64,000 nucleotides of DNA from Candidatus Limnocylindrales bacterium (GTDB lineage: Bacteria > Chloroflexota > Limnocylindria > Limnocylindrales > CSP1-4): assembly GCA_052038965.1 (NCBI GenBank), contig JBQGDI010000058.1, positions 4,248-68,247 on the forward strand. Reading direction: 5' to 3'. Position numbers and translations under genes: made by a program. Of the stretch, positions 1 to 64,000 are shown piece after piece. How positions within the stretch are numbered: the stretch's first letter is position 1; each line of letters starts with the position of its first letter. Below the pieces are notes generated by a model. That model saw only the letters and a list, made by a program, of their open reading frames with translations, had not been told where the DNA came from and searched no databases.

Positions 1-52
1 GTGGGGGGCCTGGTGGCGACCAGGGAGCCCACGGGGCGGCGCGCGGGTGCGG

Positions 53-313
53 CTAGCGGACTTCGGGTGCGACCCGGTCGGCCTCGGCCTCGGATGCGGA
101 CGCCTCGACGCGACCGAGGTCCATCCGGAAGGGCAGGCCGAGATGGTCGACGCCATCCTCGGCAAGGTCCGCCTCGTAGGTGCAGACGCACGGTCCGCCC
201 TGCGCGCAGCCCGCGCAGCAGTAGGTCTCGTCCATCCGGTACACCGGCCGGCTGGTGAGGAGCGTCTCGCACGAGGCGCAGTAGCCTCGGCGGGGGCTCG
301 AGTACGTTCGCAT
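53..313 (-). CDS. Small Cys-rich metal-binding protein with a YHS/TRASH-like motif (86 aa)
   Basis: Internal ATG at 313 within ORF 53..556, preceded by GGAGG at 6 nt spacing. Translation MRTYSSPRRGYCASCETLL...YCCAGCAQGGPCVC has a CxxC...YCCxxC arrangement resembling YHS/TRASH metal-binding domains. Lies 47 nt downstream of gdh on the same strand. Confidence 0.5.
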   Translation of the reverse strand: MRTYSSPRRGYCASCETLLTSRPVYRMDETYCCAGCAQGGPCVCTYEADLAEDGVDHLGLPFRMDLGRVEASASEAEADRVAPEVR

Positions 314-360
314 GGGATGCCTCCTCGGTCCTGTGATGAGCGTCCGGTCGAGTTCGATGG

Positions 361-1686
361 CTAGGGGTAGAAGCCCCGCAGGCGCGTGGCGGTGGCGACG
401 CGCTCCACGGCGATGGCATGGGCGGCGAGCCGCGGCGGGATGTTGTCGGCCCGGGATCGCTGGGCGACCTCGTGGGCCGCCGCGAGGATCTGGTGTCGCA
501 GCCGGAGGTTGACCTCGTCGCGGGTCCAGGCCAGGGCGGCCCGGTTCTGGGCCCACTCGAAGTAGCTGACGATCACACCGCCGGCGTTGCAGAGGATGTC
601 GGGGATGACCGTCACGCCGTGCTCCTGGAGGATCGGGTCGGCGGCCGGATCGGTCGGCCCGTTCGCGCCCTCGGCGAGGATGCGGGCGCGCACTCGCCCG
701 GCGTTTGCGGCGGTGATCTGGCCCTCAAGCGCGGCCAGGACGAGAATGTCGACGTCGAGGCCGAACAGGGTCTCGTTGTCGATCGGACGCGTGCCCGCGG
801 CGCCGGCCACGGTGCCGTGCTCCTCGAACCGCCGTCGCAGGTCCGTGACGTTGAGCCCGGCCGGGTCGTGGACCCCGCCCCCGATGTCGGTGATCGCGAC
901 GATCCGGGCGCCGGCCTCGTGCAGCAGGCGGGCTGCCGCCTCGCCGACGTTGCCGAAGCCCTGGACGGCCACGGTCGCTCCGGCGAGGTCGAGGCCGATG
1001 CGCCGGGCAGCCTCCTCGATCGTGTAGACGACCCCTTGGCCGGTGGCGTCGGCTCGTCCGGCCGAGCCGCCGATGGACAGCGGCTTGCCGGTCACGACGC
1101 CCGGCACCGAGTAGCCCTTGTGCATCGAGATCGTGTCCATGAACCAGGCCATGACCTGGGCATTCGTCCCGACGTCGGGCGCGGGGATGTCCGAGTCCGG
1201 GCCGACGAGCGGCTCGAGCTCGGTCGCGAAGCGGCGAGTGAGGGCCTCGAGCTCCTTGGCGCTCATCGCACCCGGGTCGCAGGTCACGCCGCCCTTCGCT
1301 CCCCCGAACGGGACGTTCACGAGCGCGCACTTCCAGGTCATCCACATCGCCAGGGCGCGCACGTCGTCGAGATCGGCGTTGGGATGGAAGCGCATCCCGC
1401 CCTTGGCGGGCCCACGGGCCGTGTTGTGCTGGACGCGGAAGCCGGTGAACAGGCGCACCGATCCGTCGTCGAGCTTCACCGGGAACCGGGCAACGTACTC
1501 GCGATGCGGCACGCGCAGGACGTCGCGCAGCTCGGCATCGAGGCCGAGGTGCGACGCCGCGGCATCGAACTGGGCGAGTGCGGCCGCGTAGGCCCGCTGG
1601 CCGGCCGTGGCCGGAGCGGCCGGCACCGCGCCTGGTGCAAGGGGCGGCGGCGCGGGGGCCGGGTGCGCCGCCGTATCGATCGTCAC
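361..1686 (-). CDS. gdhA: Glu/Leu/Phe/Val-family NAD(P)-dependent glutamate dehydrogenase
   Basis: 441-aa ORF with the GGAKGG nucleotide/active-site region and the Rossmann motif GFGNVG of Glu/Leu/Phe/Val dehydrogenases. Confidence 0.9.
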   Translation of the reverse strand: MTIDTAAHPAPAPPPLAPGAVPAAPATAGQRAYAAALAQFDAAASHLGLDAELRDVLRVPHREYVARFPVKLDDGSVRLFTGFRVQHNTARGPAKGGMRFHPNADLDDVRALAMWMTWKCALVNVPFGGAKGGVTCDPGAMSAKELEALTRRFATELEPLVGPDSDIPAPDVGTNAQVMAWFMDTISMHKGYSVPGVVTGKPLSIGGSAGRADATGQGVVYTIEEAARRIGLDLAGATVAVQGFGNVGEAAARLLHEAGARIVAITDIGGGVHDPAGLNVTDLRRRFEEHGTVAGAAGTRPIDNETLFGLDVDILVLAALEGQITAANAGRVRARILAEGANGPTDPAADPILQEHGVTVIPDILCNAGGVIVSYFEWAQNRAALAWTRDEVNLRLRHQILAAAHEVAQRSRADNIPPRLAAHAIAVERVATATRLRGFYP

Positions 1687-1882
1687 GTCGTGGGTCCTCC
1701 AGGGTGGTGAAGGGATCCCACACAGCCTCCGACGCGGCCGGGAACATCACGGGGGCGCACCGTGAACCCGGCGTGAACGTTGGACCACGGCCGTTCATCG
1801 GCCGTTCACAGTCATTTCCCGGTCGGTCACGGAAGGGCGCTGACGAGCCCGTCGCGCCGGACCCTGCCGATATGCTCTGGCC

Positions 1883-2920
1883 ATGTCCACCACGGGCGCG
1901 TCGCCGTCAGGGCCGCCGCTGCTCGATCCGTCGGCATCGGCGGCCGTGGGCCGCTCTCCCCTGCTCCACGCCGCGCTCGCGCTGGTGCCGCCGGAGGCGA
2001 CGGCGGTCGAGCTTGCCACCCGCTTTGCGGCGACCGGCGCGGAGGTCGAGCTGACGATGGCCGCGAGGCTGCTGACCGAGCTGGCGGAGCTGGGCCTCGT
2101 CCGCGTCAGTCGGCGCGAGTCAGATGGCTCGCGATACGTCGCGACGTCGCTCGGCCAGCGGAGCATCGAGGCCGGCGTCCACGGCGACGCGGCCGTGCCG
2201 CTCGAGGAGCTGGAGCGCCTCCGAACCGACCTCCTGTCGACCATCGCCCACGAGCTCCGGACGCCGCTCACCGCGGTCCGGACGAGCGTCGGCCTGCTCC
2301 TCGATCCGGGCGCCGAGCCGACGCCCGAGCAGCACCGCAGCCTGCTCGAATCCATCGAGCGGAACGCGGACCGGATGCAGCGCCTGATCGCCGACATCCT
2401 CGAGCTGTCGCGCTTCCGGTCCGGGAGCGTCGCCCTCCAGCTCCGACGATTCCGCGCCACGGCGCTCGCGGAGTCGGCCATCGCGCTCGTCGAGCCGCTG
2501 GCCGCGAAGCGAGGCCAACGGATCGTGCTGTCGGCCCGGGTCAGCGAGGGGCACGAGGTGTTCGGCGACCGGCGGCGACTGGAGCAGGCACTGCTGAACC
2601 TGCTCGCCAACGCCCTCCGGTTCTCGGCCGACGGCGCCGACGTCCGGGTCGGCGTCGAGGAGCGGGGTGACACGACAGCCTGGATCGTGGCCGACGATGG
2701 CACGGGCATCAGCGAGGCCGACCAGGCCCGGCTGTTCGAGCGGTTCTTCGTCGGTCGCAGCGATCGCTCGGGGCCGCGCGAAGGCGTCGGCCTGGGGCTC
2801 CCGACGGCCCTCGCCATCGCCCAGGCCCATGGCGGTGCGATCGAGGTCGCGAGCGTGCTCGGGATCGGGAGCACGTTCGCGCTCGTCGTCCCGACCGCCG
2901 GACCGGAGGACGAGCCGTGA
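1883..2920 (+). CDS. Cytoplasmic sensor histidine kinase (HisKA + HATPase_c)
   Basis: H-box HELRTPLTAVRTS and the N/G1/G2 ATP-binding boxes. No TM segments. ATGA overlap with the downstream response regulator. Confidence 0.85.
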   Translation: MSTTGASPSGPPLLDPSASAAVGRSPLLHAALALVPPEATAVELATRFAATGAEVELTMAARLLTELAELGLVRVSRRESDGSRYVATSLGQRSIEAGVHGDAAVPLEELERLRTDLLSTIAHELRTPLTAVRTSVGLLLDPGAEPTPEQHRSLLESIERNADRMQRLIADILELSRFRSGSVALQLRRFRATALAESAIALVEPLAAKRGQRIVLSARVSEGHEVFGDRRRLEQALLNLLANALRFSADGADVRVGVEERGDTTAWIVADDGTGISEADQARLFERFFVGRSDRSGPREGVGLGLPTALAIAQAHGGAIEVASVLGIGSTFALVVPTAGPEDEP

Positions 2921-3630
2921 TGAAGATCCTCGTCGTCGACGACGCCCCGGACGTCGTGGAATCGGTGCGCCTCGGCTTCGCCCTCCAATGGCGCGAGGTC
3001 GACGTCCTGGGTGCAGGTTCCGGGGAGGAGGCCCTCGACCTCGTCGAGCGCGAGACGCCCGACGTCGTGCTGCTCGACGTCGGCCTACCCGACCGGGACG
3101 GCTTCGACGTCCTGCGCGAGCTCCGCACGTTCTCGGACGTGCCGATCGTCATGCTCACCGCGCGCGACGACGCCATGGACAAGGTCAAGGGCCTCGAGCT
3201 CGGCGCCGATGATTACGTGACCAAGCCCTTCAACCACCTGGAGCTCATGGCCCGCGTCAGGGCGGTGCTGCGACGGCATGACATGCCACCGCCCGCGACC
3301 CGGGCGCCGTCGTTGCGCTCGGGCGACCTGGAGATCGACTTCGCCCGCCAGGAGGTCAGGATCAAGGGCGAGCGCGTCGAGCTGACGCCCACGGAATACA
3401 AGCTCCTGTACCACCTGGCCAGGAACGCCGGCCACGTGCTGCAGCACGGGACGCTCCTGGCCAAGGTCTGGGGTCGGGAATACGTCGACGAGACCGACTA
3501 CGTCCGGGTCTACGTCCGGCGGCTTCGCGAGAAGCTCGGTGACGACCCGGAGCACCCCCGGTACATCCGGACAGAGCGCCGGCTCGGCTATCGCTTCCTG
3601 AGGCCGGAGGAGGCGCGCGAGCCCTCCTAG
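2917..3630 (+). CDS. OmpR/PhoB-family response regulator
   Basis: Receiver domain (VVDD...LLDVGLPDRDG...K) plus C-terminal winged-helix domain (LTPTEYKLLYHLARNAG...GYRF). Confidence 0.9.
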   Translation: MMKILVVDDAPDVVESVRLGFALQWREVDVLGAGSGEEALDLVERETPDVVLLDVGLPDRDGFDVLRELRTFSDVPIVMLTARDDAMDKVKGLELGADDYVTKPFNHLELMARVRAVLRRHDMPPPATRAPSLRSGDLEIDFARQEVRIKGERVELTPTEYKLLYHLARNAGHVLQHGTLLAKVWGREYVDETDYVRVYVRRLREKLGDDPEHPRYIRTERRLGYRFLRPEEAREPS

Positions 3631-3631
3631 G

Positions 3632-4237
3632 GTGCCCGCTTCCGGGACCCGCCCGGCGTGCCATCCTGTGGCCGTGGACCGGATCGGCCGCATCGAGGTC
3701 ATCGCCGGCCCGATGTTCGCGGGCAAGACCGAGGAGCTGCTCCGGCGGGTCCGGAGGGCCACCATCGCCGGCCGTCACGTGACCGTCGTCGGTCACGCGC
3801 TGGACACCCGACGCGGTCCGGACCGCGTGGCCTCGCATGCCGGGCTCGAGCATCCGTCGGTCGCCGTCGAGTCTCTCGCCGAGATCGAGACCGTCGTGCC
3901 CGGGGATGCGGAGATCGTCGCGATCGACGAGGCCCAGTTCTTCGGGCCCGGGCTCGTGGCGATCGCGACCCGCCTGGCCGCGCGCGGCCTGATCGTGATC
4001 GTGGCCGGTCTCGACGTCACGTTCGACGGACGACCGTTCGAGCCGCTGCCCTCGCTCATGGCCCTCGCCGAGCGTGTCGAGAAGCTCACCGCGATCTGCA
4101 GCGCCTGCGGCGAAGAAGCCGCGTTCCACGTCCGCCTGGCGACGTCGGCTTCCGCGCCGGACGATGTCGCTCCGGAGCATGTCGGCGGCGCGGAGCTCTA
4201 CCAGGCGCGCTGCCGCCGGCACGTCGCGTTCGACTGA
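3632..4237 (+). CDS. tdk: Thymidine kinase
   Basis: P-loop GPMFAGKT, the IDEAQFF motif and a C-terminal zinc-ribbon cysteine cluster. GTG start 2 nt after the regulator stop; the true start may be an internal GTG near 3668/3674. Confidence 0.85.
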   Translation: MPASGTRPACHPVAVDRIGRIEVIAGPMFAGKTEELLRRVRRATIAGRHVTVVGHALDTRRGPDRVASHAGLEHPSVAVESLAEIETVVPGDAEIVAIDEAQFFGPGLVAIATRLAARGLIVIVAGLDVTFDGRPFEPLPSLMALAERVEKLTAICSACGEEAAFHVRLATSASAPDDVAPEHVGGAELYQARCRRHVAFD

Positions 4238-4275
4238 CGCCGCTCGCTCCGGGACGGGCCCGCGGATCCTGGCGG

Positions 4276-5271
4276 TCAGGCCCGAGTGGCGCGCCCCGCC
4301 GCGCGAGCGGCCGTGGGAAGCTCGGGACAGTCCTCGATCGGCAGGCATTCCGGGGCGCTCGTCGCGGTCGACCGCCCGCGGCGGGTGGGCATGAACGCGC
4401 CGACGTAGGTGCCCAGGATGGCGACCGCCGAGCCGGCGAGGAACGGGACCGTGACCGGTTCGGACAGTAGGACTGCGGCGATCGGCAGCGTGACGAGCGG
4501 CATCAGCAGCGTCGTGTACGAGACGGCAGAGGCGGTCCAGCGGCGGAGCGCGAACAGGTACAGGCCGAACAGCGCGATCGAGCCGAGCACCACGAGATAG
4601 GCCAGCGCGACCCAGGTCGAGGCCTGTGACGGGACGTGCCAGGTTTCCCCGGTGACGAGCGACGCCGTCAACAGGACGGCGCCGCCGCTGAGCATCGCGA
4701 CGCCGTTCGTCGCGTAGGGATCGGCGCGCGGGATCGACTTCACCACGATCGCGCTCTCGGCGATGAACAGCGTGCCCGCGATGATCAGAAGCATCGAGCC
4801 CAGCGGGACGTCCGAGTCGAGCTGGTCGAACACGACCAGGATCACGCCGCCGAGCGAGATCAGGGCGCCGACGAGGCCCTGGATCCGGAAGCGCTCCTGG
4901 CGCTGCAGGATCGCCAGCGCGAACGTCTCCAGTGGAACCAGCGAGATGAACACCATGCCCGTCGCCGCCGGGACGTCGCGCAACGCCGGGTAGATGAGTC
5001 CATAGCTGGCGCTGAAGCCCAGGAGCCCGTAGAGCACGGCGCCGCGAAGGCTCGCGCCGCGCGGGAACGCGCGACGGCCCACGAGCACCACGGCCGCGAG
5101 CAGCAGGCCGGCCGCCACGAAGCGCGAACCGGCACTCCAGAAGGGGTCCAGCTCCCGAACCGTGGCCTTGACCGCGATCGCGTTGAGGCCGCCGAGGACG
5201 GCCACGGCGATGAACGCCCCGAATGCCTGGAGGTCGGGGGGTCCATGCCGCTCGGCGGTGGAGCTCGACAT
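4276..5271 (-). CDS. EamA/DMT-family transporter (10-TM drug/metabolite exporter)
   Basis: Two EamA-like hydrophobic repeats. Start chosen at the ATG at 5271 (MSSSTAERH...); the ORF extends to 5343. Confidence 0.8.
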   Translation of the reverse strand: MSSSTAERHGPPDLQAFGAFIAVAVLGGLNAIAVKATVRELDPFWSAGSRFVAAGLLLAAVVLVGRRAFPRGASLRGAVLYGLLGFSASYGLIYPALRDVPAATGMVFISLVPLETFALAILQRQERFRIQGLVGALISLGGVILVVFDQLDSDVPLGSMLLIIAGTLFIAESAIVVKSIPRADPYATNGVAMLSGGAVLLTASLVTGETWHVPSQASTWVALAYLVVLGSIALFGLYLFALRRWTASAVSYTTLLMPLVTLPIAAVLLSEPVTVPFLAGSAVAILGTYVGAFMPTRRGRSTATSAPECLPIEDCPELPTAARAAGRATRA

Positions 5272-5376
5272 GGCGGGAGTGTCGGGATCGACGCCCCGGC
5301 GCGCAAGCCCGGCGGACGTGACATCTCGAGCCAAACATGACACTGCATGGCAGGAATCGGACTATCCTTCGCGCAC

Positions 5377-6345
5377 ATGCGCGCATCGCGGCTCGTGAGC
5401 CTGCTGCTCCTCCTCCAGAACCGTGGCCAGCTGACGGCCGCAGAGATCGCCCGCGAGCTCGAGGTCTCCGAGCGAACGGTCCACCGCGATGTCGACGCGC
5501 TCGCCTCGTCCGGCATCCCGATCTACGCGGAGCGCGGGCCGCACGGCGGGGTCCGGCTCGTCGAGGGCTACCGAACGCGCCTGACCGGCATGACGGGCGA
5601 GGAGGCCGGCGCGCTGTTCCTGTCTGGCCTGCCCGGCCCGGCCGCCGAGCTGGGCCTCGGGACGGTCATGACCGCGGCCCGCCTCCGAGTCCTGGCAGCG
5701 CTCCCGAGCGAGCTCCGGGCTCGCGCGACCAGGCTCGTCGAGCGCTTCTACCTGGACGCGGCCGGGTGGTTCCGCCCTGGCGAGGCCGTCCCGCACCTGC
5801 CGAACCTCGCCGAAGCGGTCTGGGGGAACCGCCGCGCCCGGATGGTGTACGACCGCGGCGACGAGCTCGTCGAGCGCGTCGTGGAGCCGCTGGGCGTCGT
5901 GCTGAAGGGCGGCACCTGGTACCTGGTGGCGCGCCGCGACGGGGAGGTGCGAACGTATCGGGTCGCACGGATCCAGGCCCTCGAGCTACTCGACCAGCAG
6001 TTCGAGCGGCCGGCGGGCTTCGACCTGGCGTCGTACTGGCTCGAATCGAGCGCCGCCTACGAGCGCGAGGTCCCGCGCCTCGAGGTCGAGGTGCGCGTCG
6101 ACCCGGCGGCGCTGGACGAGCTGCGCGATCACATCGGTGACCAGGCCTTCAGCGGTGCCGAGCGGCTCGACACCCCGGACCCGGAGGGGTGGGTCCGCCT
6201 CCGGGTCCGGATGACCTACCCGCGGGAGGCGCCGGCTCGCCTGCTCGGCATGGGTTCACGCCTGGAGGTCATCGGCCCGCGGGACGTGCGTCAGCGGGTC
6301 GTGGCGCTCGCCCGCGGGGCCCTGGCTCGCCACGGCTTCGCATAG
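5377..6345 (+). CDS. YafY-family transcriptional regulator (HTH + WYL domain)
   Basis: N-terminus MRASRLVSLLLLLQNRGQLTAAEIARELEVSERTVHRDVDAL is the classic YafY HTH. A WYL-like C-terminal half follows. Divergent from the EamA transporter gene. Confidence 0.8.
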   Translation: MRASRLVSLLLLLQNRGQLTAAEIARELEVSERTVHRDVDALASSGIPIYAERGPHGGVRLVEGYRTRLTGMTGEEAGALFLSGLPGPAAELGLGTVMTAARLRVLAALPSELRARATRLVERFYLDAAGWFRPGEAVPHLPNLAEAVWGNRRARMVYDRGDELVERVVEPLGVVLKGGTWYLVARRDGEVRTYRVARIQALELLDQQFERPAGFDLASYWLESSAAYEREVPRLEVEVRVDPAALDELRDHIGDQAFSGAERLDTPDPEGWVRLRVRMTYPREAPARLLGMGSRLEVIGPRDVRQRVVALARGALARHGFA

Positions 6346-6482
6346 GCCTCACCGTCGTCGCACTCCGAATCGGGATCCGGCCCCGCCGAATCGCGCTGCA
6401 GGAGCCGTCGCACTCGAAGCTCCCGCTGGATCTCGCGCTCCCGCTCATCGGCGAGCAGGCGGAGAAAGTCGATCGAGAACAT
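6291..6482 (-). CDS. Small hypothetical protein (63 aa) with a strong RBS
   Basis: AGGAGGGAAC 7 nt upstream of ATG 6482. The C-terminus overlaps the convergent yafY gene by about 55 nt. The SD lies inside an 8-bp inverted repeat (see regulatory feature 6486..6512). Confidence 0.45.
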   Translation of the reverse strand: MFSIDFLRLLADEREREIQRELRVRRLLQRDSAGPDPDSECDDGEAYAKPWRARAPRASATTR

Positions 6483-6485
6483 CCT

Positions 6486-6512
6486 GTTCCCTCCTGAGCG
6501 TCCAGAGGGAAC
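6486..6512. promoter_or_regulatory. SD-sequestering hairpin: perfect 8-bp inverted repeat GTTCCCTC-N11-GAGGGAAC covering the RBS of sORF 6291..6482
   Basis: Read directly: gttccctc(6486-6493) ctgagcgtcca gagggaac(6505-6512). On the minus-strand mRNA the GGAGGGAAC Shine-Dalgarno would pair with the upstream GUUCCCUC. Confidence 0.5.
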
Positions 6513-6596
6513 ACACTACGCCCCGAACAGGACAGGTTCTGTCAGGAATATCGCTCGCAGGATGGGACGCGGAACCATCCCGTAGCCCGGCGGGCG

Positions 6597-7853
6597 TCAC
6601 GCGGTGGCGAAGGCCGTCTGCCGGGTCCGCCGCAGCCCGAGGGCCACGAACCCGGCGGCCACGGCCATGAACCCGGCGGCCACGTACGCGATCGCGTAAT
6701 CCCCGGCCCCATCGCGAATGATCCCGGCGACCTGGGCCAGGATCGCCGCGCCGATCATGTGGGCGGCGAAGATCCAGCCGTACACGATGCCGACGTTGTG
6801 CCGCCCGAAGACGTCGGCTGTGAGGGCGACCGTCGGCGGGACGGTGGCGATGTAGTCGAGCCCGAACAGGATGCTGAAGGCCACCAGGCCCAGCGACTCG
6901 TGCAGGAATGGCAGGAACAGCAGGCTGATGCCCCGGAACGTGTAGTAGACGAGCAGCAGCTTCCGAGGGTCGAACCGGTCCGTGAGGAACCCCGAGGCAA
7001 TCGTCCCGAAGAAGTTGAAGACGCCCATCAGGGCCAGCGCGCCGGCGGCGACGCCCTGGGTGAAGCCGTGGTCCACGGCGTGGGCGATGAAATGCTGCCC
7101 GACGACGCCGTTCGAGGTCGCGCCGCAGACGAAGAACGTGCCGGCCAGCAGCCAGAACGCCGGCGTCCGCACGGCTCGCCGCATGATCCCGCGGTCGGCG
7201 CGCACGACCGGCAGGTTCGCATCCGACGGGAGACCGAGCGGTCGGGCCCCGACCGAGGCCGGGCTCTCGCGCAACAGCAGCAGCGCGGGCACCGCGACGG
7301 CGCCGAGGATCACCGCGGCCCCGATGACCGCGAGCCGCCAGCCCTCCGTCTGGCCGACGGCCGCGAAGATCGGGACGAACGCCAGCTGGCCCGCGCTCGT
7401 GGCGGCACCGAAGAGCCCGACCACGAGGCCGCGCCGCGTCACGAACCAGCGGTTCGCGATGATCGGCCCGAGCGAGCTCGCGATCAGCCCGGCGCCGAAG
7501 CCGGCGACGATCCCGAACAGCAGCACGAGCTGCCAGACGTCGGTCGCGACCGACGATAGCCCGAAGCCCGCGGCCGTCAGCACGAGGGCGGCCGCCGTCA
7601 CGCGCCGAACCCCGAACCGATCGATGAGCAGGCCGGAGACCGGGCCGGCCAGGCCGAGCAGCAGCAGCCCCGCGGCGCCGGCGAGCGTGACCTGGCCGAT
7701 CGACCAGCCGGTGTCGTTCCCGATGGGCAGGAGCAGCGCTCCGGGCGCCGATCTCGTGCCCGAGCCGATGAAGATGACCAGGAACGCGACCGCCACGACG
7801 ACCCAGCCGTAGAACAGCCCGCGACCGCGCGCCGCTTCCCTCCCCGCGCCCAT
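6597..7853 (-). CDS. MFS transporter (12 TM)
   Basis: 418 aa with two 6-TM halves and the MFS loop motif region (DRFGVRRV). Confidence 0.85.
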   Translation of the reverse strand: MGAGREAARGRGLFYGWVVVAVAFLVIFIGSGTRSAPGALLLPIGNDTGWSIGQVTLAGAAGLLLLGLAGPVSGLLIDRFGVRRVTAAALVLTAAGFGLSSVATDVWQLVLLFGIVAGFGAGLIASSLGPIIANRWFVTRRGLVVGLFGAATSAGQLAFVPIFAAVGQTEGWRLAVIGAAVILGAVAVPALLLLRESPASVGARPLGLPSDANLPVVRADRGIMRRAVRTPAFWLLAGTFFVCGATSNGVVGQHFIAHAVDHGFTQGVAAGALALMGVFNFFGTIASGFLTDRFDPRKLLLVYYTFRGISLLFLPFLHESLGLVAFSILFGLDYIATVPPTVALTADVFGRHNVGIVYGWIFAAHMIGAAILAQVAGIIRDGAGDYAIAYVAAGFMAVAAGFVALGLRRTRQTAFATA

Positions 7854-7954
7854 GCGGGCAACGATATCCGGTCACGGCGGATGCGCACCCGCATCCGCGG
7901 CACTCGCGTGGGCGAGCCGGTCGCCACCGCGCGCCGCGCGCGCCGGCTCGCGCC

Positions 7955-8203
7955 TCAGCCGCGTTTCGCGACGTTCGAGTCGGGATCGACCTCGATCTGG
8001 TGCCGGCGCGCCGCGGCCAGGATCTTCTTCCGTGCCCGCTCCTTAGCGGCCTTGCTCTGGAACTCGGTCTGGTTGAACCGAGCCATGGCGTTCCGGACGT
8101 GTGACTCGTCGTGGATCGGCAGATGGCCCTCGCCCTCGTCGTCGACATAGGCGAACTGGTCGTCGCGCAGCCGGTCGCGGGCCTTCTCGGTCAGCTCAGG
8201 CAC
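7955..8203 (-). CDS. Small conserved hypothetical protein (about 82 aa), translationally coupled to the His-rich protein
   Basis: GTG at 8203 preceded by GAGAGGAG, overlapping the upstream stop (GTGCCTGA). The hydrophilic sequence HLPIHDESHVRNAMARFNQTEF looks like a conserved actinobacterial DUF. Confidence 0.55.
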   Translation of the reverse strand: MPELTEKARDRLRDDQFAYVDDEGEGHLPIHDESHVRNAMARFNQTEFQSKAAKERARKKILAAARRHQIEVDPDSNVAKRG

Positions 8204-8495
8204 GACGCGGCTCCTCTCGCTCTGGCGTGGCCGGCGCGTCATGGTCGTGGACGTGGGCCTGGCCGTCGTGGTCGACGTCCTCGTCCTCCCGGCTGCGATC
8301 CTGGTGAGCGTGGATCAGCGGCGCGTGGTTGTGCGCGTGGCTGTGGTACGAGGAGCGGTGCTCGAACTCGCCGAGGGGGCCGCCCCGGTGATGGTGCGAG
8401 ACGTGGTAGTGGTCGTGCGTGTGGATCACGGCCTCGTGAGCGTGCTCGTGCTCGTCGTCGCCAACGACACGTTGCACGACCTGGCTCTGCTGCAT
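8196..8495 (-). CDS. Histidine-rich (about 30 % His) small protein, putative metal-binding/storage
   Basis: HEHAHEAVIHTHDHYHVSHHHRGG...SYHSHAHNHAPLIHAH...DVDHDGQAHVHDHD. 8-nt start/stop overlap with the downstream gene. Confidence 0.55.
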   Translation of the reverse strand: MQQSQVVQRVVGDDEHEHAHEAVIHTHDHYHVSHHHRGGPLGEFEHRSSYHSHAHNHAPLIHAHQDRSREDEDVDHDGQAHVHDHDAPATPEREEPRRA

Positions 8496-8643
8496 GGTCG
8501 GACACCTCCTGTCGCGACCAGCCTTGCACGAGCGGCCGGATCGGCCGGTTGCAGGCCGGCCGGTTCGGTTGCGGGTACCTCTCGACCCCGTAACGAGGCG
8601 GCGAGTGGGTCGATCGACGCCCCGCAGCCCGCGCCGCGATCCG

Positions 8644-9867
8644 TCAGCCGGTGGCCCGGTGCTCCTCGGGCTGCCGGAAGAGCGCGAGGGTCCGCCATGC
8701 CGTCCACCCTCCGGCGAGCGTCATGGCCGCGCAGAGGGCGCGGACGCCCCACCACGGCAGGTCCTTCGCCAGGAACGAGGGCAGTGGCAGGATCAGGTAC
8801 GGCGACGTCGCGACGACGTACCACAGCGTCACGAAGAACATCGTGCTGAGCGCGATGAACGGGCCCCGGAGTGACGGCACGAGGACCGCGAGCGGGGCGA
8901 GAAGCGGGATCGCGCCGTACAGGTACCGCTCGTGGACCCGCGTCGGCACGAAGTACAGAGCCAGCGCGACGAGCGAAGCGACGGCGAACAGGCCAACGAG
9001 GTCACGTCGCCGGCGAAGGAGCAGCAGGCTCCCGCCGATCGCCAGCACCGTCGCCGTCGTACCGACGTAGAGCCACGGTCCGTCGACGGTCTCGAAGCCG
9101 AAGAGCAGGCCCCACGGATTGAAGCCGTAGTGGGAGGCGTATGGATAGCGCCCGAACGTGTCCGCGATGATGGCCCGGTAGCCGAGCGGGTCGAGGCCAA
9201 GTGGCAGCAGCACGATCGCGCCGGTCAGCAGGGCCGCGAGCGCGACGATGGCCGCACGGCCGATCCCGTCAGCCGTTCGCAGCCAACCTGCCACGAGCCC
9301 GACGAGGACCATCGCCGCGACGCCGAACTGGGGCTTGACGAGGCCCGCCAGGGCCGCCAGGGCCCCGGCGGCGACGAGACCGCCCGAAGCCGCGGTGACG
9401 ATCGACACGACCATCGGGAGGGCTCCCATGCCGTCGACCTGGCCCCACGCCGGGCCGCTCAGGACGACCGCGGGATTCAGCAGGTATAGCGCCGCCGCCA
9501 CCGGTCCGCCCCCCGCCCCGGCCAGCCGCCGTCCGACGGCAAACAGGACGGCGCCCAACGCCAGGTCGAACGGAATCGACAGGACCCGGATGGCGGCCCA
9601 CAGGGGCGCACCGTCGAACGCCACGCCGAGCGGCCATAGCAGGTACAGCATCGCTGGGTAGTTCGCGTCCCCGCCGGCCGCGTAGTAGCCCCCGAGTCCG
9701 TGCTGCGCGAGGCCCTCGGCCCACTCCTCGAAGGCCTTGACGTCGCCGCCGTGCCCGGTGCCGAGCAGCCCGACCAGGCGGACGACGAGCGCGGCGGTGA
9801 GCACGACGACGAAGGCCCGCGCATCGTCGGCCGGCGACCACGGGACCCGCAGCCGCGGGAGGGTCAT
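8644..9867 (-). CDS. GT-C-fold integral membrane glycosyltransferase (DUF2029/PMT_2-like)
   Basis: 407 aa with about 10 TM segments. The early periplasmic loop has the D-x-K/FEEWAEG-type acidic motif typical of GT-C mannosyl/arabinosyltransferases. 16 nt downstream of kimA1. Confidence 0.65.
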   Translation of the reverse strand: MTLPRLRVPWSPADDARAFVVVLTAALVVRLVGLLGTGHGGDVKAFEEWAEGLAQHGLGGYYAAGGDANYPAMLYLLWPLGVAFDGAPLWAAIRVLSIPFDLALGAVLFAVGRRLAGAGGGPVAAALYLLNPAVVLSGPAWGQVDGMGALPMVVSIVTAASGGLVAAGALAALAGLVKPQFGVAAMVLVGLVAGWLRTADGIGRAAIVALAALLTGAIVLLPLGLDPLGYRAIIADTFGRYPYASHYGFNPWGLLFGFETVDGPWLYVGTTATVLAIGGSLLLLRRRRDLVGLFAVASLVALALYFVPTRVHERYLYGAIPLLAPLAVLVPSLRGPFIALSTMFFVTLWYVVATSPYLILPLPSFLAKDLPWWGVRALCAAMTLAGGWTAWRTLALFRQPEEHRATG

Positions 9868-9883
9868 GGCCGAGCGGTGGCCG

Positions 9884-12022
9884 TCACCGGGAGCCGGCGG
9901 GGTTCGCCGGGACGTGGTCCTCGGGGTGCTCGCGGCGGTAGGGCACGTTGACCACGACCGTGTACGGCCGTCCGAGGAGGGCCGCCCGCAGCCGCTTCGC
10001 GGACTGGTTGTAGAGGATCCGCTCCCACCAGCTCTTCGCGACGTATTCCGGGATCACGACGAACGTGATCGGGGCCTCCTTGTCGGCCGGCCACGCCCGA
10101 TCGAGGACGTCGAGGTAGGCGAGCATCGGCGCGACGAGCGCGCGATAGGGCGATTCGACGATCACGAGCGGCACGTCGGGAATCTGGCGCTCCCAGCGCT
10201 CGCGAACCCTGGCCGCCTCGTCGGGCTCGTCGGAGATGAGCACCGCGCGGACGTCCGGGGCGATGGATCGCCCGACGTTGATCGCCTGGACGACCGCCCG
10301 GTTGATGCCCGGGATCGGCACGATCGCCCGCTCCTCCCGTCGCGGTGCCGGGATCCTGGCGTCGGGCTGGATCGCCAGCTCCCGCGAAGAGGCGGCGTAC
10401 TGCCGGTGGATGAACAGCATCAGCCCGACGAGGATCGGGATGATGACCGCGACGATGAGCGAGGTCGGCGCCTTCGCGACGAGCACGACCACGAACACCA
10501 CGCTCGTGAGTCCCGCCCCGAAGGCGTTGATGCCCAACCGCCATTGCCAGCCCCGTGACCGTTCAGCCAGCCAGTGGCGGACCATGCCGACCTGCCCGAT
10601 CGTGAAAGCCAGGAACACGCCGACGGCGTACAGCGGGACGAGCGCGGTCGTGTGGCCACCGAACAGCACCACGAGCGAGATCGCCGCCACGCTCAGGATC
10701 ACGATCCCGGACGTGAACGCCAACCGATCGCCCCGGAAGCTGAACTGGCGTGGCATGTAGCCGTCGCGGGCGAGGATCGCGCCGAGGCGCGGGAAGGCGT
10801 TGAACGACGTGTTGGCGGCGAGGAAGAGGATCAGCGCGGTGAACGTCTGGAACAGGTAGAAGCCGATCGAGCCGTCACCGTAGGCGACCGCCGCGACCTG
10901 GCTGACGACGGTCTTGGGCGTCGGATGATCGATGGGCACGACTCCGAAGTTCGCGGCGACGAATGTGATCCCGATGAACAGCGTCCCCAGGAGGATCGCC
11001 ATCGCCGTCAGCGTCGCCGCGGCGTTCCGCGACTCCGGCGGCTTGAAGGCCGGGACCCCATTGGCGATCGCCTCGGTTCCGGTGAGGGCGACCGAGCCGG
11101 ACGCGAATGCGCGGAGCACCAGCAGCGCCGTCACGGCCTGCAGCGGCTCGTGCGCGCCGGGCAGGGGCGATGGCGGCATCTGGTGCTCGCCGAGGACGAC
11201 GATTCGGAAGGTCCCGATCGCGATCGCGAGCAGCGCGGACCCGACGAACAGGTACGTCGGGATGGCGAAGATGTTGCCCGATTCGCGGAGCCCGCGGAGG
11301 TTGCCGATCATGATCAGGATGATCGCGACGACCCCGATCTCGACCCGGATGTCTGTGAGAGCCGGGACCGCGGAGATGACCTGCTCGATGGCCGACGAGG
11401 TCGATACCGCGACGGTCATGACGTAGTCGACGAGCAGTGCGGCGGCCACGACGAGCGCCGTGATACCCGGCAGGTTCGCCTTGGCCACGGCGTAGTCGCC
11501 GCCGCCGGACGGGTACGCGTAGACCTCCTGGCGATAGCTGATCGACACGACGGTGAGGAGGAAGCCGATCGCGATCGCGACCGGCAGGCTCAGGAACAGC
11601 GCGCTCGCTCCGGCCAGGACGAGGACCCGCAGGATCTCCTCCGAGGCGTAGGCCGAGGAGCTGATCGCGTCCGAGCTGAAGATCGCGAGGGCCTTGACCT
11701 TCGATAGCCGCTCGGTGATCTCCTCGTGGATCGAGAGCGGGCGGCCGAACAGCATGCCGCGGACTCGGGCCAGCATCCGTCCGAGCCCGGTGCGTGGCGC
11801 CGAGGCGGCCGGCTTGGCGATGAGGGTGCCCTCGCCGCCGTAGCGGAAGTACGCCGCGTGGGGCCGTTCGACCCGAACGCGGCGGTCGCCGAGCTTGCGG
11901 CCCTTGAGCGAGCCGCCGGACGAAGGTGGGGTGTCGCTCACCGTGGGCCGCGGCGGGCGCGCAATTGCATCCGCGAAGGATCGCACGCGCGGCCCGGGGT
12001 CGCATGCGCCACGGCGTCGCAT
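9884..12022 (-). CDS. kimA: KimA-family K+ importer (APC superfamily with C-terminal cytoplasmic domain), paralogue 1
   Basis: Start at ATG 12022 (MRRRGACDP...), 15 nt after the fur stop; the ORF extends upstream in-frame to 12556. Motifs KALAIFSSDAISSSAYASEEI, YRQEVYAYPSGGGDYAVAKANLPG, NLRGLRESG, AFASGSVALTGTEAIANGVPAFKPPESRNAA and C-terminal YNQSAKRLRAALLGRP match my recollection of B. subtilis KimA (YdaO). Confidence 0.85.
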   Translation of the reverse strand: MRRRGACDPGPRVRSFADAIARPPRPTVSDTPPSSGGSLKGRKLGDRRVRVERPHAAYFRYGGEGTLIAKPAASAPRTGLGRMLARVRGMLFGRPLSIHEEITERLSKVKALAIFSSDAISSSAYASEEILRVLVLAGASALFLSLPVAIAIGFLLTVVSISYRQEVYAYPSGGGDYAVAKANLPGITALVVAAALLVDYVMTVAVSTSSAIEQVISAVPALTDIRVEIGVVAIILIMIGNLRGLRESGNIFAIPTYLFVGSALLAIAIGTFRIVVLGEHQMPPSPLPGAHEPLQAVTALLVLRAFASGSVALTGTEAIANGVPAFKPPESRNAAATLTAMAILLGTLFIGITFVAANFGVVPIDHPTPKTVVSQVAAVAYGDGSIGFYLFQTFTALILFLAANTSFNAFPRLGAILARDGYMPRQFSFRGDRLAFTSGIVILSVAAISLVVLFGGHTTALVPLYAVGVFLAFTIGQVGMVRHWLAERSRGWQWRLGINAFGAGLTSVVFVVVLVAKAPTSLIVAVIIPILVGLMLFIHRQYAASSRELAIQPDARIPAPRREERAIVPIPGINRAVVQAINVGRSIAPDVRAVLISDEPDEAARVRERWERQIPDVPLVIVESPYRALVAPMLAYLDVLDRAWPADKEAPITFVVIPEYVAKSWWERILYNQSAKRLRAALLGRPYTVVVNVPYRREHPEDHVPANPAGSR

Positions 12023-12036
12023 TCGCCGCGCGAGAT

Positions 12037-12504
12037 TCAGCGGTCGCGACAGGCCTCGCAGCGGCCCTCGATCGACAGGTGCTCGAGCGAGACCGCGAAG
12101 CCACGCCGCCGCTCGAGGTCCTCGACGAGGGCCACGAGCTCGGATGGCGCCAGGTCCCAGCGTCCACCGCAGGCGGAGCAGACGAGGTGACCGTGCGTGG
12201 CGGATGGGCGGACGTGGAACTCGGTCCGACCGTCGGGCCCGTGGGAGTGGCTGACCAGCCCGAGCTCCTCGAGGACGTCGAGCGTCCGGTAGACCGTCGA
12301 GGGCGTCGTGGACGGATCGATCTGGCGACAGCGATCGACCAGCGTCGCGCCCGTCACGTGGCCGTCGACGCGAGCCAGGACGTCGAGGATGACGCCCCGC
12401 TGGGACGTCCAGCGCAGCCCTCGCTCGTGGAGGCGCCGACGCACCTCCGCCCACCGATCGCCGGGGATCGAGGGCAGCCGACGCGTCGCAGAGCCGGCCG
12501 TCAT
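12037..12504 (-). CDS. Fur-family metalloregulator (candidate Nur/Zur-type)
   Basis: Winged helix plus metal-site cysteines/histidines (RWTSQRGVILDVL...TVYRTLDVLEELGLV...HGHLVCSACG...GRCEAC). Start ATG 12504 overlaps the NiCoT stop as ATGA. Confidence 0.8.
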   Translation of the reverse strand: MTAGSATRRLPSIPGDRWAEVRRRLHERGLRWTSQRGVILDVLARVDGHVTGATLVDRCRQIDPSTTPSTVYRTLDVLEELGLVSHSHGPDGRTEFHVRPSATHGHLVCSACGGRWDLAPSELVALVEDLERRRGFAVSLEHLSIEGRCEACRDR

Positions 12505-13457
12505 GCCCCCAGCCCGAGGCCCCTGAGCCACTCGTCGATCGACGGCAGCCGGGCATCGAGGCCGAGCAGGAAGACCGTGCCGATGACCAGGCTGAAGGTG
12601 CCGGCGACGACGCCGATCACGATGTAGATCCGCTGCCGAAGGCGGCTCGCGATGAAGCCGGTCGCGGTGATGAGGACGACGATCGAGTTCGCGATCAGCA
12701 GCCCGACGATGAACGCGACCATCATCGGGATCCCGAGGCCGTGCTGGGCGGCGCCGCCGATCGCGGCGATGAGCAGGACCTGCGTCCCGGTCTCGGCGCC
12801 GATGCCGTGGATCAGGCCGACCCCGAAGGCCGTCTTCGGGCCGTACGAGCTCATCTCCATCGGGTCGACGTGCTCGTGGCCGTGGAGGCGCGCCTGGAAC
12901 CGGCGCCAGGCGTAGCGAGCCGAGTCGAAGACGAGCATCCAGCGGCTCCGCAGCCGGAACGCGACGCCGTGCCGGGCGTACTGGTAGAGCGAGACGAAGA
13001 CCCAGATCCCGAGAAGGAGCAGCGTCAGCCCGACGATCGGGCCCATGACCTGGTCGACCCAGTCCGGCAGGATCGCCCCGAACAGCAGAGCAAGCAGGCC
13101 GAGGACGGCGACGACGGCGGCGTGGCCCAGCGCGTACAGCGAACCGAGCAGCAGCGCGCGCTTCTGCTCCTCGACCAGGCGCGGCCTCGGTGGGGCCGCC
13201 GGATGGTCGGCGGCTCCGTGCTCCCCGCCGTGGGCCCGGACCTCGGTCGGGCCGCCGTGGGCGTGTTGATGCGGATGCCGGGCAACGTGGACGGCCTCGT
13301 GGCCGAGCTCCGCGGCATCGGCCGTCGCGGTCGTCGATGTGACGTCGGTGATCGCCGCCAGATGGTCCCAGTCGAAGCCGTGCCGGATCCCCAGCACGAG
13401 CGCCGTCGAGATCAGCCCAAGCGCACCGCCGGTCGCCGCATCGGCCAGGAAGTCCAC
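12501..13457 (-). CDS. NiCoT (HoxN/NixA)-family nickel/cobalt permease
   Basis: Signature HX4DH in TM2 (IRHGFDWDHLAAITD), second motif GLIHGIGAETGTQV, His-rich cytoplasmic loop (HVARHPHQHAHGGPTEVRAHGGEHGAADH). Start set at GTG 13457; the ORF continues to a TTG at 13568, which would overlap kimA2 by 52 nt. Confidence 0.8.
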   Translation of the reverse strand: MDFLADAATGGALGLISTALVLGIRHGFDWDHLAAITDVTSTTATADAAELGHEAVHVARHPHQHAHGGPTEVRAHGGEHGAADHPAAPPRPRLVEEQKRALLLGSLYALGHAAVVAVLGLLALLFGAILPDWVDQVMGPIVGLTLLLLGIWVFVSLYQYARHGVAFRLRSRWMLVFDSARYAWRRFQARLHGHEHVDPMEMSSYGPKTAFGVGLIHGIGAETGTQVLLIAAIGGAAQHGLGIPMMVAFIVGLLIANSIVVLITATGFIASRLRQRIYIVIGVVAGTFSLVIGTVFLLGLDARLPSIDEWLRGLGLGA

Positions 13458-13478
13458 GGCGGCATGATCGCCGTTATC

Positions 13479-13493
13479 GCAACAGGTTGCAAC
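13479..13493. promoter_or_regulatory. Candidate Fur-family (Nur-like) operator: GCAAC-AG-GTTGC palindrome inside TTGCAAC-type repeats, 22-36 nt upstream of the NiCoT start
   Basis: Read directly: ..atcGCAACagGTTGCAACaag.. in the 58-nt kimA2-NiCoT spacer. It resembles the tTGCaa-N5-ttGCAA Nur box of Streptomyces. Confidence 0.4.
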
Positions 13494-13515
13494 AAGGGTC
13501 CCACAATGGCTCGCG

Positions 13516-15573
13516 TCAGCCCGCCGTCGCCTCCGCGGTTGCCCGCTCGCGCTGATACGGCACGTCAACGACGACGGTGTGGGGCCGGCCGAGCAGGGCG
13601 CCGCGCAGCCGCTTCGCAGACTGGTTATAGAGCGCCCGCTCCCACCAGTGTTGGGCGACGAACTCCGGAACCACGACGAACGTCACCGGAATGTCGCCCT
13701 CGGCCGATTCGGCCGCGTCGAGGACGTCGAGGTACGCCAGCAGCGGTCCGACGAGGGCCCGGTACGGTGACTCGACGATCACGAGCTCGACGTCCGGCAG
13801 CTGGCGTTCCCAGCGTCCCCGGACCGCCTCGGCGGCGACGGGATCATCCGTCACGAGGACGGCATGGACATCGCGGCCGATGGAGCGACCGACGTTCACG
13901 GCCTGGACGGCCGCCCGATCGAGGCCGGCCACCGGGACGACGATGCGCTCCCGGCGTCGCGGACCCCGGATCACGACGTCGTCGCGCACGGCCAGCTGGC
14001 GAGCGGTCGAGCGGTATTGCCGGCGAATGAAGAGCATCCCGACGATGAGTGCGGGAATGAGGACCAGCACGACCCACGCGCCGAGCATGAACTTCGCCGC
14101 GGCGACTTCGACCGCGACGACGCCGGTCGTGAGTGCCCCGATCCCATTGATGAGCGCCTTCGTCTGCCACCCCGGGGTGCTCGCCCGGTGACGCCACCAC
14201 CGCCGGACCATGCCGCCCTGGCTGAGCGTGAAGGCGACGAACACGCCCACGGTGTACAGCGGGATCAGGCTCGTCACGCTGCCAGCGAAGCCGATCACGA
14301 GCGCGATCGCGACGATCGCCAGCACGACGATCCCGCCGTTGAACGCCAGGCGGTCGCCCCGGAACTGGAAGACCCGGGGCAGGAACGAGTCGCGCGCCAG
14401 GATGCTCGACAGCCTCGGAAAGTCGGCGAACGAGGTGTTGGCGGCCAGGATGAGCAGCACGGCGGTCGATACCTGGATCACGTAATGGAATGGCGTGCCG
14501 CCGCCCACGAACGCGCGCGTGAGCTGGCTGACGACCGTCTCCTGTTCGCTCGGATCCGGCAAGATCCCGAGCTGGCTCGAGAGGAAGCTCATGCCGAGGA
14601 AGATGGCGCCGAAGCAGGCGCCCATGATCACGATCACTCGAGCCGCATTGCGCGCCTCCGGCGGCTTGAACGCCGGCACCCCGTTGGATACCGCCTCGGT
14701 GCCGGTCAGGGCGACCGAGCCGGAGGCGAACGCCCGCAGGATCAGCAGCAACCCGAGCGGCTCGGCGGCGCTCTCGACCCAGCCGGGCGGTGGCGAATTC
14801 GCCGGCATGGTCCCCGTCGCATAGCGCAGTAGGCCGAAGCCCAGGAGCCCGAGCATCGACGCCAGGTAGACGTAGGTCGGTACGCTGAACACGAGGCCGC
14901 TCTCGCGGACGCCTCTGAGGTTGACGAACGCGATCGCCGCGATGAGCCCGGCGCCGAGAACCACGCGAGCCTCGAACAGCTCCGGCCAGATCGACGTCAG
15001 GGCCGCGACGCCGGCGGCGATCGAGACGGCGACGGTGAGGACGTAGTCGGTCAGCAGGGCCGCCGCCGCGGTCAGGCCCGGCAGCGTGCCGAGGTTGTCG
15101 CTGGCCACGATGTACGAACCGCCGCCGCTGGGATAGGCCGCGATCGTCTGGCGGTAACTGGTGACGACGATGGCGAGGACGACGACGATGCCGATCGTGA
15201 TCGGCATCGTGAGCACCAGCGCCCCCGCGCCGGCGAGGACGAGCACCCGCATGATCTCCTCGGTCGCGTATGCCGAGGACGAGATGTTGTCCGACGCGAA
15301 GATCGACAGGCCGGGCACGACGCCCAGCCGTTCGTGCCATTCCTCGTGGTTCGACAGCGGCCGGCCGAAGAGCAGCGCCCTCAGCCGCGACGCGGCCCGG
15401 CCAACTGGGGTGCGCGGTCGCGAGGCCTCGGGCTTCGCGACCAGGGCCCCTCGTCCGACATACCGGAAGAACGGTTCGTGGGGACGGTGCACCCGGACGC
15501 GTCGGTCGCCGGGCTTGCGACCGGCTCGCGCGGTCGGGGCGGGCGAGGCAGGGCTGGAGTCGGACGCGGGCAT
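13516..15573 (-). CDS. kimA: KimA-family K+ importer, paralogue 2
   Basis: Start ATG 15573 (MPASDSS...GRKPGDRRVRVHRPHEPFFRY). Same motif set as paralogue 1 (SIFASDNISSSAYATEEI, YPSGGGSYIVASDNLG, NLRGVRESG, YNQSAKRLRGALLGRP). Confidence 0.85.
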   Translation of the reverse strand: MPASDSSPASPAPTARAGRKPGDRRVRVHRPHEPFFRYVGRGALVAKPEASRPRTPVGRAASRLRALLFGRPLSNHEEWHERLGVVPGLSIFASDNISSSAYATEEIMRVLVLAGAGALVLTMPITIGIVVVLAIVVTSYRQTIAAYPSGGGSYIVASDNLGTLPGLTAAAALLTDYVLTVAVSIAAGVAALTSIWPELFEARVVLGAGLIAAIAFVNLRGVRESGLVFSVPTYVYLASMLGLLGFGLLRYATGTMPANSPPPGWVESAAEPLGLLLILRAFASGSVALTGTEAVSNGVPAFKPPEARNAARVIVIMGACFGAIFLGMSFLSSQLGILPDPSEQETVVSQLTRAFVGGGTPFHYVIQVSTAVLLILAANTSFADFPRLSSILARDSFLPRVFQFRGDRLAFNGGIVVLAIVAIALVIGFAGSVTSLIPLYTVGVFVAFTLSQGGMVRRWWRHRASTPGWQTKALINGIGALTTGVVAVEVAAAKFMLGAWVVLVLIPALIVGMLFIRRQYRSTARQLAVRDDVVIRGPRRRERIVVPVAGLDRAAVQAVNVGRSIGRDVHAVLVTDDPVAAEAVRGRWERQLPDVELVIVESPYRALVGPLLAYLDVLDAAESAEGDIPVTFVVVPEFVAQHWWERALYNQSAKRLRGALLGRPHTVVVDVPYQRERATAEATAG

Positions 15574-15605
15574 GAGGGCGCGATGTGGCCGCCGCGATCC
15601 TTTGG

Positions 15606-17648
15606 TCAAGCGGATGCGCTGGCCGCGGCAGCCGGGCGCTCGCCGCGTCGATATGGGGCATCGACGACGACCGTCTGCGGGCGGCCCAGGAGGGCGCGGC
15701 GGAGTCGGGCGGCCGACTGGTTGTACAGCAGCCCGTCCCACCAGCGCCGAGGCGCGTACTCTGGCAGCACGACATAGGTGAGCACGGCCGCGCCCGCCGG
15801 CTGGCCTTGGTCGAGCAGGTCGAGATACCGGAGCAGCGGATCGACGAGCACCAGCGACGGTGTCTCGATGAGGTCGAGAGGGACGTCCGGGATGCGGTCG
15901 CTCCAGTCGGACCGCATGGCCAGGGCGGCGGCCCGGTCGTCCGAGACCAGGACGGCTCGGACGTCGGTGGCGAGCGACCGGGCGATGTTCTCCGCCTGGA
16001 CGGCCGCACGATCGATCCCGGGCACCGGCACGATGGCCCGCTCCCGTCGGTGCGGCGGTTCGATGACCGCGTCGGCGGGAATGGCGAGGCGGGCCGCGGA
16101 CGCCCGGTACTGTCGGTTGATGAACAGCATCATGCCTACCAGGGCCGGGATGAGGATCACGACCAGGTAGGCACCACCGAAGAACTTCTCGTAGACGACG
16201 ATGGCCAGGACGACGATCGTCAGGATCGCCCCGAGGCCGTTGATGCCGAGCCGGAGCCGCCACCCATCCCCGCGCACCCGCAGCCAGTGCCGGACCATCC
16301 CGACCTGGGACAGCGAGAAGCACACGAACACGCCGACCGCGTACAGCGGGATCAGGAGCGTGGTCGTGCCGGCGAAGAGCGCCACGAGCCCGGCCGCGAT
16401 GGCCGCCAGCAGCACGATCCCCCACGAGTAGGCGAGGCGGTCGCCGCGGAAGCTGAATTGGCGCGGCATGTAGCCGTCGATCGCGAGCAGGTTCGCCAAC
16501 CGTGGGAAGGCGTTGTACGAGGTGTTCGCGGCGAGGAACAGGATCAGCATCGTGGCGACGAGGAACAGCGCGTGGAGGGGCGTGCCGAATCCGTAGACCG
16601 CCCCCGCCACGAGCGAGATGACCGACGGATAACCGCCGACCGACGGCACGACGGCATACGCGATTGCGACGACCGAGATCCCGATGAAGATCACGCCCAG
16701 GAGGACTGCCATGGCGGTCATCGTGTTTGCGGCGTTGCGGGATTCCGGCGGCTTGAAGGCCGGCACGCCGTTGGCAATCGCTTCCACGCCAGTCAGCGCG
16801 ACCGACCCGCTGGCGAACGCCTTGAGGAGCAGCACCAGGGCGAGGGGCTCGAGCCCGAACGATTCGGCGTTCGGCTGCGCCGGCAGCGGGCTGGTGGTCC
16901 CGGTGGCGATGTTGAGGCCGCCGAGGACCACGATGCCGAGCGCCAGCGAGACGAACACGTACGTCGGGACGGCGAAGATGTTCCCGGACTCCCGCAGCCC
17001 CCGCAGGTTCGCGATCGTCATGAGGCTGATGACGATCGCGGCGATCAGGACCTTGTGGGAGCCCGCGGCCGGCGCGAGCGAGGCGAGCTGATCGAGGGCC
17101 GACGAGGTCGACACGGCAACGGTCATGACGTAGTCGATCAGGAGCGCTGCGGCCGCAACCAGGCCCAGGAGTGGGTTGAGCTCCGTTCGGGCGACCGCGT
17201 ACGCTCCGCCGCCGTTCGGGAAGGCCTTGCAGACCTGCCGATAGCTCAGGGCGACGATCGCGAGCAGCAGCGCGATCGCGATCGAAACCTCGATCGATGC
17301 GAACAGCGCAGCCGCACCGGCCAGGACGAGGACCCGCAGGATCTCCTCCGAGGCGTAGGCCGAGGAGCTGATGGCGTCCGAGCTGAAGATCGCGAGGGCC
17401 TTGATCTTGGAGAGGCGCTCGCCGATCTCCTCGTGGATCGACAGCGGCCGACCGAAGAGGATCGCCCGGACCCGGGCGAGCATCCGACCGGGGGCGGTGC
17501 GCGGCGCCGAGGCAGCCGGGCGCGCGACCAGCGTCCCTTCGGCGCCGTACCGGAAGAAGGGCTCATGGGGCCGCGCGACGCGAACGCGTCGGTCCCCGGG
17601 CTTTCGGCCGCGACGCGGCCGCGCGAGTCCTGCTTCGACGGTCTCCAT
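15606..17648 (-). CDS. kimA: KimA-family K+ importer, paralogue 3
   Basis: ATG 17648 (METVEAGLARPRRGRKPGDRRVRVARPHEPFFRY); an alternative GTG lies at 17666. About 75 % identical to paralogue 1 over the N-terminal 100 aa. Confidence 0.85.
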   Translation of the reverse strand: METVEAGLARPRRGRKPGDRRVRVARPHEPFFRYGAEGTLVARPAASAPRTAPGRMLARVRAILFGRPLSIHEEIGERLSKIKALAIFSSDAISSSAYASEEILRVLVLAGAAALFASIEVSIAIALLLAIVALSYRQVCKAFPNGGGAYAVARTELNPLLGLVAAAALLIDYVMTVAVSTSSALDQLASLAPAAGSHKVLIAAIVISLMTIANLRGLRESGNIFAVPTYVFVSLALGIVVLGGLNIATGTTSPLPAQPNAESFGLEPLALVLLLKAFASGSVALTGVEAIANGVPAFKPPESRNAANTMTAMAVLLGVIFIGISVVAIAYAVVPSVGGYPSVISLVAGAVYGFGTPLHALFLVATMLILFLAANTSYNAFPRLANLLAIDGYMPRQFSFRGDRLAYSWGIVLLAAIAAGLVALFAGTTTLLIPLYAVGVFVCFSLSQVGMVRHWLRVRGDGWRLRLGINGLGAILTIVVLAIVVYEKFFGGAYLVVILIPALVGMMLFINRQYRASAARLAIPADAVIEPPHRRERAIVPVPGIDRAAVQAENIARSLATDVRAVLVSDDRAAALAMRSDWSDRIPDVPLDLIETPSLVLVDPLLRYLDLLDQGQPAGAAVLTYVVLPEYAPRRWWDGLLYNQSAARLRRALLGRPQTVVVDAPYRRGERPAAAASASA

Positions 17649-17732
17649 GGCACCAACGTGCGCCACGGACCCAAGAGGGATCGGCGCTCGACAGCAGCTC
17701 CGACCCTTAAGTTCGCCTCAGGTTTCCGACGC

Positions 17733-18455
17733 TCACCCTTCCGGAGCGCGGATGCGGTAGCCGACGCCTGGCTCGGTGACGATCAGGTCACGGAGCGCGC
17801 CCTCGTGGTCGGCCGCCGCCAGCTTGCGACGGAGCTGGCTGACGTGGACGTACACGTAGCTGTCGGCGTCCTGGTAGGCCGTGCCCCAGACCGCCCGCAA
17901 GAGGCGACCCTTCGTCACGATCCGCCCGAGCTCGCCGAGCAGGACGCGCAGGATCTCGAACTCGCGGGGCGTGAGCTCGACCGTCTGGCCGTCGACGAGG
18001 ACCTCGTGGTTAGGGCCATCGAAGACGAGCGGGCCCACACGAATGCGGCCCTGGCTGTCGGCGGCCGGACCCGGTGATCGGCGCAGGGCGACCCGGAGGC
18101 GCGCGTGCAGCTCGTCGAGGCCGAACGGCTTGGTCACGAAGTCGTCGGCACCGAGCTCGAGGGCCTCGACCTTCTCACGCTCGGCGTAGCGGCCGGACAG
18201 GATCACGATCGGCGTGCCCGCGTCGCGTCGAATCCGCCTGATGACTTCGAGCCCGTCGAGGTCGGGCAATCCCAGGTCGAGCAGCACGACGTCAGGCCGC
18301 GATGCCTCCCAGCGCTCGAGGGCCGTGCGCGCGTCGATCGCCTCGACGGTCCGGTAGCCGCGAGCCCCCAGCTCGCGCAGCAGCGCGCGCCGGGTCTCGT
18401 CGTCGTCCTCGACGACCAGCACGGACGGGCCACCCGGGGGCCGCGGGGGGATCAT
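17733..18455 (-). CDS. kdpE: KdpE-like OmpR-family response regulator
   Basis: Receiver (VLVVEDDDETRRAL...LLDLGLPDLDG...LSGRYAEREKVEALELGADDFVTKPFGLDELHARLRVALRR) aligns closely with E. coli KdpE as I recall it. 4-nt overlap with kdpD. Confidence 0.85.
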   Translation of the reverse strand: MIPPRPPGGPSVLVVEDDDETRRALLRELGARGYRTVEAIDARTALERWEASRPDVVLLDLGLPDLDGLEVIRRIRRDAGTPIVILSGRYAEREKVEALELGADDFVTKPFGLDELHARLRVALRRSPGPAADSQGRIRVGPLVFDGPNHEVLVDGQTVELTPREFEILRVLLGELGRIVTKGRLLRAVWGTAYQDADSYVYVHVSQLRRKLAAADHEGALRDLIVTEPGVGYRIRAPEG

Positions 18456-20050
18456 TCCGGCGCGTTGGGCAGCAGCTCCGCCGGCACCGACGCAGCCGGC
18501 AGCAGCAGCTCGATGGCCAGCCCGCCAAGCTCGCTCCGCTGCGCGCTGGCGCGGCCGCCCATCGCCTCGACCAGCCCACGCACGACGGCCAGGCCGAGCC
18601 CGGTCCCACGCGCCGGGGCCGGGTTGCGCCCGCCGCCGTGATCGCGGTCGCCGATGCGGACGAACGGGTCGAAGATGCGCTCCTGCGCCGCCTCGGGCAC
18701 CCCCGGTCCACCATCCTCGACGATCAGCCGGACCATGCCGCTGTCGTCCCGGGACGCGGTGATCCGCACCGTCGCGGCTGCCGGCGCGAACTTGGCAGCG
18801 TTGTCGAGCAGGTTCAGGAGGGCCTGGCCCAGGAGGACCGGATCGACGCGGACGGCCAACGGTGGGACGTCGATGATCATGGGTCGATCGTGGAGCGGCC
18901 CGCCGAACCGTTCGACCGCTTGGCCGACAAGGTCATCGAGCTCGAACACGTCGACGTCGGCCCGCAACGCGCCGGCCTCGATCCGACCCAGGTCCAACAG
19001 GTTGGCCACGAGCCGGTCGAGGTAGCGGACCTGTCGCTCGATCGCCTCGGCGCTCGCCGCGCGGGCCTCGTCGTCCAGGCCACTCTCCGGGCGGAGCGAG
19101 CCGGCCGCCGCGCGGATCGCGGCCAGCGGGGTCCGGAGGTCGTGCGAGACCAGTTGCAGCAGGGCGCTCTTGAGGGCGTCGCTCTGGCGGGCGATCTCGG
19201 CGTCGCGGGCCTCGGTGGCGAGCCGATCCTGGACCAGCAGCTGGCCGATCTGGTCGGCCGCCGCGCCCAGCAGGCGAGTCGCCGACCGATCGGGCAGGGC
19301 CGCGGATCGATCGCGAAGCGCCCAGATGGAGCCGAGCGCATCGCCGCCGGCCTCGATCCGCACGCGATACGTCTCGAGCGGCGCGGTCGCGGCCATCGAG
19401 CGCCCACCCATCCCCGTGTGCACCCGGACCCAGCGGGCCGGCTCATCGCCGGGCATCCGACGAAGGACCTGGTGGAGCCCCGAGGTCGGCGTGCCGGCCC
19501 CGCGACCAGTCGCGGCCTCGCCGGCCCGGGTCGCGACGCGCTCGGCTGCGTCGTCCTCTCCGAGGGCGATCCAGAGCGAGCGCATCTCGGTTGCGGCCCG
19601 CAACAGCTCGGCGAGATCCGGCAGCGCCTCGCGGGTCGAAGATCGCGTCGCGAGCGCCCGGCTGAGCTGGAACAGCTCGCGGGCCTCGCGCTCGCGGGCC
19701 GTTGCCGTGACGGTCTGGGCCCGCTGGAGCGCCGCCAGCTGACCGACGACCAGGCCGACGAACAGGAGCAGGGCGAGGCTCAGCCACTCACCCGGGTCAC
19801 TGATCGTGAACGTGTGGTACGGCTCGGTGAAGAGGTAGTCGTAGGTGGCGATCCCCATGACCGCCGTGGCCACACCGCCCGCGGTCCCGGACAGGAGGGC
19901 CGCCGCGACGACCGCGATCAGGTAGACGGGCGAGGCGTTGGGGATCCCTACGCGCTCCTCGAGCAGCCAGACCAGGGCGGTGGCCCCGACGAGGGTCGGC
20001 AGGGCCACCGCGAGCAGTCGCGCGACCCGGGCGACGCCCAGCTGCGGCAC
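18452..20050 (-). CDS. kdpD: Truncated KdpD-like sensor kinase (DUF4118 4-TM + GAF-like + HisKA + HATPase_c; lacks the N-terminal KdpD and Usp domains)
   Basis: GTG start. Membrane module GIPNASPVYLIAVVAAALL...YDYLFTEPYHTFTI resembles KdpD DUF4118. H-box SHDLRTPLAAI. No 350-aa N-terminal domain and no upstream kdpFABC. Confidence 0.8.
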   Translation of the reverse strand: MPQLGVARVARLLAVALPTLVGATALVWLLEERVGIPNASPVYLIAVVAAALLSGTAGGVATAVMGIATYDYLFTEPYHTFTISDPGEWLSLALLLFVGLVVGQLAALQRAQTVTATAREREARELFQLSRALATRSSTREALPDLAELLRAATEMRSLWIALGEDDAAERVATRAGEAATGRGAGTPTSGLHQVLRRMPGDEPARWVRVHTGMGGRSMAATAPLETYRVRIEAGGDALGSIWALRDRSAALPDRSATRLLGAAADQIGQLLVQDRLATEARDAEIARQSDALKSALLQLVSHDLRTPLAAIRAAAGSLRPESGLDDEARAASAEAIERQVRYLDRLVANLLDLGRIEAGALRADVDVFELDDLVGQAVERFGGPLHDRPMIIDVPPLAVRVDPVLLGQALLNLLDNAAKFAPAAATVRITASRDDSGMVRLIVEDGGPGVPEAAQERIFDPFVRIGDRDHGGGRNPAPARGTGLGLAVVRGLVEAMGGRASAQRSELGGLAIELLLPAASVPAELLPNAPE

Positions 20051-20114
20051 ATGTCGATGCTAGGCCCTCGCGGTGCGATGGTCCGCGGCGCGCCGGGAAC
20101 GGAGCGAACCGAGA

Positions 20115-20366
20115 TCAGTGGCCCTGGCCGGCCTCGCGGACCTGGTCATCGGACGCCGAGCGGCCCTCGCGGTGGCCGTCCGGCGTGGCGCCGCGCTCGG
20201 ACTCGGGCACGGGCCCTCGCGCCGGCCCTGGCTGTGTGGCCACCGCGGACACTCGCCGGTCGCGGCGGCCGAGCCCACCCGGGATCGTCTCGGTTGCACG
20301 CTCGGGCTTGCGGCCGATGTAGGCGCCGGCGTCGCGGCGCGGCTCGGTTTGGCGTCGATCGGTCAT
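20115..20366 (-). CDS. Small hydrophilic hypothetical protein (83 aa) immediately upstream of kdpD
   Basis: ATG 20366 with GGGAGG at 6 nt spacing. Highly charged sequence MTDRRQTEPRRDAGAYIGRKPERATETIPGG..., 64 nt upstream of the kdpD start. Confidence 0.5.
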   Translation of the reverse strand: MTDRRQTEPRRDAGAYIGRKPERATETIPGGLGRRDRRVSAVATQPGPARGPVPESERGATPDGHREGRSASDDQVREAGQGH

Positions 20367-20473
20367 GGGTTGCCTCCCGGGTGTCGGATCCAGGCTCCTA
20401 CCCTGGCGCGCGACCCGCTGACGACGGGACGGTCCCGCGACCCGGTGGCTATCGCGCTCGTTGCAGCCCGGAC

Positions 20474-21634
20474 TCAGGCGAAGAGCCGGCCGTGGGCCCG
20501 CATGACCTCGACCAGCCGGTCGTGGGGCAGGCGGTGCGCGACGATCCCGTCCCGGCCGGTCATCGTCTCGGCGGCGACGAGGGCGTTCGCGATCGCCTCC
20601 TCGGTCGCCTCCACGACCGCCTCGAAGAGCGGGTCGAGGGCCGTGTCGACGAGCGCCCGCAGCTCGACGACGCCGTGCATCGCCGGCGGCGCCTCGCCGG
20701 CCGGCAGGCCGCGGTTGCCGGTGGCGAAGGCGATGAACAGGTCGCCCGACGATGTCGCGCCGAGGCCGCCGGTTCGAGCCAGCCCGAGACCGGCCCGCTG
20801 GGCCAGACGAGCACACTGCCCCGGGAGCAGCGGTGCATCGGTCGCGACGACGACGATGATCGAGCCCTGCCGGCCGGGGGCGATGCCTTCGTCGAAGGCA
20901 ATCCCGCGGCGGGGACTCTCCCATGGCGACGGCACCTCGGTGATCGGGATCGCCTCACCGACGGCCACGCCATCGACCCGGAGCAGCCCGCGACGACCGT
21001 AGTTCGCCTGGACCAGGACGCCGACGGCCCAGCCCCCAAGCCCCGGCGGGATAACCCGCGACGAGGTCCCGATTCCGCCCTTGAACTCATGGCACAGCAT
21101 CCCGGTGCCGCCGCCGACGGAGCCCTCGGCCACCGGTCCCGCGCGAAGGTCGGCCAGCGCGGCGTCGACGTGCTCCGGGCGGACGTGCTGGCCGGCGATG
21201 TCCGACAGCCGCCCGTCCCACGTTTCGCCGACCACCGGCAGCGACCAGGAGGCGGAGCCCGGGGTGCGCGCCCGCGTGGCATGGTTGATGAGGGTGTCCC
21301 GGACGATCCCGAGCGAATGGGTGTTCGTGATGGCGATCGGGCTGTGGAGCAGCCCCGTTTCGCGGATCCACTCGAGGCCGGTCATGTCGCCGTTGCCGTT
21401 GAGGATGTGACAGCCCGCGAACACGGGTTCCGTCCAGATGTCGCCGTCGTGCGGATCGACGACCGTGACCCCGGTGCGGACGGGCCCGCGGCCCACGACG
21501 AGCGGCCCCTCGCCCTCGATGATCGTCGCGTGGCCGACTCGGACACCGGGCACGTCGGTGATCGCGTTGTCCGTCCCCGGCCGACCCTCGCCGATCCGGA
21601 TTCCGAGATCACGCGCCCGAGGCCGACCCAGCAT
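20474..21634 (-). CDS. DmpA/OAT-family (peptidase S58/P1) L-aminopeptidase/D-Ala-esterase-like protein
   Basis: ATG 21634 with GAGGG RBS. About 386 aa with GxGxxGS/T-type self-processing region. 8 nt after the MgtC stop. Confidence 0.8.
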   Translation of the reverse strand: MLGRPRARDLGIRIGEGRPGTDNAITDVPGVRVGHATIIEGEGPLVVGRGPVRTGVTVVDPHDGDIWTEPVFAGCHILNGNGDMTGLEWIRETGLLHSPIAITNTHSLGIVRDTLINHATRARTPGSASWSLPVVGETWDGRLSDIAGQHVRPEHVDAALADLRAGPVAEGSVGGGTGMLCHEFKGGIGTSSRVIPPGLGGWAVGVLVQANYGRRGLLRVDGVAVGEAIPITEVPSPWESPRRGIAFDEGIAPGRQGSIIVVVATDAPLLPGQCARLAQRAGLGLARTGGLGATSSGDLFIAFATGNRGLPAGEAPPAMHGVVELRALVDTALDPLFEAVVEATEEAIANALVAAETMTGRDGIVAHRLPHDRLVEVMRAHGRLFA

Positions 21635-21644
21635 CGGGACGCCC

Positions 21645-22325
21645 TCAGTCGGCGTGCGAGCTGGAGAGGATGTCGACGCCTTCGAGGCGGGAGATCTCCT
21701 CGAGGGCGGCGGCGATCGACGCCGGGGTCCGGCCACGGACGGTGAGATCGGCCCGGTACAGGCTCCGGCCCTGGCGCTGGGTCGCAATCGCGCCGATCTC
21801 CAGCTTCTCGCCTCGGAGGATCGCGGTGACCTGTCCCAGCAGGTCCACGCGGTCCATCTGGAGGCGGAGCTGCAGCTCCGGCTGTGCGGTGCCGTGGAGG
21901 CGCTCGGCGAGCGCGTTGATTGGCCACAGGCTGACGAGGATGACCGCCGCCGCGACGGTGGCGATGACATGCTCTCCGGCCCCGGCCGCCATGCCGACCG
22001 CGGAGGTCGCCCAGAGGCTCGCGGCGGTCGTGAGGCCGCGGATGACGATCCCGTCCTTGAGGATCGCGCCCGCACCGAGGAAGCCAATGCCGGACACGAT
22101 CTGGGCCGCGATCCGGGTCGGGTCGATGGGCGCCGCCACGGTCCCGCCTTCGAACCCGTGGGCCGACAGCACGGTGAACAGGGCCGAGCCGAGGGCCACC
22201 AGCATGTGCGTCCGGAGGCCCGCGGGGTGGCCGTGGATCTCCCGCTCGAAGCCGATCCCGAGGCCGAGCAGGCTGGCGATGATGAGCCGGACTGAGAGAT
22301 CGAGCTGGAGGCCGACGTCGATCAT
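21645..22325 (-). CDS. mgtC: MgtC/SapB-family membrane protein
   Basis: N-terminal 4-5 TM MgtC domain (LIIASLLGLGIGFEREIHGHPAGLRTHMLVALGSALFT) plus C-terminal ACT-like domain. Start ATG 22325. Confidence 0.8.
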   Translation of the reverse strand: MIDVGLQLDLSVRLIIASLLGLGIGFEREIHGHPAGLRTHMLVALGSALFTVLSAHGFEGGTVAAPIDPTRIAAQIVSGIGFLGAGAILKDGIVIRGLTTAASLWATSAVGMAAGAGEHVIATVAAAVILVSLWPINALAERLHGTAQPELQLRLQMDRVDLLGQVTAILRGEKLEIGAIATQRQGRSLYRADLTVRGRTPASIAAALEEISRLEGVDILSSSHAD

Positions 22326-22444
22326 CGGCTGGGCCGTCGCGGTCGAGCGGGCTCGTGATGTGCCATCGCAGCATGATGGCGCAGTCGGCCACGGGCCGGG
22401 AGGCCGACACGGAGCCGTCATCTCGATGATCTAGGCTCCCGGGC

Positions 22445-24019
22445 GTGACGAATCCCCCGGTGATGAGACGCGCGATGCTGGCCGGTGGCCTCGCCGTCGC
22501 CGCGGCGCTCGGGATCGGCGAGCTCGCGGCCGGTGCGCTGCCGGGTGTGCCCTCCCCCATCCTCGCCGTCTCGCGCCTGATCGTCGACGTCCAGCCGCCG
22601 GGTGCGAAGGACCTGTTCGTCGCGCTCTTCGGCACGGCCGACAAGATCGCCCTCCAGGTGCTGATCGTCGTCGTCGCGCTCGCGATCGGGGCTGGCCTCG
22701 GGCGACTCGCGCTGACGCGGCTGGCGACCGCCGGCGCCGTGATCGCCGCGTTCGTCGGGTTCGGGTTCATCGCCACGCTGCGCGACCCGGATGCCCAGCC
22801 CACGCTCGCCGTCGCGGCCGCGGCGTTGCAGGCGGTCGCCGGCATCGAGCTGCTGCGGCGGCTCGTCGCGCTGGCCCGCGCCGACGGCGAGGGCGCCCCG
22901 GCGCCCGATGCTGCGGGCTCGGGGGGCATGCCCGACTGGGGCCGCCGGGCGTTCCTGCGCTGGTCGGGCGTCGTCGCGGTCGGATCGGTCACCGCGCTGA
23001 CCGTCGGCCGGGCCTTGGTCGAAGGACGGGGCGCCCCGCCGCCCAGTGGCACGGACCTACCCATTCCCACGCCGCCGGTGCCGGCCGAACTGCCGGACGG
23101 GGTCGACCTCGCCACGCCGGAGCTCGCGACCGCCGGCCTCAGCCCGATCGTCGTGCCGAACGACGACTTCTACCGGATCGACACGGCCTTCATCGTCCCG
23201 GTCGTCGATCGCGACGGCTGGTCGCTGAAGGTCACCGGCCTCGTCGACCGCGAGATCGAGTTGACCTGGGATGAGCTCGTCGCCCTGCCGATCGTCGAGC
23301 AGTACGTCACGATCGCCTGCGTCTCGAACGAAGTGGGTGGCGGGCTGGTCGGCAATGCCGCCTGGACGGGCGTCCCACTCCGGACGGTCCTCGACTTGGC
23401 TGGCCTGAAACCCGAGGCGGACCAGCTCGTCGGGCGCTCGTATGACGGCTTCTCCGCCGGGATGCCGGTCGAGTGGGTCCTGGACGAGTCGCGGGAGCCG
23501 CTCATCGCGATCGGGATGAACGGCCAGCCACTCCCGCGCGACCACGGCTATCCCGCCCGACTGATCGTGCCCGGGCTGTACGGCTACGTCTCAGCCACGA
23601 AGTGGCTCACCGAGCTGGAGCTCACCACCTTCCGGGACTACCAGGCGTTCTGGATCACCCGGGGCTGGGCCGAGCGTGCCCCGATCCTGACCCAGTCGCG
23701 GATCGACGTCCCGCGACACAACGCGACCATTCGAGCCGGGCGCGTGGCGGTGGCCGGGGTGGCCTGGGCGCCGGACCGGGGCGTGGAGCGGGTCGAAGTC
23801 CGGGTCGATGACGGCGAGTGGCGCGAGACCCGCCGTTCGGCCGCGATCTCCGACGCGACCTGGGTCCAATGGCTGCTCGAGTGGGACGCGACCCCGGGCG
23901 CCCACCAGCTCGAGGTCCGGGCGATGGACGGGACCGGCGAGGCCCAGGCCGAGAAGCCGAGCAGACCCTTCCCGGACGGCGCCCGCGGCTACCACCGGAT
24001 CGCGGTCACCGTTGCCTGA
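22445..24019 (+). CDS. Membrane-anchored molybdopterin-dependent oxidoreductase (sulfite-oxidase/YedY-MsrP family)
   Basis: N-terminal TM region, then Oxidored_molyb core (YVTIACVSNEVGGGLVGNAAWTGVPL) and a C-terminal Ig-like dimerisation domain. Confidence 0.8.
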   Translation: MTNPPVMRRAMLAGGLAVAAALGIGELAAGALPGVPSPILAVSRLIVDVQPPGAKDLFVALFGTADKIALQVLIVVVALAIGAGLGRLALTRLATAGAVIAAFVGFGFIATLRDPDAQPTLAVAAAALQAVAGIELLRRLVALARADGEGAPAPDAAGSGGMPDWGRRAFLRWSGVVAVGSVTALTVGRALVEGRGAPPPSGTDLPIPTPPVPAELPDGVDLATPELATAGLSPIVVPNDDFYRIDTAFIVPVVDRDGWSLKVTGLVDREIELTWDELVALPIVEQYVTIACVSNEVGGGLVGNAAWTGVPLRTVLDLAGLKPEADQLVGRSYDGFSAGMPVEWVLDESREPLIAIGMNGQPLPRDHGYPARLIVPGLYGYVSATKWLTELELTTFRDYQAFWITRGWAERAPILTQSRIDVPRHNATIRAGRVAVAGVAWAPDRGVERVEVRVDDGEWRETRRSAAISDATWVQWLLEWDATPGAHQLEVRAMDGTGEAQAEKPSRPFPDGARGYHRIAVTVA

Positions 24020-24072
24020 TGCTCGATGGCCGGCGAGACCGGCTTCGGAGGGAATCGCGCTAGAGTCGAGGC

Positions 24073-24630
24073 ATGCCACGTCGCCTCTTCGTGTTCGACC
24101 TTCCTGATCGCTTCGCGACCGGAACCATCGGCGAGCCCGGCCAGCGGACGTTCTTCCTCCAGGCGCGCGACGGCCGCCGGGTCGTGTCGGTCTCGCTCGA
24201 GAAGACCCAGGTCGCCGTGCTCGCGGAGCGCCTCGGGCGGCTGCTCGTCGAGCTGGACCGAGTCGGCGTCGCGCCGGACTCGTCGACGCCCGTCGAACCC
24301 GACGACACGCCGCTCGACGAGCCGATCAACGAGGCCTTCCGCGCCACGACCCTGACGCTCGGTTGGGACGGCGACGCGGAACGGATCCTCATCGAGGCTC
24401 GGGCCCCCACGGCCGACGAGGAAGAGGAGGACGCGACCGAGTTCGACGACGATGACGAGGACGGCCCGGACCTGATGCGCGTCCGCCTCTCGGCGGCCGC
24501 CGCGCGCTCGTTCGTGGAGCGCGCCTTTCGCGTGATTCGCGCCGGGCGGCCGCCCTGTCCGCTGTGCGGCCAGCCGCTTGAGGCGACCGGCCACATCTGC
24601 CCGCGCCGGAACGGCTCCTACGTCCACTGA
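24073..24630 (+). CDS. DUF3090-family protein (C-terminal CPLCGxP...GHxCPRRNG zinc-ribbon)
   Basis: MPRRLFVFDLPDRFATGTIGEPGQRTFFLQAR ... CPLCGQPLEATGHICPRRNGS matches my memory of the DUF3090/TIGR03847 family. Confidence 0.75.
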   Translation: MPRRLFVFDLPDRFATGTIGEPGQRTFFLQARDGRRVVSVSLEKTQVAVLAERLGRLLVELDRVGVAPDSSTPVEPDDTPLDEPINEAFRATTLTLGWDGDAERILIEARAPTADEEEEDATEFDDDDEDGPDLMRVRLSAAAARSFVERAFRVIRAGRPPCPLCGQPLEATGHICPRRNGSYVH

Positions 24631-25423
24631 TCCGTCGGGGCGGCTCGACCACCAGGCCGTCCTCCCGACCCTCGAGTCCGGCGAGATCGAGGTCGTCGGG
24701 CGACTCGTCGAGTCCTCGAACAATGCAATGGTCGTCGTCGTTCGCCCAACCCGGGTGCGGCGCGACCCACCGCCCACGGCGGCGGACCCGCCAGACGAGC
24801 CGGCGATCGAGCTCGGACCCGACGACCGCCTCGCGGTCTGGAAGCCGACCCGCGGCGAGCGACCGCTGTTCGACTTCCCCCTTGGCACGCTGGCCCGCCG
24901 GGAGGTCGCGGCCTACCTCGTCTCCGAGGCGATCGGCTGGGGCGTGGTGCCGCCGACGGTCCTGCGGGACGGACCGTTCGGCGAGGGCATGCTCCAGCTC
25001 TGGATCGAGGCGGACCCCGACGCCGACGTCGTGGGGATGCTCCGCGCCGACGACCCGCGGCTCCGCCGGATCGCGCTGTTCGACGCGGTCGTGAACAACA
25101 CCGACCGCAAGGGCGGTCACCTCCTGCCGGTGCCGGGCGGCCACCTCTACGCCGTCGACCACGGCGTCACGTTCTCGGTCGTCCCGAAGCTCCGGACCGT
25201 CCTCTGGGCCTGGGAGGGCGAGCCGATCGCGGCTGACGAGCGGGCGGCCCTCGAAGCCCTGTCCGGTGCGATGGAGGATGGATCGCTGTCGGGCCCGCTC
25301 CGGGCGCTTCTCGCCCGGCGCGAGATCGAGGCCACGGCCCGCCGCGTGACGGAACTACTGACAACAGGTGTCTTCCCGAGCCCGAGCCCGGACTGGCCCC
25401 CGATCCCCTGGCCGCCGTTCTGA
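24578..25423 (+). CDS. SCO1664-family (TIGR03843-like) protein, partner of DUF3090
   Basis: GEIEVVGRLVESSNNAMVVVV...FDAVVNNTDRKGGHLL; kinase-like fold family usually found next to DUF3090. The only in-frame start upstream of the conserved N-terminus is ATG 24578, overlapping the DUF3090 gene by 53 nt. Confidence 0.7.
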   Translation: MRRPATSARAGTAPTSTDPSGRLDHQAVLPTLESGEIEVVGRLVESSNNAMVVVVRPTRVRRDPPPTAADPPDEPAIELGPDDRLAVWKPTRGERPLFDFPLGTLARREVAAYLVSEAIGWGVVPPTVLRDGPFGEGMLQLWIEADPDADVVGMLRADDPRLRRIALFDAVVNNTDRKGGHLLPVPGGHLYAVDHGVTFSVVPKLRTVLWAWEGEPIAADERAALEALSGAMEDGSLSGPLRALLARREIEATARRVTELLTTGVFPSPSPDWPPIPWPPF

Positions 25424-25512
25424 GCTTCGGGCGCCGCCGGCGCGAGGAACCTGCGCGATCGTCCGGCGTGAGCGACCGGTAGCCGCCCTCGCGGCTCGCT
25501 ACCGTCACGTCC

Positions 25513-27087
25513 GTGGCGGATCACCTGCTGGCGCTCGACGTCGGCACCCAGAGCGTCCGCGCGCTGTTGTTCGACCCGGCGGGGGCCCTGGTCGGTACGG
25601 GCCGGGTCCCGATCGAGCCGTACGTCAGCCCGCACGCCGGCTGGGCCGAGCAGGACCCCGAGGTCTGGTGGGCCGCGATCGGCGAGGCGTGCCACCGGCT
25701 GTGGGCCGGCACGGCCGCCGCCGACCCGCCCGGCCCCGGTCCGGACGCGGTCGCGGGCATCGGGCTCACGACCCAGCGGGTGACGATCGTCGTCAGCGAC
25801 GACCGGAACCGCCCGCTCCGCCCGGCGATCGTGTGGCTCGACCAGCGCCGGACCGAGGGCCTTCAGCCAGTCGGCGGACCGTGGGGCCTGGCCTTCCGGA
25901 TCACCGGCACGACCGAGACCGTCGCCCGCTTCCAAGCCGACTGCGAGGCGAACTGGATCGAGCGCCACGAGCCGGAGGTGTGGCGGGCCATCCGGCGCTA
26001 CGGGGTCCTGTCGTCGTGGCTGACCGCGCGGCTCGTTGGAGCGTGGATCGACTCGACAGCGTCCCAGGTCGGCTACCTGCCGTTCGACTTCAAGGGCTCG
26101 CGCTGGGCCGGCCGCCTCGACTGGAAGTGGCGGATCGCCCACTTCAGCCGAGATTGGCTACCGGCGCTCGTCTCGCCGACCCAGCCCCTCGGCGAGCTGA
26201 CCGCGGAGGCCGCCGCACACCTCGGCCTCCGCGCCGGCCTGCCACTGATCGCCGCGGCCGGCGACAAGCAGTGCGAAGCCCTCGGCGCCGGGGCGCTCCA
26301 GCCGGAGCTCGCCGGCTTGTCGTTCGGCACGACCGCGACGATCGGCACGACCCATCGTCGCTACATCGAGGCGATCCCCCTCGTACCGCCCTACCCCGCG
26401 GCCCTGCCCGGGGCGTGGTTCGTCGAGCTCCAGGTCATGCGCGGCTTCTGGATGGTCGAGTGGTTCAAGCACGAGTTCGGTTCGGCCGAGGTCGCCCGCG
26501 GCGCCGCGCTCGACATCCCGCCCGAGGCGCTCTTCGAGGAGCTGCTCGGGGCGTCCCCGCCGGGCTCCATGGGCCTGATGCTCCAGCCGTACTGGATGCC
26601 GGGCGTCCGCTATCCCGGGCCCGAGGCGAAGGGCGCGATCGTCGGCTTCGGTGAGGCCCACGGCCGGGCTCACGTCTACCGCGCCATCCTCGAAGGCCTG
26701 GCCTACGCGCTTCGCGAAGCGGCGGACCGGACGGTCCGGCGGAGCAGGATCCCGATTGCCGAGCTGCGGGTGTCCGGCGGCGGGTCGCAATCCCGCTCCG
26801 CGGTCCAGCTGTTCGCCGACGTCTTCGGCCTGCCGGCCTCGCGCCCCCACACCCATGAGGCTTCGGGTCTCGGCGCGGCGATCGACGTCGCACTCGGGCT
26901 CGGCATTCACCCCGATCCGGACACGGCGGTTCGCGCGATGGTCCGCGTCGCCGAGCGCTTCGATCCCGACCCGGCCGCGATGCGCCTCTACGACGACCTC
27001 TATCGGTCGGTGTACCTGCCGATGTACGACCGGCTCCGGCCGCTCTACCGGGAGATTCGGCGGATCACGAACTACCCACCGGCCTAG
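25513..27087 (+). CDS. FGGY-family carbohydrate kinase (xylulokinase/glycerol-kinase-like)
   Basis: N-terminal LALDVGTQSVRALLFD and C-terminal GGGSQS ATPase motifs. Confidence 0.85.
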   Translation: MADHLLALDVGTQSVRALLFDPAGALVGTGRVPIEPYVSPHAGWAEQDPEVWWAAIGEACHRLWAGTAAADPPGPGPDAVAGIGLTTQRVTIVVSDDRNRPLRPAIVWLDQRRTEGLQPVGGPWGLAFRITGTTETVARFQADCEANWIERHEPEVWRAIRRYGVLSSWLTARLVGAWIDSTASQVGYLPFDFKGSRWAGRLDWKWRIAHFSRDWLPALVSPTQPLGELTAEAAAHLGLRAGLPLIAAAGDKQCEALGAGALQPELAGLSFGTTATIGTTHRRYIEAIPLVPPYPAALPGAWFVELQVMRGFWMVEWFKHEFGSAEVARGAALDIPPEALFEELLGASPPGSMGLMLQPYWMPGVRYPGPEAKGAIVGFGEAHGRAHVYRAILEGLAYALREAADRTVRRSRIPIAELRVSGGGSQSRSAVQLFADVFGLPASRPHTHEASGLGAAIDVALGLGIHPDPDTAVRAMVRVAERFDPDPAAMRLYDDLYRSVYLPMYDRLRPLYREIRRITNYPPA

Positions 27088-28504
27088 GGCCGAGGGGTTG
27101 GTGCGCGGCGCGCCCTGGCGCGCTCGCAGCTTGCTCGGCGGGAGGCTCGCCCGGCTCGAGGACGATGACCTGGCCCAGCGACCACAGCGTCGTCGCCGTC
27201 AGGACGACCATCAGGGCCGCCAGTGGCACCTGCCGCCAGCGGGCGGACGGCGCCGGTCCCGTCTCGCGGACGGCCAGGACGTGCCCGGCCCAGGCCCCGG
27301 CGACGTGGCCCCCGACGACGGCGCCGAGCATGATCGCCCACATCGCCACCGGCGGGATCCAGTCCGATCCGTACTCGAAGTGGCCGAGGCCGAACAGGTC
27401 CCAGCCCTGCATGAACGGGTCGTTGAGCACGTTGACGATCCGCTGGCCGTCGCCGAGGACGAAGGTCAGGTAGTGGGCGACGATGTACCCGACCGCGATC
27501 GGCACGAGTCCGCCGCCGACGGCCGCGAGGCCCACCAGCCGCGCGACCGCAAGCGCGATGAGCGCGAGCAGGCCGAGGAACGCGGCCAGCTCGAGCGTCG
27601 CTTCCGGGAGCGTCGGCACGCCGAAGACGTCGAACCAGATCTGCGTCTGCGACAGCCCGTCGTACAGGATCGAGGCGACGCCCACGGCGACCAGCACGAC
27701 ATGGGCGGTCGTCCAGCCTGGCTCCAGCAGCCCGCGGCCGTAGCCCCGTCGTGGCACGACCCGCTCGCCGGGGCCCTCCGGCGCGCCGAACGGCGCGAGC
27801 CGGTTGAGCGTCCCGAACCAGACCGAGAACGTCTCGCCGCGCTGCCGCCACGTGTCGCGGCCGAAGTTGGCCATCGCGAGCAGCGTCAGGACCGTGTAGC
27901 CGACGAGGACGACGCCGAGGCCGCTGCCGCGATAGGCGAGCTCCAGCCAGATGACGACCGCGAGGCCGGCGACCGCCGGCCACGCCCCGAGGCGCTCGGG
28001 ATAGGGCGACGGATCGAGCCCGCCGATTCCCAGCCGGCGACCCACCGCCGCGCCGATGTCGTACAGCGTCGCGAACGGATCGAGCCACGACCAGACCGGT
28101 CCGACGAGCGCGGACAGGATCGCCAGCCCGACCCAGCCGTAAACCCACAGGAACAGCGACGCGACGTCGGCATCCGAGGAGCCGCCGAGGATCGCCTGGA
28201 CGACGATCCAGGCCCAGGCGACGAGCCCCACGGCGCGCAGCCCGAGGACCAGCCAGCGCGGCGCCATCACGGTGCGGCGTCGGACCGGCGCCGGCGCCCG
28301 GACGTCCCGCACGATCACGAACGCGAACGACAGCGCGACCGCGAGCGCTGCGCCGCCGAGGTACGCGGCCAGCGGCAGCGGCGATTCGACGCGGCCGACC
28401 AGCCCGTGGGCGAGCACCGGCGTCGGCAGGGCCAGCGCCGCCAACCCGAGCGCGATGAAGATCGGACGTCGGGCCCTCGCGGGGACGCGGGCCCACGCGG
28501 CTAT
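27065..28504 (-). CDS. Polytopic integral membrane protein (about 10 TM), last gene of the NEW3/ABC operon; start unresolved
   Basis: Long hydrophobic ORF in the frame of 27065..29749. A signal-peptide-like N-terminus (ARARRPIFIALGLAALALPTPVLAHG) begins at the ABC-2 stop (TAG 28501) with GGAGG 7 nt upstream, but the codon there is ATA. In-frame alternatives are TTG 28444, GTG 28417 and ATG 28267. Confidence 0.45.
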   Translation of the reverse strand: MAAWARVPARARRPIFIALGLAALALPTPVLAHGLVGRVESPLPLAAYLGGAALAVALSFAFVIVRDVRAPAPVRRRTVMAPRWLVLGLRAVGLVAWAWIVVQAILGGSSDADVASLFLWVYGWVGLAILSALVGPVWSWLDPFATLYDIGAAVGRRLGIGGLDPSPYPERLGAWPAVAGLAVVIWLELAYRGSGLGVVLVGYTVLTLLAMANFGRDTWRQRGETFSVWFGTLNRLAPFGAPEGPGERVVPRRGYGRGLLEPGWTTAHVVLVAVGVASILYDGLSQTQIWFDVFGVPTLPEATLELAAFLGLLALIALAVARLVGLAAVGGGLVPIAVGYIVAHYLTFVLGDGQRIVNVLNDPFMQGWDLFGLGHFEYGSDWIPPVAMWAIMLGAVVGGHVAGAWAGHVLAVRETGPAPSARWRQVPLAALMVVLTATTLWSLGQVIVLEPGEPPAEQAASAPGRAAHQPLGPRPVGSS

Positions 28505-29499
28505 GCCCGGACCTCCTGGCGCATGAAGCGCGCGTAGGCGAGCGCGAAGCAGCCCACCGTCAGCGCGACGAGGGTCACCAGGTGCGGCATCACCAGGAAC
28601 AGGCTCTGGTCGAACGACAGCAGCGACGGGATCTGGTCGGCGAGCGACGGGTTGTAGAGGTCCTGGGCGTTGACCGTCGTGACGGACGGGTTGAGGAGGG
28701 CGATCGAGGCCTCGCCGTAGATCTGGCTGGGCAGCAGGCGCAGCAGGAACTGCTGGGTCCCGGCCGCGTCGACGACGTTGGAGCCACCCGTCAGGACACT
28801 TCCGAGGAGACGGACCAGGAAGGGCCCGAACAGCGGGACGGCCACGAACAGCCAGGCACCGAACGCGACGAGGGCCGACGTCGCGGCTCGCCGGATGACG
28901 ACCGACAGCAGCGTCCCGAAGGCCAGCCACAAGGCGACGTAGAGGACCGTCACGAGGTACCAGCCCATCAGCCGCAGGATCTCCTCGGGCTCGGGCGTGA
29001 TCCCGAGACGGAGCATCCCGAAGCCAGCGATGACGAGCATCACCGCCATCAGGACCGCGGCGATGACCGCGAGGCCGGCCGCGAACTTGCCGTTGATCAC
29101 GTCGTCGCGGTGGATCGGCTGCGACAACAGGCGCGGCAGCGTGCCCTCGTGGCGTTCGCCGTTGACGGCATCGAAGGCGAAGCCGACGCCGAGCAGCGGC
29201 GCGGCGATCGCGACGAACGTCTGGACGGTGACGAAGGCGATGCCCTCCGGCCCGAGGACGAACAGCGCCAGGAACACCCCTGGCTCGCCGCTCGCCGACG
29301 AGGCCAGGGCCCGAATCCGCTCCGCGGCGAAGTAGAGCGGGATGAGCGCGGCCACGCCGAGCACGACGAGCAGGACGTAGAACCGGATGCTGAGGATGTG
29401 ATCCGCGAACTCCTTCGCCGCGACGATCGTCCAGCCGGCGGGCTGGCGGGTCGGGATCGCTGCGGTGCGGCGGGGCGCCGCCTCGGTGGCCGTGCTCAT
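28501..29499 (-). CDS. ABC-2-family transporter permease
   Basis: 332 aa, 6-7 TM, ABC-2 type. ATGA overlap with the ATPase gene. Confidence 0.8.
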   Translation of the reverse strand: MSTATEAAPRRTAAIPTRQPAGWTIVAAKEFADHILSIRFYVLLVVLGVAALIPLYFAAERIRALASSASGEPGVFLALFVLGPEGIAFVTVQTFVAIAAPLLGVGFAFDAVNGERHEGTLPRLLSQPIHRDDVINGKFAAGLAVIAAVLMAVMLVIAGFGMLRLGITPEPEEILRLMGWYLVTVLYVALWLAFGTLLSVVIRRAATSALVAFGAWLFVAVPLFGPFLVRLLGSVLTGGSNVVDAAGTQQFLLRLLPSQIYGEASIALLNPSVTTVNAQDLYNPSLADQIPSLLSFDQSLFLVMPHLVTLVALTVGCFALAYARFMRQEVRA

Positions 29500-30803
29500 G
29501 CCTCGTCCCGCCGATCGGGCCGGGCCGGCCGACGGCCGATGGGCCGCGAGGAGCCGGGTCGGCCGCCAACCGGCGGCCTCGGGCCGGGGCGCCGGACGCC
29601 GTCACCGGGACGCCCCGGGGTCCTGCCGCTCGCCGTGGCGGCGCCGCCCCGGGGCCCCCCGGGTCCCGCGGCCTTCGGGGGCCGGACGGCCGCCCGGGCG
29701 TCGGCGGCGCTGAGGCCCTGCTCCGCGAGCGCCCGGCGGTAGATGTCATCGAGCGAGGCCGAGACCTCGCGGATGGAGCTCAAGCGGAGCGACTCCGCGG
29801 CCGAGATCGCCAGGACGGACTCGCGGACTCCTCCCGCCCTCGACGCCGGCCGCACGACGAGCGTCCACTGGTCGCTGGACAGGCGGCCGCGGTGCACCTC
29901 GACCACCCCATCGATCTGGCCGAGCAGCTCGGTGGCCCGGACAGCGGTCGCCTCGTCCATGCCCTCGAAGCCGACCTCGACGTGGGCCGAGTCCTCGCCG
30001 AAGCGCGCTGCGAGCTCTGTCACCGTGCCAACCCCGATGAGCCGGCCGGCGGCGAAGATTCCGACCCGGTCGCAGACCGACTGGACCTGGTTGAGCAGGT
30101 GGCTCGAGAGCATCACCGCCAGGCCGCGCTCTCGGACGAGCGCCCGGAGGAGGTCGAGGATCTCGACCACGCCGATCGGGTCGATCGCGGTCGTCGGCTC
30201 ATCGAGGATCAGGACCGCCGGGTCCTTCACCAGGGCGTCGGCGATGCCGAGACGCTGCAGCATGCCCCGGGAATACGTCTCGACCTTCGTGTCGGCCCGG
30301 GCCGTCATGCCCACCTGCTCGAGGACGTCGTCGATCCGGCGCTCGGCGCCGCGGCCCGTGAGCCCGTTCAGGCGTGCCGTGTACCGGATGTTCTCCCGGC
30401 CGGTCATGCCGCCGTAGAAGCCGACGTTGTCGGGCAGGTAGCCGACTCGGCGCTTGACCTCGAGTGGCTGGCGGGTGGGATCGTAGCCGACGACGCGCGC
30501 CGCCCCGCGGCTCGGCTCGGTCAGGCCGAGGAGCATGAGGATCGTGGTCGTCTTGCCGGCGCCGTTCTGGCCCAGCAGGCCGAAGATCTCACCGGCGTGG
30601 ATCTCGAGCTCGAGCGCGTCAACGGCCACGAGGTCGTCGTAGCGCTTCGTGAGCCGCCGGGTGACGATCGGCGAGTCCGGCCACGGGACGGCCGGACGGT
30701 CAGGTCGGCGGCCCTTCCGCCGGGCCACGTCCGCGACGGGCCGCGCGTCCGCCGCGACGGGCGCCCCCGGGGCTCCCTCGGGCTGCGGGGTCACGGCGCC
30801 CAT
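29496..30803 (-). CDS. ABC transporter ATP-binding protein with a 110-aa Pro/Gly/Arg-rich C-terminal tail
   Basis: Walker A GQNGAGKTT, signature YSRGMLQRL, Walker B ILILDEPT. The start ATG 30803 overlaps the upstream stop (TGATG). Confidence 0.85.
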   Translation of the reverse strand: MGAVTPQPEGAPGAPVAADARPVADVARRKGRRPDRPAVPWPDSPIVTRRLTKRYDDLVAVDALELEIHAGEIFGLLGQNGAGKTTTILMLLGLTEPSRGAARVVGYDPTRQPLEVKRRVGYLPDNVGFYGGMTGRENIRYTARLNGLTGRGAERRIDDVLEQVGMTARADTKVETYSRGMLQRLGIADALVKDPAVLILDEPTTAIDPIGVVEILDLLRALVRERGLAVMLSSHLLNQVQSVCDRVGIFAAGRLIGVGTVTELAARFGEDSAHVEVGFEGMDEATAVRATELLGQIDGVVEVHRGRLSSDQWTLVVRPASRAGGVRESVLAISAAESLRLSSIREVSASLDDIYRRALAEQGLSAADARAAVRPPKAAGPGGPRGGAATASGRTPGRPGDGVRRPGPRPPVGGRPGSSRPIGRRPARPDRRDEA

Positions 30804-31960
30804 CAGCGCCGGCCGTAACGCTGGAAGACCCACCACAGGCCGCCGAACGCGGCGAGGATGAGGACGATCCCGATGACGGCGCCGATGATCGAGGTCTGGA
30901 CCGTGAAGCGGATCTCCTCCGTGTCACGGGCCTGGTCACCCGTCGCCCGAATCGTCATCACGTAGTCGCCGGCGATGGCGTCGCCCGAGGGGGTGATCAA
31001 GGCCGTGACGGTCACGGGCTGGTCGGGCGCCACGGACGCGACGGTCTCCTGGTCGCCCCAGTCGACGGTCCAGCCGCTCGGTAGGGTCGCGGCCATCTTG
31101 ACGTTCGTGATCGGCGCGGTCCCGGTGTTGGTGAGCAGGACCTGCTGCTCGTAGCCTGCGCCGGCGTTGCCACTGCCGGTGAGGACGCCGGTCGGCGTCG
31201 AGACGCTCAACGTGTAGGAGCCGGTGATCTCGACCGACAGGTCCTGGGTCAGCTGGTGGGTGCCGACGTTGGCGATGACCTGGAGCGGGTACTCGCCGGG
31301 GTCGATCGTCGCCGGGGCATTGACGGTCACGGAGATGCCGGCTGTCCCGCCAGCCTTGGCGACGGCGCTCGCGGCGTTGGTCTGGCCGGTCGGACGGGCC
31401 TCCACGGACCAGCCCTCGGGGCCCTGGCCGGTGGCGGTGTAGGTGAGATCCTCCTCCGTGTCGTTCCGGATGTTCAGCGTGAACGTGAACGTCTGGTCGG
31501 CAGCGCCACGGAGGCCGGGCACGTCGGTGCTGATCGTCACCTCGCCGGCCACGTTCTCCTGGACGGTGATGTCCAGCGGAAGCGTCCGGGTCGTGCCTTC
31601 GGATTCGGCGGTGACGGTGATCCGGTGGGTGCCGGTGGCAGCGGCCGGCACGTCGACGTCGAGCCGGACAGTCGTCGGCTCCTCCCCGTCCGGGTAGACC
31701 GCGTTGACGACGAAGCCGCCGCCGCGAAGTGCCGCCGTCCAACCGGTCGGCACGCCCGAGACCGACAGGTCGACCCGTGCAGCGGGCGAGGTCTCGACGT
31801 CCATGCTGAAGCTGACCCGCGTTCCCGGACTCGCCACGACGGCGGGATAGGGGGTCGTGAGGCTCAGCCTGTCGACGGCGAAGGCCGCCGGTGCCAGGCT
31901 CGTCGCCAAGAGCGCCGCAGCCCCGAGCGAGATCAAGCCCCGAATCCAGCGCGCAGACAA
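30803..31960 (-). CDS. Secreted/membrane-anchored NEW3-domain (COG1470-like) protein
   Basis: TTG start with GAGGAGGAG RBS. Signal peptide, three or four repeated beta-sandwich modules (VDVETSP..., FTLNIRNDTEED..., LLTNTGTAPITNV...) and a C-terminal TM anchor. Confidence 0.75.
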   Translation of the reverse strand: MSARWIRGLISLGAAALLATSLAPAAFAVDRLSLTTPYPAVVASPGTRVSFSMDVETSPAARVDLSVSGVPTGWTAALRGGGFVVNAVYPDGEEPTTVRLDVDVPAAATGTHRITVTAESEGTTRTLPLDITVQENVAGEVTISTDVPGLRGAADQTFTFTLNIRNDTEEDLTYTATGQGPEGWSVEARPTGQTNAASAVAKAGGTAGISVTVNAPATIDPGEYPLQVIANVGTHQLTQDLSVEITGSYTLSVSTPTGVLTGSGNAGAGYEQQVLLTNTGTAPITNVKMAATLPSGWTVDWGDQETVASVAPDQPVTVTALITPSGDAIAGDYVMTIRATGDQARDTEEIRFTVQTSIIGAVIGIVLILAAFGGLWWVFQRYGRR

Positions 31961-32294
31961 GGTCGTATCTCCTCCTCAAACCGTACGTCGGTGGCGCCCG
32001 AATCTCGCCACTCTCTCGCGATCCGGGCAACCAAGATGCGCTTCAGGGTCGGTTAGGAGTCCTGAATCGCATTTGACAGCGAGGTAGATATGGTCTCATG
32101 CTCCGTTTCGTCAAGTTGAACGCCGAAATGGGACAGCAGGTCTGAGCATCGATCGAGTCACGAACCCGTCGACTCGCTCCCGCGTCCACGAGGCAACCAT
32201 CACGCCCGCCGCCCAACCCGCGGCCGGCCACCCGACCGCCGTCTCGAGCCCATCCCGCTCCGAGGTCGCGGCCAGAAAGAACGAACCAGCGTCC

Positions 32295-32480
32295 ATGCTC
32301 ACTCGCACCTATCAATCGTCCGTGGTCGGGCGATCCGCCTCGATGCGCCGAATGCGCCGGCGGTCCCTCGCCACGCGCCTCTACTGCCGCACCAACGGGT
32401 GCGCCAGCTTCCTGGAGATCGACCCGGAGCGCGGCATCGCCGCCTGCCCGATCTGCGGCTATACCCGCCGCCTCGACTGA
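32295..32480 (+). CDS. Small Cys4 zinc-ribbon protein (61 aa)
   Basis: CRTNGC...N17...CPICG pattern. Weak RBS. Sits in an unusually AT-rich intergenic island. Confidence 0.4.
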   Translation: MLTRTYQSSVVGRSASMRRMRRRSLATRLYCRTNGCASFLEIDPERGIAACPICGYTRRLD

Positions 32481-32504
32481 CCCGGGTGCCGGCGTGACGA
32501 TCGG

Positions 32505-33866
32505 GTGACCGTCGCCGGCATCGACCCCGCGCGCGTCGCCGCCCTCCTCGCCCGGGAGGTGGCACGGTTTGCCGAGCGTCACCCACGCTCACGTGCCCTG
32601 CACGAGCGTGCGCGCCACAGCCTGCTCGACGGCGTGCCGATGAACTGGATGGTCAAGTGGGCCGGACCCTTCCCGCTCTTCCTCGAGTCGGCCTCGGGGG
32701 CCCGGGCGACGTGCGTCGACGGTCACGAGTACGTCGACCTGTGCCTTGGCGACACCGGGGCCATGGCGGGGCACGGGCCAGCCGCGACGATCGCCGCGGT
32801 GGAGCGGCAGCTGCGGCGCGGGATCACCACGATGCTCCCGACCGAGGACGCGGCCTGGGTCGGCGAAGAGCTCGGGCGTCGCTTCGGGCTGCCACTCTGG
32901 CAGTTCACGCTCACGGCCACCGACGCCAATCGCTTCGCCCTCCGACTGGCCCGGGAGATCACGGGGCGGCCGCTCGTCGCCGTGCACGAGTGGTGCTACC
33001 ACGGGACGGTCGACGAGACGCTCGCCGTGCTCGGCGTGGACGATCGAGTCGTCGCGCGCCGGGGGAATCTCGGCCCACAGGTCGATCCGGCCCGGACGAC
33101 GCGCGTCGTTCCGTTCAACGATCTCGACGCTCTCGACGCGGCCCTCGCCGACGGCCGGATCGCCGCGCTCCTCATCGAGCCGGCCCTGACCAATGTCGGA
33201 ATCGTCCTCCCCGAAGCCGGCTACCTCGAAGGGGTGCGCGAGATCACGCGGCGGCACGGGACGATCCTCATCCACGACGAGACCCACACGATCTGTGCCG
33301 GACCCGGTGGCGTGACCGGCGCGATGGGCCTCGAGCCGGACATGCTCGTGATCGGCAAGACGATCGGCGGCGGCATCCCCGCCGCGACCTACGGCATGAC
33401 CGAGGCGATCGCGGCGCGAGTCCGGTCGGCGGTGACCGTCGAGGACTCCGACGTCGGCGGAATCGGCGGCACGCTGGCCGGCTACGCGCTCTCGTTGGCC
33501 GCCATCCGGGCGACGCTCGGCGAGGTCCTCACCGACGCGGCCTTCGGGCGGATGCTGCCGCTCGCCGAGCGCTGGGAACGCGGGGCGGCGGACGCCATCG
33601 CCCGCCGCGGCGCGCCGTGGAGCGTCACGCGCCTCGGCGCGCGCGCCGAGTACCACTTCACGCCGGACCCGCCGCGAAGCGGCGCCGAGCAGGTGGCCCA
33701 CGCCGACTTCGAGCTGGAGCGGCTGCTCCACCTGTGGGCCATGAATCGCGGGGTCCTGATGACGCCCTTCCACAACATGGCCCTGATGTCGCCGGCGACG
33801 ACCGAGGCGGACGTCGACCGGCACACGAGCGTCTTCGACGAGGCCCTGGCCGCGATCTTCGCCTGA
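32505..33866 (+). CDS. Class-III (PLP fold type I) aminotransferase, glutamate-1-semialdehyde aminomutase-like
   Basis: 453 aa; LIHDETHT...GKTIGGGIP lysine-containing region typical of the GSA-AM/aminotransferase class III family. Confidence 0.85.
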   Translation: MTVAGIDPARVAALLAREVARFAERHPRSRALHERARHSLLDGVPMNWMVKWAGPFPLFLESASGARATCVDGHEYVDLCLGDTGAMAGHGPAATIAAVERQLRRGITTMLPTEDAAWVGEELGRRFGLPLWQFTLTATDANRFALRLAREITGRPLVAVHEWCYHGTVDETLAVLGVDDRVVARRGNLGPQVDPARTTRVVPFNDLDALDAALADGRIAALLIEPALTNVGIVLPEAGYLEGVREITRRHGTILIHDETHTICAGPGGVTGAMGLEPDMLVIGKTIGGGIPAATYGMTEAIAARVRSAVTVEDSDVGGIGGTLAGYALSLAAIRATLGEVLTDAAFGRMLPLAERWERGAADAIARRGAPWSVTRLGARAEYHFTPDPPRSGAEQVAHADFELERLLHLWAMNRGVLMTPFHNMALMSPATTEADVDRHTSVFDEALAAIFA

Positions 33867-33953
33867 TGCGGGACCGCCGTGGCGGCTCGCCACGGCGGTC
33901 GAGGCATCGGACGCCCCCCGACCTCGGCCGGTGGCGGCCTATGATGCCGACCC

Positions 33954-35222
33954 ATGTCCCTGATGTCCGCGGAGGCCGCCGGCCTCGGCGACCGTGCGCT
34001 CGAGGCGGCCCGCGGCCGGACCCGCTGGTCCCTCGTGGCCGGCGTCGCCCTCGGCAGCACCGGGCACATCGCGGCGGTGACCGTCGCGACGATCGTTGCC
34101 AAGGACCTGCTCGGCTCGGGAACCCTCGCCGGTGCGCCGGGCTCGACGGTCGTCCTCGGCGCGGCGGCCGGGGCCGTGGTCCTGTCGTATGTCATGTCGA
34201 AGCGCGGCCGCAGGCTCGGGCTGAGCCTTGGCTATCTCGTGTCCGTGGCCGGCGCGCTCATCGCGACCGCGTCGGTCCTGTGGCGGTCGTTCCCGCTGCT
34301 CCTCATCGGGACCTTCCTCATCGGCTTCGGCAACTCCTCGAACCAGCTGTCGCGCTACGCGGCCGCCGACCTCGTCGCTCCGGAGCGGCGGGCCGTCGCG
34401 ATCGGGATCGTCGTCTGGGCCGCGACCGTCGGGGCCGTCGTGGGGCCGTGGCTGGTGCCGATCTCGAGCGACCTCGCCAACGCGGCCGGCCTGCCGGCAC
34501 TGGCGGGCCCGTACCTGGTGCCGGTCGTCTTCGTGGGCCTCGCCGGGCTGCTGTCGTTCCTCCTGCTCCGGCCGGATCCGTTCGCACTCGCCCATCACAC
34601 GACCGTCCGAGGCGCGGCCGATCCCGATGCCCAGCCGACCACCGTCATCCTCCGGCGCCCGACCGTCCTTGCGGCTCTCGTGGCGCTCGTCGCGGGCCAG
34701 TTCACGATGGTCCTGGTGATGACCTACACGCCGCTCCACCTGACGGCGCACGACCACGGTCTCGACGTCGTCGGCCTCGTCATCAGCGGCCACGTCGCCG
34801 GGATGTTCGCCTTCGCCCCGCTCTCGGGCAGGATCGCCCAGGCGCTCGGGTCGGTACCGACGATCTTCGCCGGCTCGGCCATCCTGGCCTTGGCATCGGG
34901 CCTCGCGGCATTCGCCCCGGAAACGGACCCGACCGTCCTGTTCGCGGCCCTGTTCCTGCTGGGATTCGGCTGGAACCTCGGGTTCGTCGCCGGCAGCGCG
35001 ATGCTCTCGTCCGGCCTCGAGCTGGCCGAGCGAGCCCGGATCCAGGGCCTCGCCGACGCGGTCATCTGGAGCACGTCGGCGATTGCCAGCCTCGGCTCGG
35101 GGGTCATCGTGGCGCTGGCCGGCTACACCGGCCTCGGCATCCTCGGCGCGGCCCTCGTGGCCATCCCGGTGTGGGTGCTGCTCGGGCGCCGGTCGGCGAT
35201 CGCGGCTGCGGCCGCGCGCTGA
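33954..35222 (+). CDS. MFS transporter (12 TM)
   Basis: 422 aa, two 6-TM halves with G-rich loops. Confidence 0.85.
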   Translation: MSLMSAEAAGLGDRALEAARGRTRWSLVAGVALGSTGHIAAVTVATIVAKDLLGSGTLAGAPGSTVVLGAAAGAVVLSYVMSKRGRRLGLSLGYLVSVAGALIATASVLWRSFPLLLIGTFLIGFGNSSNQLSRYAAADLVAPERRAVAIGIVVWAATVGAVVGPWLVPISSDLANAAGLPALAGPYLVPVVFVGLAGLLSFLLLRPDPFALAHHTTVRGAADPDAQPTTVILRRPTVLAALVALVAGQFTMVLVMTYTPLHLTAHDHGLDVVGLVISGHVAGMFAFAPLSGRIAQALGSVPTIFAGSAILALASGLAAFAPETDPTVLFAALFLLGFGWNLGFVAGSAMLSSGLELAERARIQGLADAVIWSTSAIASLGSGVIVALAGYTGLGILGAALVAIPVWVLLGRRSAIAAAAAR

Positions 35223-35225
35223 GCC

Positions 35226-36521
35226 TCAGCTCGCCGGGACCAGCTCCCGGACGAGCCAGGCCGCCAGGACCCGCGCGCACTCCACGACCTCCGGCAGGGG
35301 GACGGACTCGTCGGCGACGTGGGCGAGGCGCTTGTCCCCCGGCCCGAAGATCACCGTCGGCGTCTGACCCTCGTTCACCAGCAGCCGCATGTCCGCGCCG
35401 TACGGCTCGCCGGCGAATCGCGCCTGGCGCCCCGTCACGCCTGCGGCGACGGCGGCAAGGCCGACCGGCAGCGGGTGGTCGGCCGGCACCTGCGACGACG
35501 AGAACCGGCCGCCGACGATCTCGACCGTCGCCGGGTGCTCGCGCAGGAACGGGTCCGCCGAGCAGGCTGCCTCGATGCACCGCCGGAGGTCGGCCTCGGC
35601 ATCGCGCCAGGTTTGTCCAAGGCGCACGCCGTAGCGACCGTCCGCGACGACCCGATCCATGACCGTCGAGGCCCAGTCGCCGCCGTGGACGATCCCGATC
35701 ATCGTCGCGTACGGCAGGCCGTGGACGGTCATGAGCGGCTGCGTCTCGGACTCGTTCCGGGCGCGCTCGTCGTCCTCGAGGGCGCGCACCAGGACGCCCA
35801 GCTTGTCGAGCGCCGAGACGCCCTCGCGCCGCACCGAGGCGTGGGCCGCCCGGCCGGGCACGGTCAGCCGGAACGTGATCGCGCCCGCATGCGCAATGAC
35901 GATGTCCAGCCCGGTTGGCTCGGTGATGATGGCCATGTCGCCGGTGACGCCCGCCCGGATCGCGGCGAGCATGCCCTGGCCGCCATCCTCCTCGGACGGG
36001 ACGCTGGCGACGAGCACCTCGCCGTCGAGCCGTTCCCGGAGCCCGGCCGTCGTGAGCGCGCGGACGGCCCCGAGGATCGCCGCGACGCCGCCCTTCATGT
36101 CCACCGCCCCGCGACCGAAGAGCCGGACCCCGTCGATCTCGCCGGACCACGGATCATGGCTCCAGGTCGCGGGATCGCCGGGCGGCACGACGTCCACGTG
36201 GCCGACGAGGATCAGCCGGCGGCCGTCCCCACGCCCGGCCCGGCCGAGGACGATCGGCAGCCTGTCGCGGGGCATCTCGGCGCCCGGCCAATCGGGGTCG
36301 TCGCGGGCGAACGCAGCCGGATCGGGCTCCAGGCGGTCGACCTCGCAGCCGATCTCTCCGAGCAGCCCGGCCACGAGATCCTGCACCGCCCCCTCGTCGC
36401 CGGTGACGCTGGGGGTCCGCACGAGCCGCGACAGGGCATCGGTCGCGAAGACCGGGTCGACCGCGTCAGCCGCCCGACGCTCGACCGGCGACAGCTCCGC
36501 GGTGAGGCTCCGGCCGGTCAA
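35226..36521 (-). CDS. M20-family metallopeptidase (ArgE/DapE/succinyl-diaminopimelate desuccinylase-like)
   Basis: HVDVVPPGD...DMKGG...EEDGGQG metal-ligand motifs. Only the TTG at 36521 is available as a start near the conserved N-terminus. Confidence 0.8.
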   Translation of the reverse strand: MTGRSLTAELSPVERRAADAVDPVFATDALSRLVRTPSVTGDEGAVQDLVAGLLGEIGCEVDRLEPDPAAFARDDPDWPGAEMPRDRLPIVLGRAGRGDGRRLILVGHVDVVPPGDPATWSHDPWSGEIDGVRLFGRGAVDMKGGVAAILGAVRALTTAGLRERLDGEVLVASVPSEEDGGQGMLAAIRAGVTGDMAIITEPTGLDIVIAHAGAITFRLTVPGRAAHASVRREGVSALDKLGVLVRALEDDERARNESETQPLMTVHGLPYATMIGIVHGGDWASTVMDRVVADGRYGVRLGQTWRDAEADLRRCIEAACSADPFLREHPATVEIVGGRFSSSQVPADHPLPVGLAAVAAGVTGRQARFAGEPYGADMRLLVNEGQTPTVIFGPGDKRLAHVADESVPLPEVVECARVLAAWLVRELVPAS

Positions 36522-37405
36522 CCCCGGAGGATCGGCCGAGCCATGCAGGTCGGGCCGCCCGAACCGTTGATGCCGATCTCGGTCGCCGGATAGGTGTGGA
36601 TCTCGATCCCGTGGGCCGCCAGGTTTCGGGTCAGGACCGGGTTGCCCTCGGCGATCACGACCACGCCGGGTCGCACGACGAGGACGTTGCCGCCGAGGGT
36701 CGTGAACTCCTCGTCGGCGACCTCGATGAAGCGGTAGTCGAGATCCATCAGCAGCTGCCACAGCCCGACCGGCAGCAGCGGCAGGTACACGACCGCGAGG
36801 TCGTCGGCGATCGGGTGGATGACCGACATCAGGTGGACGAGCTTCTCGTGGCCCCGCCAGTAGGGCACGTCGAAGACCCGGACGTCGCCACCGACCAGGC
36901 CGGCGAGCTGCCGAGCGCCGGGATCGTTCGTTCGCAGCGTCCGGCCGATCACGAACAGGTCCGGTCGGAGCCAGAACGTGTCGCCCCCCTCGGCGGTCCC
37001 CGGCGCCTCGATCCGCCCGATGGTCGGGATGCCGTGCGACTGGGTCCAGCGCTCGATGGCCGCGGGCTCCACCTGCCGGTTCGGCTTGCCAGGGCGCAGC
37101 GGGATCGCGCCGCGATCGGTGATCAGCAGCGGATCGAAGGCGTACACGAGGTCGGGACTGTCGACCTCCTCATCGATCCGGTGCACGCGGACGCCAAGGC
37201 CGGCGAGGATGTTCGCGAACGCGTCGTGCTCGCGCTGGGCGACGTCGAGGTCGCAGGGATGGAAGAAGCCGTGGGCCGGGTTCTCGAAGGCCCGGCCAAA
37301 CGCCGGCCCGGGTCGCTTCAGCAGGACGTCCCGGAGCGGCGCCGTCATGCTCTGGCCGCCGAACGCCATGGCGGTCGATGCCGTCCGAGATTCGAGCGTG
37401 GTCAT
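36518..37405 (-). CDS. Amidinotransferase-superfamily enzyme, dimethylarginine dimethylaminohydrolase (DDAH)-like
   Basis: C-terminal catalytic GGPTCMARPIL motif. Start ATG 37405; alternative ATGs at 37372 and 37351. Confidence 0.75.
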   Translation of the reverse strand: MTTLESRTASTAMAFGGQSMTAPLRDVLLKRPGPAFGRAFENPAHGFFHPCDLDVAQREHDAFANILAGLGVRVHRIDEEVDSPDLVYAFDPLLITDRGAIPLRPGKPNRQVEPAAIERWTQSHGIPTIGRIEAPGTAEGGDTFWLRPDLFVIGRTLRTNDPGARQLAGLVGGDVRVFDVPYWRGHEKLVHLMSVIHPIADDLAVVYLPLLPVGLWQLLMDLDYRFIEVADEEFTTLGGNVLVVRPGVVVIAEGNPVLTRNLAAHGIEIHTYPATEIGINGSGGPTCMARPILRG

Positions 37406-37506
37406 CGCCGAAGGATATCGACTCGGCTCACCTCGCCACGCGCCGCGCCACAGCGCGCCCAGCAGCGCGTCACATACGCCGGGAGGACGCTGGAGGGTCC
37501 GTTTCG

Positions 37507-40500
37507 ATGGCAGGCCGGTGGCGGCGTCTCGGGGATCGTGTCCCGTCGGGTTCGATCGGCAAGGCGGTGGTCTCCGTCTCGGTCGTCGCCCTCGTCGGCA
37601 TTTTCCTCGTCCAGGTCTCCGGCGGCCCGATCGCGAGCCCGTCCGCCTCGCCCGGCGCGAGCCAATCGGCCGCGAGGCCGACCGCGTCGCCGCGGCCTCC
37701 CGCCTCACCCCTGCCTCTCCCGACCCCCGGCGCGAGTCCCGAGCCCTGGGAGGACTTCGAGCTGCCCGCTGCCCTGCTCGTCGCCGAGCTCAGCCCGACG
37801 GCCAGCGACACGGCCGGCGTCAAGGTCGGCTCGGGGTTCAGGCTCCGCAGCCTCGACGGCACGCCCGCGGTTGCGCTGGCCCGTGGCCTCCAGAGCCAGC
37901 CCGCGGTTGCACTCAGCATCCAGCCCGGCGAGTCGGACGACGTGGCGATCTTGACGCCGGCCGTCGCCCTCGATCCCGGCGCGACCTACCGCTTCCGCCT
38001 GTTCTCCCCGGACGGCGCGCTCGGCGGCTCGTGGGCGTTCCAGACTCAGCGGCCGGTGCACGTCACCGGGACGCTGCCCGGGGACATGGAGACCGCCGTT
38101 CCCCTCACGACGGGGATCGAGGTCACCTTCGACCAGGACGGAAGCACGGACATCGCCGCCCACTTCCGGATCGAGCCGGCGGTCGACGGCCGCTTCGAGC
38201 AGCACGGTCGGACCTGGGCCTTCGTGCCCGAAACTCGGCTCCGCGCCGCGACCGCGTATCGCGTGACGATCACCCGCGGCGTTGCCCTCGAAGGCTCCGA
38301 CCAGGTCCTCGAGGACGACGTGTCGTTCCGGTTCGAGACCGCCCGGGCGGGCACCCCCGTCCGCGAGTTCGCCCTGCAGTTCGAGAGCCCGCTGATGGCC
38401 CTCCGGCCGAGCGATCGCGTGGCGCTGCCGATCGCCCATGACGACGACGACGAGGAATGGGCGGTGTCGTGGCCGACGAGCCTGCCGGTCGAGGTCTACC
38501 TGCTGCCCAACCGCGCCGCGACGATCGATGCGGCGACCCGGCTCACCGGCCCCGACAGCTGGCTGCGCGCCTCCGGGGCGGGCCTCGTCCCGACCTCCGA
38601 CCTGCAGCGGGTTGCCCGAGTCGACGCACCGATCGCCCGTGGCCGGGACGATTCGCCGTCGCTCTTGATGGTTCCCGTCGACCTCGATCCGGGCGCCTAC
38701 GTCGTCGTCGTGCCGCGCGAGCGTGGACCCGTCCAGGCCCTCCTCCAGATCAGGAACCTGGGGGCCTACGGGCTGTCGACCGACACCCGGTCCGTCGTCT
38801 GGGTTCACGACCTCCAGAGCCTCGATCCCGTCGGCGGCGCCGTCGTCGCAACGGCCGACGGCCGCGAGCTGGCGCGAACGGCTGCCGATGGATTGGCGGA
38901 CTTCGCGACCCCGCCCGCCCTCGTGCCGCAGGCACCGGACGAGGAATGGACGCCGTGGCCGACGGTCATCTCCGTCACGACGCCCAGCGGCCGCTGGCTC
39001 GTCGTCGCCCTCGGCATCCGGACGAGCTACTGGACCTCGTACCTGAACAACCGGCCCTCGAGCGCCGACGAGCCAATGAACCGGTGGTGGCTCCTGCTCG
39101 AAACCGATCGCGACCAGTACCGCCAGACCGACACGATCCGGGCCTGGGGGTTCGTCCGGGAGCGCTCCGACCGGAGCGTGCCCGTCGACGTCGAGCTCCG
39201 ACTGTACCCGGAGGACGGCCTGGGCGACGCACCGCTGGCCAGGGTTTCCGTCCAGCCAACCGCGCAGGGCGTCTTCCTCGCAGAGCTCCCGATCGCGTTC
39301 CTGCCGATGGGCGACTACGCGCTTGGCCTGTTCGTCGGTGATCGAGAAGCGTCCACGACCTGGCTCAGCGTGAGCCAGATCCGGAAGCCGAGCTACCGCC
39401 TCGACATCGCCACCGACCGGCTCGTCTACCTCGACGAGGATCGGATCTCGGTGACGATCCACGCGACGTTCTTCGACGGCACTCCCGTCCCGAATGCCGA
39501 GCTGCGCGTCCGCACCGGCAGCTGGAGCGACGAAGACCGCGATCAGACCGTCGCGGTCACGACGGACGCGCTCGGGGTGGCCCGCGCCGCCGTCACCGCT
39601 CGGTACGGGAACAAGCGTCGAGAGGGCTGGGATTACCAGTTCGTGTACGTGCGGCCGGTGAACCCCGAAGAGGGGTCGATCCAGGGCGAGGACCAGGTCA
39701 TGGTCTTTCCCTCCAAGGCCTGGCTTGCCGCCGACGCCGAGCTGGACGGGACGAACCTCGAGGTCGCTGGCCGGTTGACCCGTGTCGACTTCGACGCGGT
39801 CCAGGCCGCGCTCGCCGATGGTTCATGGGACTGGGACGCCGACCCGTCTGGTCGCCCGATCGACGCTGCATCGGTTCGGGCCACCGTGATCCAGCACGTC
39901 ACGACCCGGCGCCAGGTCGGGACCACCTACGACTACATCGAGAAGGTCGTCGTCCCGATCTACCACTACGACACGGTGGAACGGACCGTCGGCACCTACC
40001 AGGCCACGACACGATCGGACGGGTCATTCCACCTCGCCGTTGACGTCCCGAAGGCGACGGACGACTACACGGTCGTCCTCCGCTCGGCCGACGGCGCCGG
40101 ACGGCCCATCCAGCTGGAGACTTGGGCTCAGCCGAAGATCCGGCCCGCGGCCCGTTTGCAGCCGTCCTACCTCGGCACGTATCCCACCGGCTGCGGGGGC
40201 GTGCCCGACCACGTCGTCGGGCTCGACCAGACCGCGGTGCTCACGCTGCATGACGGCGACGGGCGCGTCGCGGACGACGGCCGGTTCCTGTTCCTCGTCG
40301 GTGCCCGAGGCCTCGTCGATGCCCAGGTCAGCGCCGGCTCGACGTTCCAGCGAACCCTCCGCAGCTCGGACCTGCCTGGCTTCACGGTCCGGGCGGTCCA
40401 GGTGACGGAGGTCGGCTACACGGTTGCGGACGTCGGCGTCCGCGTCGACCAGGACGACATGCGGCTGACGGTCCGCCTCGCCCCCGACCACGAGGCCTAC

Positions 40501-42597
40501 CGCCCGGGTGGCACCGTCACGCTCGGCGTCACGACCCTCGGGCCGGGCGGCGATCCCGTGGCGGCGGAGGTCGTCCTGCAGGCCGTCGACGAGAAGCTGT
40601 ACGCGATCGGGGCGGCCCACGTGCCCGACGTCCTGCCATGGCTGATGCGGGAAGTCGGTGATGGATTCCTGCAGGCGACGGCGTCGCACTCGGCGACGCG
40701 CACCTACGAAGGTGGCTGCGGCGCGACCGGCGGGGACGGCGAGCGCGAGGACTTCGAGGACGTGGTGACCTTCCAGCTGGTCCGGACGGGGGCTGACGGG
40801 CGGGGCACCGCTACGTTCAAGCTGTCCGACGACCTCACGAGCTGGCGTCTCACCGCGACGGCCATCAGCGGCGACCTCCGGGCCGGCAGCGGCACGACCC
40901 TCGTCCCGGTCACGCTGCCGTTCTTCGTGGAGGCCGTGCTGGCGCCCGACTACCTCGTGGGAGAGCAGCCGGTCCTGCGCCTGCGGGGGTTCGGCACGAG
41001 CCTCGAGGCGGATGATCCGGTGCGCTACACGGTCGCGGCCCCGAGCCTCGGCCTCACCGACACGACCGTGCAGGGCCGGGCCTTCACCGCGGCCCGCATC
41101 CCGTTGCCCGCCGTCACCGCGGGCGACCACCGGATCACGATCACCGGCCACGGACCTGACGGGCTGACCGACACCCTCGTCCGGGTCGTCCGGGTCGTCC
41201 CGAGCCGGCTCGCCGGCATCAACACCCGCTACGACCTGTTGGACGCCGGCTACGAGCCCCCGGGTGGCGAGGGCTTGACGCACTACCTGGTGGTCGATGC
41301 AGGGCGCGGCTCACTGGTCCCGCTCCTCGAGGAGCTGGCATGGACCCGCAGCGCTCGTTTCGATCGGGCTCTCGCCGCCGAGGCAGCGCGTCAGCTCCTG
41401 ATCGACGAGTTCGGGTTCGATCCGACGACGCTGCCGGAAACGGGGTTCGACTCGTCCGCCTATGACCACGGCCTCGTTGCGCTGCTGCCGTACGGGTCGG
41501 GCGATCTCGAGCTCACCGCGCTCGCGGCGCTCGTCGCCCCGGACGACGTCAGCCCGGACGGGCTCCGCGCGCGGTTGGGCCGGGACGACGATGGCGAGGA
41601 TGGCGGGCCACTGACGCGCGAAGCCCGAATCATCGCCCTGGCGGGCCTCGCCGCGCTCGGCGACGACGTCCTGGCCGAGCTCCGGACCATGGCCTCGGAG
41701 CCGCTGACCGTTCGCGAGCGCCTGTGGCTCGCGCTGGGGATCGCGGCCTCCGGCGACGAGAACGGCGCCCGGGCGATCGAGCGGGCCCTGCTCGATACCC
41801 ACGGGCAGCGGCTCGGGCCGTGGGTCCGGCTGGAGGTCGGCCATTCGATCGAGGACACCCTCGAAGCCGCCGGCCTGCTGCTGGTCCTGAGCGCCCGTCT
41901 CGGCGAGCCGTTCGGGCGGGATGTCGCGCGGTACCTCGCCGATCACCCATCGCGCGAGCGATCGTTCGCGCTGCAGGAGCTGGCCTACGCACAATCGGTC
42001 GCGGAGCGGTCGCCGCGGACGGCCACCCGCTTCGCGTGGACCGTGGCGGGCGCGCGCCACGAGGTGGATCTCGCCCCGGGCCGCTCGTTCACCGTGGTGC
42101 TCTCGGCCGCGCAGCGCCAGGGGTTCCGCCTGGAGCCGCTCGCCGGCGAGCTCGCCGTCGTGAGCTCCTGGGAGGGAGATCTCGACCCGATGCCAGGCGG
42201 GACACTTGCCCGGATTGCACGAAGCGTAACGCCCGCCGGCGACGTGGCGGAGGATGCCCTCGTCCGCGTGTCGATCACGGTGGAGTTCGGGCGGCTGGCG
42301 ACCGCCGGCTGCTGGCAGATCACGGATCTCGTGCCGTCGGGCTTGGTCCCGCTGTCCTACGGCGAGGCCGAGTACGAGGACGAGGAAGATCCATCAGGAT
42401 CCCGCGAGTGGCCGTATGCCATCGAGGGTCAGCGGGTCTCGTGGTGCATGTCGGTGGACAATCCCTCGCGTCGGGTCGACTACCTCGCCCGCGTCGTGTC
42501 GCCCGGCACGTTCACCTGGGAGCCGGCGATCATCCAGGCGGTCGACGCGCCGGAGATCGGGGCGGCGACGGAGGCGACGACGTTCAGGATCCGCTAG
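37507..42597 (+). CDS. Alpha-2-macroglobulin-family large extracellular protein (1696 aa) without a recognisable CxEQ thioester
   Basis: ATG 37507 with GGAGGG RBS. N-terminal TM/signal anchor, many MG/Ig-like repeats, bait-region-like VLQAVDEKLYAIG and a C-terminal A2M receptor-like region. No C-x-E-Q seen in the translation. Confidence 0.8.
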   Translation: MAGRWRRLGDRVPSGSIGKAVVSVSVVALVGIFLVQVSGGPIASPSASPGASQSAARPTASPRPPASPLPLPTPGASPEPWEDFELPAALLVAELSPTASDTAGVKVGSGFRLRSLDGTPAVALARGLQSQPAVALSIQPGESDDVAILTPAVALDPGATYRFRLFSPDGALGGSWAFQTQRPVHVTGTLPGDMETAVPLTTGIEVTFDQDGSTDIAAHFRIEPAVDGRFEQHGRTWAFVPETRLRAATAYRVTITRGVALEGSDQVLEDDVSFRFETARAGTPVREFALQFESPLMALRPSDRVALPIAHDDDDEEWAVSWPTSLPVEVYLLPNRAATIDAATRLTGPDSWLRASGAGLVPTSDLQRVARVDAPIARGRDDSPSLLMVPVDLDPGAYVVVVPRERGPVQALLQIRNLGAYGLSTDTRSVVWVHDLQSLDPVGGAVVATADGRELARTAADGLADFATPPALVPQAPDEEWTPWPTVISVTTPSGRWLVVALGIRTSYWTSYLNNRPSSADEPMNRWWLLLETDRDQYRQTDTIRAWGFVRERSDRSVPVDVELRLYPEDGLGDAPLARVSVQPTAQGVFLAELPIAFLPMGDYALGLFVGDREASTTWLSVSQIRKPSYRLDIATDRLVYLDEDRISVTIHATFFDGTPVPNAELRVRTGSWSDEDRDQTVAVTTDALGVARAAVTARYGNKRREGWDYQFVYVRPVNPEEGSIQGEDQVMVFPSKAWLAADAELDGTNLEVAGRLTRVDFDAVQAALADGSWDWDADPSGRPIDAASVRATVIQHVTTRRQVGTTYDYIEKVVVPIYHYDTVERTVGTYQATTRSDGSFHLAVDVPKATDDYTVVLRSADGAGRPIQLETWAQPKIRPAARLQPSYLGTYPTGCGGVPDHVVGLDQTAVLTLHDGDGRVADDGRFLFLVGARGLVDAQVSAGSTFQRTLRSSDLPGFTVRAVQVTEVGYTVADVGVRVDQDDMRLTVRLAPDHEAYRPGGTVTLGVTTLGPGGDPVAAEVVLQAVDEKLYAIGAAHVPDVLPWLMREVGDGFLQATASHSATRTYEGGCGATGGDGEREDFEDVVTFQLVRTGADGRGTATFKLSDDLTSWRLTATAISGDLRAGSGTTLVPVTLPFFVEAVLAPDYLVGEQPVLRLRGFGTSLEADDPVRYTVAAPSLGLTDTTVQGRAFTAARIPLPAVTAGDHRITITGHGPDGLTDTLVRVVRVVPSRLAGINTRYDLLDAGYEPPGGEGLTHYLVVDAGRGSLVPLLEELAWTRSARFDRALAAEAARQLLIDEFGFDPTTLPETGFDSSAYDHGLVALLPYGSGDLELTALAALVAPDDVSPDGLRARLGRDDDGEDGGPLTREARIIALAGLAALGDDVLAELRTMASEPLTVRERLWLALGIAASGDENGARAIERALLDTHGQRLGPWVRLEVGHSIEDTLEAAGLLLVLSARLGEPFGRDVARYLADHPSRERSFALQELAYAQSVAERSPRTATRFAWTVAGARHEVDLAPGRSFTVVLSAAQRQGFRLEPLAGELAVVSSWEGDLDPMPGGTLARIARSVTPAGDVAEDALVRVSITVEFGRLATAGCWQITDLVPSGLVPLSYGEAEYEDEEDPSGSREWPYAIEGQRVSWCMSVDNPSRRVDYLARVVSPGTFTWEPAIIQAVDAPEIGAATEATTFRIR

Positions 42598-43765
42598 TGA
42601 TGGCGGGCGCGGCGAACCGGGCCGGGGAGAACGCGGGGTCGATCTCGGCCGCGCGCCCGAGCACGAGGTCTGCGACCTGGCGGGCCGACGCCGGGCCGCA
42701 TGAGATGCCCCACGGGCCGTGCCCGGAGGCGATGTAGAGGCCGTCGGTCCACGGAACGGTGCCGACCACGGGCCGACCGTCGATCGACGCGGGGCGGGCG
42801 CAGGCCCGGACCTCGCGGATCGGGGCGTCGACGATTCCCGGCACGAAGGTCATGGCGTTTTCCAGCAGGGGCTCGATCCAGCTGGGCGGGTCCGGCTCGC
42901 GCGACAGGAACGTCGAGCCGACCGCGGATGCACCGCCCGCCGTGATCAGGCTGAAGTTCGGAGCGGGATCGCCGGCGTCTGCCCGCGCCTCCTGACGCAC
43001 CGCAGCCTCGCCGGTACCGAGGGCCTCGTCCATCTCGGCCTCCTCGAGGACGTGGTGCGGCGGGTCCGCCAGGAGCGTCTCGACGACCACGCCCCAGCGG
43101 TGCTCGATGGGTCGCCACGCGCCACCGGGGTCGACGAGCTCCGGCGACCACGGGCCGGCCGCCACGACGACCGCGCCCGCAGGTTCGACCCGACCCGCGA
43201 CGGCCACGCCCGTGCAGCGATGGCCGTCGATCACCGGCCGAGCCTCGTGGCCGAGCCGGATCGAGACGCCGCGGCGCTCGGCGAGCGTCGCGAAGGCGTA
43301 CGTCGGCGCGGAGGGCACCACCGGATAGCCGATCGCCACGCGGCAGGCCACGACGTCCGGCGCGAGGGACGGCTCGAGCGCCCGAAGCGCGGGGCCCTCG
43401 ACGACCTCGGGCGAGATGGCCGGGAACGCCGCGCCGAGGTGCGCCGCCAGGACCCGAACAACCCCTGGGTCATGGGATACCAGCAGTAGCCCCGCCGGCG
43501 GAGCGTCGAAGTCCGCGATCCGCCAGCCGACCTCGGCCTGGGCGCGGCGAAAGTGCTCGCGGCTCTCCTCGAAGAGCGGCACGATGACCGGGTCGAAGGC
43601 CGGTTGGATGACGCCCGAGTTGCGACCGGAGGCTCCGGCCGCCAGGGCCTCGCGTTCGTAGAGGGTCACCCGCGCACCCGCCTCGGCGAGGAACGTCGCG
43701 GTTGCGGTGCCGACGATGCCGCCGCCGATGACGGCCACGTCGGGTGTCGTCACGCCGGCAGTCAC
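42584..43765 (-). CDS. FAD-dependent oxidoreductase (DAO family; glycine/D-amino-acid oxidase-like)
   Basis: N-terminal dinucleotide motif VAVIGGGIVG. 12 nt downstream of the class-V aminotransferase gene. Confidence 0.8.
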   Translation of the reverse strand: MTAGVTTPDVAVIGGGIVGTATATFLAEAGARVTLYEREALAAGASGRNSGVIQPAFDPVIVPLFEESREHFRRAQAEVGWRIADFDAPPAGLLLVSHDPGVVRVLAAHLGAAFPAISPEVVEGPALRALEPSLAPDVVACRVAIGYPVVPSAPTYAFATLAERRGVSIRLGHEARPVIDGHRCTGVAVAGRVEPAGAVVVAAGPWSPELVDPGGAWRPIEHRWGVVVETLLADPPHHVLEEAEMDEALGTGEAAVRQEARADAGDPAPNFSLITAGGASAVGSTFLSREPDPPSWIEPLLENAMTFVPGIVDAPIREVRACARPASIDGRPVVGTVPWTDGLYIASGHGPWGISCGPASARQVADLVLGRAAEIDPAFSPARFAAPAITSGS

Positions 43766-43777
43766 GGCCGGCGGGTG

Positions 43778-45052
43778 CTAGACGACGGCCGGCGCGGCCG
43801 GCTGCTGGCCGCGCGACCCGGCGATGGCGGCGAGCTCCTCGACGAGGCGCGCGACCTCGCCGCGGGTGTTGTAGTGCGTCCGCCCGATCCGGACGACGCC
43901 GTCCGGTGCGAGGCCCAGGCGCTCGCTCAGCCCGGTCGCGTAGAAGTCGCCGTCCCAGACCGCGATGCCGCGCTCGCCGAGGAGGGCCGCGACGGCTCGC
44001 GGCGCCAGGCCGTCGAGCGTGATCGCCGCCGTGGGCGTGCGCCGTTCGAGGTTCGCGTCGCCCCGGAGCCCGACCAGCCGGACGCCCGGGATCGCCTCGA
44101 GTCGCTCCTCCAGGCCGGCATAAAGCTCGAGCTCGTAGGCGCGAATCGCGGTCATCCCCGCGACGAGACGCTCCCGCCGGGGGGCGCCGGCCGCCGCGCC
44201 GCCGTATCGCGACCCGAGCTCGGCGAGGTACTCGACTGCGGCGAGCGCCCCCGCCTGGCCCTCGAAGTTGCCGGTCCCGGTCTCGAAGCGGTGGCTGGCC
44301 GGACGGACCTTGTACGCCGGCAGGCGCTCGAGGACGTCGCGACGCCCGTACAGCGCCCCGAGGTGCGGGCCGAAGAACTTGTAGACCGAGCAGGCGACGA
44401 AGTCGGCGTCGGCTGCCCGCGCGTCGAGCGGCAGGTGCGGCGCCGCGTGGACCGCGTCGACGAACAGCCATGCGCCAGCCGCATGGGCCCGGCGGGCGAT
44501 CTCGGCGACCGGGTTGATGGTGCCGACGGCGTTCGAGGCCCAGCCGACCGCGACGAGCCGGGTCCGGTCGGTCAGGACCCGGTCGAGCTCGGCGAGGTCG
44601 AGCGTGCAGTCGTCGAGCCGCGGCTCCCAGGTCCGGACCTCGAGTCCCCGGTCGGCCGCCATGGCGAGCCACGGGTCGACGTTCGCCTGGTGGTCGAGGC
44701 CGGTCACGACGACCTCGTCGCCGGGCCGCAGGGCGGCTCCGATCGAGCGCGAGACGTGGAACGTCAGCGTCGTCATGTTCGCGCCGAGGGCGATCTCGTC
44801 GGCGTCGACGCCGAGCAGGTCGCCGATCGCGGCGTGGGCCTCGTCGACGATCGCATCGGAACGGATCGAGGTCGGGAACGCGCCGCCGTGGTTGGCGTTC
44901 GATTCGCGGTAGTAGCGAGCCACGGCGTCGATGACCGATTCGGGGACCTGCGTCCCGCCGGGCCCGTCGAAGAAGGCGATCGGGCGGCCATCGTGCCGCA
45001 ACGTCAGGGCCGGGAAGCGGGCGCGGATCGCCGCCACGTCGAACTCGGGCAT
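43778..45052 (-). CDS. Class-V aminotransferase (cysteine-desulfurase/SufS-CsdA-like)
   Basis: MPEFDVAAIRARFPAL start, PLP-lysine region SVYKFFGP, about 425 aa. Confidence 0.8.
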   Translation of the reverse strand: MPEFDVAAIRARFPALTLRHDGRPIAFFDGPGGTQVPESVIDAVARYYRESNANHGGAFPTSIRSDAIVDEAHAAIGDLLGVDADEIALGANMTTLTFHVSRSIGAALRPGDEVVVTGLDHQANVDPWLAMAADRGLEVRTWEPRLDDCTLDLAELDRVLTDRTRLVAVGWASNAVGTINPVAEIARRAHAAGAWLFVDAVHAAPHLPLDARAADADFVACSVYKFFGPHLGALYGRRDVLERLPAYKVRPASHRFETGTGNFEGQAGALAAVEYLAELGSRYGGAAAGAPRRERLVAGMTAIRAYELELYAGLEERLEAIPGVRLVGLRGDANLERRTPTAAITLDGLAPRAVAALLGERGIAVWDGDFYATGLSERLGLAPDGVVRIGRTHYNTRGEVARLVEELAAIAGSRGQQPAAPAVV

Positions 45053-45123
45053 GAGCCGATCGTAGCCGGTCCCCCCACGACGCGGACGCCAGGGCATGGG
45101 GGTCGCATCGATCCGGTGGGTAG

Positions 45124-45158
45124 TTGACCGATCAACGACCTTCGCCGTACGATCAACG
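45124..45158. promoter_or_regulatory. Two copies of CGATCAACG 21 bp apart (first inside the imperfect palindrome GTTGACCGATCAAC) in the divergent marR / aminotransferase promoter; candidate MarR operator
   Basis: Read directly: tagTTGACCGATCAACGacc ttcgccgta CGATCAACGgcg cATG(marR). Confidence 0.4.
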
Positions 45159-45162
45159 GCGC

Positions 45163-45678
45163 ATGCCCGAGATCGCTCCCCTCACCCCTCGCGACCCTCG
45201 CCTCGCCCCGTGGCGAGCCTTCGTGCGCGCCCAGGCCCACGTCGCCCGCCGCCTGGACGAGGACCTCCGGGCGGAGCACGGGCTCTCGCTGCAGGAGTAC
45301 GTCGCGCTCCTGAGCCTCGTCGAGTCGCCCGATCGTCGCCTGCGCATGGGCCGGCTGGCGGAGGCCCTGAACCTCTCGAAGAGCGGCGCCACGCGGCTCA
45401 TCGACCGGCTCGTCGTTGACGGCCTCGTCGAGCGGGTGAGCTGTTCGAGCGATGCCCGCGGCGCCGAGGCCGCGCTCACCGAAGCCGGCGTCGACCGCCT
45501 CCGCACGGCGGCGCCGACCCACCTCCGCGGCATCGCCGACTACTTCCTCTCGGCGATCGAGAGCGATGACCTCGCGGTCGTCGAGCGGACGATGCGGAGC
45601 GTCGGGGAGAAGGCCTGCGGCCAGGCCGCCGGGCGCGAGGTGGAGCGATCCGGCGGGGAGGTCCGGGCAAGGGTTTGA
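45163..45678 (+). CDS. MarR-family transcriptional regulator
   Basis: wHTH LSLQEYVALLSLVESPD...LSKSGATRLIDRLVVDGLVERV. ATG 45163; the ORF begins at TTG 45124. Confidence 0.8.
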   Translation: MPEIAPLTPRDPRLAPWRAFVRAQAHVARRLDEDLRAEHGLSLQEYVALLSLVESPDRRLRMGRLAEALNLSKSGATRLIDRLVVDGLVERVSCSSDARGAEAALTEAGVDRLRTAAPTHLRGIADYFLSAIESDDLAVVERTMRSVGEKACGQAAGREVERSGGEVRARV

Positions 45679-46442
45679 CCGGCCGGCTCTGGGTCGGGAC
45701 GTCCGGGTTCGCGTACCGCGACTGGGCGCCTCGCTTCTACCCGCCGGGTACGCCGCCGTCGGGCCTGCTGCGCGCCTACGCGGCACGGCTGCCCGCGGTC
45801 GAGCTCAACGCCACGTTCAGGCGACGACCGACGCCGTCGGCGATCGCCGGCTGGCTCCGGGCCACGCCGCCGGAGTTCCGGTTCGCGGTGAAGGCCCAGC
45901 GCGGTGCGGCGGTGCGAGCGCTCCTCGGCAGGCCCGAGGAGAGCGTCGCCTGGCTGACCGAGCCGCTCGGCGACTTCGGGGACCGGCTCGGCACGGTCCT
46001 GCTGCGGATCCCGGCGGAGATCCGGCGCGACGGGCCGTGGGCCGGCCGGGACGCCGACGAGGCGGACCGCCGCCTGCGAGGCGTCCTCGCGGCGTGGCCC
46101 GCGTCGATCCCGCTGACGGTCGAGCTCCAGGACCGGGGCTGGCACGTCGACGAGACGTTCGCGGCGCTCCGGGACGCCGGGGCGGCGCTGTGCGTCACCG
46201 AGCTCAACGAGCAGGACGAGCCGTCGATCGTCCGCCAGACCGGGTCGTTCCTCTACCTCCGGCTCCGCCGGGCGGACTACGGGCCGGATGAGCTCGAGGC
46301 CTGGGCGCGCTGGATCGAGCCGTTCGTGGCCGCCGGGAGCGATGTCTTCGCGTTCTTCCGCCACGACGCCACTGGCCTGGCCGCGGATCGGGCCCTGGCC
46401 CTGGGGCGGCTCGTCGCGGCGCGGCAGGCCGCGGTCGGCTAG
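45675..46442 (+). CDS. DUF72-family protein (YecE-like)
   Basis: N-terminal LWVGTSGFAYRDWAPRFYP motif. TTGA overlap with marR. Confidence 0.8.
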   Translation: MTGRLWVGTSGFAYRDWAPRFYPPGTPPSGLLRAYAARLPAVELNATFRRRPTPSAIAGWLRATPPEFRFAVKAQRGAAVRALLGRPEESVAWLTEPLGDFGDRLGTVLLRIPAEIRRDGPWAGRDADEADRRLRGVLAAWPASIPLTVELQDRGWHVDETFAALRDAGAALCVTELNEQDEPSIVRQTGSFLYLRLRRADYGPDELEAWARWIEPFVAAGSDVFAFFRHDATGLAADRALALGRLVAARQAAVG

Positions 46443-46810
46443 GAGGCCGGCGGCGCCCCGTGCGGATGGCCGCGCTGGTGATCGACGCGGTGGGTGTACT
46501 CGGCCGGCCCGAACGCCACGAGGATGACGAGCTCGTCCTCGATGTCGTGGAACCGGTGGACGACGTCGGCCGGCACGAACACGACTGACCCGGCCTGGAC
46601 CGGGGCGTCCTCGTCGCCGACGAGGATCCGGCCGCGGCCCGAGATCACGTAGTAGACCTCGTCCTCGGTGTGCGGACCCTGCGGATCGGTCCCACCCGCC
46701 GGAAGCACGTAGAGTCCGACCGATAGATCGTGGCTGCGGATGAACTCGTGGTACAGCCGGCCGCTGTCGCCCTGGACGCGGACCAGCTCGGCGAGCTCGA
46801 AAGCCTCCAT
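46439..46810 (-). CDS. Cupin-domain protein (123 aa)
   Basis: Cupin motifs G(x)5HxH-like: LYVLPAGGTDPQGPHTEDEVYYVISGRG and VVFVPADVVHRFH. ATG 46810. Confidence 0.7.
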   Translation of the reverse strand: MEAFELAELVRVQGDSGRLYHEFIRSHDLSVGLYVLPAGGTDPQGPHTEDEVYYVISGRGRILVGDEDAPVQAGSVVFVPADVVHRFHDIEDELVILVAFGPAEYTHRVDHQRGHPHGAPPAS

Positions 46811-46821
46811 CGGCGGCGAGG

Positions 46822-47670
46822 CTAGCACGCAGGCGCGGCCACCGACGGCGTGTCGGCGACCTCGACGAGCGTGTCCGGGACCGGGTACCTGACGAGGGCA
46901 TGGTTGCGGAGGACCAGCCGTCGCTCGATCGTCCGGCCGGTCCGGCGGTCGACGACCCGCTGCCATAGCTCGTTCGAGCGGTAGACGGCGCCGTCCTCGC
47001 CCCGGCTGAAGCGGTGCCCGACCTCGTCGACGTGGTAGGTATACGGCCACGGCCGGTCGGTCGCGATCGCGCCCTCGAGGTCCCGCGGGCCAACGCGGAC
47101 CAGGATCTGGAAGACCTGGTCGGTGTCGTTCCGGAGCCGCAGGTCACCGTAGTTGTAGAAGATCGTCGCGCCCGACCCGAACGGCACGACGCGCCGGGAG
47201 TCGGGGAACGGATCGAAGCCGTGATGGTGCTGTTCGACGACCCGGAGTGGCGCGTGGAGGGCCAGCCAGTGGAGCAGATTGGACAGCTGGCAGAGGCCGC
47301 CGCCGATGCCGACCTCGATCTCGCCGCGGCGCAGGACGAGGCCCTCGACGAACCCGCGCTCGGCGGTCGGAGGCCCGACGCGGTCCCAGAACGAGAAGAC
47401 CTCGCCGGGCCGGATCAGCAGCCCATCGATCGAGTTGGACGCGAGGGCCAGGTTGACGATCTTGCTCTCCTGGAGCCGAGGATCGAGGTCCCGCAGCGGG
47501 CGCCGAAGCAGCGACGCATGCCTGGCGATCGTCACCGGCAATGGCGTCTTCGACACGGTCGTGGCGAAGCGCAGGCGCCGAAGCCGATCCGATAGCCGCC
47601 GCTCGAGGCACAGCTCCGCGACCCGCACCTCGTACAGGCGCGGATGAAGGCTCGAGATCGGCCGACGCAC
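46822..47670 (-). CDS. VanW-family protein
   Basis: GTG 47670 with GGAGGG RBS. VanW core IRPGEVFSFWDRVGPPTAERGFVEG...GGGLCQLSNLLHWLA. Confidence 0.7.
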   Translation of the reverse strand: MRRPISSLHPRLYEVRVAELCLERRLSDRLRRLRFATTVSKTPLPVTIARHASLLRRPLRDLDPRLQESKIVNLALASNSIDGLLIRPGEVFSFWDRVGPPTAERGFVEGLVLRRGEIEVGIGGGLCQLSNLLHWLALHAPLRVVEQHHHGFDPFPDSRRVVPFGSGATIFYNYGDLRLRNDTDQVFQILVRVGPRDLEGAIATDRPWPYTYHVDEVGHRFSRGEDGAVYRSNELWQRVVDRRTGRTIERRLVLRNHALVRYPVPDTLVEVADTPSVAAPAC

Positions 47671-47718
47671 CGAGTCCCTCCAGCGACGCCTCCGGGACGT
47701 CCTCCCTAGGATGGAGCG

Positions 47719-49002
47719 GTGCAACCCCCGGTCCAGAGCCGAACGGCACGAGCGGCGAGCCTCATCGTGCTGGCGGGGCTGATCGCGGTCGCCGCCTGCG
47801 GGCCGGCTCCTACCCCGTCTGCGACCGTGCCACCCGGGGCTTCGCCTCCGGCCACGGCCGGGGCCACGGCGGGGACTCCGGGAACGGCCGGTCCGTCTCC
47901 CGCGACCACCGCGACCTCCTCGCCCAGCGCGTTCGACCCACGGGCCGTCACGGTCCGCGTCGAGGAGCTGGCGAGGATCGATGGCCAGCCGCTCGCCTTC
48001 GCCGCGCTGCCTGGACGTCCGGCGGCGATGTACGTCGCGTCGCAGGACGGCCGGGTCTGGCTGCTGGATGGCGGGACCGTCGCGGCCGGGCCGGTCGTGG
48101 ACCTCCGCGACCGGATCGCGAGCGGCGGTGAGCGCGGCCTGCTGGGAATCGCCGTCCATCCCGGGTTCCCCGCTGACCGCCGGGTGTTCGTCGACTACAC
48201 CGATCAGGCCGGTGACACCGTGGTGTCGAGCCTCGAGGCCGGCGCGGATGGCGCGACGATCGATCCGGGGTCGGAGCGCATCCTGCTCCAGGTCGACCAG
48301 CCGTATGCCAACCACAACGGCGGTGGCGTGGCGTTCGGGCCGGACGGCTACCTGTACATCTCGCTCGGCGACGGCGGCAGCGGCGGCGACCCTCACGGCA
48401 ATGGCCAAGCCCTCGAGGTGTTGCTGGGCAAGATCCTCCGGATCGACGTCGATGGCGAGGCGCCGTACGCGGTCCCCGCGGACAACCCGTTCCGGGACGG
48501 CGGCGGGGAGCCCGAGATCTGGCACTTCGGCCTGCGGAACCCGTGGCGGATCAGCTTCGACCGCGAAACTGGCGACCTGTGGATCGGCGACGTCGGCCAG
48601 GGCGACTGGGAGGAGGTCGACGTCGCGCGGGCTGGCCTGGGCGGCCTGAACTTCGGCTGGAACGTCATGGAGGGCACGCACTGCTTCAGCGCGTCGTCCT
48701 GCGACCAGGCCGGCCTGACCCTCCCCGTGAGCGAGTACGACCATACCGCCGGCTGTACGGTCATCGGGGGCTATGTCTACCGCGGCGAGGCCTTCGCCAT
48801 GCTCCGGGGCGGCTACCTCTTCACCGACTACTGCAGCGGCTGGATCTGGGCCATCGACGCGGCTTCGGACGCGTTCCAGCGGCCGATCGAGGTCGGGCGC
48901 GGCGGCCGAGGGCTGGCGGCCTTCGGCGAGGATGGGGCCGGCGAGCTGTACCTCGCGAGCCTCGACGGGACGATCTCGCGCATCGTCGCCGTCGGGCGCT
49001 GA
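47719..49002 (+). CDS. PQQ-dependent sugar dehydrogenase-like beta-propeller lipoprotein (soluble aldose/glucose dehydrogenase family)
   Basis: Lipobox LIAVAACG. Motifs GERGLLGIAVHP, QPYANHNGGGVAFGPDGYLYISLGDGG and NPWRISFD are typical of the GDH-B / sorbosone dehydrogenase fold. Confidence 0.8.
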   Translation: MQPPVQSRTARAASLIVLAGLIAVAACGPAPTPSATVPPGASPPATAGATAGTPGTAGPSPATTATSSPSAFDPRAVTVRVEELARIDGQPLAFAALPGRPAAMYVASQDGRVWLLDGGTVAAGPVVDLRDRIASGGERGLLGIAVHPGFPADRRVFVDYTDQAGDTVVSSLEAGADGATIDPGSERILLQVDQPYANHNGGGVAFGPDGYLYISLGDGGSGGDPHGNGQALEVLLGKILRIDVDGEAPYAVPADNPFRDGGGEPEIWHFGLRNPWRISFDRETGDLWIGDVGQGDWEEVDVARAGLGGLNFGWNVMEGTHCFSASSCDQAGLTLPVSEYDHTAGCTVIGGYVYRGEAFAMLRGGYLFTDYCSGWIWAIDAASDAFQRPIEVGRGGRGLAAFGEDGAGELYLASLDGTISRIVAVGR

Positions 49003-49003
49003 T

Positions 49004-49879
49004 TCAGGACGCGACCGTGGCCCGGGACGGCGACTCGACAGGGCGGCTGGGCGGCAGCGACGGCCGGATCGGGCGGAGGTAGAGGCCCAGCACGACCACG
49101 AGGTACGCGACGTGGACGACGAGCGTCGTCCACTCGGGCGACGCGGAGTACCCGAAGATCGCCCGGAGGAACTGCCCGATTCCCTCGTCGTGCGACAGCA
49201 CGGCCGAGATATCGAACGCGGTCTGGGTTCCGAACGGGATGAGCCCGACCTCGATGAACTCGTGGACGGCGTGGGACAGCAGTCCCGCCGCGATGAAGAT
49301 GAGCCCGATCCCGGTCCAGCGGAAGAACGACCGGAGGTTGATCCGGCGGCTGCCGCTGTAGATGACCCAGCCCACGAGCGCGGCTGCAGCGAGGCCCAGC
49401 AGCGCCCCTGCGAACACGCTCGGTGCGCCGGCCTGCGCGGAGGTTGCCTGGCCGACCAGGAACAGGGCCGTCTCGATGCCCTCGCGGATCACGGCCGTGA
49501 ACGCCAGGAGCGCGAGACCGAGGATCGTGCCCTCGGTCAGCGCCCGGTCGATGCGCGACTCGAGCTCGCCCTTCAGGGCCGCCGCTTGGCGACGCATCCA
49601 GAACAGCATCCAGGTCACGACGCCGGCCGCGAGGAGCATCGCCGCGCCCTCGAAGTACTGCTCGTACGGCTCCTCGAGCGAACCGACGGTCGCGAAGATC
49701 GCGAGGCCCGCCGCGACGCTGACGAGGATCGCGAGACCGGCCCCGAGCCAGACCTTGCCCACCTGGTCAGCGTTGCCGGTGCGGACCAGGTACGCCAGCA
49801 CGATGGCCAGGATGAGGGCCGCCTCGACGCCCTCGCGAAGTCCGGTAAGGAAGCCTGCGCTCAGGGCTCCGAGATCCAC
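49004..49879 (-). CDS. efeU: FTR1/EfeU-family high-affinity iron permease
   Basis: Two RExxE motifs (REGVEAAL, REGIETAL) in 7-TM topology. Confidence 0.85.
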   Translation of the reverse strand: MDLGALSAGFLTGLREGVEAALILAIVLAYLVRTGNADQVGKVWLGAGLAILVSVAAGLAIFATVGSLEEPYEQYFEGAAMLLAAGVVTWMLFWMRRQAAALKGELESRIDRALTEGTILGLALLAFTAVIREGIETALFLVGQATSAQAGAPSVFAGALLGLAAAALVGWVIYSGSRRINLRSFFRWTGIGLIFIAAGLLSHAVHEFIEVGLIPFGTQTAFDISAVLSHDEGIGQFLRAIFGYSASPEWTTLVVHVAYLVVVLGLYLRPIRPSLPPSRPVESPSRATVAS

Positions 49880-49966
49880 GCTGCCATCTCCAGTCCTGCT
49901 GTCTGGGGTTTCGATCCGGCCGGGGACGCCCGACCTGCAAATCCTAGGGGTCCGCTCGGGATTTGG

Positions 49967-50001
49967 TCAAGCGCCCTTGAGTACGCACATCAAGCGCCCT
50001 T
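49967..50001. promoter_or_regulatory. Two 12-bp direct repeats CAAGCGCCCTTG (23-bp period) 88-122 nt upstream of efeU
   Basis: Read directly: ggtCAAGCGCCCTTGagtacgcacatCAAGCGCCCTTGcat. Confidence 0.35.
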
Positions 50002-50004
50002 GCA

Positions 50005-50022
50005 TCGCCTGACACGTCAGGC
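50005..50022. terminator. Hairpin CGCCTGAC-AC-GTCAGGCG 45 nt downstream of the aceE stop (no U-tract)
   Basis: Perfect 8-bp inverted repeat read directly. A candidate factor-independent terminator of the actinobacterial type. Confidence 0.3.
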
Positions 50023-50067
50023 GACTGGTCCCTCCGGATCGCCGCCTCGGCGGGCCTGACGGCGGGC

Positions 50068-52794
50068 TCAGGCGTCGGGGGGATACGCCTTGTCGGCGTC
50101 GATGCCGAGCTCCGCGAGGGCCTTCGCCGCATCGGCTGCCCGCAGCTCGCCGGCGCGGGCAAGCGCAGCGACCGCCGCGGCGGCGATGCTCGGGGCGTCG
50201 ATCTCGAAGTACGCGCGGAGCGCCTCGCGCGTATCGCTGCGTCCGAAGCCGTCGGTCCCGAGCGAGACGAACGGAGCGTCGATCCACGACCTCACGAGGT
50301 CGGGCAGGGCCTTCATCCAGTCCGACGCGGCCACGATCGGGCCGCCTTTCGGTCCGAGGACCGTCGCGACATATGGCACCCGCGGCCGGGACGCCGGATG
50401 GAGGCGGTTCCAGCGGTCGACCGCCAGGGCGTCCCGTCGGAGCTCCGGCCACGACGGCGCCGAGTACACCTCCGCGGCGACCCCGAACCGCTCGGCCAGC
50501 AGGCCCTGTGCGGCGACGACCTGCGGCAGGATCGAGCCTGAGCCGACCAGCCGGACGGCCGGCGCCGCCTTCCGGCCGTTGGAGCTCTTCACCGATGGCG
50601 CGGCGGCAAAGCGGTAGATCCCGCGGAGGATCCCGTCGTCCACGCCCTCCGGCTTGGGGGCCTGCGGGTAGTTCTCGTTGTAGATCGTGACGTAGTAGAC
50701 GAGATCCTCGCCCTTGACGTGCATCCGCTCGATCCCGTCTCGGATGACGGCGGCCAGCTCGTAGGCGTACGACGGGTCGTACTGGCGGACGGCCGGGTTC
50801 GTCGAGGCCGTGAGGTGGCTGTGGCCGTCGTCGTGCTGGAGCCCCTCGCCATGCAGCGTCGTCCGGCCGGCGGTTGCGCCCATCAGGAAGCCGCGGGAGC
50901 GGGCGTCGGTCGCCGCCCAGAACTGGTCGCCCGTCCGCTGGAAGCCGAACATCGAGTAGAAGATGTAGAACGGGATGACCGGGTGACCATGCGTCGCGTA
51001 CGACGTGGCCGCGGCCTGGAAGCTCGCCGCCGAGCCGGCCTCGGTGATGCCCTCCTCGAGGACCTGGCCGTCGGTCGACACGCGGTACATCATGATAAGC
51101 TCGGAGTCGACCGGCTCGTACTGCTGGCCGAGGGCGGAGTAGATGCCGACCTCGTTGAACAGCGGGTCCATCCCGAACGTCCGGGCCTCGTCGGGGATGA
51201 TCGGCACGATCCGCGGTCCCAGCTCGGGATCCCGGATGAGGTTCCGAAGCATCCGGGTGAAGGCCATCGTCGTCGAGACCGGCGTCGTCGAGCCGCCGGC
51301 AAACTCGGCGTCGAAGGCCGGCGCGGGGGCGGGCAGGTGGACGACTCGGACGACCCGCCGCGGCAGCGGGCCCCCGAGCGCGCGCCGCCGTTCCTTGAGG
51401 TACTTGACCTCGTCGGAATCGTCACCCGGGTGGTAGTACGGCGCGTCCTTGAGCCTGGCGTCCGGGATCGGCAGCTCGAGGCGATCGCGGAAGATCCGGA
51501 GCTCCTGCTCGGACAGCTTCTTGGCCTGGTGGGTGATGTTCCGCGCCTCGACGCCGGGACCGAGGGTCCAGCCCTTGACGGTCTTGGCCAGGATCACCGT
51601 CGGCGCGCCCCTGAACTCCGTCGCGGCCTTGTAGGCGGCGTAGACCTTGCGGTAGTCGTGGCCGCCGCGGCGCAGCCGCGAGAGGTCGTCGTCGGTCAGG
51701 TGCTCGACGAGGCGGCGGAGGCGCGGGTCGGGCCCGAAGAAGTGCTCGCGAATGTAGGCCCCGCCGGCGACCGAAAACTTCTGGAACTCGCCGTCGAGCG
51801 TCCGGTTCATCTCCTCGACGAGGACGCCGTCCACGTCGCGGGCGAGCAGCTCGTCCCACTCGCGGCCCCAGATGACCTTGATGACGTTCCAGCCGGCGCC
51901 GCGGAAGGCCGCCTCGAGCTCCTGGATGATCTTGCCGTTGCCCCGGACCGGGCCGTCGAGGCGCTGGAGGTTGCAGTTGACGACGAAGGTCAGGTTGTCG
52001 AGGCCCTCGCGGGCCGCGACGTGCAGCGCCCCGAGCGTCTCGGGCTCGTCGGTCTCGCCGTCGCCGAGGAACGCCCAGACCCGCGAGCCGGACGTGTCGT
52101 GGAGCCCGCGGTTGTGGAGGTAGCGGTTGAAGCGGGCCTGGTAGATCGCGCTGATCGGCCCGAGGCCCATCGAAACCGTGGGGAACTCCCAGAAGTCCGG
52201 CATGAGGCGCGGGTGGGGATAGGAGGACAGGCCGTTCTGCGGCGGCGTCTCACGTCGGAACTGGTCCAGCTGGTCCTCGGACAGCCGCCCTTCGAGGAAC
52301 GCCCGGGCGTAGATGCCCGGGGCGGCGTGGCCCTGGTAGAAGACCTGGTCGCCCGCCTGGCCGTCATCCCGGCCCCGGAAGAAGTGGTTGAAACCGACCT
52401 CGTAGAGCGTCGCCGCCGAGGCGTACGTCGCGAGGTGACCCCCGAGGCCCGCGTACCGGGTGTTGGCCCGCAGGACCATCGCCACGGCGTTCCAGCGGAT
52501 GAGGCGTCGAATCCGGCGCTCCATCGTCTCGTCGCCGGGGAAGGTCGGCTCGTGCTCCGGGCTGATCGTGTTGATGTAGCGGGTGAAGGTCAGCGGCGGC
52601 AGCCCGATCTGGAGCTGCCGGGCGCGCTTCAGGAGCTTGAACAGCAGGAACCGCGCACGCGTCTCGCCCTCGTCCTCGACCACGTCATCCAGCGACTCGA
52701 TCCACTCGCGGGTCTCGCCCGGGTCGATGTCCGGCAGCTGGCCCTTGAACTCGTCGAAGAAGACATTGCCGCTGCGCGGCTCGGTGATGCTCAT
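50068..52794 (-). CDS. aceE: Pyruvate dehydrogenase E1 component (homodimeric AceE type)
   Basis: 908 aa from ATG 52794. Classic AceE N-terminus MSITEPRSGNVFFDEFKGQLPDIDPGETREWIESLD and TPP-binding GDGE...N region. Confidence 0.9.
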   Translation of the reverse strand: MSITEPRSGNVFFDEFKGQLPDIDPGETREWIESLDDVVEDEGETRARFLLFKLLKRARQLQIGLPPLTFTRYINTISPEHEPTFPGDETMERRIRRLIRWNAVAMVLRANTRYAGLGGHLATYASAATLYEVGFNHFFRGRDDGQAGDQVFYQGHAAPGIYARAFLEGRLSEDQLDQFRRETPPQNGLSSYPHPRLMPDFWEFPTVSMGLGPISAIYQARFNRYLHNRGLHDTSGSRVWAFLGDGETDEPETLGALHVAAREGLDNLTFVVNCNLQRLDGPVRGNGKIIQELEAAFRGAGWNVIKVIWGREWDELLARDVDGVLVEEMNRTLDGEFQKFSVAGGAYIREHFFGPDPRLRRLVEHLTDDDLSRLRRGGHDYRKVYAAYKAATEFRGAPTVILAKTVKGWTLGPGVEARNITHQAKKLSEQELRIFRDRLELPIPDARLKDAPYYHPGDDSDEVKYLKERRRALGGPLPRRVVRVVHLPAPAPAFDAEFAGGSTTPVSTTMAFTRMLRNLIRDPELGPRIVPIIPDEARTFGMDPLFNEVGIYSALGQQYEPVDSELIMMYRVSTDGQVLEEGITEAGSAASFQAAATSYATHGHPVIPFYIFYSMFGFQRTGDQFWAATDARSRGFLMGATAGRTTLHGEGLQHDDGHSHLTASTNPAVRQYDPSYAYELAAVIRDGIERMHVKGEDLVYYVTIYNENYPQAPKPEGVDDGILRGIYRFAAAPSVKSSNGRKAAPAVRLVGSGSILPQVVAAQGLLAERFGVAAEVYSAPSWPELRRDALAVDRWNRLHPASRPRVPYVATVLGPKGGPIVAASDWMKALPDLVRSWIDAPFVSLGTDGFGRSDTREALRAYFEIDAPSIAAAAVAALARAGELRAADAAKALAELGIDADKAYPPDA

Positions 52795-53180
52795 GCCGGG
52801 ACGGGCTCCAGTCGGAAGTTCGCGGCCAGGGTGTGCTCGCGGAGCATGCTCCGGAGGGCCGGGTCGCGAGCGTACTTGTCGCGCAGCGCGGCGCTGATCG
52901 CCTCGCTGCTCGCGGGATCGGCGGCGGGCACGGCGCGCGCGGCGACCCGGCGACCGTCGACGTGGACGGCGACCTCGGGATTGGCGAGCGCCTCGCGGTA
53001 CCACCGGCCGCGCTCGCCGCGAACCGAGCGGACGTGCACGGTGCCGTCCCGGACCACGATCCAGATGATCGTCCGGTGGATCGGTCCGCCGGGGGCGCGC
53101 GTCTCAATCTCGACCTCGTCGGCGGCCGCCATGGCCGCAAGGTCGGTTTCGTCGAACCTCACGTCGAAAGCGTAGCCCAT
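52791..53180 (-). CDS. DUF2255-family small protein
   Basis: IHRTIIWIVVRDGTVHVRSVRGERGRWYREALANPEVAVHVDGRRV. ATGA overlap with aceE. Confidence 0.6.
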   Translation of the reverse strand: MGYAFDVRFDETDLAAMAAADEVEIETRAPGGPIHRTIIWIVVRDGTVHVRSVRGERGRWYREALANPEVAVHVDGRRVAARAVPAADPASSEAISAALRDKYARDPALRSMLREHTLAANFRLEPVPA

Positions 53181-53251
53181 GTCGTGGCCTCGGCCCAGCG
53201 ACGGGTGGATGGCGGCCGGGCGCCAGTCGCGTTGCGCTAACCTCGCGGGCC

Positions 53252-53857
53252 ATGGAGCGATACGACTCGAAGGCCGCGCTGGTCGTCGTCGATGTCCAGA
53301 ACGACTTCGCCGACCCGATGGGCTCGCTCTACGTGGAGGGTGCCCAGGCGATCCTGCCGCTCGTCAATTCCGAGGCCGCCAAGGCCATCGAGCGCGGTGG
53401 CTTCGTGGTCTATACCCAGGATTGGCATCCGGCCTCGACGCCGCACTTCGCCAAGGACGGCGGCGTCTGGCCGGTCCACTGCGTCGCCGGCACCTGGGGC
53501 GCCGAGTTCCACCCATCCCTGGAGGTCGGCGGCCCCGTCGTGAGGAAGGGCTCGAACGGCGAGGACGGCTATTCGGGGTTCACGATGCGCGACCCGCAGT
53601 TCGGCGAGACGAAGCCGACCGAGCTCGAGGGCCTGCTCCGCGAACGCGGGGTCGAACGGGTCGTCATCGCCGGCCTGGCGACCGACTACTGCGTCAGCGC
53701 CACGGCCCTCGACGCGGCCCGGCTGGGGTTCGGGGTCGAGGTCCTCCAGGACGCGATCGCGGCCGTCAACCTCCAGCCAGACGACGGCGAGAAGGCCAAT
53801 GCGGCGATGCTGGCCGCCGGCTTCGTCATGTGCTACTGCTTCGGGACGCTCCCCTAG
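53252..53857 (+). CDS. pncA: Isochorismatase-family cysteine hydrolase (nicotinamidase/PncA-like)
   Basis: ALVVVDVQNDF...K...C (VIAGLATDYCV) catalytic D-K-C triad pattern. Confidence 0.8.
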   Translation: MERYDSKAALVVVDVQNDFADPMGSLYVEGAQAILPLVNSEAAKAIERGGFVVYTQDWHPASTPHFAKDGGVWPVHCVAGTWGAEFHPSLEVGGPVVRKGSNGEDGYSGFTMRDPQFGETKPTELEGLLRERGVERVVIAGLATDYCVSATALDAARLGFGVEVLQDAIAAVNLQPDDGEKANAAMLAAGFVMCYCFGTLP

Positions 53858-53885
53858 CCCCCCCCGAGGCCGGCACGCCGAGCCC

Positions 53886-54785
53886 ATGAAGCTCCATCTC
53901 GTCGACGCGACCTACGAGCTCTTCCGCGCCCACTACGCGCCCCGGCCGCCCGTGCTCGGGCACGATGGCCTGAACCTCTCGGGTGTCTCGGGCGTGGTGG
54001 AGCAGCTGCTGTTCCTCCTCCGCGACGAAGGCGCGACCCACCTCGGCTGCGCAACCGACCACGTCATCGAGTCGTTCCGGAACGACCTGTGGCCGGGATA
54101 CAAGTCGTCGGCCGGAATGCCGCCGGAGCTGCTCGCCCAGTTCCCGATCGTCGAGGCGGCGATCGAGGCGCTGGGGATCGCCGTCTGGCCGATGGTCGAG
54201 TTCGAGGCGGACGATGCGATCGCGGCGGCGTGCGTGCGATTCGCCGCGGACCCCCGGGTGGAACAGGTCCTCGTCTGCACTCCCGACAAGGACATGGCCC
54301 AGCTCGTCGACGACGAACGGGTCGTGCTCCTCGATCGGCGCCGCCGGATCGCCTACGACGACGCCGCGGTTCGCGAGAAGTGGGGCGTGTCGCCGGCCTC
54401 CATCCCGGATTGGCTCGCGCTCGTCGGCGATGCCTCGGACGGCTACCCGGGGCTGCCCGGCTGGGGCGCGAAGTCGGCGGCGGCGGTCCTCGCGCGCTAC
54501 GGCTCGCTCGCGGCGATCCCCGAGAAGGCCTCGGCCTGGGAGGTCCCCGCGGTCCGAGGCGCCAAGGCGGTCAGTCTCGCCGCCACGCTGCGCGAGCGGT
54601 GGCCGGACGCCAACCTGTTCCGGTCGCTCGCCCGGCTGCGAACCGCGGAGGATGGCGTGGTCATCCCGCAGGCCGACGTCGAGGAGCTGCGCTGGCGGGG
54701 CACGCCCCGGGCGACCTGGCTGGCGTTCTGCGAGCGCTGGGGCCTCGAGCGACTGGCGGCCCGCCCGCACCGCTGGCGCGACTGA
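53886..54785 (+). CDS. 5'-3' exonuclease / flap endonuclease (Pol I N-terminal-like, ExoIX family)
   Basis: MKLHLVDATYELFRAHYA...GDASDGYPGLPGWGAKSAAAVLARYGSL (H3TH). ATG 53886. Confidence 0.8.
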   Translation: MKLHLVDATYELFRAHYAPRPPVLGHDGLNLSGVSGVVEQLLFLLRDEGATHLGCATDHVIESFRNDLWPGYKSSAGMPPELLAQFPIVEAAIEALGIAVWPMVEFEADDAIAAACVRFAADPRVEQVLVCTPDKDMAQLVDDERVVLLDRRRRIAYDDAAVREKWGVSPASIPDWLALVGDASDGYPGLPGWGAKSAAAVLARYGSLAAIPEKASAWEVPAVRGAKAVSLAATLRERWPDANLFRSLARLRTAEDGVVIPQADVEELRWRGTPRATWLAFCERWGLERLAARPHRWRD

Positions 54786-54812
54786 GGATCCGCCCAGGGC
54801 TCAGCCGCGGGC

Positions 54813-55637
54813 TCAGGCGGAGCGGGCCGGCTCCGCGGCGATGAGCCCGAGCAGCGCGGCGTGATGCCGCCGCGGGGCAGCCAGGACGCCGATCGACTTC
54901 GGGCCGCGGGTGACGTCGAACCACGGCCCTCCGCCCAGGTCCGTGACCTCCGCCCCGCCGCGGGCGGCGATGAGCCCCGCGGCCGCGACGTCCCAAGTCG
55001 AGAGGCCGCCCTGCTGGACGAAGGCGTCGAACCGACCGTTGGCGACGTAGGCCAGGGCGAGCGCCGCCGAGCCCATCGAGCGCGGCACGCGGATGGCCTT
55101 GCGGATGGCCCGTACGCGGCTGCTCAGGTTGCGGCCGCTGAGGGCCATCGAGACGACGAAGTCCGAGAGCGCGTCCTTGTCGGAGGCGGCCACGGCCGCC
55201 CCGTCGAGGGTCGCCGGGCCGTCGGCCGTCGCGGCGTAGGTCTCGTTCCGAGCCGGGTCGTGGACCACCCCCACGACCGGTTGGCCGTCGGCGACCAGCG
55301 CGATCGAGACGCAGAAGAACGGGATGCCGTTGGCGTAATTGATCGTGCCGTCGAGCGGGTCGACGATCCAGACCCGCCCGACCCCGGCCGTCGGCGCGAC
55401 CCCGCCCAGGGCGTGGTGCTCGCCGCTCTCCTCGCCGAGGAGGCCGTCGCCCGGGTGCTCCCGCCGGATCGCGTCGAGGATGAGCGCCTCGGACAGGTGG
55501 TCGACCTCGGTCACGACGTCCTTGGCCGACTTGTGGTCGATCCGCTCGACGCGGCCGTGGTGGTCCATCAGCAGCTCGCCGGCGCGGCGAGCGAGGTCGA
55601 GCGAGAACGCGAGGTCGCCGGCGTGACGGCTCGTCAC
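54813..55637 (-). CDS. suhB: Inositol monophosphatase-family protein (SuhB/ImpA-like)
   Basis: WIVDPLDGTINYANGIPFFCVSIAL and GSAALALAYVANGRFDAF motifs. GTG start in a GTGA overlap with the upstream gene. Confidence 0.85.
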   Translation of the reverse strand: MTSRHAGDLAFSLDLARRAGELLMDHHGRVERIDHKSAKDVVTEVDHLSEALILDAIRREHPGDGLLGEESGEHHALGGVAPTAGVGRVWIVDPLDGTINYANGIPFFCVSIALVADGQPVVGVVHDPARNETYAATADGPATLDGAAVAASDKDALSDFVVSMALSGRNLSSRVRAIRKAIRVPRSMGSAALALAYVANGRFDAFVQQGGLSTWDVAAAGLIAARGGAEVTDLGGGPWFDVTRGPKSIGVLAAPRRHHAALLGLIAAEPARSA

Positions 55638-56125
55638 GGCGACGTGCAATCGGCGGTCAGCGCGATGGCGGTCTCGCCGAACCTCGTCACGGTCGTGACG
55701 AATCGCACCTCCGAGTTGGCCGGCACGACCGGCGTCTGGACGACCTGGCGCGGGCCCCCGGCGCGGCGCGAGGCTTCGAGCACGACGCACGTCGTGGCCG
55801 CCGCCTTGTCGCCGTCGTTGGCGACGAGGAGCGTGATCGACAAGCCGCCAGCGGTTGGGGCCGCACCCAGCACGGCCCCGACGAATGGCCCGGTGCCGGC
55901 GAGGACGAACCGAGCCACGACGGCGAGGACGACGACGAAGGCGATGATGCCGAGAGCCGCGATCCCGTGGACCTGCGTGGCCGAGGGCTGGGCCAGCTCG
56001 AGCGGGTTGCAGTCGTCGCACAGCCCGTTCCCGGCCGCGACGCCGGGACGGCCGCAGCGGATGCAGCGATGGGTGTACTCGGGCTCGTCGCGGCCGGCGG
56101 CGAGGGCGGTCGGGGACGGCGGCAT
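55634..56125 (-). CDS. Zinc-ribbon / single-TM membrane protein (163 aa)
   Basis: ATG 56125. N-terminal CIRCGRP...CDDC zinc ribbon, one TM (GIAALGIIAFVVVLAVVARFVL), then an extracytoplasmic domain. Translationally coupled to suhB. Confidence 0.6.
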   Translation of the reverse strand: MPPSPTALAAGRDEPEYTHRCIRCGRPGVAAGNGLCDDCNPLELAQPSATQVHGIAALGIIAFVVVLAVVARFVLAGTGPFVGAVLGAAPTAGGLSITLLVANDGDKAAATTCVVLEASRRAGGPRQVVQTPVVPANSEVRFVTTVTRFGETAIALTADCTSP

Positions 56126-56154
56126 GGACCTGCGGATGGTGCCACGATCCGCGC

Positions 56155-56997
56155 CTACCAGCGGGCGGCGGCCGCCTCCAGGGCCTCGACGTCGCGCGGT
56201 GTCCGGGCGGTGACGACGACCTCGTCCACGCCCCGCTCCCGCAGCTCGGCCCACGCCTCCGCCGGTCGCTCGACCCACGGGCTGCCGGGCAGCGCGTCGA
56301 CGCCGGTCTTGCCGCCGCCGAACCCGACGACGATCCGGACGTCATCTCGCCGCCGGCCGTTCGCCGCCAGCGCCTCGAAGTACCGATCGCGGAGCTCGTC
56401 GAAGTACCGCCGCTCCGGCGCCCAGCCGTCTCCGATCCGGGCCGCGACGTCGACCCCGCGGCGCGACTCGCCGCCGATCAGGATTCGCGGCGCCGGTTCC
56501 GGCACCGGAAACGCGTACGCCTCGCGGAGCGGGTAGAACGGGCTCTCGCGGCTGATCGGGCCGCCCGTCCAGAGGGCGCGCAGGACCGCCACGGCCTCCT
56601 CCAGCCTCGCCACCCGCTCGTCGACCGGCGGATTCGGGATGCCGTAGGCGGCCAGCTCCCGGTCGCCGCCGCCGATCCCGAGACCCACCGTCAAGCGGCC
56701 ACCGGAGGCTGCCTGGAGCGTCGCCGCCATGCGGGCCAGCAACGCCGGGTGGCGCGTGACGACGTTCGTGATGAACGTGCCCAGGCCGATCCGGCCGGTC
56801 CGCCCGGCGGCCGCGGCGAGAATCGTCCACTGCTCGAGAACGGGGACGGTCGGATCGCCCTTGCCGATGAAGTGGTCCCAGGCCCATACGGCCCGGTAGC
56901 CGGCGGCCTCGAGCCGCCGGGCGCCATCGAGCCACCAGCCCGCGGTCGCGCCGACCGTCCCAAGGGCGACGCCGATCGGCAGTCCTCGCTCGGCCAC
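56155..56997 (-). CDS. Luciferase-like monooxygenase (LLM) family oxidoreductase, probably F420-dependent
   Basis: GTG 56997, 14 nt after the MTAP stop. TIM-barrel LLM motifs (WAWDHF, LTVGLGIGG). Confidence 0.7.
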   Translation of the reverse strand: MAERGLPIGVALGTVGATAGWWLDGARRLEAAGYRAVWAWDHFIGKGDPTVPVLEQWTILAAAAGRTGRIGLGTFITNVVTRHPALLARMAATLQAASGGRLTVGLGIGGGDRELAAYGIPNPPVDERVARLEEAVAVLRALWTGGPISRESPFYPLREAYAFPVPEPAPRILIGGESRRGVDVAARIGDGWAPERRYFDELRDRYFEALAANGRRRDDVRIVVGFGGGKTGVDALPGSPWVERPAEAWAELRERGVDEVVVTARTPRDVEALEAAAARW

Positions 56998-57011
56998 GAC
57001 GTCCGCCGCCG

Positions 57012-57860
57012 CTACAGCCCCGTCTCGAAGAGCCGGATGTCCTCGGGGCTCGTGACGTGGCCGTCGCCGCGCGTCGGGCCGAGTGCCCCCCGGGCGCCGA
57101 GCGAATCGAGATCCGCCGGGAGTCGCCCGATGAGGTCCAGGACGACCTTCTGGATCCTCTCGGCGTTCTGGGCGAAGACCTCGAGCACGCTCTGGGCGTC
57201 GACCGCCGCGGTGCCCTCGATGACGCCCGCGTCGTAGTCCGTGATCAACGCGATGTTCACGACCGCCATCCCGAGCTCCCGGCACAGCCACGCCTCGGGG
57301 TACTGGGTCATGCTGATGACCTCCCAGCCCGCGTCGCTGAACCACTTCGATTCGGCCCTCGTCGAGAAGCGCGGCCCCTCGATGATCACGATCGTGCCGC
57401 GCTCGTGGTGGGGGATGCCGTGATCCCGGATCGTCTCGACGGCCAGGGCCCGGAGCGTCGGGTCATAGACATCCGCGGACGACAGGTGGGTCACGATCGG
57501 CCCGTCGTAGAAGGTGTCGACCCGGTGGCGGGTGCGATCGACGAGCTGGTCGCAGACGACGAAGTCGCCGGGCGCGACGTGGGGCTGGAGCGAGCCGGCG
57601 GCGCACGGTGAGATCACGGCCTTCACGCCGAGCGACCGCATCGCCCAGACGTTGGCCCGGTAGTTGATCTTGTGGGGCGGGATCGTGTGGCGCCGTCCGT
57701 GGCGCGGCAGGAACGCGACCGACCGGCCGGCCACGCCGGCCAGGAAGAACGAATCCGACGGTGGCCCGTAGGGCGTGTCGACCTTGATCTCGCGAACGTC
57801 GGCCAGCAGGGAGTAGAACCCCGAGCCGCCGAACACGCCGATCTCCGCCCGATCCACCAC
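57012..57860 (-). CDS. mtnP: S-methyl-5'-thioadenosine phosphorylase (PNP/MTAP family)
   Basis: IGVFGGSGFY phosphate-binding N-terminus. GTG starts at 57860/57857 follow GGAGG; the ORF extends to 57926. Confidence 0.8.
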   Translation of the reverse strand: MVDRAEIGVFGGSGFYSLLADVREIKVDTPYGPPSDSFFLAGVAGRSVAFLPRHGRRHTIPPHKINYRANVWAMRSLGVKAVISPCAAGSLQPHVAPGDFVVCDQLVDRTRHRVDTFYDGPIVTHLSSADVYDPTLRALAVETIRDHGIPHHERGTIVIIEGPRFSTRAESKWFSDAGWEVISMTQYPEAWLCRELGMAVVNIALITDYDAGVIEGTAAVDAQSVLEVFAQNAERIQKVVLDLIGRLPADLDSLGARGALGPTRGDGHVTSPEDIRLFETGL

Positions 57861-57952
57861 CGCGACCTCCTGCTGCTGCACCTCGGGGATTCTAGTCGTG
57901 GTGCGCGGGGGTACGATGGACGGCACGCCCCGTCACCACCGAGGAGAGGACG

Positions 57953-58327
57953 ATGACATCGGAGCAGCGGGACCCGGCAACGACCGAGCCGGCGGCGAGC
58001 GAGCCCATCCCCGCGCCGCCCTCACCGACGTTCGAGCAGCGGATGGAATCCTTCGGCCGGGAGGCCGGTGCCGCGGGCGAGCGCCTGGGCCACGAGGCCG
58101 AGGCGGCCGCCCAGCGCCTGTCGAGGGACCCCGCCGTCAGCGGCGCGGCGAGCGCGGCCGGGGTGGCGTTCGGCCTGATCGTGCTCGCGGTCGGGCTGTG
58201 GCTGTTCGCGGACGTGACGCTCGTGATGGACCTGCCGGCCGTGCCGTGGCGCGACCTGTGGCCCCTCGGGCTGATCGTGGTTGGCGGGGCCGTCCTGTTC
58301 CGGGGAATGACCCGCCGGACGTCCTAG
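57953..58327 (+). CDS. Small membrane protein (2 TM), unknown function
   Basis: GAGGAGAGG RBS. Hydrophilic N-terminus then VAFGLIVLAVGLWLFADV / WPLGLIVVGGAVLF. Confidence 0.6.
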   Translation: MTSEQRDPATTEPAASEPIPAPPSPTFEQRMESFGREAGAAGERLGHEAEAAAQRLSRDPAVSGAASAAGVAFGLIVLAVGLWLFADVTLVMDLPAVPWRDLWPLGLIVVGGAVLFRGMTRRTS

Positions 58328-58860
58328 CCGGCCGTCGGCGCCTGGCCCGGTGTCACCGGCGAGGCGGCCGGCAGCTCCGCGTGCGGGCCGGTGACGAGGA
58401 CCTCGCCGTAGGCCTTTTCGCCGCTCGGCTCGCGGATCACGTAGGCGTGCCGGATCTCGGCGATCCCTGAGGCGAGGTTCGCCGTGACGGTGCAGTACTT
58501 CGAGGCGGACAGCTCGATCGCCCGGCGCACGGCCGCCTCCGTCACGTCGCCCTCGACGGCGTGGATCACCAGGATCCGCTCGAAGACCCGCGGGTGTGGC
58601 TCCTCGCGGCGCTGCCCGGCGACGCGGACCTCGTAGCTGTCGACCCGCTGCTGCTTCTTGCGCAGGATCGAGATGACGTCCATCGCCGTGCAGCCCGCCT
58701 GCGCGACGAGCAGCAGCTCGGCCGGGGTCGCCGCCGTGCCGCCTGCGGCATCGTCCATCTCGATCAGGTGGCCGCTGCCGGTGCGGGCCACGAAGCGCAT
58801 TCCATCGCCCTCGAGCGCCGCGGTGACCGTCTTCATCGACATCGGGCTGTCCTCCTGCAT
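58324..58860 (-). CDS. osmC: OsmC/Ohr-family peroxiredoxin-like protein
   Basis: Conserved cysteines (AQAGCTAMD, SKYCTV). The start may be the internal ATG at 58836. Confidence 0.8.
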   Translation of the reverse strand: MQEDSPMSMKTVTAALEGDGMRFVARTGSGHLIEMDDAAGGTAATPAELLLVAQAGCTAMDVISILRKKQQRVDSYEVRVAGQRREEPHPRVFERILVIHAVEGDVTEAAVRRAIELSASKYCTVTANLASGIAEIRHAYVIREPSGEKAYGEVLVTGPHAELPAASPVTPGQAPTAG

Positions 58861-58949
58861 CGGCCGGATCGTCCGTCCCGGCCTCCCCCACCGACAGGGA
58901 CGTTCGGCCCGAAACGGGCAGCCGAAGGACCGCCGCTACCATCGTCCCG

Positions 58950-59378
58950 ATGGACCGGCCCACCTCCGTCCGTATTCCCGAGCCCATCCGGGCCTTCCTC
59001 GAGGCCCCGAACTACGCCTCGCTGGCGACCATCGGGCGCGACGGCGCGCCGCACCAGGCAGTCGTCTGGTACCGGCTCGAGGGGGATGACCGGATCCTCG
59101 TCAACAGCCTCGTCGGGCGCCGCTGGCCGGCGGAGCTGCTGGCCGACCCTCGCTGCTCGCTGGCCGTCACGGCCGTCGGCGACCCCCTCCACTGGGTCGG
59201 CCTGCAGGGCCTCGTCGACGCCGTGGATCGGGACGTCGAGCGGGCGCGGGCCGACATCGTGGCCCTCGCCTACCGCTACGACGACGCCAGCCCGTCGACC
59301 GTCGCCCGCTTTCGGTCGCAGGAGCGCATCACCTTCCGTATCCGGGTCGTGTCCGTCCACGACCACCTGGAGGACTGA
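58950..59378 (+). CDS. PPOX-class (pyridoxamine-5'-phosphate-oxidase fold) probable F420-dependent enzyme
   Basis: 142 aa, split-barrel signature (PNYASLATIGRDGAPHQAVVWY...DRILVNS). Confidence 0.7.
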   Translation: MDRPTSVRIPEPIRAFLEAPNYASLATIGRDGAPHQAVVWYRLEGDDRILVNSLVGRRWPAELLADPRCSLAVTAVGDPLHWVGLQGLVDAVDRDVERARADIVALAYRYDDASPSTVARFRSQERITFRIRVVSVHDHLED

Positions 59379-59383
59379 GTTCC

Positions 59384-60322
59384 ATGCCCACCCTGAAATT
59401 CGGCGCCCAGCCGTGGTCGCAGGCCAGCGACTGGCCGAACTTCCATGATGCGGCCGTCACCGCCGACCGCGTGGGCTGGGACTCCATCTGGACCTGGGAC
59501 CACCTGCTGGCGATCCAGGGACCATGGGAGCAGCCGATCTTCGAGGGCTGGATGGCGCTTGCCGGCCTTGCGCCAGTCACGGAGCGGGCCCGGCTCGGGT
59601 TGATGGTCGGCGCGAACACGCTCCGCAACCCCGGGCTGACCGCCAAGATGGCCATCACCCTCGACCACATCTCCGGCGGCCGCGCCATCATCGGCATCGG
59701 TGGCGCCTGGTTCCAGCGCGAGCACGAGGCCTTCGGCTTCGAGTTCGGCCGGTCGCCCGGCGAGCGCCTCGCGTGGCTCGACGAGGCCGTGGGCCTGATG
59801 CGCCGGCTGCTCGACGGCGAGCGCGTGACGCACGACGGCCCGCATTACCGGATGGTCGACGCGCTGTGCCTGCCGGGACCCGTCCAGGCGCACCTGCCCA
59901 TCCTCATCGGTGGCAGTGGCGAGCAGAAGACCCTCCGGACCGTCGCCAGGCACGCCGATGCGTGGAACATGGGCGGGACGGTCGAGGCGGTCGCCCGCAA
60001 GGCGGCGATCCTCGAGGAGCACTGCGCGGCCGTCGGCCGGGACCCAGCCACGATCGAGCGCACGTTCGGCTTCCCGATGGTCATCCGCGACTCCATCGTC
60101 GAGGCGCGGCAGGCCCTCGACGCGATCGTGGCCCACAACCGGATGGCGCCGTTCGACGCGACCACGACGGTCCTGCTCGGGCCGCCGGAGGCGATCGCCG
60201 ACCAGCTCCGGCCGTACCTGCCCTTTGGCCTCGCCACGGTCATCGTCAGGATGCCGGCGCCATACGATCGCGAGACGATCCATCGGATGCCCGAGCTGCG
60301 GGAGCTGCTTGCCCGGGACTGA
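59384..60322 (+). CDS. LLM-class F420-dependent oxidoreductase
   Basis: MPTLKFGAQPW...WDSIWTWDHL...GGRAIIGIGGAW are typical of the F420-dependent LLM subfamily. Confidence 0.8.
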   Translation: MPTLKFGAQPWSQASDWPNFHDAAVTADRVGWDSIWTWDHLLAIQGPWEQPIFEGWMALAGLAPVTERARLGLMVGANTLRNPGLTAKMAITLDHISGGRAIIGIGGAWFQREHEAFGFEFGRSPGERLAWLDEAVGLMRRLLDGERVTHDGPHYRMVDALCLPGPVQAHLPILIGGSGEQKTLRTVARHADAWNMGGTVEAVARKAAILEEHCAAVGRDPATIERTFGFPMVIRDSIVEARQALDAIVAHNRMAPFDATTTVLLGPPEAIADQLRPYLPFGLATVIVRMPAPYDRETIHRMPELRELLARD

Positions 60323-60336
60323 CCCCGGTCCGCCCG

Positions 60337-60675
60337 TCAGTTGATGGGCGGCGGGATCTCGATCGTCGGTACCGGTCGACCGGGCGTGGGCGGAACCGGT
60401 GTCTGGACGATCGGAGGCGACGACGCCGTCGGTCCGGGAGTGGCTGTCGGTGGCGTCGCGCTGGACGGGGGCGAGGCCGACGGGGCCGTGGGCGGGGCGG
60501 CCGACGGGCTCGCTCCCGGCGTCGCGGTTGCCGTGCTGGCAGCGGGTGTCGGGGACGGCGGTTGCGGCTCGGGGTTGCAGCTCGCCACGAGGGCCGCGAA
60601 GACGATGACGGCCGCGGCGCCCGTGATCGCCAGGAGGCCGAGGCCGATGCGTCGACGGCGCGCCTCGCTGTGCAT
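60337..60675 (-). CDS. Pro/Ala/Ser/Thr-rich small lipoprotein (112 aa)
   Basis: Signal peptide with lipobox LVASC, then about 80 aa of low-complexity PAST sequence. Lies downstream of the M6 protease on the same strand. Confidence 0.5.
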   Translation of the reverse strand: MHSEARRRRIGLGLLAITGAAAVIVFAALVASCNPEPQPPSPTPAASTATATPGASPSAAPPTAPSASPPSSATPPTATPGPTASSPPIVQTPVPPTPGRPVPTIEIPPPIN

Positions 60676-60769
60676 GTCGGTCGGGCACTGTACAGGAAGC
60701 GGCCCGCCGGGGATCCCGGCGGGCCGCTCGCGAGCCTCGGTTTGACCGGCGCGGGACGCCGGTCGATCG

Positions 60770-63151
60770 CTACGGGTTGACGACGATCTGCATGAAGTTC
60801 CCCTGCGCCGAAACGTTGGCGACGAAGATCTTCGTGCCCGTGTGCGGGTTGTTCACGCTCGACCATTCGGACTGGTAGCGGCCATCGGCGGGCGCATCGC
60901 CCGGGTGGCCGTCGACCCAGTAGCTCAGGTTGTCGTTGAACATCCGGACTGCCGGCAAGGACGATCGCGTGAGCGTCAGCCCGGCCGACAGGTTGTGGAG
61001 CGTGATCGCGTCCGTCGCCTCGAGCCCGAAGGTCGAGTCGTAGGACTGGATCCGCGGCCGGGCCACGCTGCCGTCGCTCCAGGTCAGGATGCCCGGATGG
61101 GCATCGATCGGCAGGAGCAGGCCCTGGCCCGGGTGGTCACCGACGTTGTTGTCCGCCTGCGACGTGTCCCAGTACCAGATCAGGAGCCCGTCCTGGTACT
61201 TGAAGTGCTCGACCCAGTTGGGCAGGCCTTCCGTCCCGGCCGGGTCCACGAAGTTGTACGGGCCGAGCTCGAGGGCCTTGTCGTAGCCCTTGTAGTTGCG
61301 GTACTCGGCCAGGTAGTAGTGGTTGGCGACCGTGGTGACGGTCCCGTTCGTGCGGATGAAGCCGTCGAACGTCCAACCCGTGTCAGTCTCGGCGTCGTCG
61401 ACGAGGCCGCCGTTGACGGCCAGGTCGTCCCAACCGAAGCCCTCACCGACGGCCGCACCATCCGTCCAGTAGCGGAACCGCAACAGGACGTTCTGGTTGG
61501 CGTAGGCGCTGAGGTCAGCGGTGACGTTCACCGGGCTCGGGGTCAGGTCCAGGTTGTCGTCGCACGCCAGGGCGTGTCCCGAGACACCCGAGATCCCCTC
61601 GCCGAAGTTCTGGCCGTTGACATTGAAGGCCGGCGGGTCCGAGGCGGACGTGTGGACGTTGGTCCAGGTCGTGCCGCCGTCGGTCGAGACCTGCAGGTAC
61701 GCGTAGTCCCAGCATGGTTCGACGTGGTAGCGGGCAGAGAACGACACGTTGACCGGAGCCGCCCCGAAGGACATGGCCTTGGTCATCGTGTTGTCGAGAT
61801 CGTTGCCCGAACCGGAGTGGTAGAACCACTCGCCGGACCACGCATCGCCGATGAAGGCCGAGACCTCCTTGGGCGGCAGGATCACGAAGACCCCCTGCGC
61901 CTGCTTGGTGTTCGAGCTGACCGCGCTCAGCTTGTGGGCGCTCCGCTGCCCGGCAAACGCGACCTCGTAGTTCAGCCAGCCGAGGAAGAACTTCTCCCAG
62001 GCCGACATGTGGACCGGGTAGCTGCCGAGGTCGTCCGAGATCGTGCCGTACGAGCCCTGGGACCACATCGTCCACCAGGCCGTGCTGTTCTCGGCGCCGC
62101 CGGTGTTGCCGCTGGTGTCATACAGGTCGGGCAGGTCGAGGTCGTGGCCGAACTCGTGCCCGAAGACGCCGACGCCACCGTTCTCCGGCTCGACGGTGTA
62201 GTCGCCGATCCAGTAGTCGCTGGCGCCGATGCGGGCGCCGCCGAAGGCCGGACCACCCGGCGGGCCGTCGGACCCGACGGGGATGCTGTTGACGTACGAG
62301 CGATGGCTCCAGATGGCGTCCTCGCCGAGGGCGCCGCCACCCGTCTCCTCGCCCTCGCCGGCATGGACCGACTGGAAGTGGTCGATGTAGCCATCCGGCT
62401 CGTCGAAGTCGCCGTCGCCGTCCCAGTCGTAGCGGTCCCAGACGTCGAACGTCGAGAGGAACGCGTTCGCCGCGGCGACGCTGCCCTGCTCAGCCACCAG
62501 AACGTTCCACCACCCGTCGGCCTGGTCCTCGATGAACCGCCCGACGTCGCGGGTGCAGACGATGCTGCCGCAGTAGTTGCTGCCGTAGGCCGCCGGGTTG
62601 TTCGGGACGGTGACCCAGTCGCTCACGTAGCCGTCGACGCTGTAGCGCCCGTCGGACGCCGCGAGATACCAGTTCGCCATCGACGGGACCTGGGTCTTGT
62701 TGTAGAGCAGGTTGTCGTAGTGATCCTGGCTGAAGTCCTCGACCCAGATCGTGGTGTTGTCGACGTCGCGATCGGGCTCGGGGATGTTGTTGTGCGGCCA
62801 GGCATCGCCGGTATGGGTGATGCTCCCGAACGTGCCGTGGTTGTGGGTCGGGTCGCCGTCGCCGAACTCGGCGAGCAGGGTCAGGATCTGGTCCTCGCCC
62901 TCGAACGCCAGCTCGACGAACTGGCCTTTGGCAACCTCCACGACCTTGTTCGGCCCCTTCGCCTCGGCCTGGCCCTTCATGACCATGTCGAGGGCCTTGA
63001 CCTTGAGCGCCGACTGCTTCTTGGCGAGACCATTCGGCAGGTAGTCGGTCTTGTTCAGGCGCTTCGCCTGGTCGGGGGCGGCGCTGACCGCACCGGCGGT
63101 CAACGAGAAGAGCAGCGCGAGGCTGCTCAATACGCTCAGTACCTTCCTCAC
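60770..63151 (-). CDS. Secreted M6-family (immune inhibitor A / InhA-like) zinc metalloprotease
   Basis: HEFGHDLDLPDLYD zinc-binding HExxH...D motif. Signal peptide MRKVLSVLSSLALLFSLTAGAVSA from GTG 63151, preceded by GGAGG at 5 nt; the ORF extends to GTG 63175. Confidence 0.85.
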   Translation of the reverse strand: MRKVLSVLSSLALLFSLTAGAVSAAPDQAKRLNKTDYLPNGLAKKQSALKVKALDMVMKGQAEAKGPNKVVEVAKGQFVELAFEGEDQILTLLAEFGDGDPTHNHGTFGSITHTGDAWPHNNIPEPDRDVDNTTIWVEDFSQDHYDNLLYNKTQVPSMANWYLAASDGRYSVDGYVSDWVTVPNNPAAYGSNYCGSIVCTRDVGRFIEDQADGWWNVLVAEQGSVAAANAFLSTFDVWDRYDWDGDGDFDEPDGYIDHFQSVHAGEGEETGGGALGEDAIWSHRSYVNSIPVGSDGPPGGPAFGGARIGASDYWIGDYTVEPENGGVGVFGHEFGHDLDLPDLYDTSGNTGGAENSTAWWTMWSQGSYGTISDDLGSYPVHMSAWEKFFLGWLNYEVAFAGQRSAHKLSAVSSNTKQAQGVFVILPPKEVSAFIGDAWSGEWFYHSGSGNDLDNTMTKAMSFGAAPVNVSFSARYHVEPCWDYAYLQVSTDGGTTWTNVHTSASDPPAFNVNGQNFGEGISGVSGHALACDDNLDLTPSPVNVTADLSAYANQNVLLRFRYWTDGAAVGEGFGWDDLAVNGGLVDDAETDTGWTFDGFIRTNGTVTTVANHYYLAEYRNYKGYDKALELGPYNFVDPAGTEGLPNWVEHFKYQDGLLIWYWDTSQADNNVGDHPGQGLLLPIDAHPGILTWSDGSVARPRIQSYDSTFGLEATDAITLHNLSAGLTLTRSSLPAVRMFNDNLSYWVDGHPGDAPADGRYQSEWSSVNNPHTGTKIFVANVSAQGNFMQIVVNP

Positions 63152-63469
63152 ACGGGCCTCCAAGACGTTGGACACGATGCCGTGGCCGTTCGCCCGCGGG
63201 CGGGGACGGGCCCCGGCAAACCGATGGAGACTCAGGCGGTCTCCGCTCCTCCAGGTCGAGACCGCGCCGTTCGAGGTGACCTATTGGAAGGGGATGGGAC
63301 GCGACGGCTGGGCAGCTCGCAGGTGAGCAGCCGTGGCGCGAAGAGCGAACGATCCCCTTGCCGCGCTGGCTCCCGGCGAGTCCTCCGACTCGCACCCAGC
63401 GCCCTGTCGGCGCAGGATACGCCCGTGCGGGAATCTCGTGTCAGTCGGGTACAGAACATGGTGGTGCGG

Positions 63470-64000
63470 TGACGCACCGGGCCGAGCCTCGGACGGTGTT
63501 GCTCGCCGGGGGCGTCGGCGGCGCCCGGCTGGGCCAAGGCCTCCAGGCCCACCTTGCCGATCGACTCACGGTCGTCGTGAATACCGGCGACGACCTCGAG
63601 CGACACGGGCTGCTCGTATGCCCCGATCACGACACGGTCATGTATACGCTCGCGGGCATCGATAACCGGGCCTGGGGCTGGGGCATCGAGGGCGAGACGT
63701 TCGCCGCGGCCGAGATGCTGGAGCGGTACGGTGAAGAGCGCTGGTTCCGGCTGGGCGACCGCGACCTCGCCACCCACGTGGTGCGGACCGCCCGTGTGCG
63801 CGCCGGGGAGCGGTTGACCGACGTTTCGCGCCACCTCCAGCGGTCGCTCGGCGTGGCGGCCACGATCCTGCCGATGACCGACGCGCCGGTCCGGACCGAG
63901 GTCCTAACCGAGGACGGCTGGCTCGAGTTCCAGGAATACTTCGTGCATCGCCACCAAGCCCCGAGCGTCACCGACCTGCGATTTCGGGGGATCGACGCGG
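63470..64000 (+). CDS. cofD: 2-phospho-L-lactate transferase CofD (F420 biosynthesis), 5' part; runs off the window
   Basis: VLLAGGVGGARLGQGL...VVVNTGDDLERHGLLVCPDHDTVMYTLAG...GDRDLATHVVRT aligns with my memory of M. tuberculosis CofD/FbiA-family transferases. Confidence 0.75.

Follow-up and report, generated by a model that had tools for sequence, protein, structure and literature searches.

A predicted membrane-tethered, thioester-less alpha-2-macroglobulin-like protein from a mainly Chloroflexota family

The 1696-residue protein encoded at 37507..42597 (+ strand) of the window, a 64,000-nucleotide stretch of DNA from a Candidatus Limnocylindrales bacterium, is a member of the alpha-2-macroglobulin (A2M)/thioester-protein superfamily (MEROPS I39 fold) and belongs to a distinct, mainly Chloroflexota family. 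HMM scans and structure prediction were both run and bear out the A2M-like assignment made in a sequence-only reading of the same DNA. As to function, we infer with middling confidence that the protein is a membrane-tethered, non-covalent protease trap.

The coding sequence is complete. Its ATG at 37507 is preceded by a GGAGGG 9 nt upstream, the stop codon lies at 42595–42597, and the gene is one unbroken ORF with strong codon bias (GC3 0.87). The product matches database protein P0001 residue for residue, and its start position is shared by homologues; a 1739-residue reading from an ATG at 37378 is mechanically possible and unsupported.

Relatives were found in 234 species genomes. The best 78 loci from these genomes come nearly all from Chloroflexota MAGs, and most of them hold full-length intact ORFs (approximately 1600–1780 residues) with many invariant residues, a recurrence that points to purifying selection. 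The helical domain described below is matched by at least 449 clusters (50% identity) at E ≤ 1e-10. The protein had been called a possible orphan, which does not hold at the family level because the family is large and conserved. In some genomes there are two or more paralogues.

In the Pfam scan, the protein matched Big_5 (41.6 bits vs a cut-off of 23.6, E 2.2e-10), A2M_BRD (PF07703; 32.9 bits vs 22.7), and A2M (PF00207; 24.7 bits vs 21). The bMG10 profile came slightly short of its cut-off (25.6 bits vs 26.2, E 1.5e-5), and bMG3/MG3 gave weak matches in the MG array. The repeats are not of the Big/invasin type alone. Pfam gave no match to TED (PF07678) or to bMG1, bMG2, bMG5, and bMG6, although ECAM matches these four. 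An NCBIfam scan of the protein gave no match, and phmmer against PDB sequences returned only spurious diguanylate-cyclase matches (E ~0.02).

The AF2 model of the C-terminal part (residues 500 onward) has a pLDDT of 88.8 and a pTM of 0.82, and that of the N-terminal part is all-beta with a pLDDT of 91.8. In the PDB, Foldseek ranks ECAM (5a42) and Salmonella A2M (4u48) first for the C-terminal model, each at E 2.7e-46 and with alignments that run across the entire model; complement C3/C4/C5, A2ML1, CD109, and TEP1 rank lower (E 1e-38 to 1e-42). Matches of the N-terminal model include Salmonella A2M (4u48) and the MG0–NIE–MG1 fragment of ECAM (4zjg), and S-layer proteins (SbsC, EA1, Sap, 7ptp) match about as well as A2M N-termini. 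The C-terminal model is closer to protease-activated ECAM (TM 0.57–0.61) than to native ECAM (0.33). At the profile level, the family aligns collinearly with thioester-bearing A2Ms over approximately 1550 to 1611 columns (hhalign probability 100, E 2e-49 to 1e-83).

Based on Pfam, AF2, and Foldseek, an array of beta-sandwich MG/Ig-like domains spans approximately residues 93–874 (37783..40128; this and all following features lie on the + strand) and includes the Big_5 domain at residues 182–278 (38050–38340). Toward its end the array carries a long, family-specific two-stranded beta-ribbon (residues 789–834; 39871..40008), which was delineated from the AF2 model and from invariant columns. Its strands are approximately 21 residues each and have high pLDDT, and its tip, with the consensus GTxYDFIEK and invariant Y808–D809, corresponds to a gap in the aligned thioester-bearing outgroup P0083. 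The bait-region domain follows at residues 901–1033 (40207..40605; PF07703 and an AF2 beta domain), with Cys896 (40192–40194) in the loop immediately upstream. Beyond a candidate bait loop lies a further MG domain, at approximately residues 1086–1191 (40762..41079; the PF00207 match covers 1089–1145). The superfamily motifs R-x-D-F-x-D and D-D-L-T-S-W-R occur in or near this domain, and R1080, F1083, D1085, T1111, and W1113 are invariant across the family.

The C-terminal third shows a superfamily feature, in which an alpha-helical domain interrupts the CUB domain and a C-terminal MG domain follows. The first, beta part of the CUB-like domain covers approximately residues 1196–1264 (41092..41298; AF2 and Foldseek, boundaries approximate). 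The second beta part, seen as AF2 strands at model residues 1008–1059, covers approximately residues 1507–1558 (42025..42180), and at the equivalent place in ECAM Pfam recognizes CUB_A2MG. The protein ends in an MG10/receptor-binding-like beta-sandwich (residues 1568–1695; 42208..42591), which was placed from the borderline bMG10 match and the AF2 model.

The inserted domain (residues 1265–1501; 41299..42009) is all-helical, with 12 helices at AF2 model residues 768–1002, and occupies the TED-equivalent position in the collinear hhalign alignment with type I A2Ms. A sub-profile of this domain also aligns collinearly with type I TEDs, at a probability (2.7%) that is non-significant by itself. 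The sequence-only reading had reported that the CxEQ thioester was missing, and this stands: C-x-E-Q is absent from all six frames of positions 37000–43000 and from all 222 relatives examined (77 + 145), and the TED-like domain contains no Cys. Column statistics and a low-confidence hhalign alignment place the former thioester site at S-A-R-F-D (residues 1282–1286; 41350..41364), where the family motif [GS]-A-R-[FL]-[DE] stands in the position of G-C-x-E-Q. The alignment puts YPYGCTEQ onto LAWTRSAR, with low confidence and a register that is uncertain by about two positions. At or near the site, R1284, D/E1286, and D1264 are each invariant (77/77). The TED-like domain has diverged past sequence recognition, and its invariant Arg and Asp hint at some role other than that of a passive plug.

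The segment singled out earlier as bait-region-like, VLQAVDEKLYAIGAAHVPDVL (residues 1023–1043), forms the conserved end of the bait-region domain, with a nearly invariant D-E-K-L; it is not the cleavable loop. The candidate bait loop, TASHSATRTYEGGCGATGGDGERED (residues 1058–1082; 40678..40752), contains Cys1071 and was assigned as bait solely from its position, disorder, and variability. In the AF2 model it falls precisely where the bait-region domain gives way to the next MG domain, and it is predicted to be disordered (pLDDT <50 at model residues 559–583). A seven-residue core (1062–1068) reaches the 95th percentile of column entropy, carries Arg or Lys in 69% of members, and is flanked by a conserved S-H and a Gly-rich GGCGxTGG. 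The loop is short (~25 disordered residues) and partly conserved, and other parts of the protein are more variable. If the protein is a trap, cleavage would be expected within the loop.

The N-terminal membrane anchor that had been proposed corresponds to a 21-residue hydrophobic segment, IGKAVVSVSVVALVGIFLVQV (residues 17–37; 37555..37617), which follows a basic stretch and reaches a Kyte–Doolittle maximum of 2.43. It is read as a signal anchor or, possibly, as a signal peptide that is either retained or cleaved. The N-terminus has no lipobox Cys, and no Cys occurs in the first 895 residues. Behind the segment lies a low-complexity linker rich in Pro, Ser, Ala, Thr, and Gly, assigned by composition to approximately residues 38–85 (37618..37761); over the first 60 residues past the segment, 67% are of these five types, and the composition is similar family-wide. 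An equivalent hydrophobic segment is present in 69 of 77 family members, always followed by such a linker, and a minority of distant members have a lipobox-like L-A-[AG]-C in its place. These features suggest that the protein is tethered to the membrane and exposed at the surface.

The whole protein has four Cys. C896 and C1071 occur together in 43 of the 77 members, are both missing in 29, and appear singly in 5; C1602 and C1647, both in MG10, are present together in 66 members and jointly absent in 11. This covariation leads us to predict the disulfides C896–C1071 and C1602–C1647, and it adds to the case for a location outside the cytoplasm.

The gene neighborhood agrees with what had been described, namely a divergent ADI/DDAH-like gene upstream (gap of ~160 bp) and a convergent DAO-type FAD oxidoreductase gene downstream (14-bp overlap with the A2M-like gene). 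The lack of PBP1c or yfa-operon partners was likewise confirmed. Neither the 64-kb window nor 85 related loci (1.24 Mb altogether) gave a tblastn match to any of the queries, which were E. coli PbpC, a pair of PBP1c-like proteins, YfaQ, YfaT, and YfaA, and Pfam detected no PBP1c-type domains among the neighboring genes. No flanking gene family is common to more than 17 of 86 loci, and no neighbor gene is kept outside a single lineage. A functional tie to the metabolic neighbors (aminotransferases, MFS, M20, ADI-like, DAO, MarR, DUF72) was considered and rejected in favor of lineage synteny, because one lineage (L001, L002, L007) keeps their order at identities as low as 42%, and unrelated genes replace them in others (L004–L006). 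The top clusters of apparently conserved neighbors proved to be no real genes but shadow ORFs antisense to the A2M gene. An ECF sigma factor gene is the immediate upstream neighbor at one distant locus.

Bacterial A2Ms have been described as two classes, both Gram-negative: type I, with a thioester and PBP1c, and type II, thioester-less and encoded in a mag/yfa operon (PMC5764988). A 2026 review lists A2M only for metazoans and Gram-negative bacteria (PMC12939704). Type I proteins (E. coli ECAM/YfhM and Salmonella SaA2M; 5a42, 4u48, 4ziq) are the best structural matches, similar in length (1653 vs 1696 residues), and they have in common with the window protein the MG array, bait-region domain, MG domain, helix-split CUB, and MG10, in that order. 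They too are anchored at the cytoplasmic membrane, their body lying beyond the cytoplasm, an arrangement that is predicted here. ECAM differs in having the thioester YPYGCLEQ, where the window protein has S-A-R-F-D and no Cys in the helical domain. ECAM is also a lipoprotein (LAGC) whose gene adjoins pbpC, whereas the window protein has a hydrophobic putative anchor with a P/S/A linker, and its surroundings lack a PBP1c gene. Similarity in sequence is very low, with 15 to 16% identity to ECAM and SaA2M in the structural alignment and a score of 64 bits against the family HMM.

The closest non-family sequences are Big_5-bearing thioester A2Ms of approximately 1900 to 2200 residues, which score 168 to 340 bits against the family HMM (P0083, P0085, and P0086: 252–340) and align with the family by hhalign over 1611 columns (E 1e-83). 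They share with it the N-terminal Big_5 and the MG/BRD/A2M core. Unlike the family, they retain YPY-x-C-x-E-Q and a TED that Pfam recognizes, and the family HMM alignment to them ends before the helical domain. They are also 200 to 450 residues longer, with several Big_5 copies and no extended beta-ribbon tip, and the genes of P0083 and P0085 immediately follow genes encoding Transgly + Transpeptidase + BiPBP_C.

With type II proteins (P. aeruginosa MagD, E. coli YfaS) the window protein shares the absence of CxEQ together with a retained candidate bait region, and the helical domain of YfaS is likewise missed by Pfam TED. Type II proteins are partner-dependent and encoded in six-gene magABCDEF or yfaA-T-S-Q-P operons, of which none was found here with YfaQ, YfaT, and YfaA as queries; they have been described from Gram-negatives, whereas the present family is mainly Chloroflexota. 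YfaS scores 114 bits against the family HMM, below the thioester-bearing Big_5 group. Judged from these scores, the thioester was probably lost in the Chloroflexota family independently of type II. Eukaryotic A2M, A2ML1, CD109, C3, C4, C5, and TEP1 are alike in overall fold by Foldseek, at 12 to 14% identity. They differ from the window protein in their anaphylatoxin, C345C, and LNK elements, which are absent here, whereas the latter has bacterial-type extra N-terminal domains and is predicted to be a membrane-tethered monomer. C5 is a superfamily member without a thioester.

If the protein is a protease trap, it would be exported and tethered to the cytoplasmic membrane by the N-terminal hydrophobic anchor, or by a lipid anchor in distant relatives, and the Pro/Ser/Ala-rich linker (~45 residues) would hold the ~1600-residue macroglobulin body outside the membrane. 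This body keeps all A2M modules: MG array, bait-region domain, flexible exposed loop, and CUB-like, TED-like, and MG10 domains, and the two predicted disulfides may stabilize it. A foreign protease would cut the exposed loop and trigger a conformational change leading to a steric, non-covalent hold, by analogy with MagD of Pseudomonas, which is without CXEQ and traps protease non-covalently once its bait is cleaved (PMC5764988). The predicted Cys896–Cys1071 disulfide could keep the fragments joined after cleavage, and the protein would work by itself, needing neither PBP1c nor Mag/Yfa accessory proteins. Against this, MagD requires MagB for stability (PMC5764988), and no such partner is present at the examined loci. 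Human A2ML1 and other monomeric inhibitors of the A2M family are reported to need the thioester for inhibition (PMC9156758), so a thioester-less monomer may trap poorly unless oligomerized. The short, partly conserved candidate bait and the diverged TED-like domain with its invariant Arg and Asp also count against a trap. Because the model is nearer to activated ECAM, it does not fit a spring-loaded native state, for which a modeling artifact may account.

That same "spent" look of the model would suit a non-inhibitory role, in which the A2M fold serves as a large, rigid, tethered envelope protein (for adhesion, envelope spacing, or an S-layer-like cover) and the ex-thioester domain has become a ligand- or wall-binding module. 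We regard this as rather unlikely. It would accommodate the loss of the thioester from 222 of 222 relatives examined, the paralogues, and the conserved beta-ribbon tip, and the invariant D1264, R1284, [DE]1286, and D1417, in or close to what was once the reactive pocket, suggest a conserved binding site. The Big_5 domain and the S-layer-like matches of the N-terminal model point the same way, although generic Ig-array matches are expected from any run of MG domains, and the Pfam scan turned up neither adhesin-type repeats nor a sortase signal nor anchoring domains of the S-layer-homology type. Moreover, the parts of a trap are all kept in order, from the bait-region domain and the disordered hypervariable loop to the split CUB-like domain and MG10, which is unexpected of a mere scaffold.

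Retained polar residues at the ex-thioester site would also be compatible with a proteolysis sensor or opsonin-like binder, in which loop cleavage exposes the TED-like domain for non-covalent target binding or as a signal of envelope damage, in a complement-like manner and with no inhibition. C3, C4, and TEP1 share this architecture, as does A2M itself. We consider such a role improbable, as neither a conserved signaling partner nor any other conserved neighbor was found across lineages, the ECF sigma factor gene is adjacent at a single locus, and an anaphylatoxin or C345C-type extra domain is absent from the Pfam matches and the AF2 model. A type I thioester A2M masked by a frameshift or sequencing error, or a decaying pseudogene, can be practically dismissed: the six-frame search, the relatives that likewise lack CxEQ, and the invariant Arg at the site refute a hidden thioester, and the unbroken, codon-biased ORF argues against decay.

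More tentatively, and with some doubt, the family might represent a third class of bacterial A2M that arose independently, a stand-alone, surface-tethered, thioester-less trap in Chloroflexota whose thioester pocket has been rebuilt around the invariant Arg/Asp and whose beta-ribbon offers a novel means of gripping protease or another ligand. The family does form a large third group outside both classes, lacking a thioester and any conserved partner gene and differing in its predicted membrane tether. Should its members not trap proteases, the A2M fold would have been reused for another surface role. Should they do so, they would offer a simple, self-contained system for the mechanism of a thioester-less, apparently monomeric macroglobulin. 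In both cases the advance is incremental and does not amount to a new kind of system. Chloroflexota are generally regarded as single-membrane, and protease trapping here would show envelope protection against foreign proteases in bacteria without a periplasm. If this is true, A2M-type envelope defense would extend beyond the Gram-negative periplasm.

The A2M-like gene lies at window 37507–42597 (+), in the one open plus-strand frame running from 37378 to 42597. Its ATG (37507) is located 9 nt downstream of GGAGGG and gives a 1696-aa product that is identical to database protein P0001 and shares its start position with homologues. The codon-position G+C of this frame (0.73/0.55/0.87) is typical of real genes in the window, where G+C is 68–74%. 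Pfam matches, given in 1739-aa numbering, were obtained for Big_5 (residues 225–321; 41.6 bits, cut-off 23.6), A2M_BRD (949–1076; 32.9 bits, cut-off 22.7), and A2M (1132–1188; 24.7 bits, cut-off 21). No NCBIfam model matched, and a sequence search of PDB chains gave no genuine match; hence, within the A2M/TEP superfamily, the protein is divergent. Some family members are already auto-annotated as "alpha-2-macroglobulin" or "Ig-like domain-containing protein".

Two AlphaFold2 models, both based on the 77-sequence family alignment, were confident (residues 500–1696: pLDDT 88.8, pTM 0.82; residues 75–620: pLDDT 91.8, pTM 0.80). The top PDB matches of the C-terminal model were native Escherichia coli ECAM (5a42) and Salmonella A2M (4u48), each with E 2.7e-46, followed by C4, C3, A2ML1, CD109, C5, and TEP1, in agreement with the A2M-like identity proposed in the sequence-only reading. 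The N-terminal model consists of β-sandwiches in series and matches Salmonella A2M and the MG0-NIE-MG1 fragment of ECAM, amid generic Ig arrays and S-layer proteins.

Read jointly from the models and Pfam (1696-aa numbering), the protein comprises a hydrophobic anchor (residues 17–37), a Pro/Ser/Ala-rich linker (about 38–85), MG/Ig domains including Big_5 (about 93–874), a bait-region domain (901–1033), a loop with pLDDT below 50 (1058–1082), an MG domain with the superfamily motifs R-x-D-F and D-D-L-T-S-W (about 1086–1191), a β-region (1196–1264), a 12-helix domain (1267–1501), a second β-region (1507–1558), and a C-terminal β-sandwich (1568–1695). The last of these corresponds to the receptor-binding-like domain noticed earlier; its bMG10 match (residues 1628–1726 in 1739-aa numbering) scores 25.6 bits, just under the cut-off of 26.2. 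In the model, the C-terminal half has the layout of a CUB domain interrupted by a thioester domain and then MG10. A very long, family-specific, two-stranded β-ribbon (residues 789–834; window 39871–40008) bears an invariant Y808-D809 at its tip (consensus GTxYDFIEK), where the thioester-bearing outgroup P0083 has a gap. The model of window 39004–42594 superposes better on structures of protease-activated ECAM (TM 0.59 for 4ziq and 0.57/0.61 for 4rtd) than on native ECAM or SaA2M (0.33). This preference may come from the modelling itself, or it may hint that, lacking a thioester, the protein does not have a spring-loaded native state.

The C-x-E-Q motif is absent from all six frames of window 37000–43000, as the sequence-only reading had suggested. 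The protein contains just four cysteines, none in the helical domain. In a global profile alignment, the family and a thioester-bearing bacterial A2M run collinearly for approximately 1550 columns (probability 100, E 2e-49); Y-P-Y-G-C-T-E-Q falls opposite L-A-W-T-R-S-A-R, in the loop leading into helix 2 of the helical domain, with low local confidence. Since, in addition, the similarity of a helical-domain sub-profile to type I thioester domains was not significant (probability 2.7%), the register at this site is uncertain by about two residues; judged from the alignments, the motif is gone whichever register applies. The family motif here is [GS]-A-R-[FL]-[DE]. CxEQ occurs in none of the 77 aligned relatives and in none of 145 further cluster representatives found by exhaustive search with the helical domain alone. 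A hidden thioester, a pseudogene, or an artefact is thereby excluded, and the sequences indicate that the loss is ancient and fixed in the family. Within and near the former site, charged positions are invariant (D1264, window 41296–41298; R1284, 41356–41358; D1417, 41755–41757) or always acidic (D1286, 41362–41364) across the 77 sequences.

Residues 1023–1043, first taken as a bait-like segment, turned out to be the conserved end of the bait-region domain, with D1028 invariant and E1029, K1030, and L1031 nearly so. The disordered loop lies further on, at 1058–1082. Its seven-residue core (1062–1068) is Pro- and Arg-rich, reaches the 95th percentile of column entropy, contains Arg or Lys in 69% of members, and is flanked by a conserved S-H and a Gly-rich G-G-C-G-x-T-G-G, which fits a protease-recognition element on a flexible frame. 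This candidate bait loop is far shorter than classical baits, and other parts of the protein are more variable.

Two cysteine pairs covary: C896/C1071 (both present in 43 sequences, neither in 29, only one in 5) and C1602/C1647 (66, 11, and 0). Covariation is what disulfides would produce, so an extracytoplasmic protein is expected. A predicted C896–C1071 disulfide would link the bait loop to the one ahead of the bait-region domain, and cleavage products would therefore stay joined. A strongly hydrophobic N-terminal segment is found in 69/77 members, and the following 60 residues are rich in P/S/A/T/G in all; several distant members instead carry a lipobox-like L-A-[AG]-C, and a lipobox-like motif also occurs in 9/62 further full-length representatives. 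From the hydrophobic segment we infer membrane tethering, as proposed earlier; a cleavable signal peptide is possible, but 21 residues would be long for one.

A word-indexed search returned 86 relatives, nearly all of 1640–1780 aa and with 23–61% identity. With the helical domain alone as query, 782 clusters (50% identity) matched at E ≤ 1e-3, and tightening the threshold to E ≤ 1e-10 left 449. Scanning one genome per species, we found relatives in 234 genomes. The best 78 loci from these 234 genomes are nearly all from Chloroflexota MAGs, labelled Limnocylindria/CSP1-4 with some Dehalococcoidia, Thermomicrobiales, or Anaerolineae. Labels from other phyla occur at a few loci (L010, L018, L035, L046, and L050, binned as Patescibacteria, Deferrimicrobiaceae, Methylomirabilota, Verrucomicrobiia, and Actinomycetota); their members show identities typical of Chloroflexota members, and these labels are probably binning errors. 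Some Chloroflexota genomes have two members (L004, L023/L028, L027/L070), in L004 as a tandem pair (8001–13025 and 13243–18330; 1674 and 1695 aa).

The immediate neighbours are those named in the sequence-only reading: upstream, a divergent ADI/DDAH-like gene, beyond which an M20 peptidase is encoded; downstream, a convergent DAO-type FAD oxidoreductase gene whose 3′ end overlaps that of the A2M-like gene, stop codon included, by 14 bp (42584–42597). The order aminotransferase III, MFS, M20, ADI-like, A2M-like, DAO, aminotransferase V, MarR, DUF72 largely persists among relatives with identities as low as 42%; individual loci lack M20, ADI-like, or DAO. In other lineages, the gene is flanked by unrelated genes (Mfd/Pth/YbeY together with a tandem paralogue; toxin–antitoxin genes; an ECF sigma factor). 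Clustering of flanking ORFs from 86 loci gave no real neighbour family in more than 17, and tblastn with E. coli PbpC, YfaQ, YfaT, and YfaA and two PBP1c-like proteins gave no hits in the window or across the related loci (1.24 Mb); for these queries, then, the gene stands alone, as suggested earlier.

Elsewhere in the window, at a distance of about 18 kb from the A2M-like gene, 60770–63280 (-) encodes an 836-aa immune-inhibitor-A-like M6 metallopeptidase of secreted-protease type (Peptidase_M6, MAM, and VEG domains). The stretch 28501–31960 (-) groups an ABC-2 permease with an ABC ATPase and an NPCBM_assoc/NEW3-repeat protein; the ATPase and NEW3 protein are syntenic in related loci L002 and L007, the NEW3 protein also occurs in L001, and the permease was identified only in L002. 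Two unusually long AA_permease_2 frames (9884–12616 and 15606–17717, both (-); 910 and 703 codons) are accompanied by coding-looking ORFs without Pfam match (8644–10053 (-), 12501–13682 (-), and 54786–56213 (+)).

The best-supported explanation, to which we give about an even chance, is that the protein acts as a non-covalent protease trap tethered to the membrane: the exposed loop would be cut by a foreign protease, the protein body would rearrange, and the protease would then be held sterically. MagD provides a precedent, trapping protease after bait cleavage without CXEQ (PMC5764988). However, MagD requires MagB (PMC5764988), and no partner lies beside the A2M-like gene; the candidate bait is short and semi-conserved; the model resembles activated ECAM more than native ECAM; and inhibition by monomeric A2ML1 needs its thioester (PMC9156758). 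A non-inhibitory surface scaffold or adhesin, its former thioester pocket re-used for binding, is a distinctly less probable alternative, and a cleavage-activated binder or sensor is improbable.

Against the family HMM, Big_5-bearing A2Ms (1860–2161 aa) score 168–340 bits, E. coli YfaS (type II) 114 bits, and ECAM (type I) 64 bits. The Big_5-bearing outgroups have the Y-P-Y-x-C-x-E-Q that is gone in the family; in P0083, the only one scanned, the TED is recognisable by Pfam, and the genes of the two with readable contigs immediately follow Transgly + Transpeptidase + BiPBP_C genes, as is canonical for type I. On the simplest inference, the family would stem from an ancestor of Big_5 type that resembled type I, and would have lost the thioester and PBP1c linkage independently of proteobacterial type II. 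In the literature consulted, bacterial A2Ms are described in two classes only, and in Gram-negatives only (PMC5764988; PMC12939704). The A2M-like protein lacks the thioester, pbpC neighbour, and lipobox of type I, and the operon partners (queried with YfaQ, YfaT, and YfaA) and closest sequence relationship to YfaS of type II. Rather than a new type of system, it is an A2M whose position outside both described classes is well supported.
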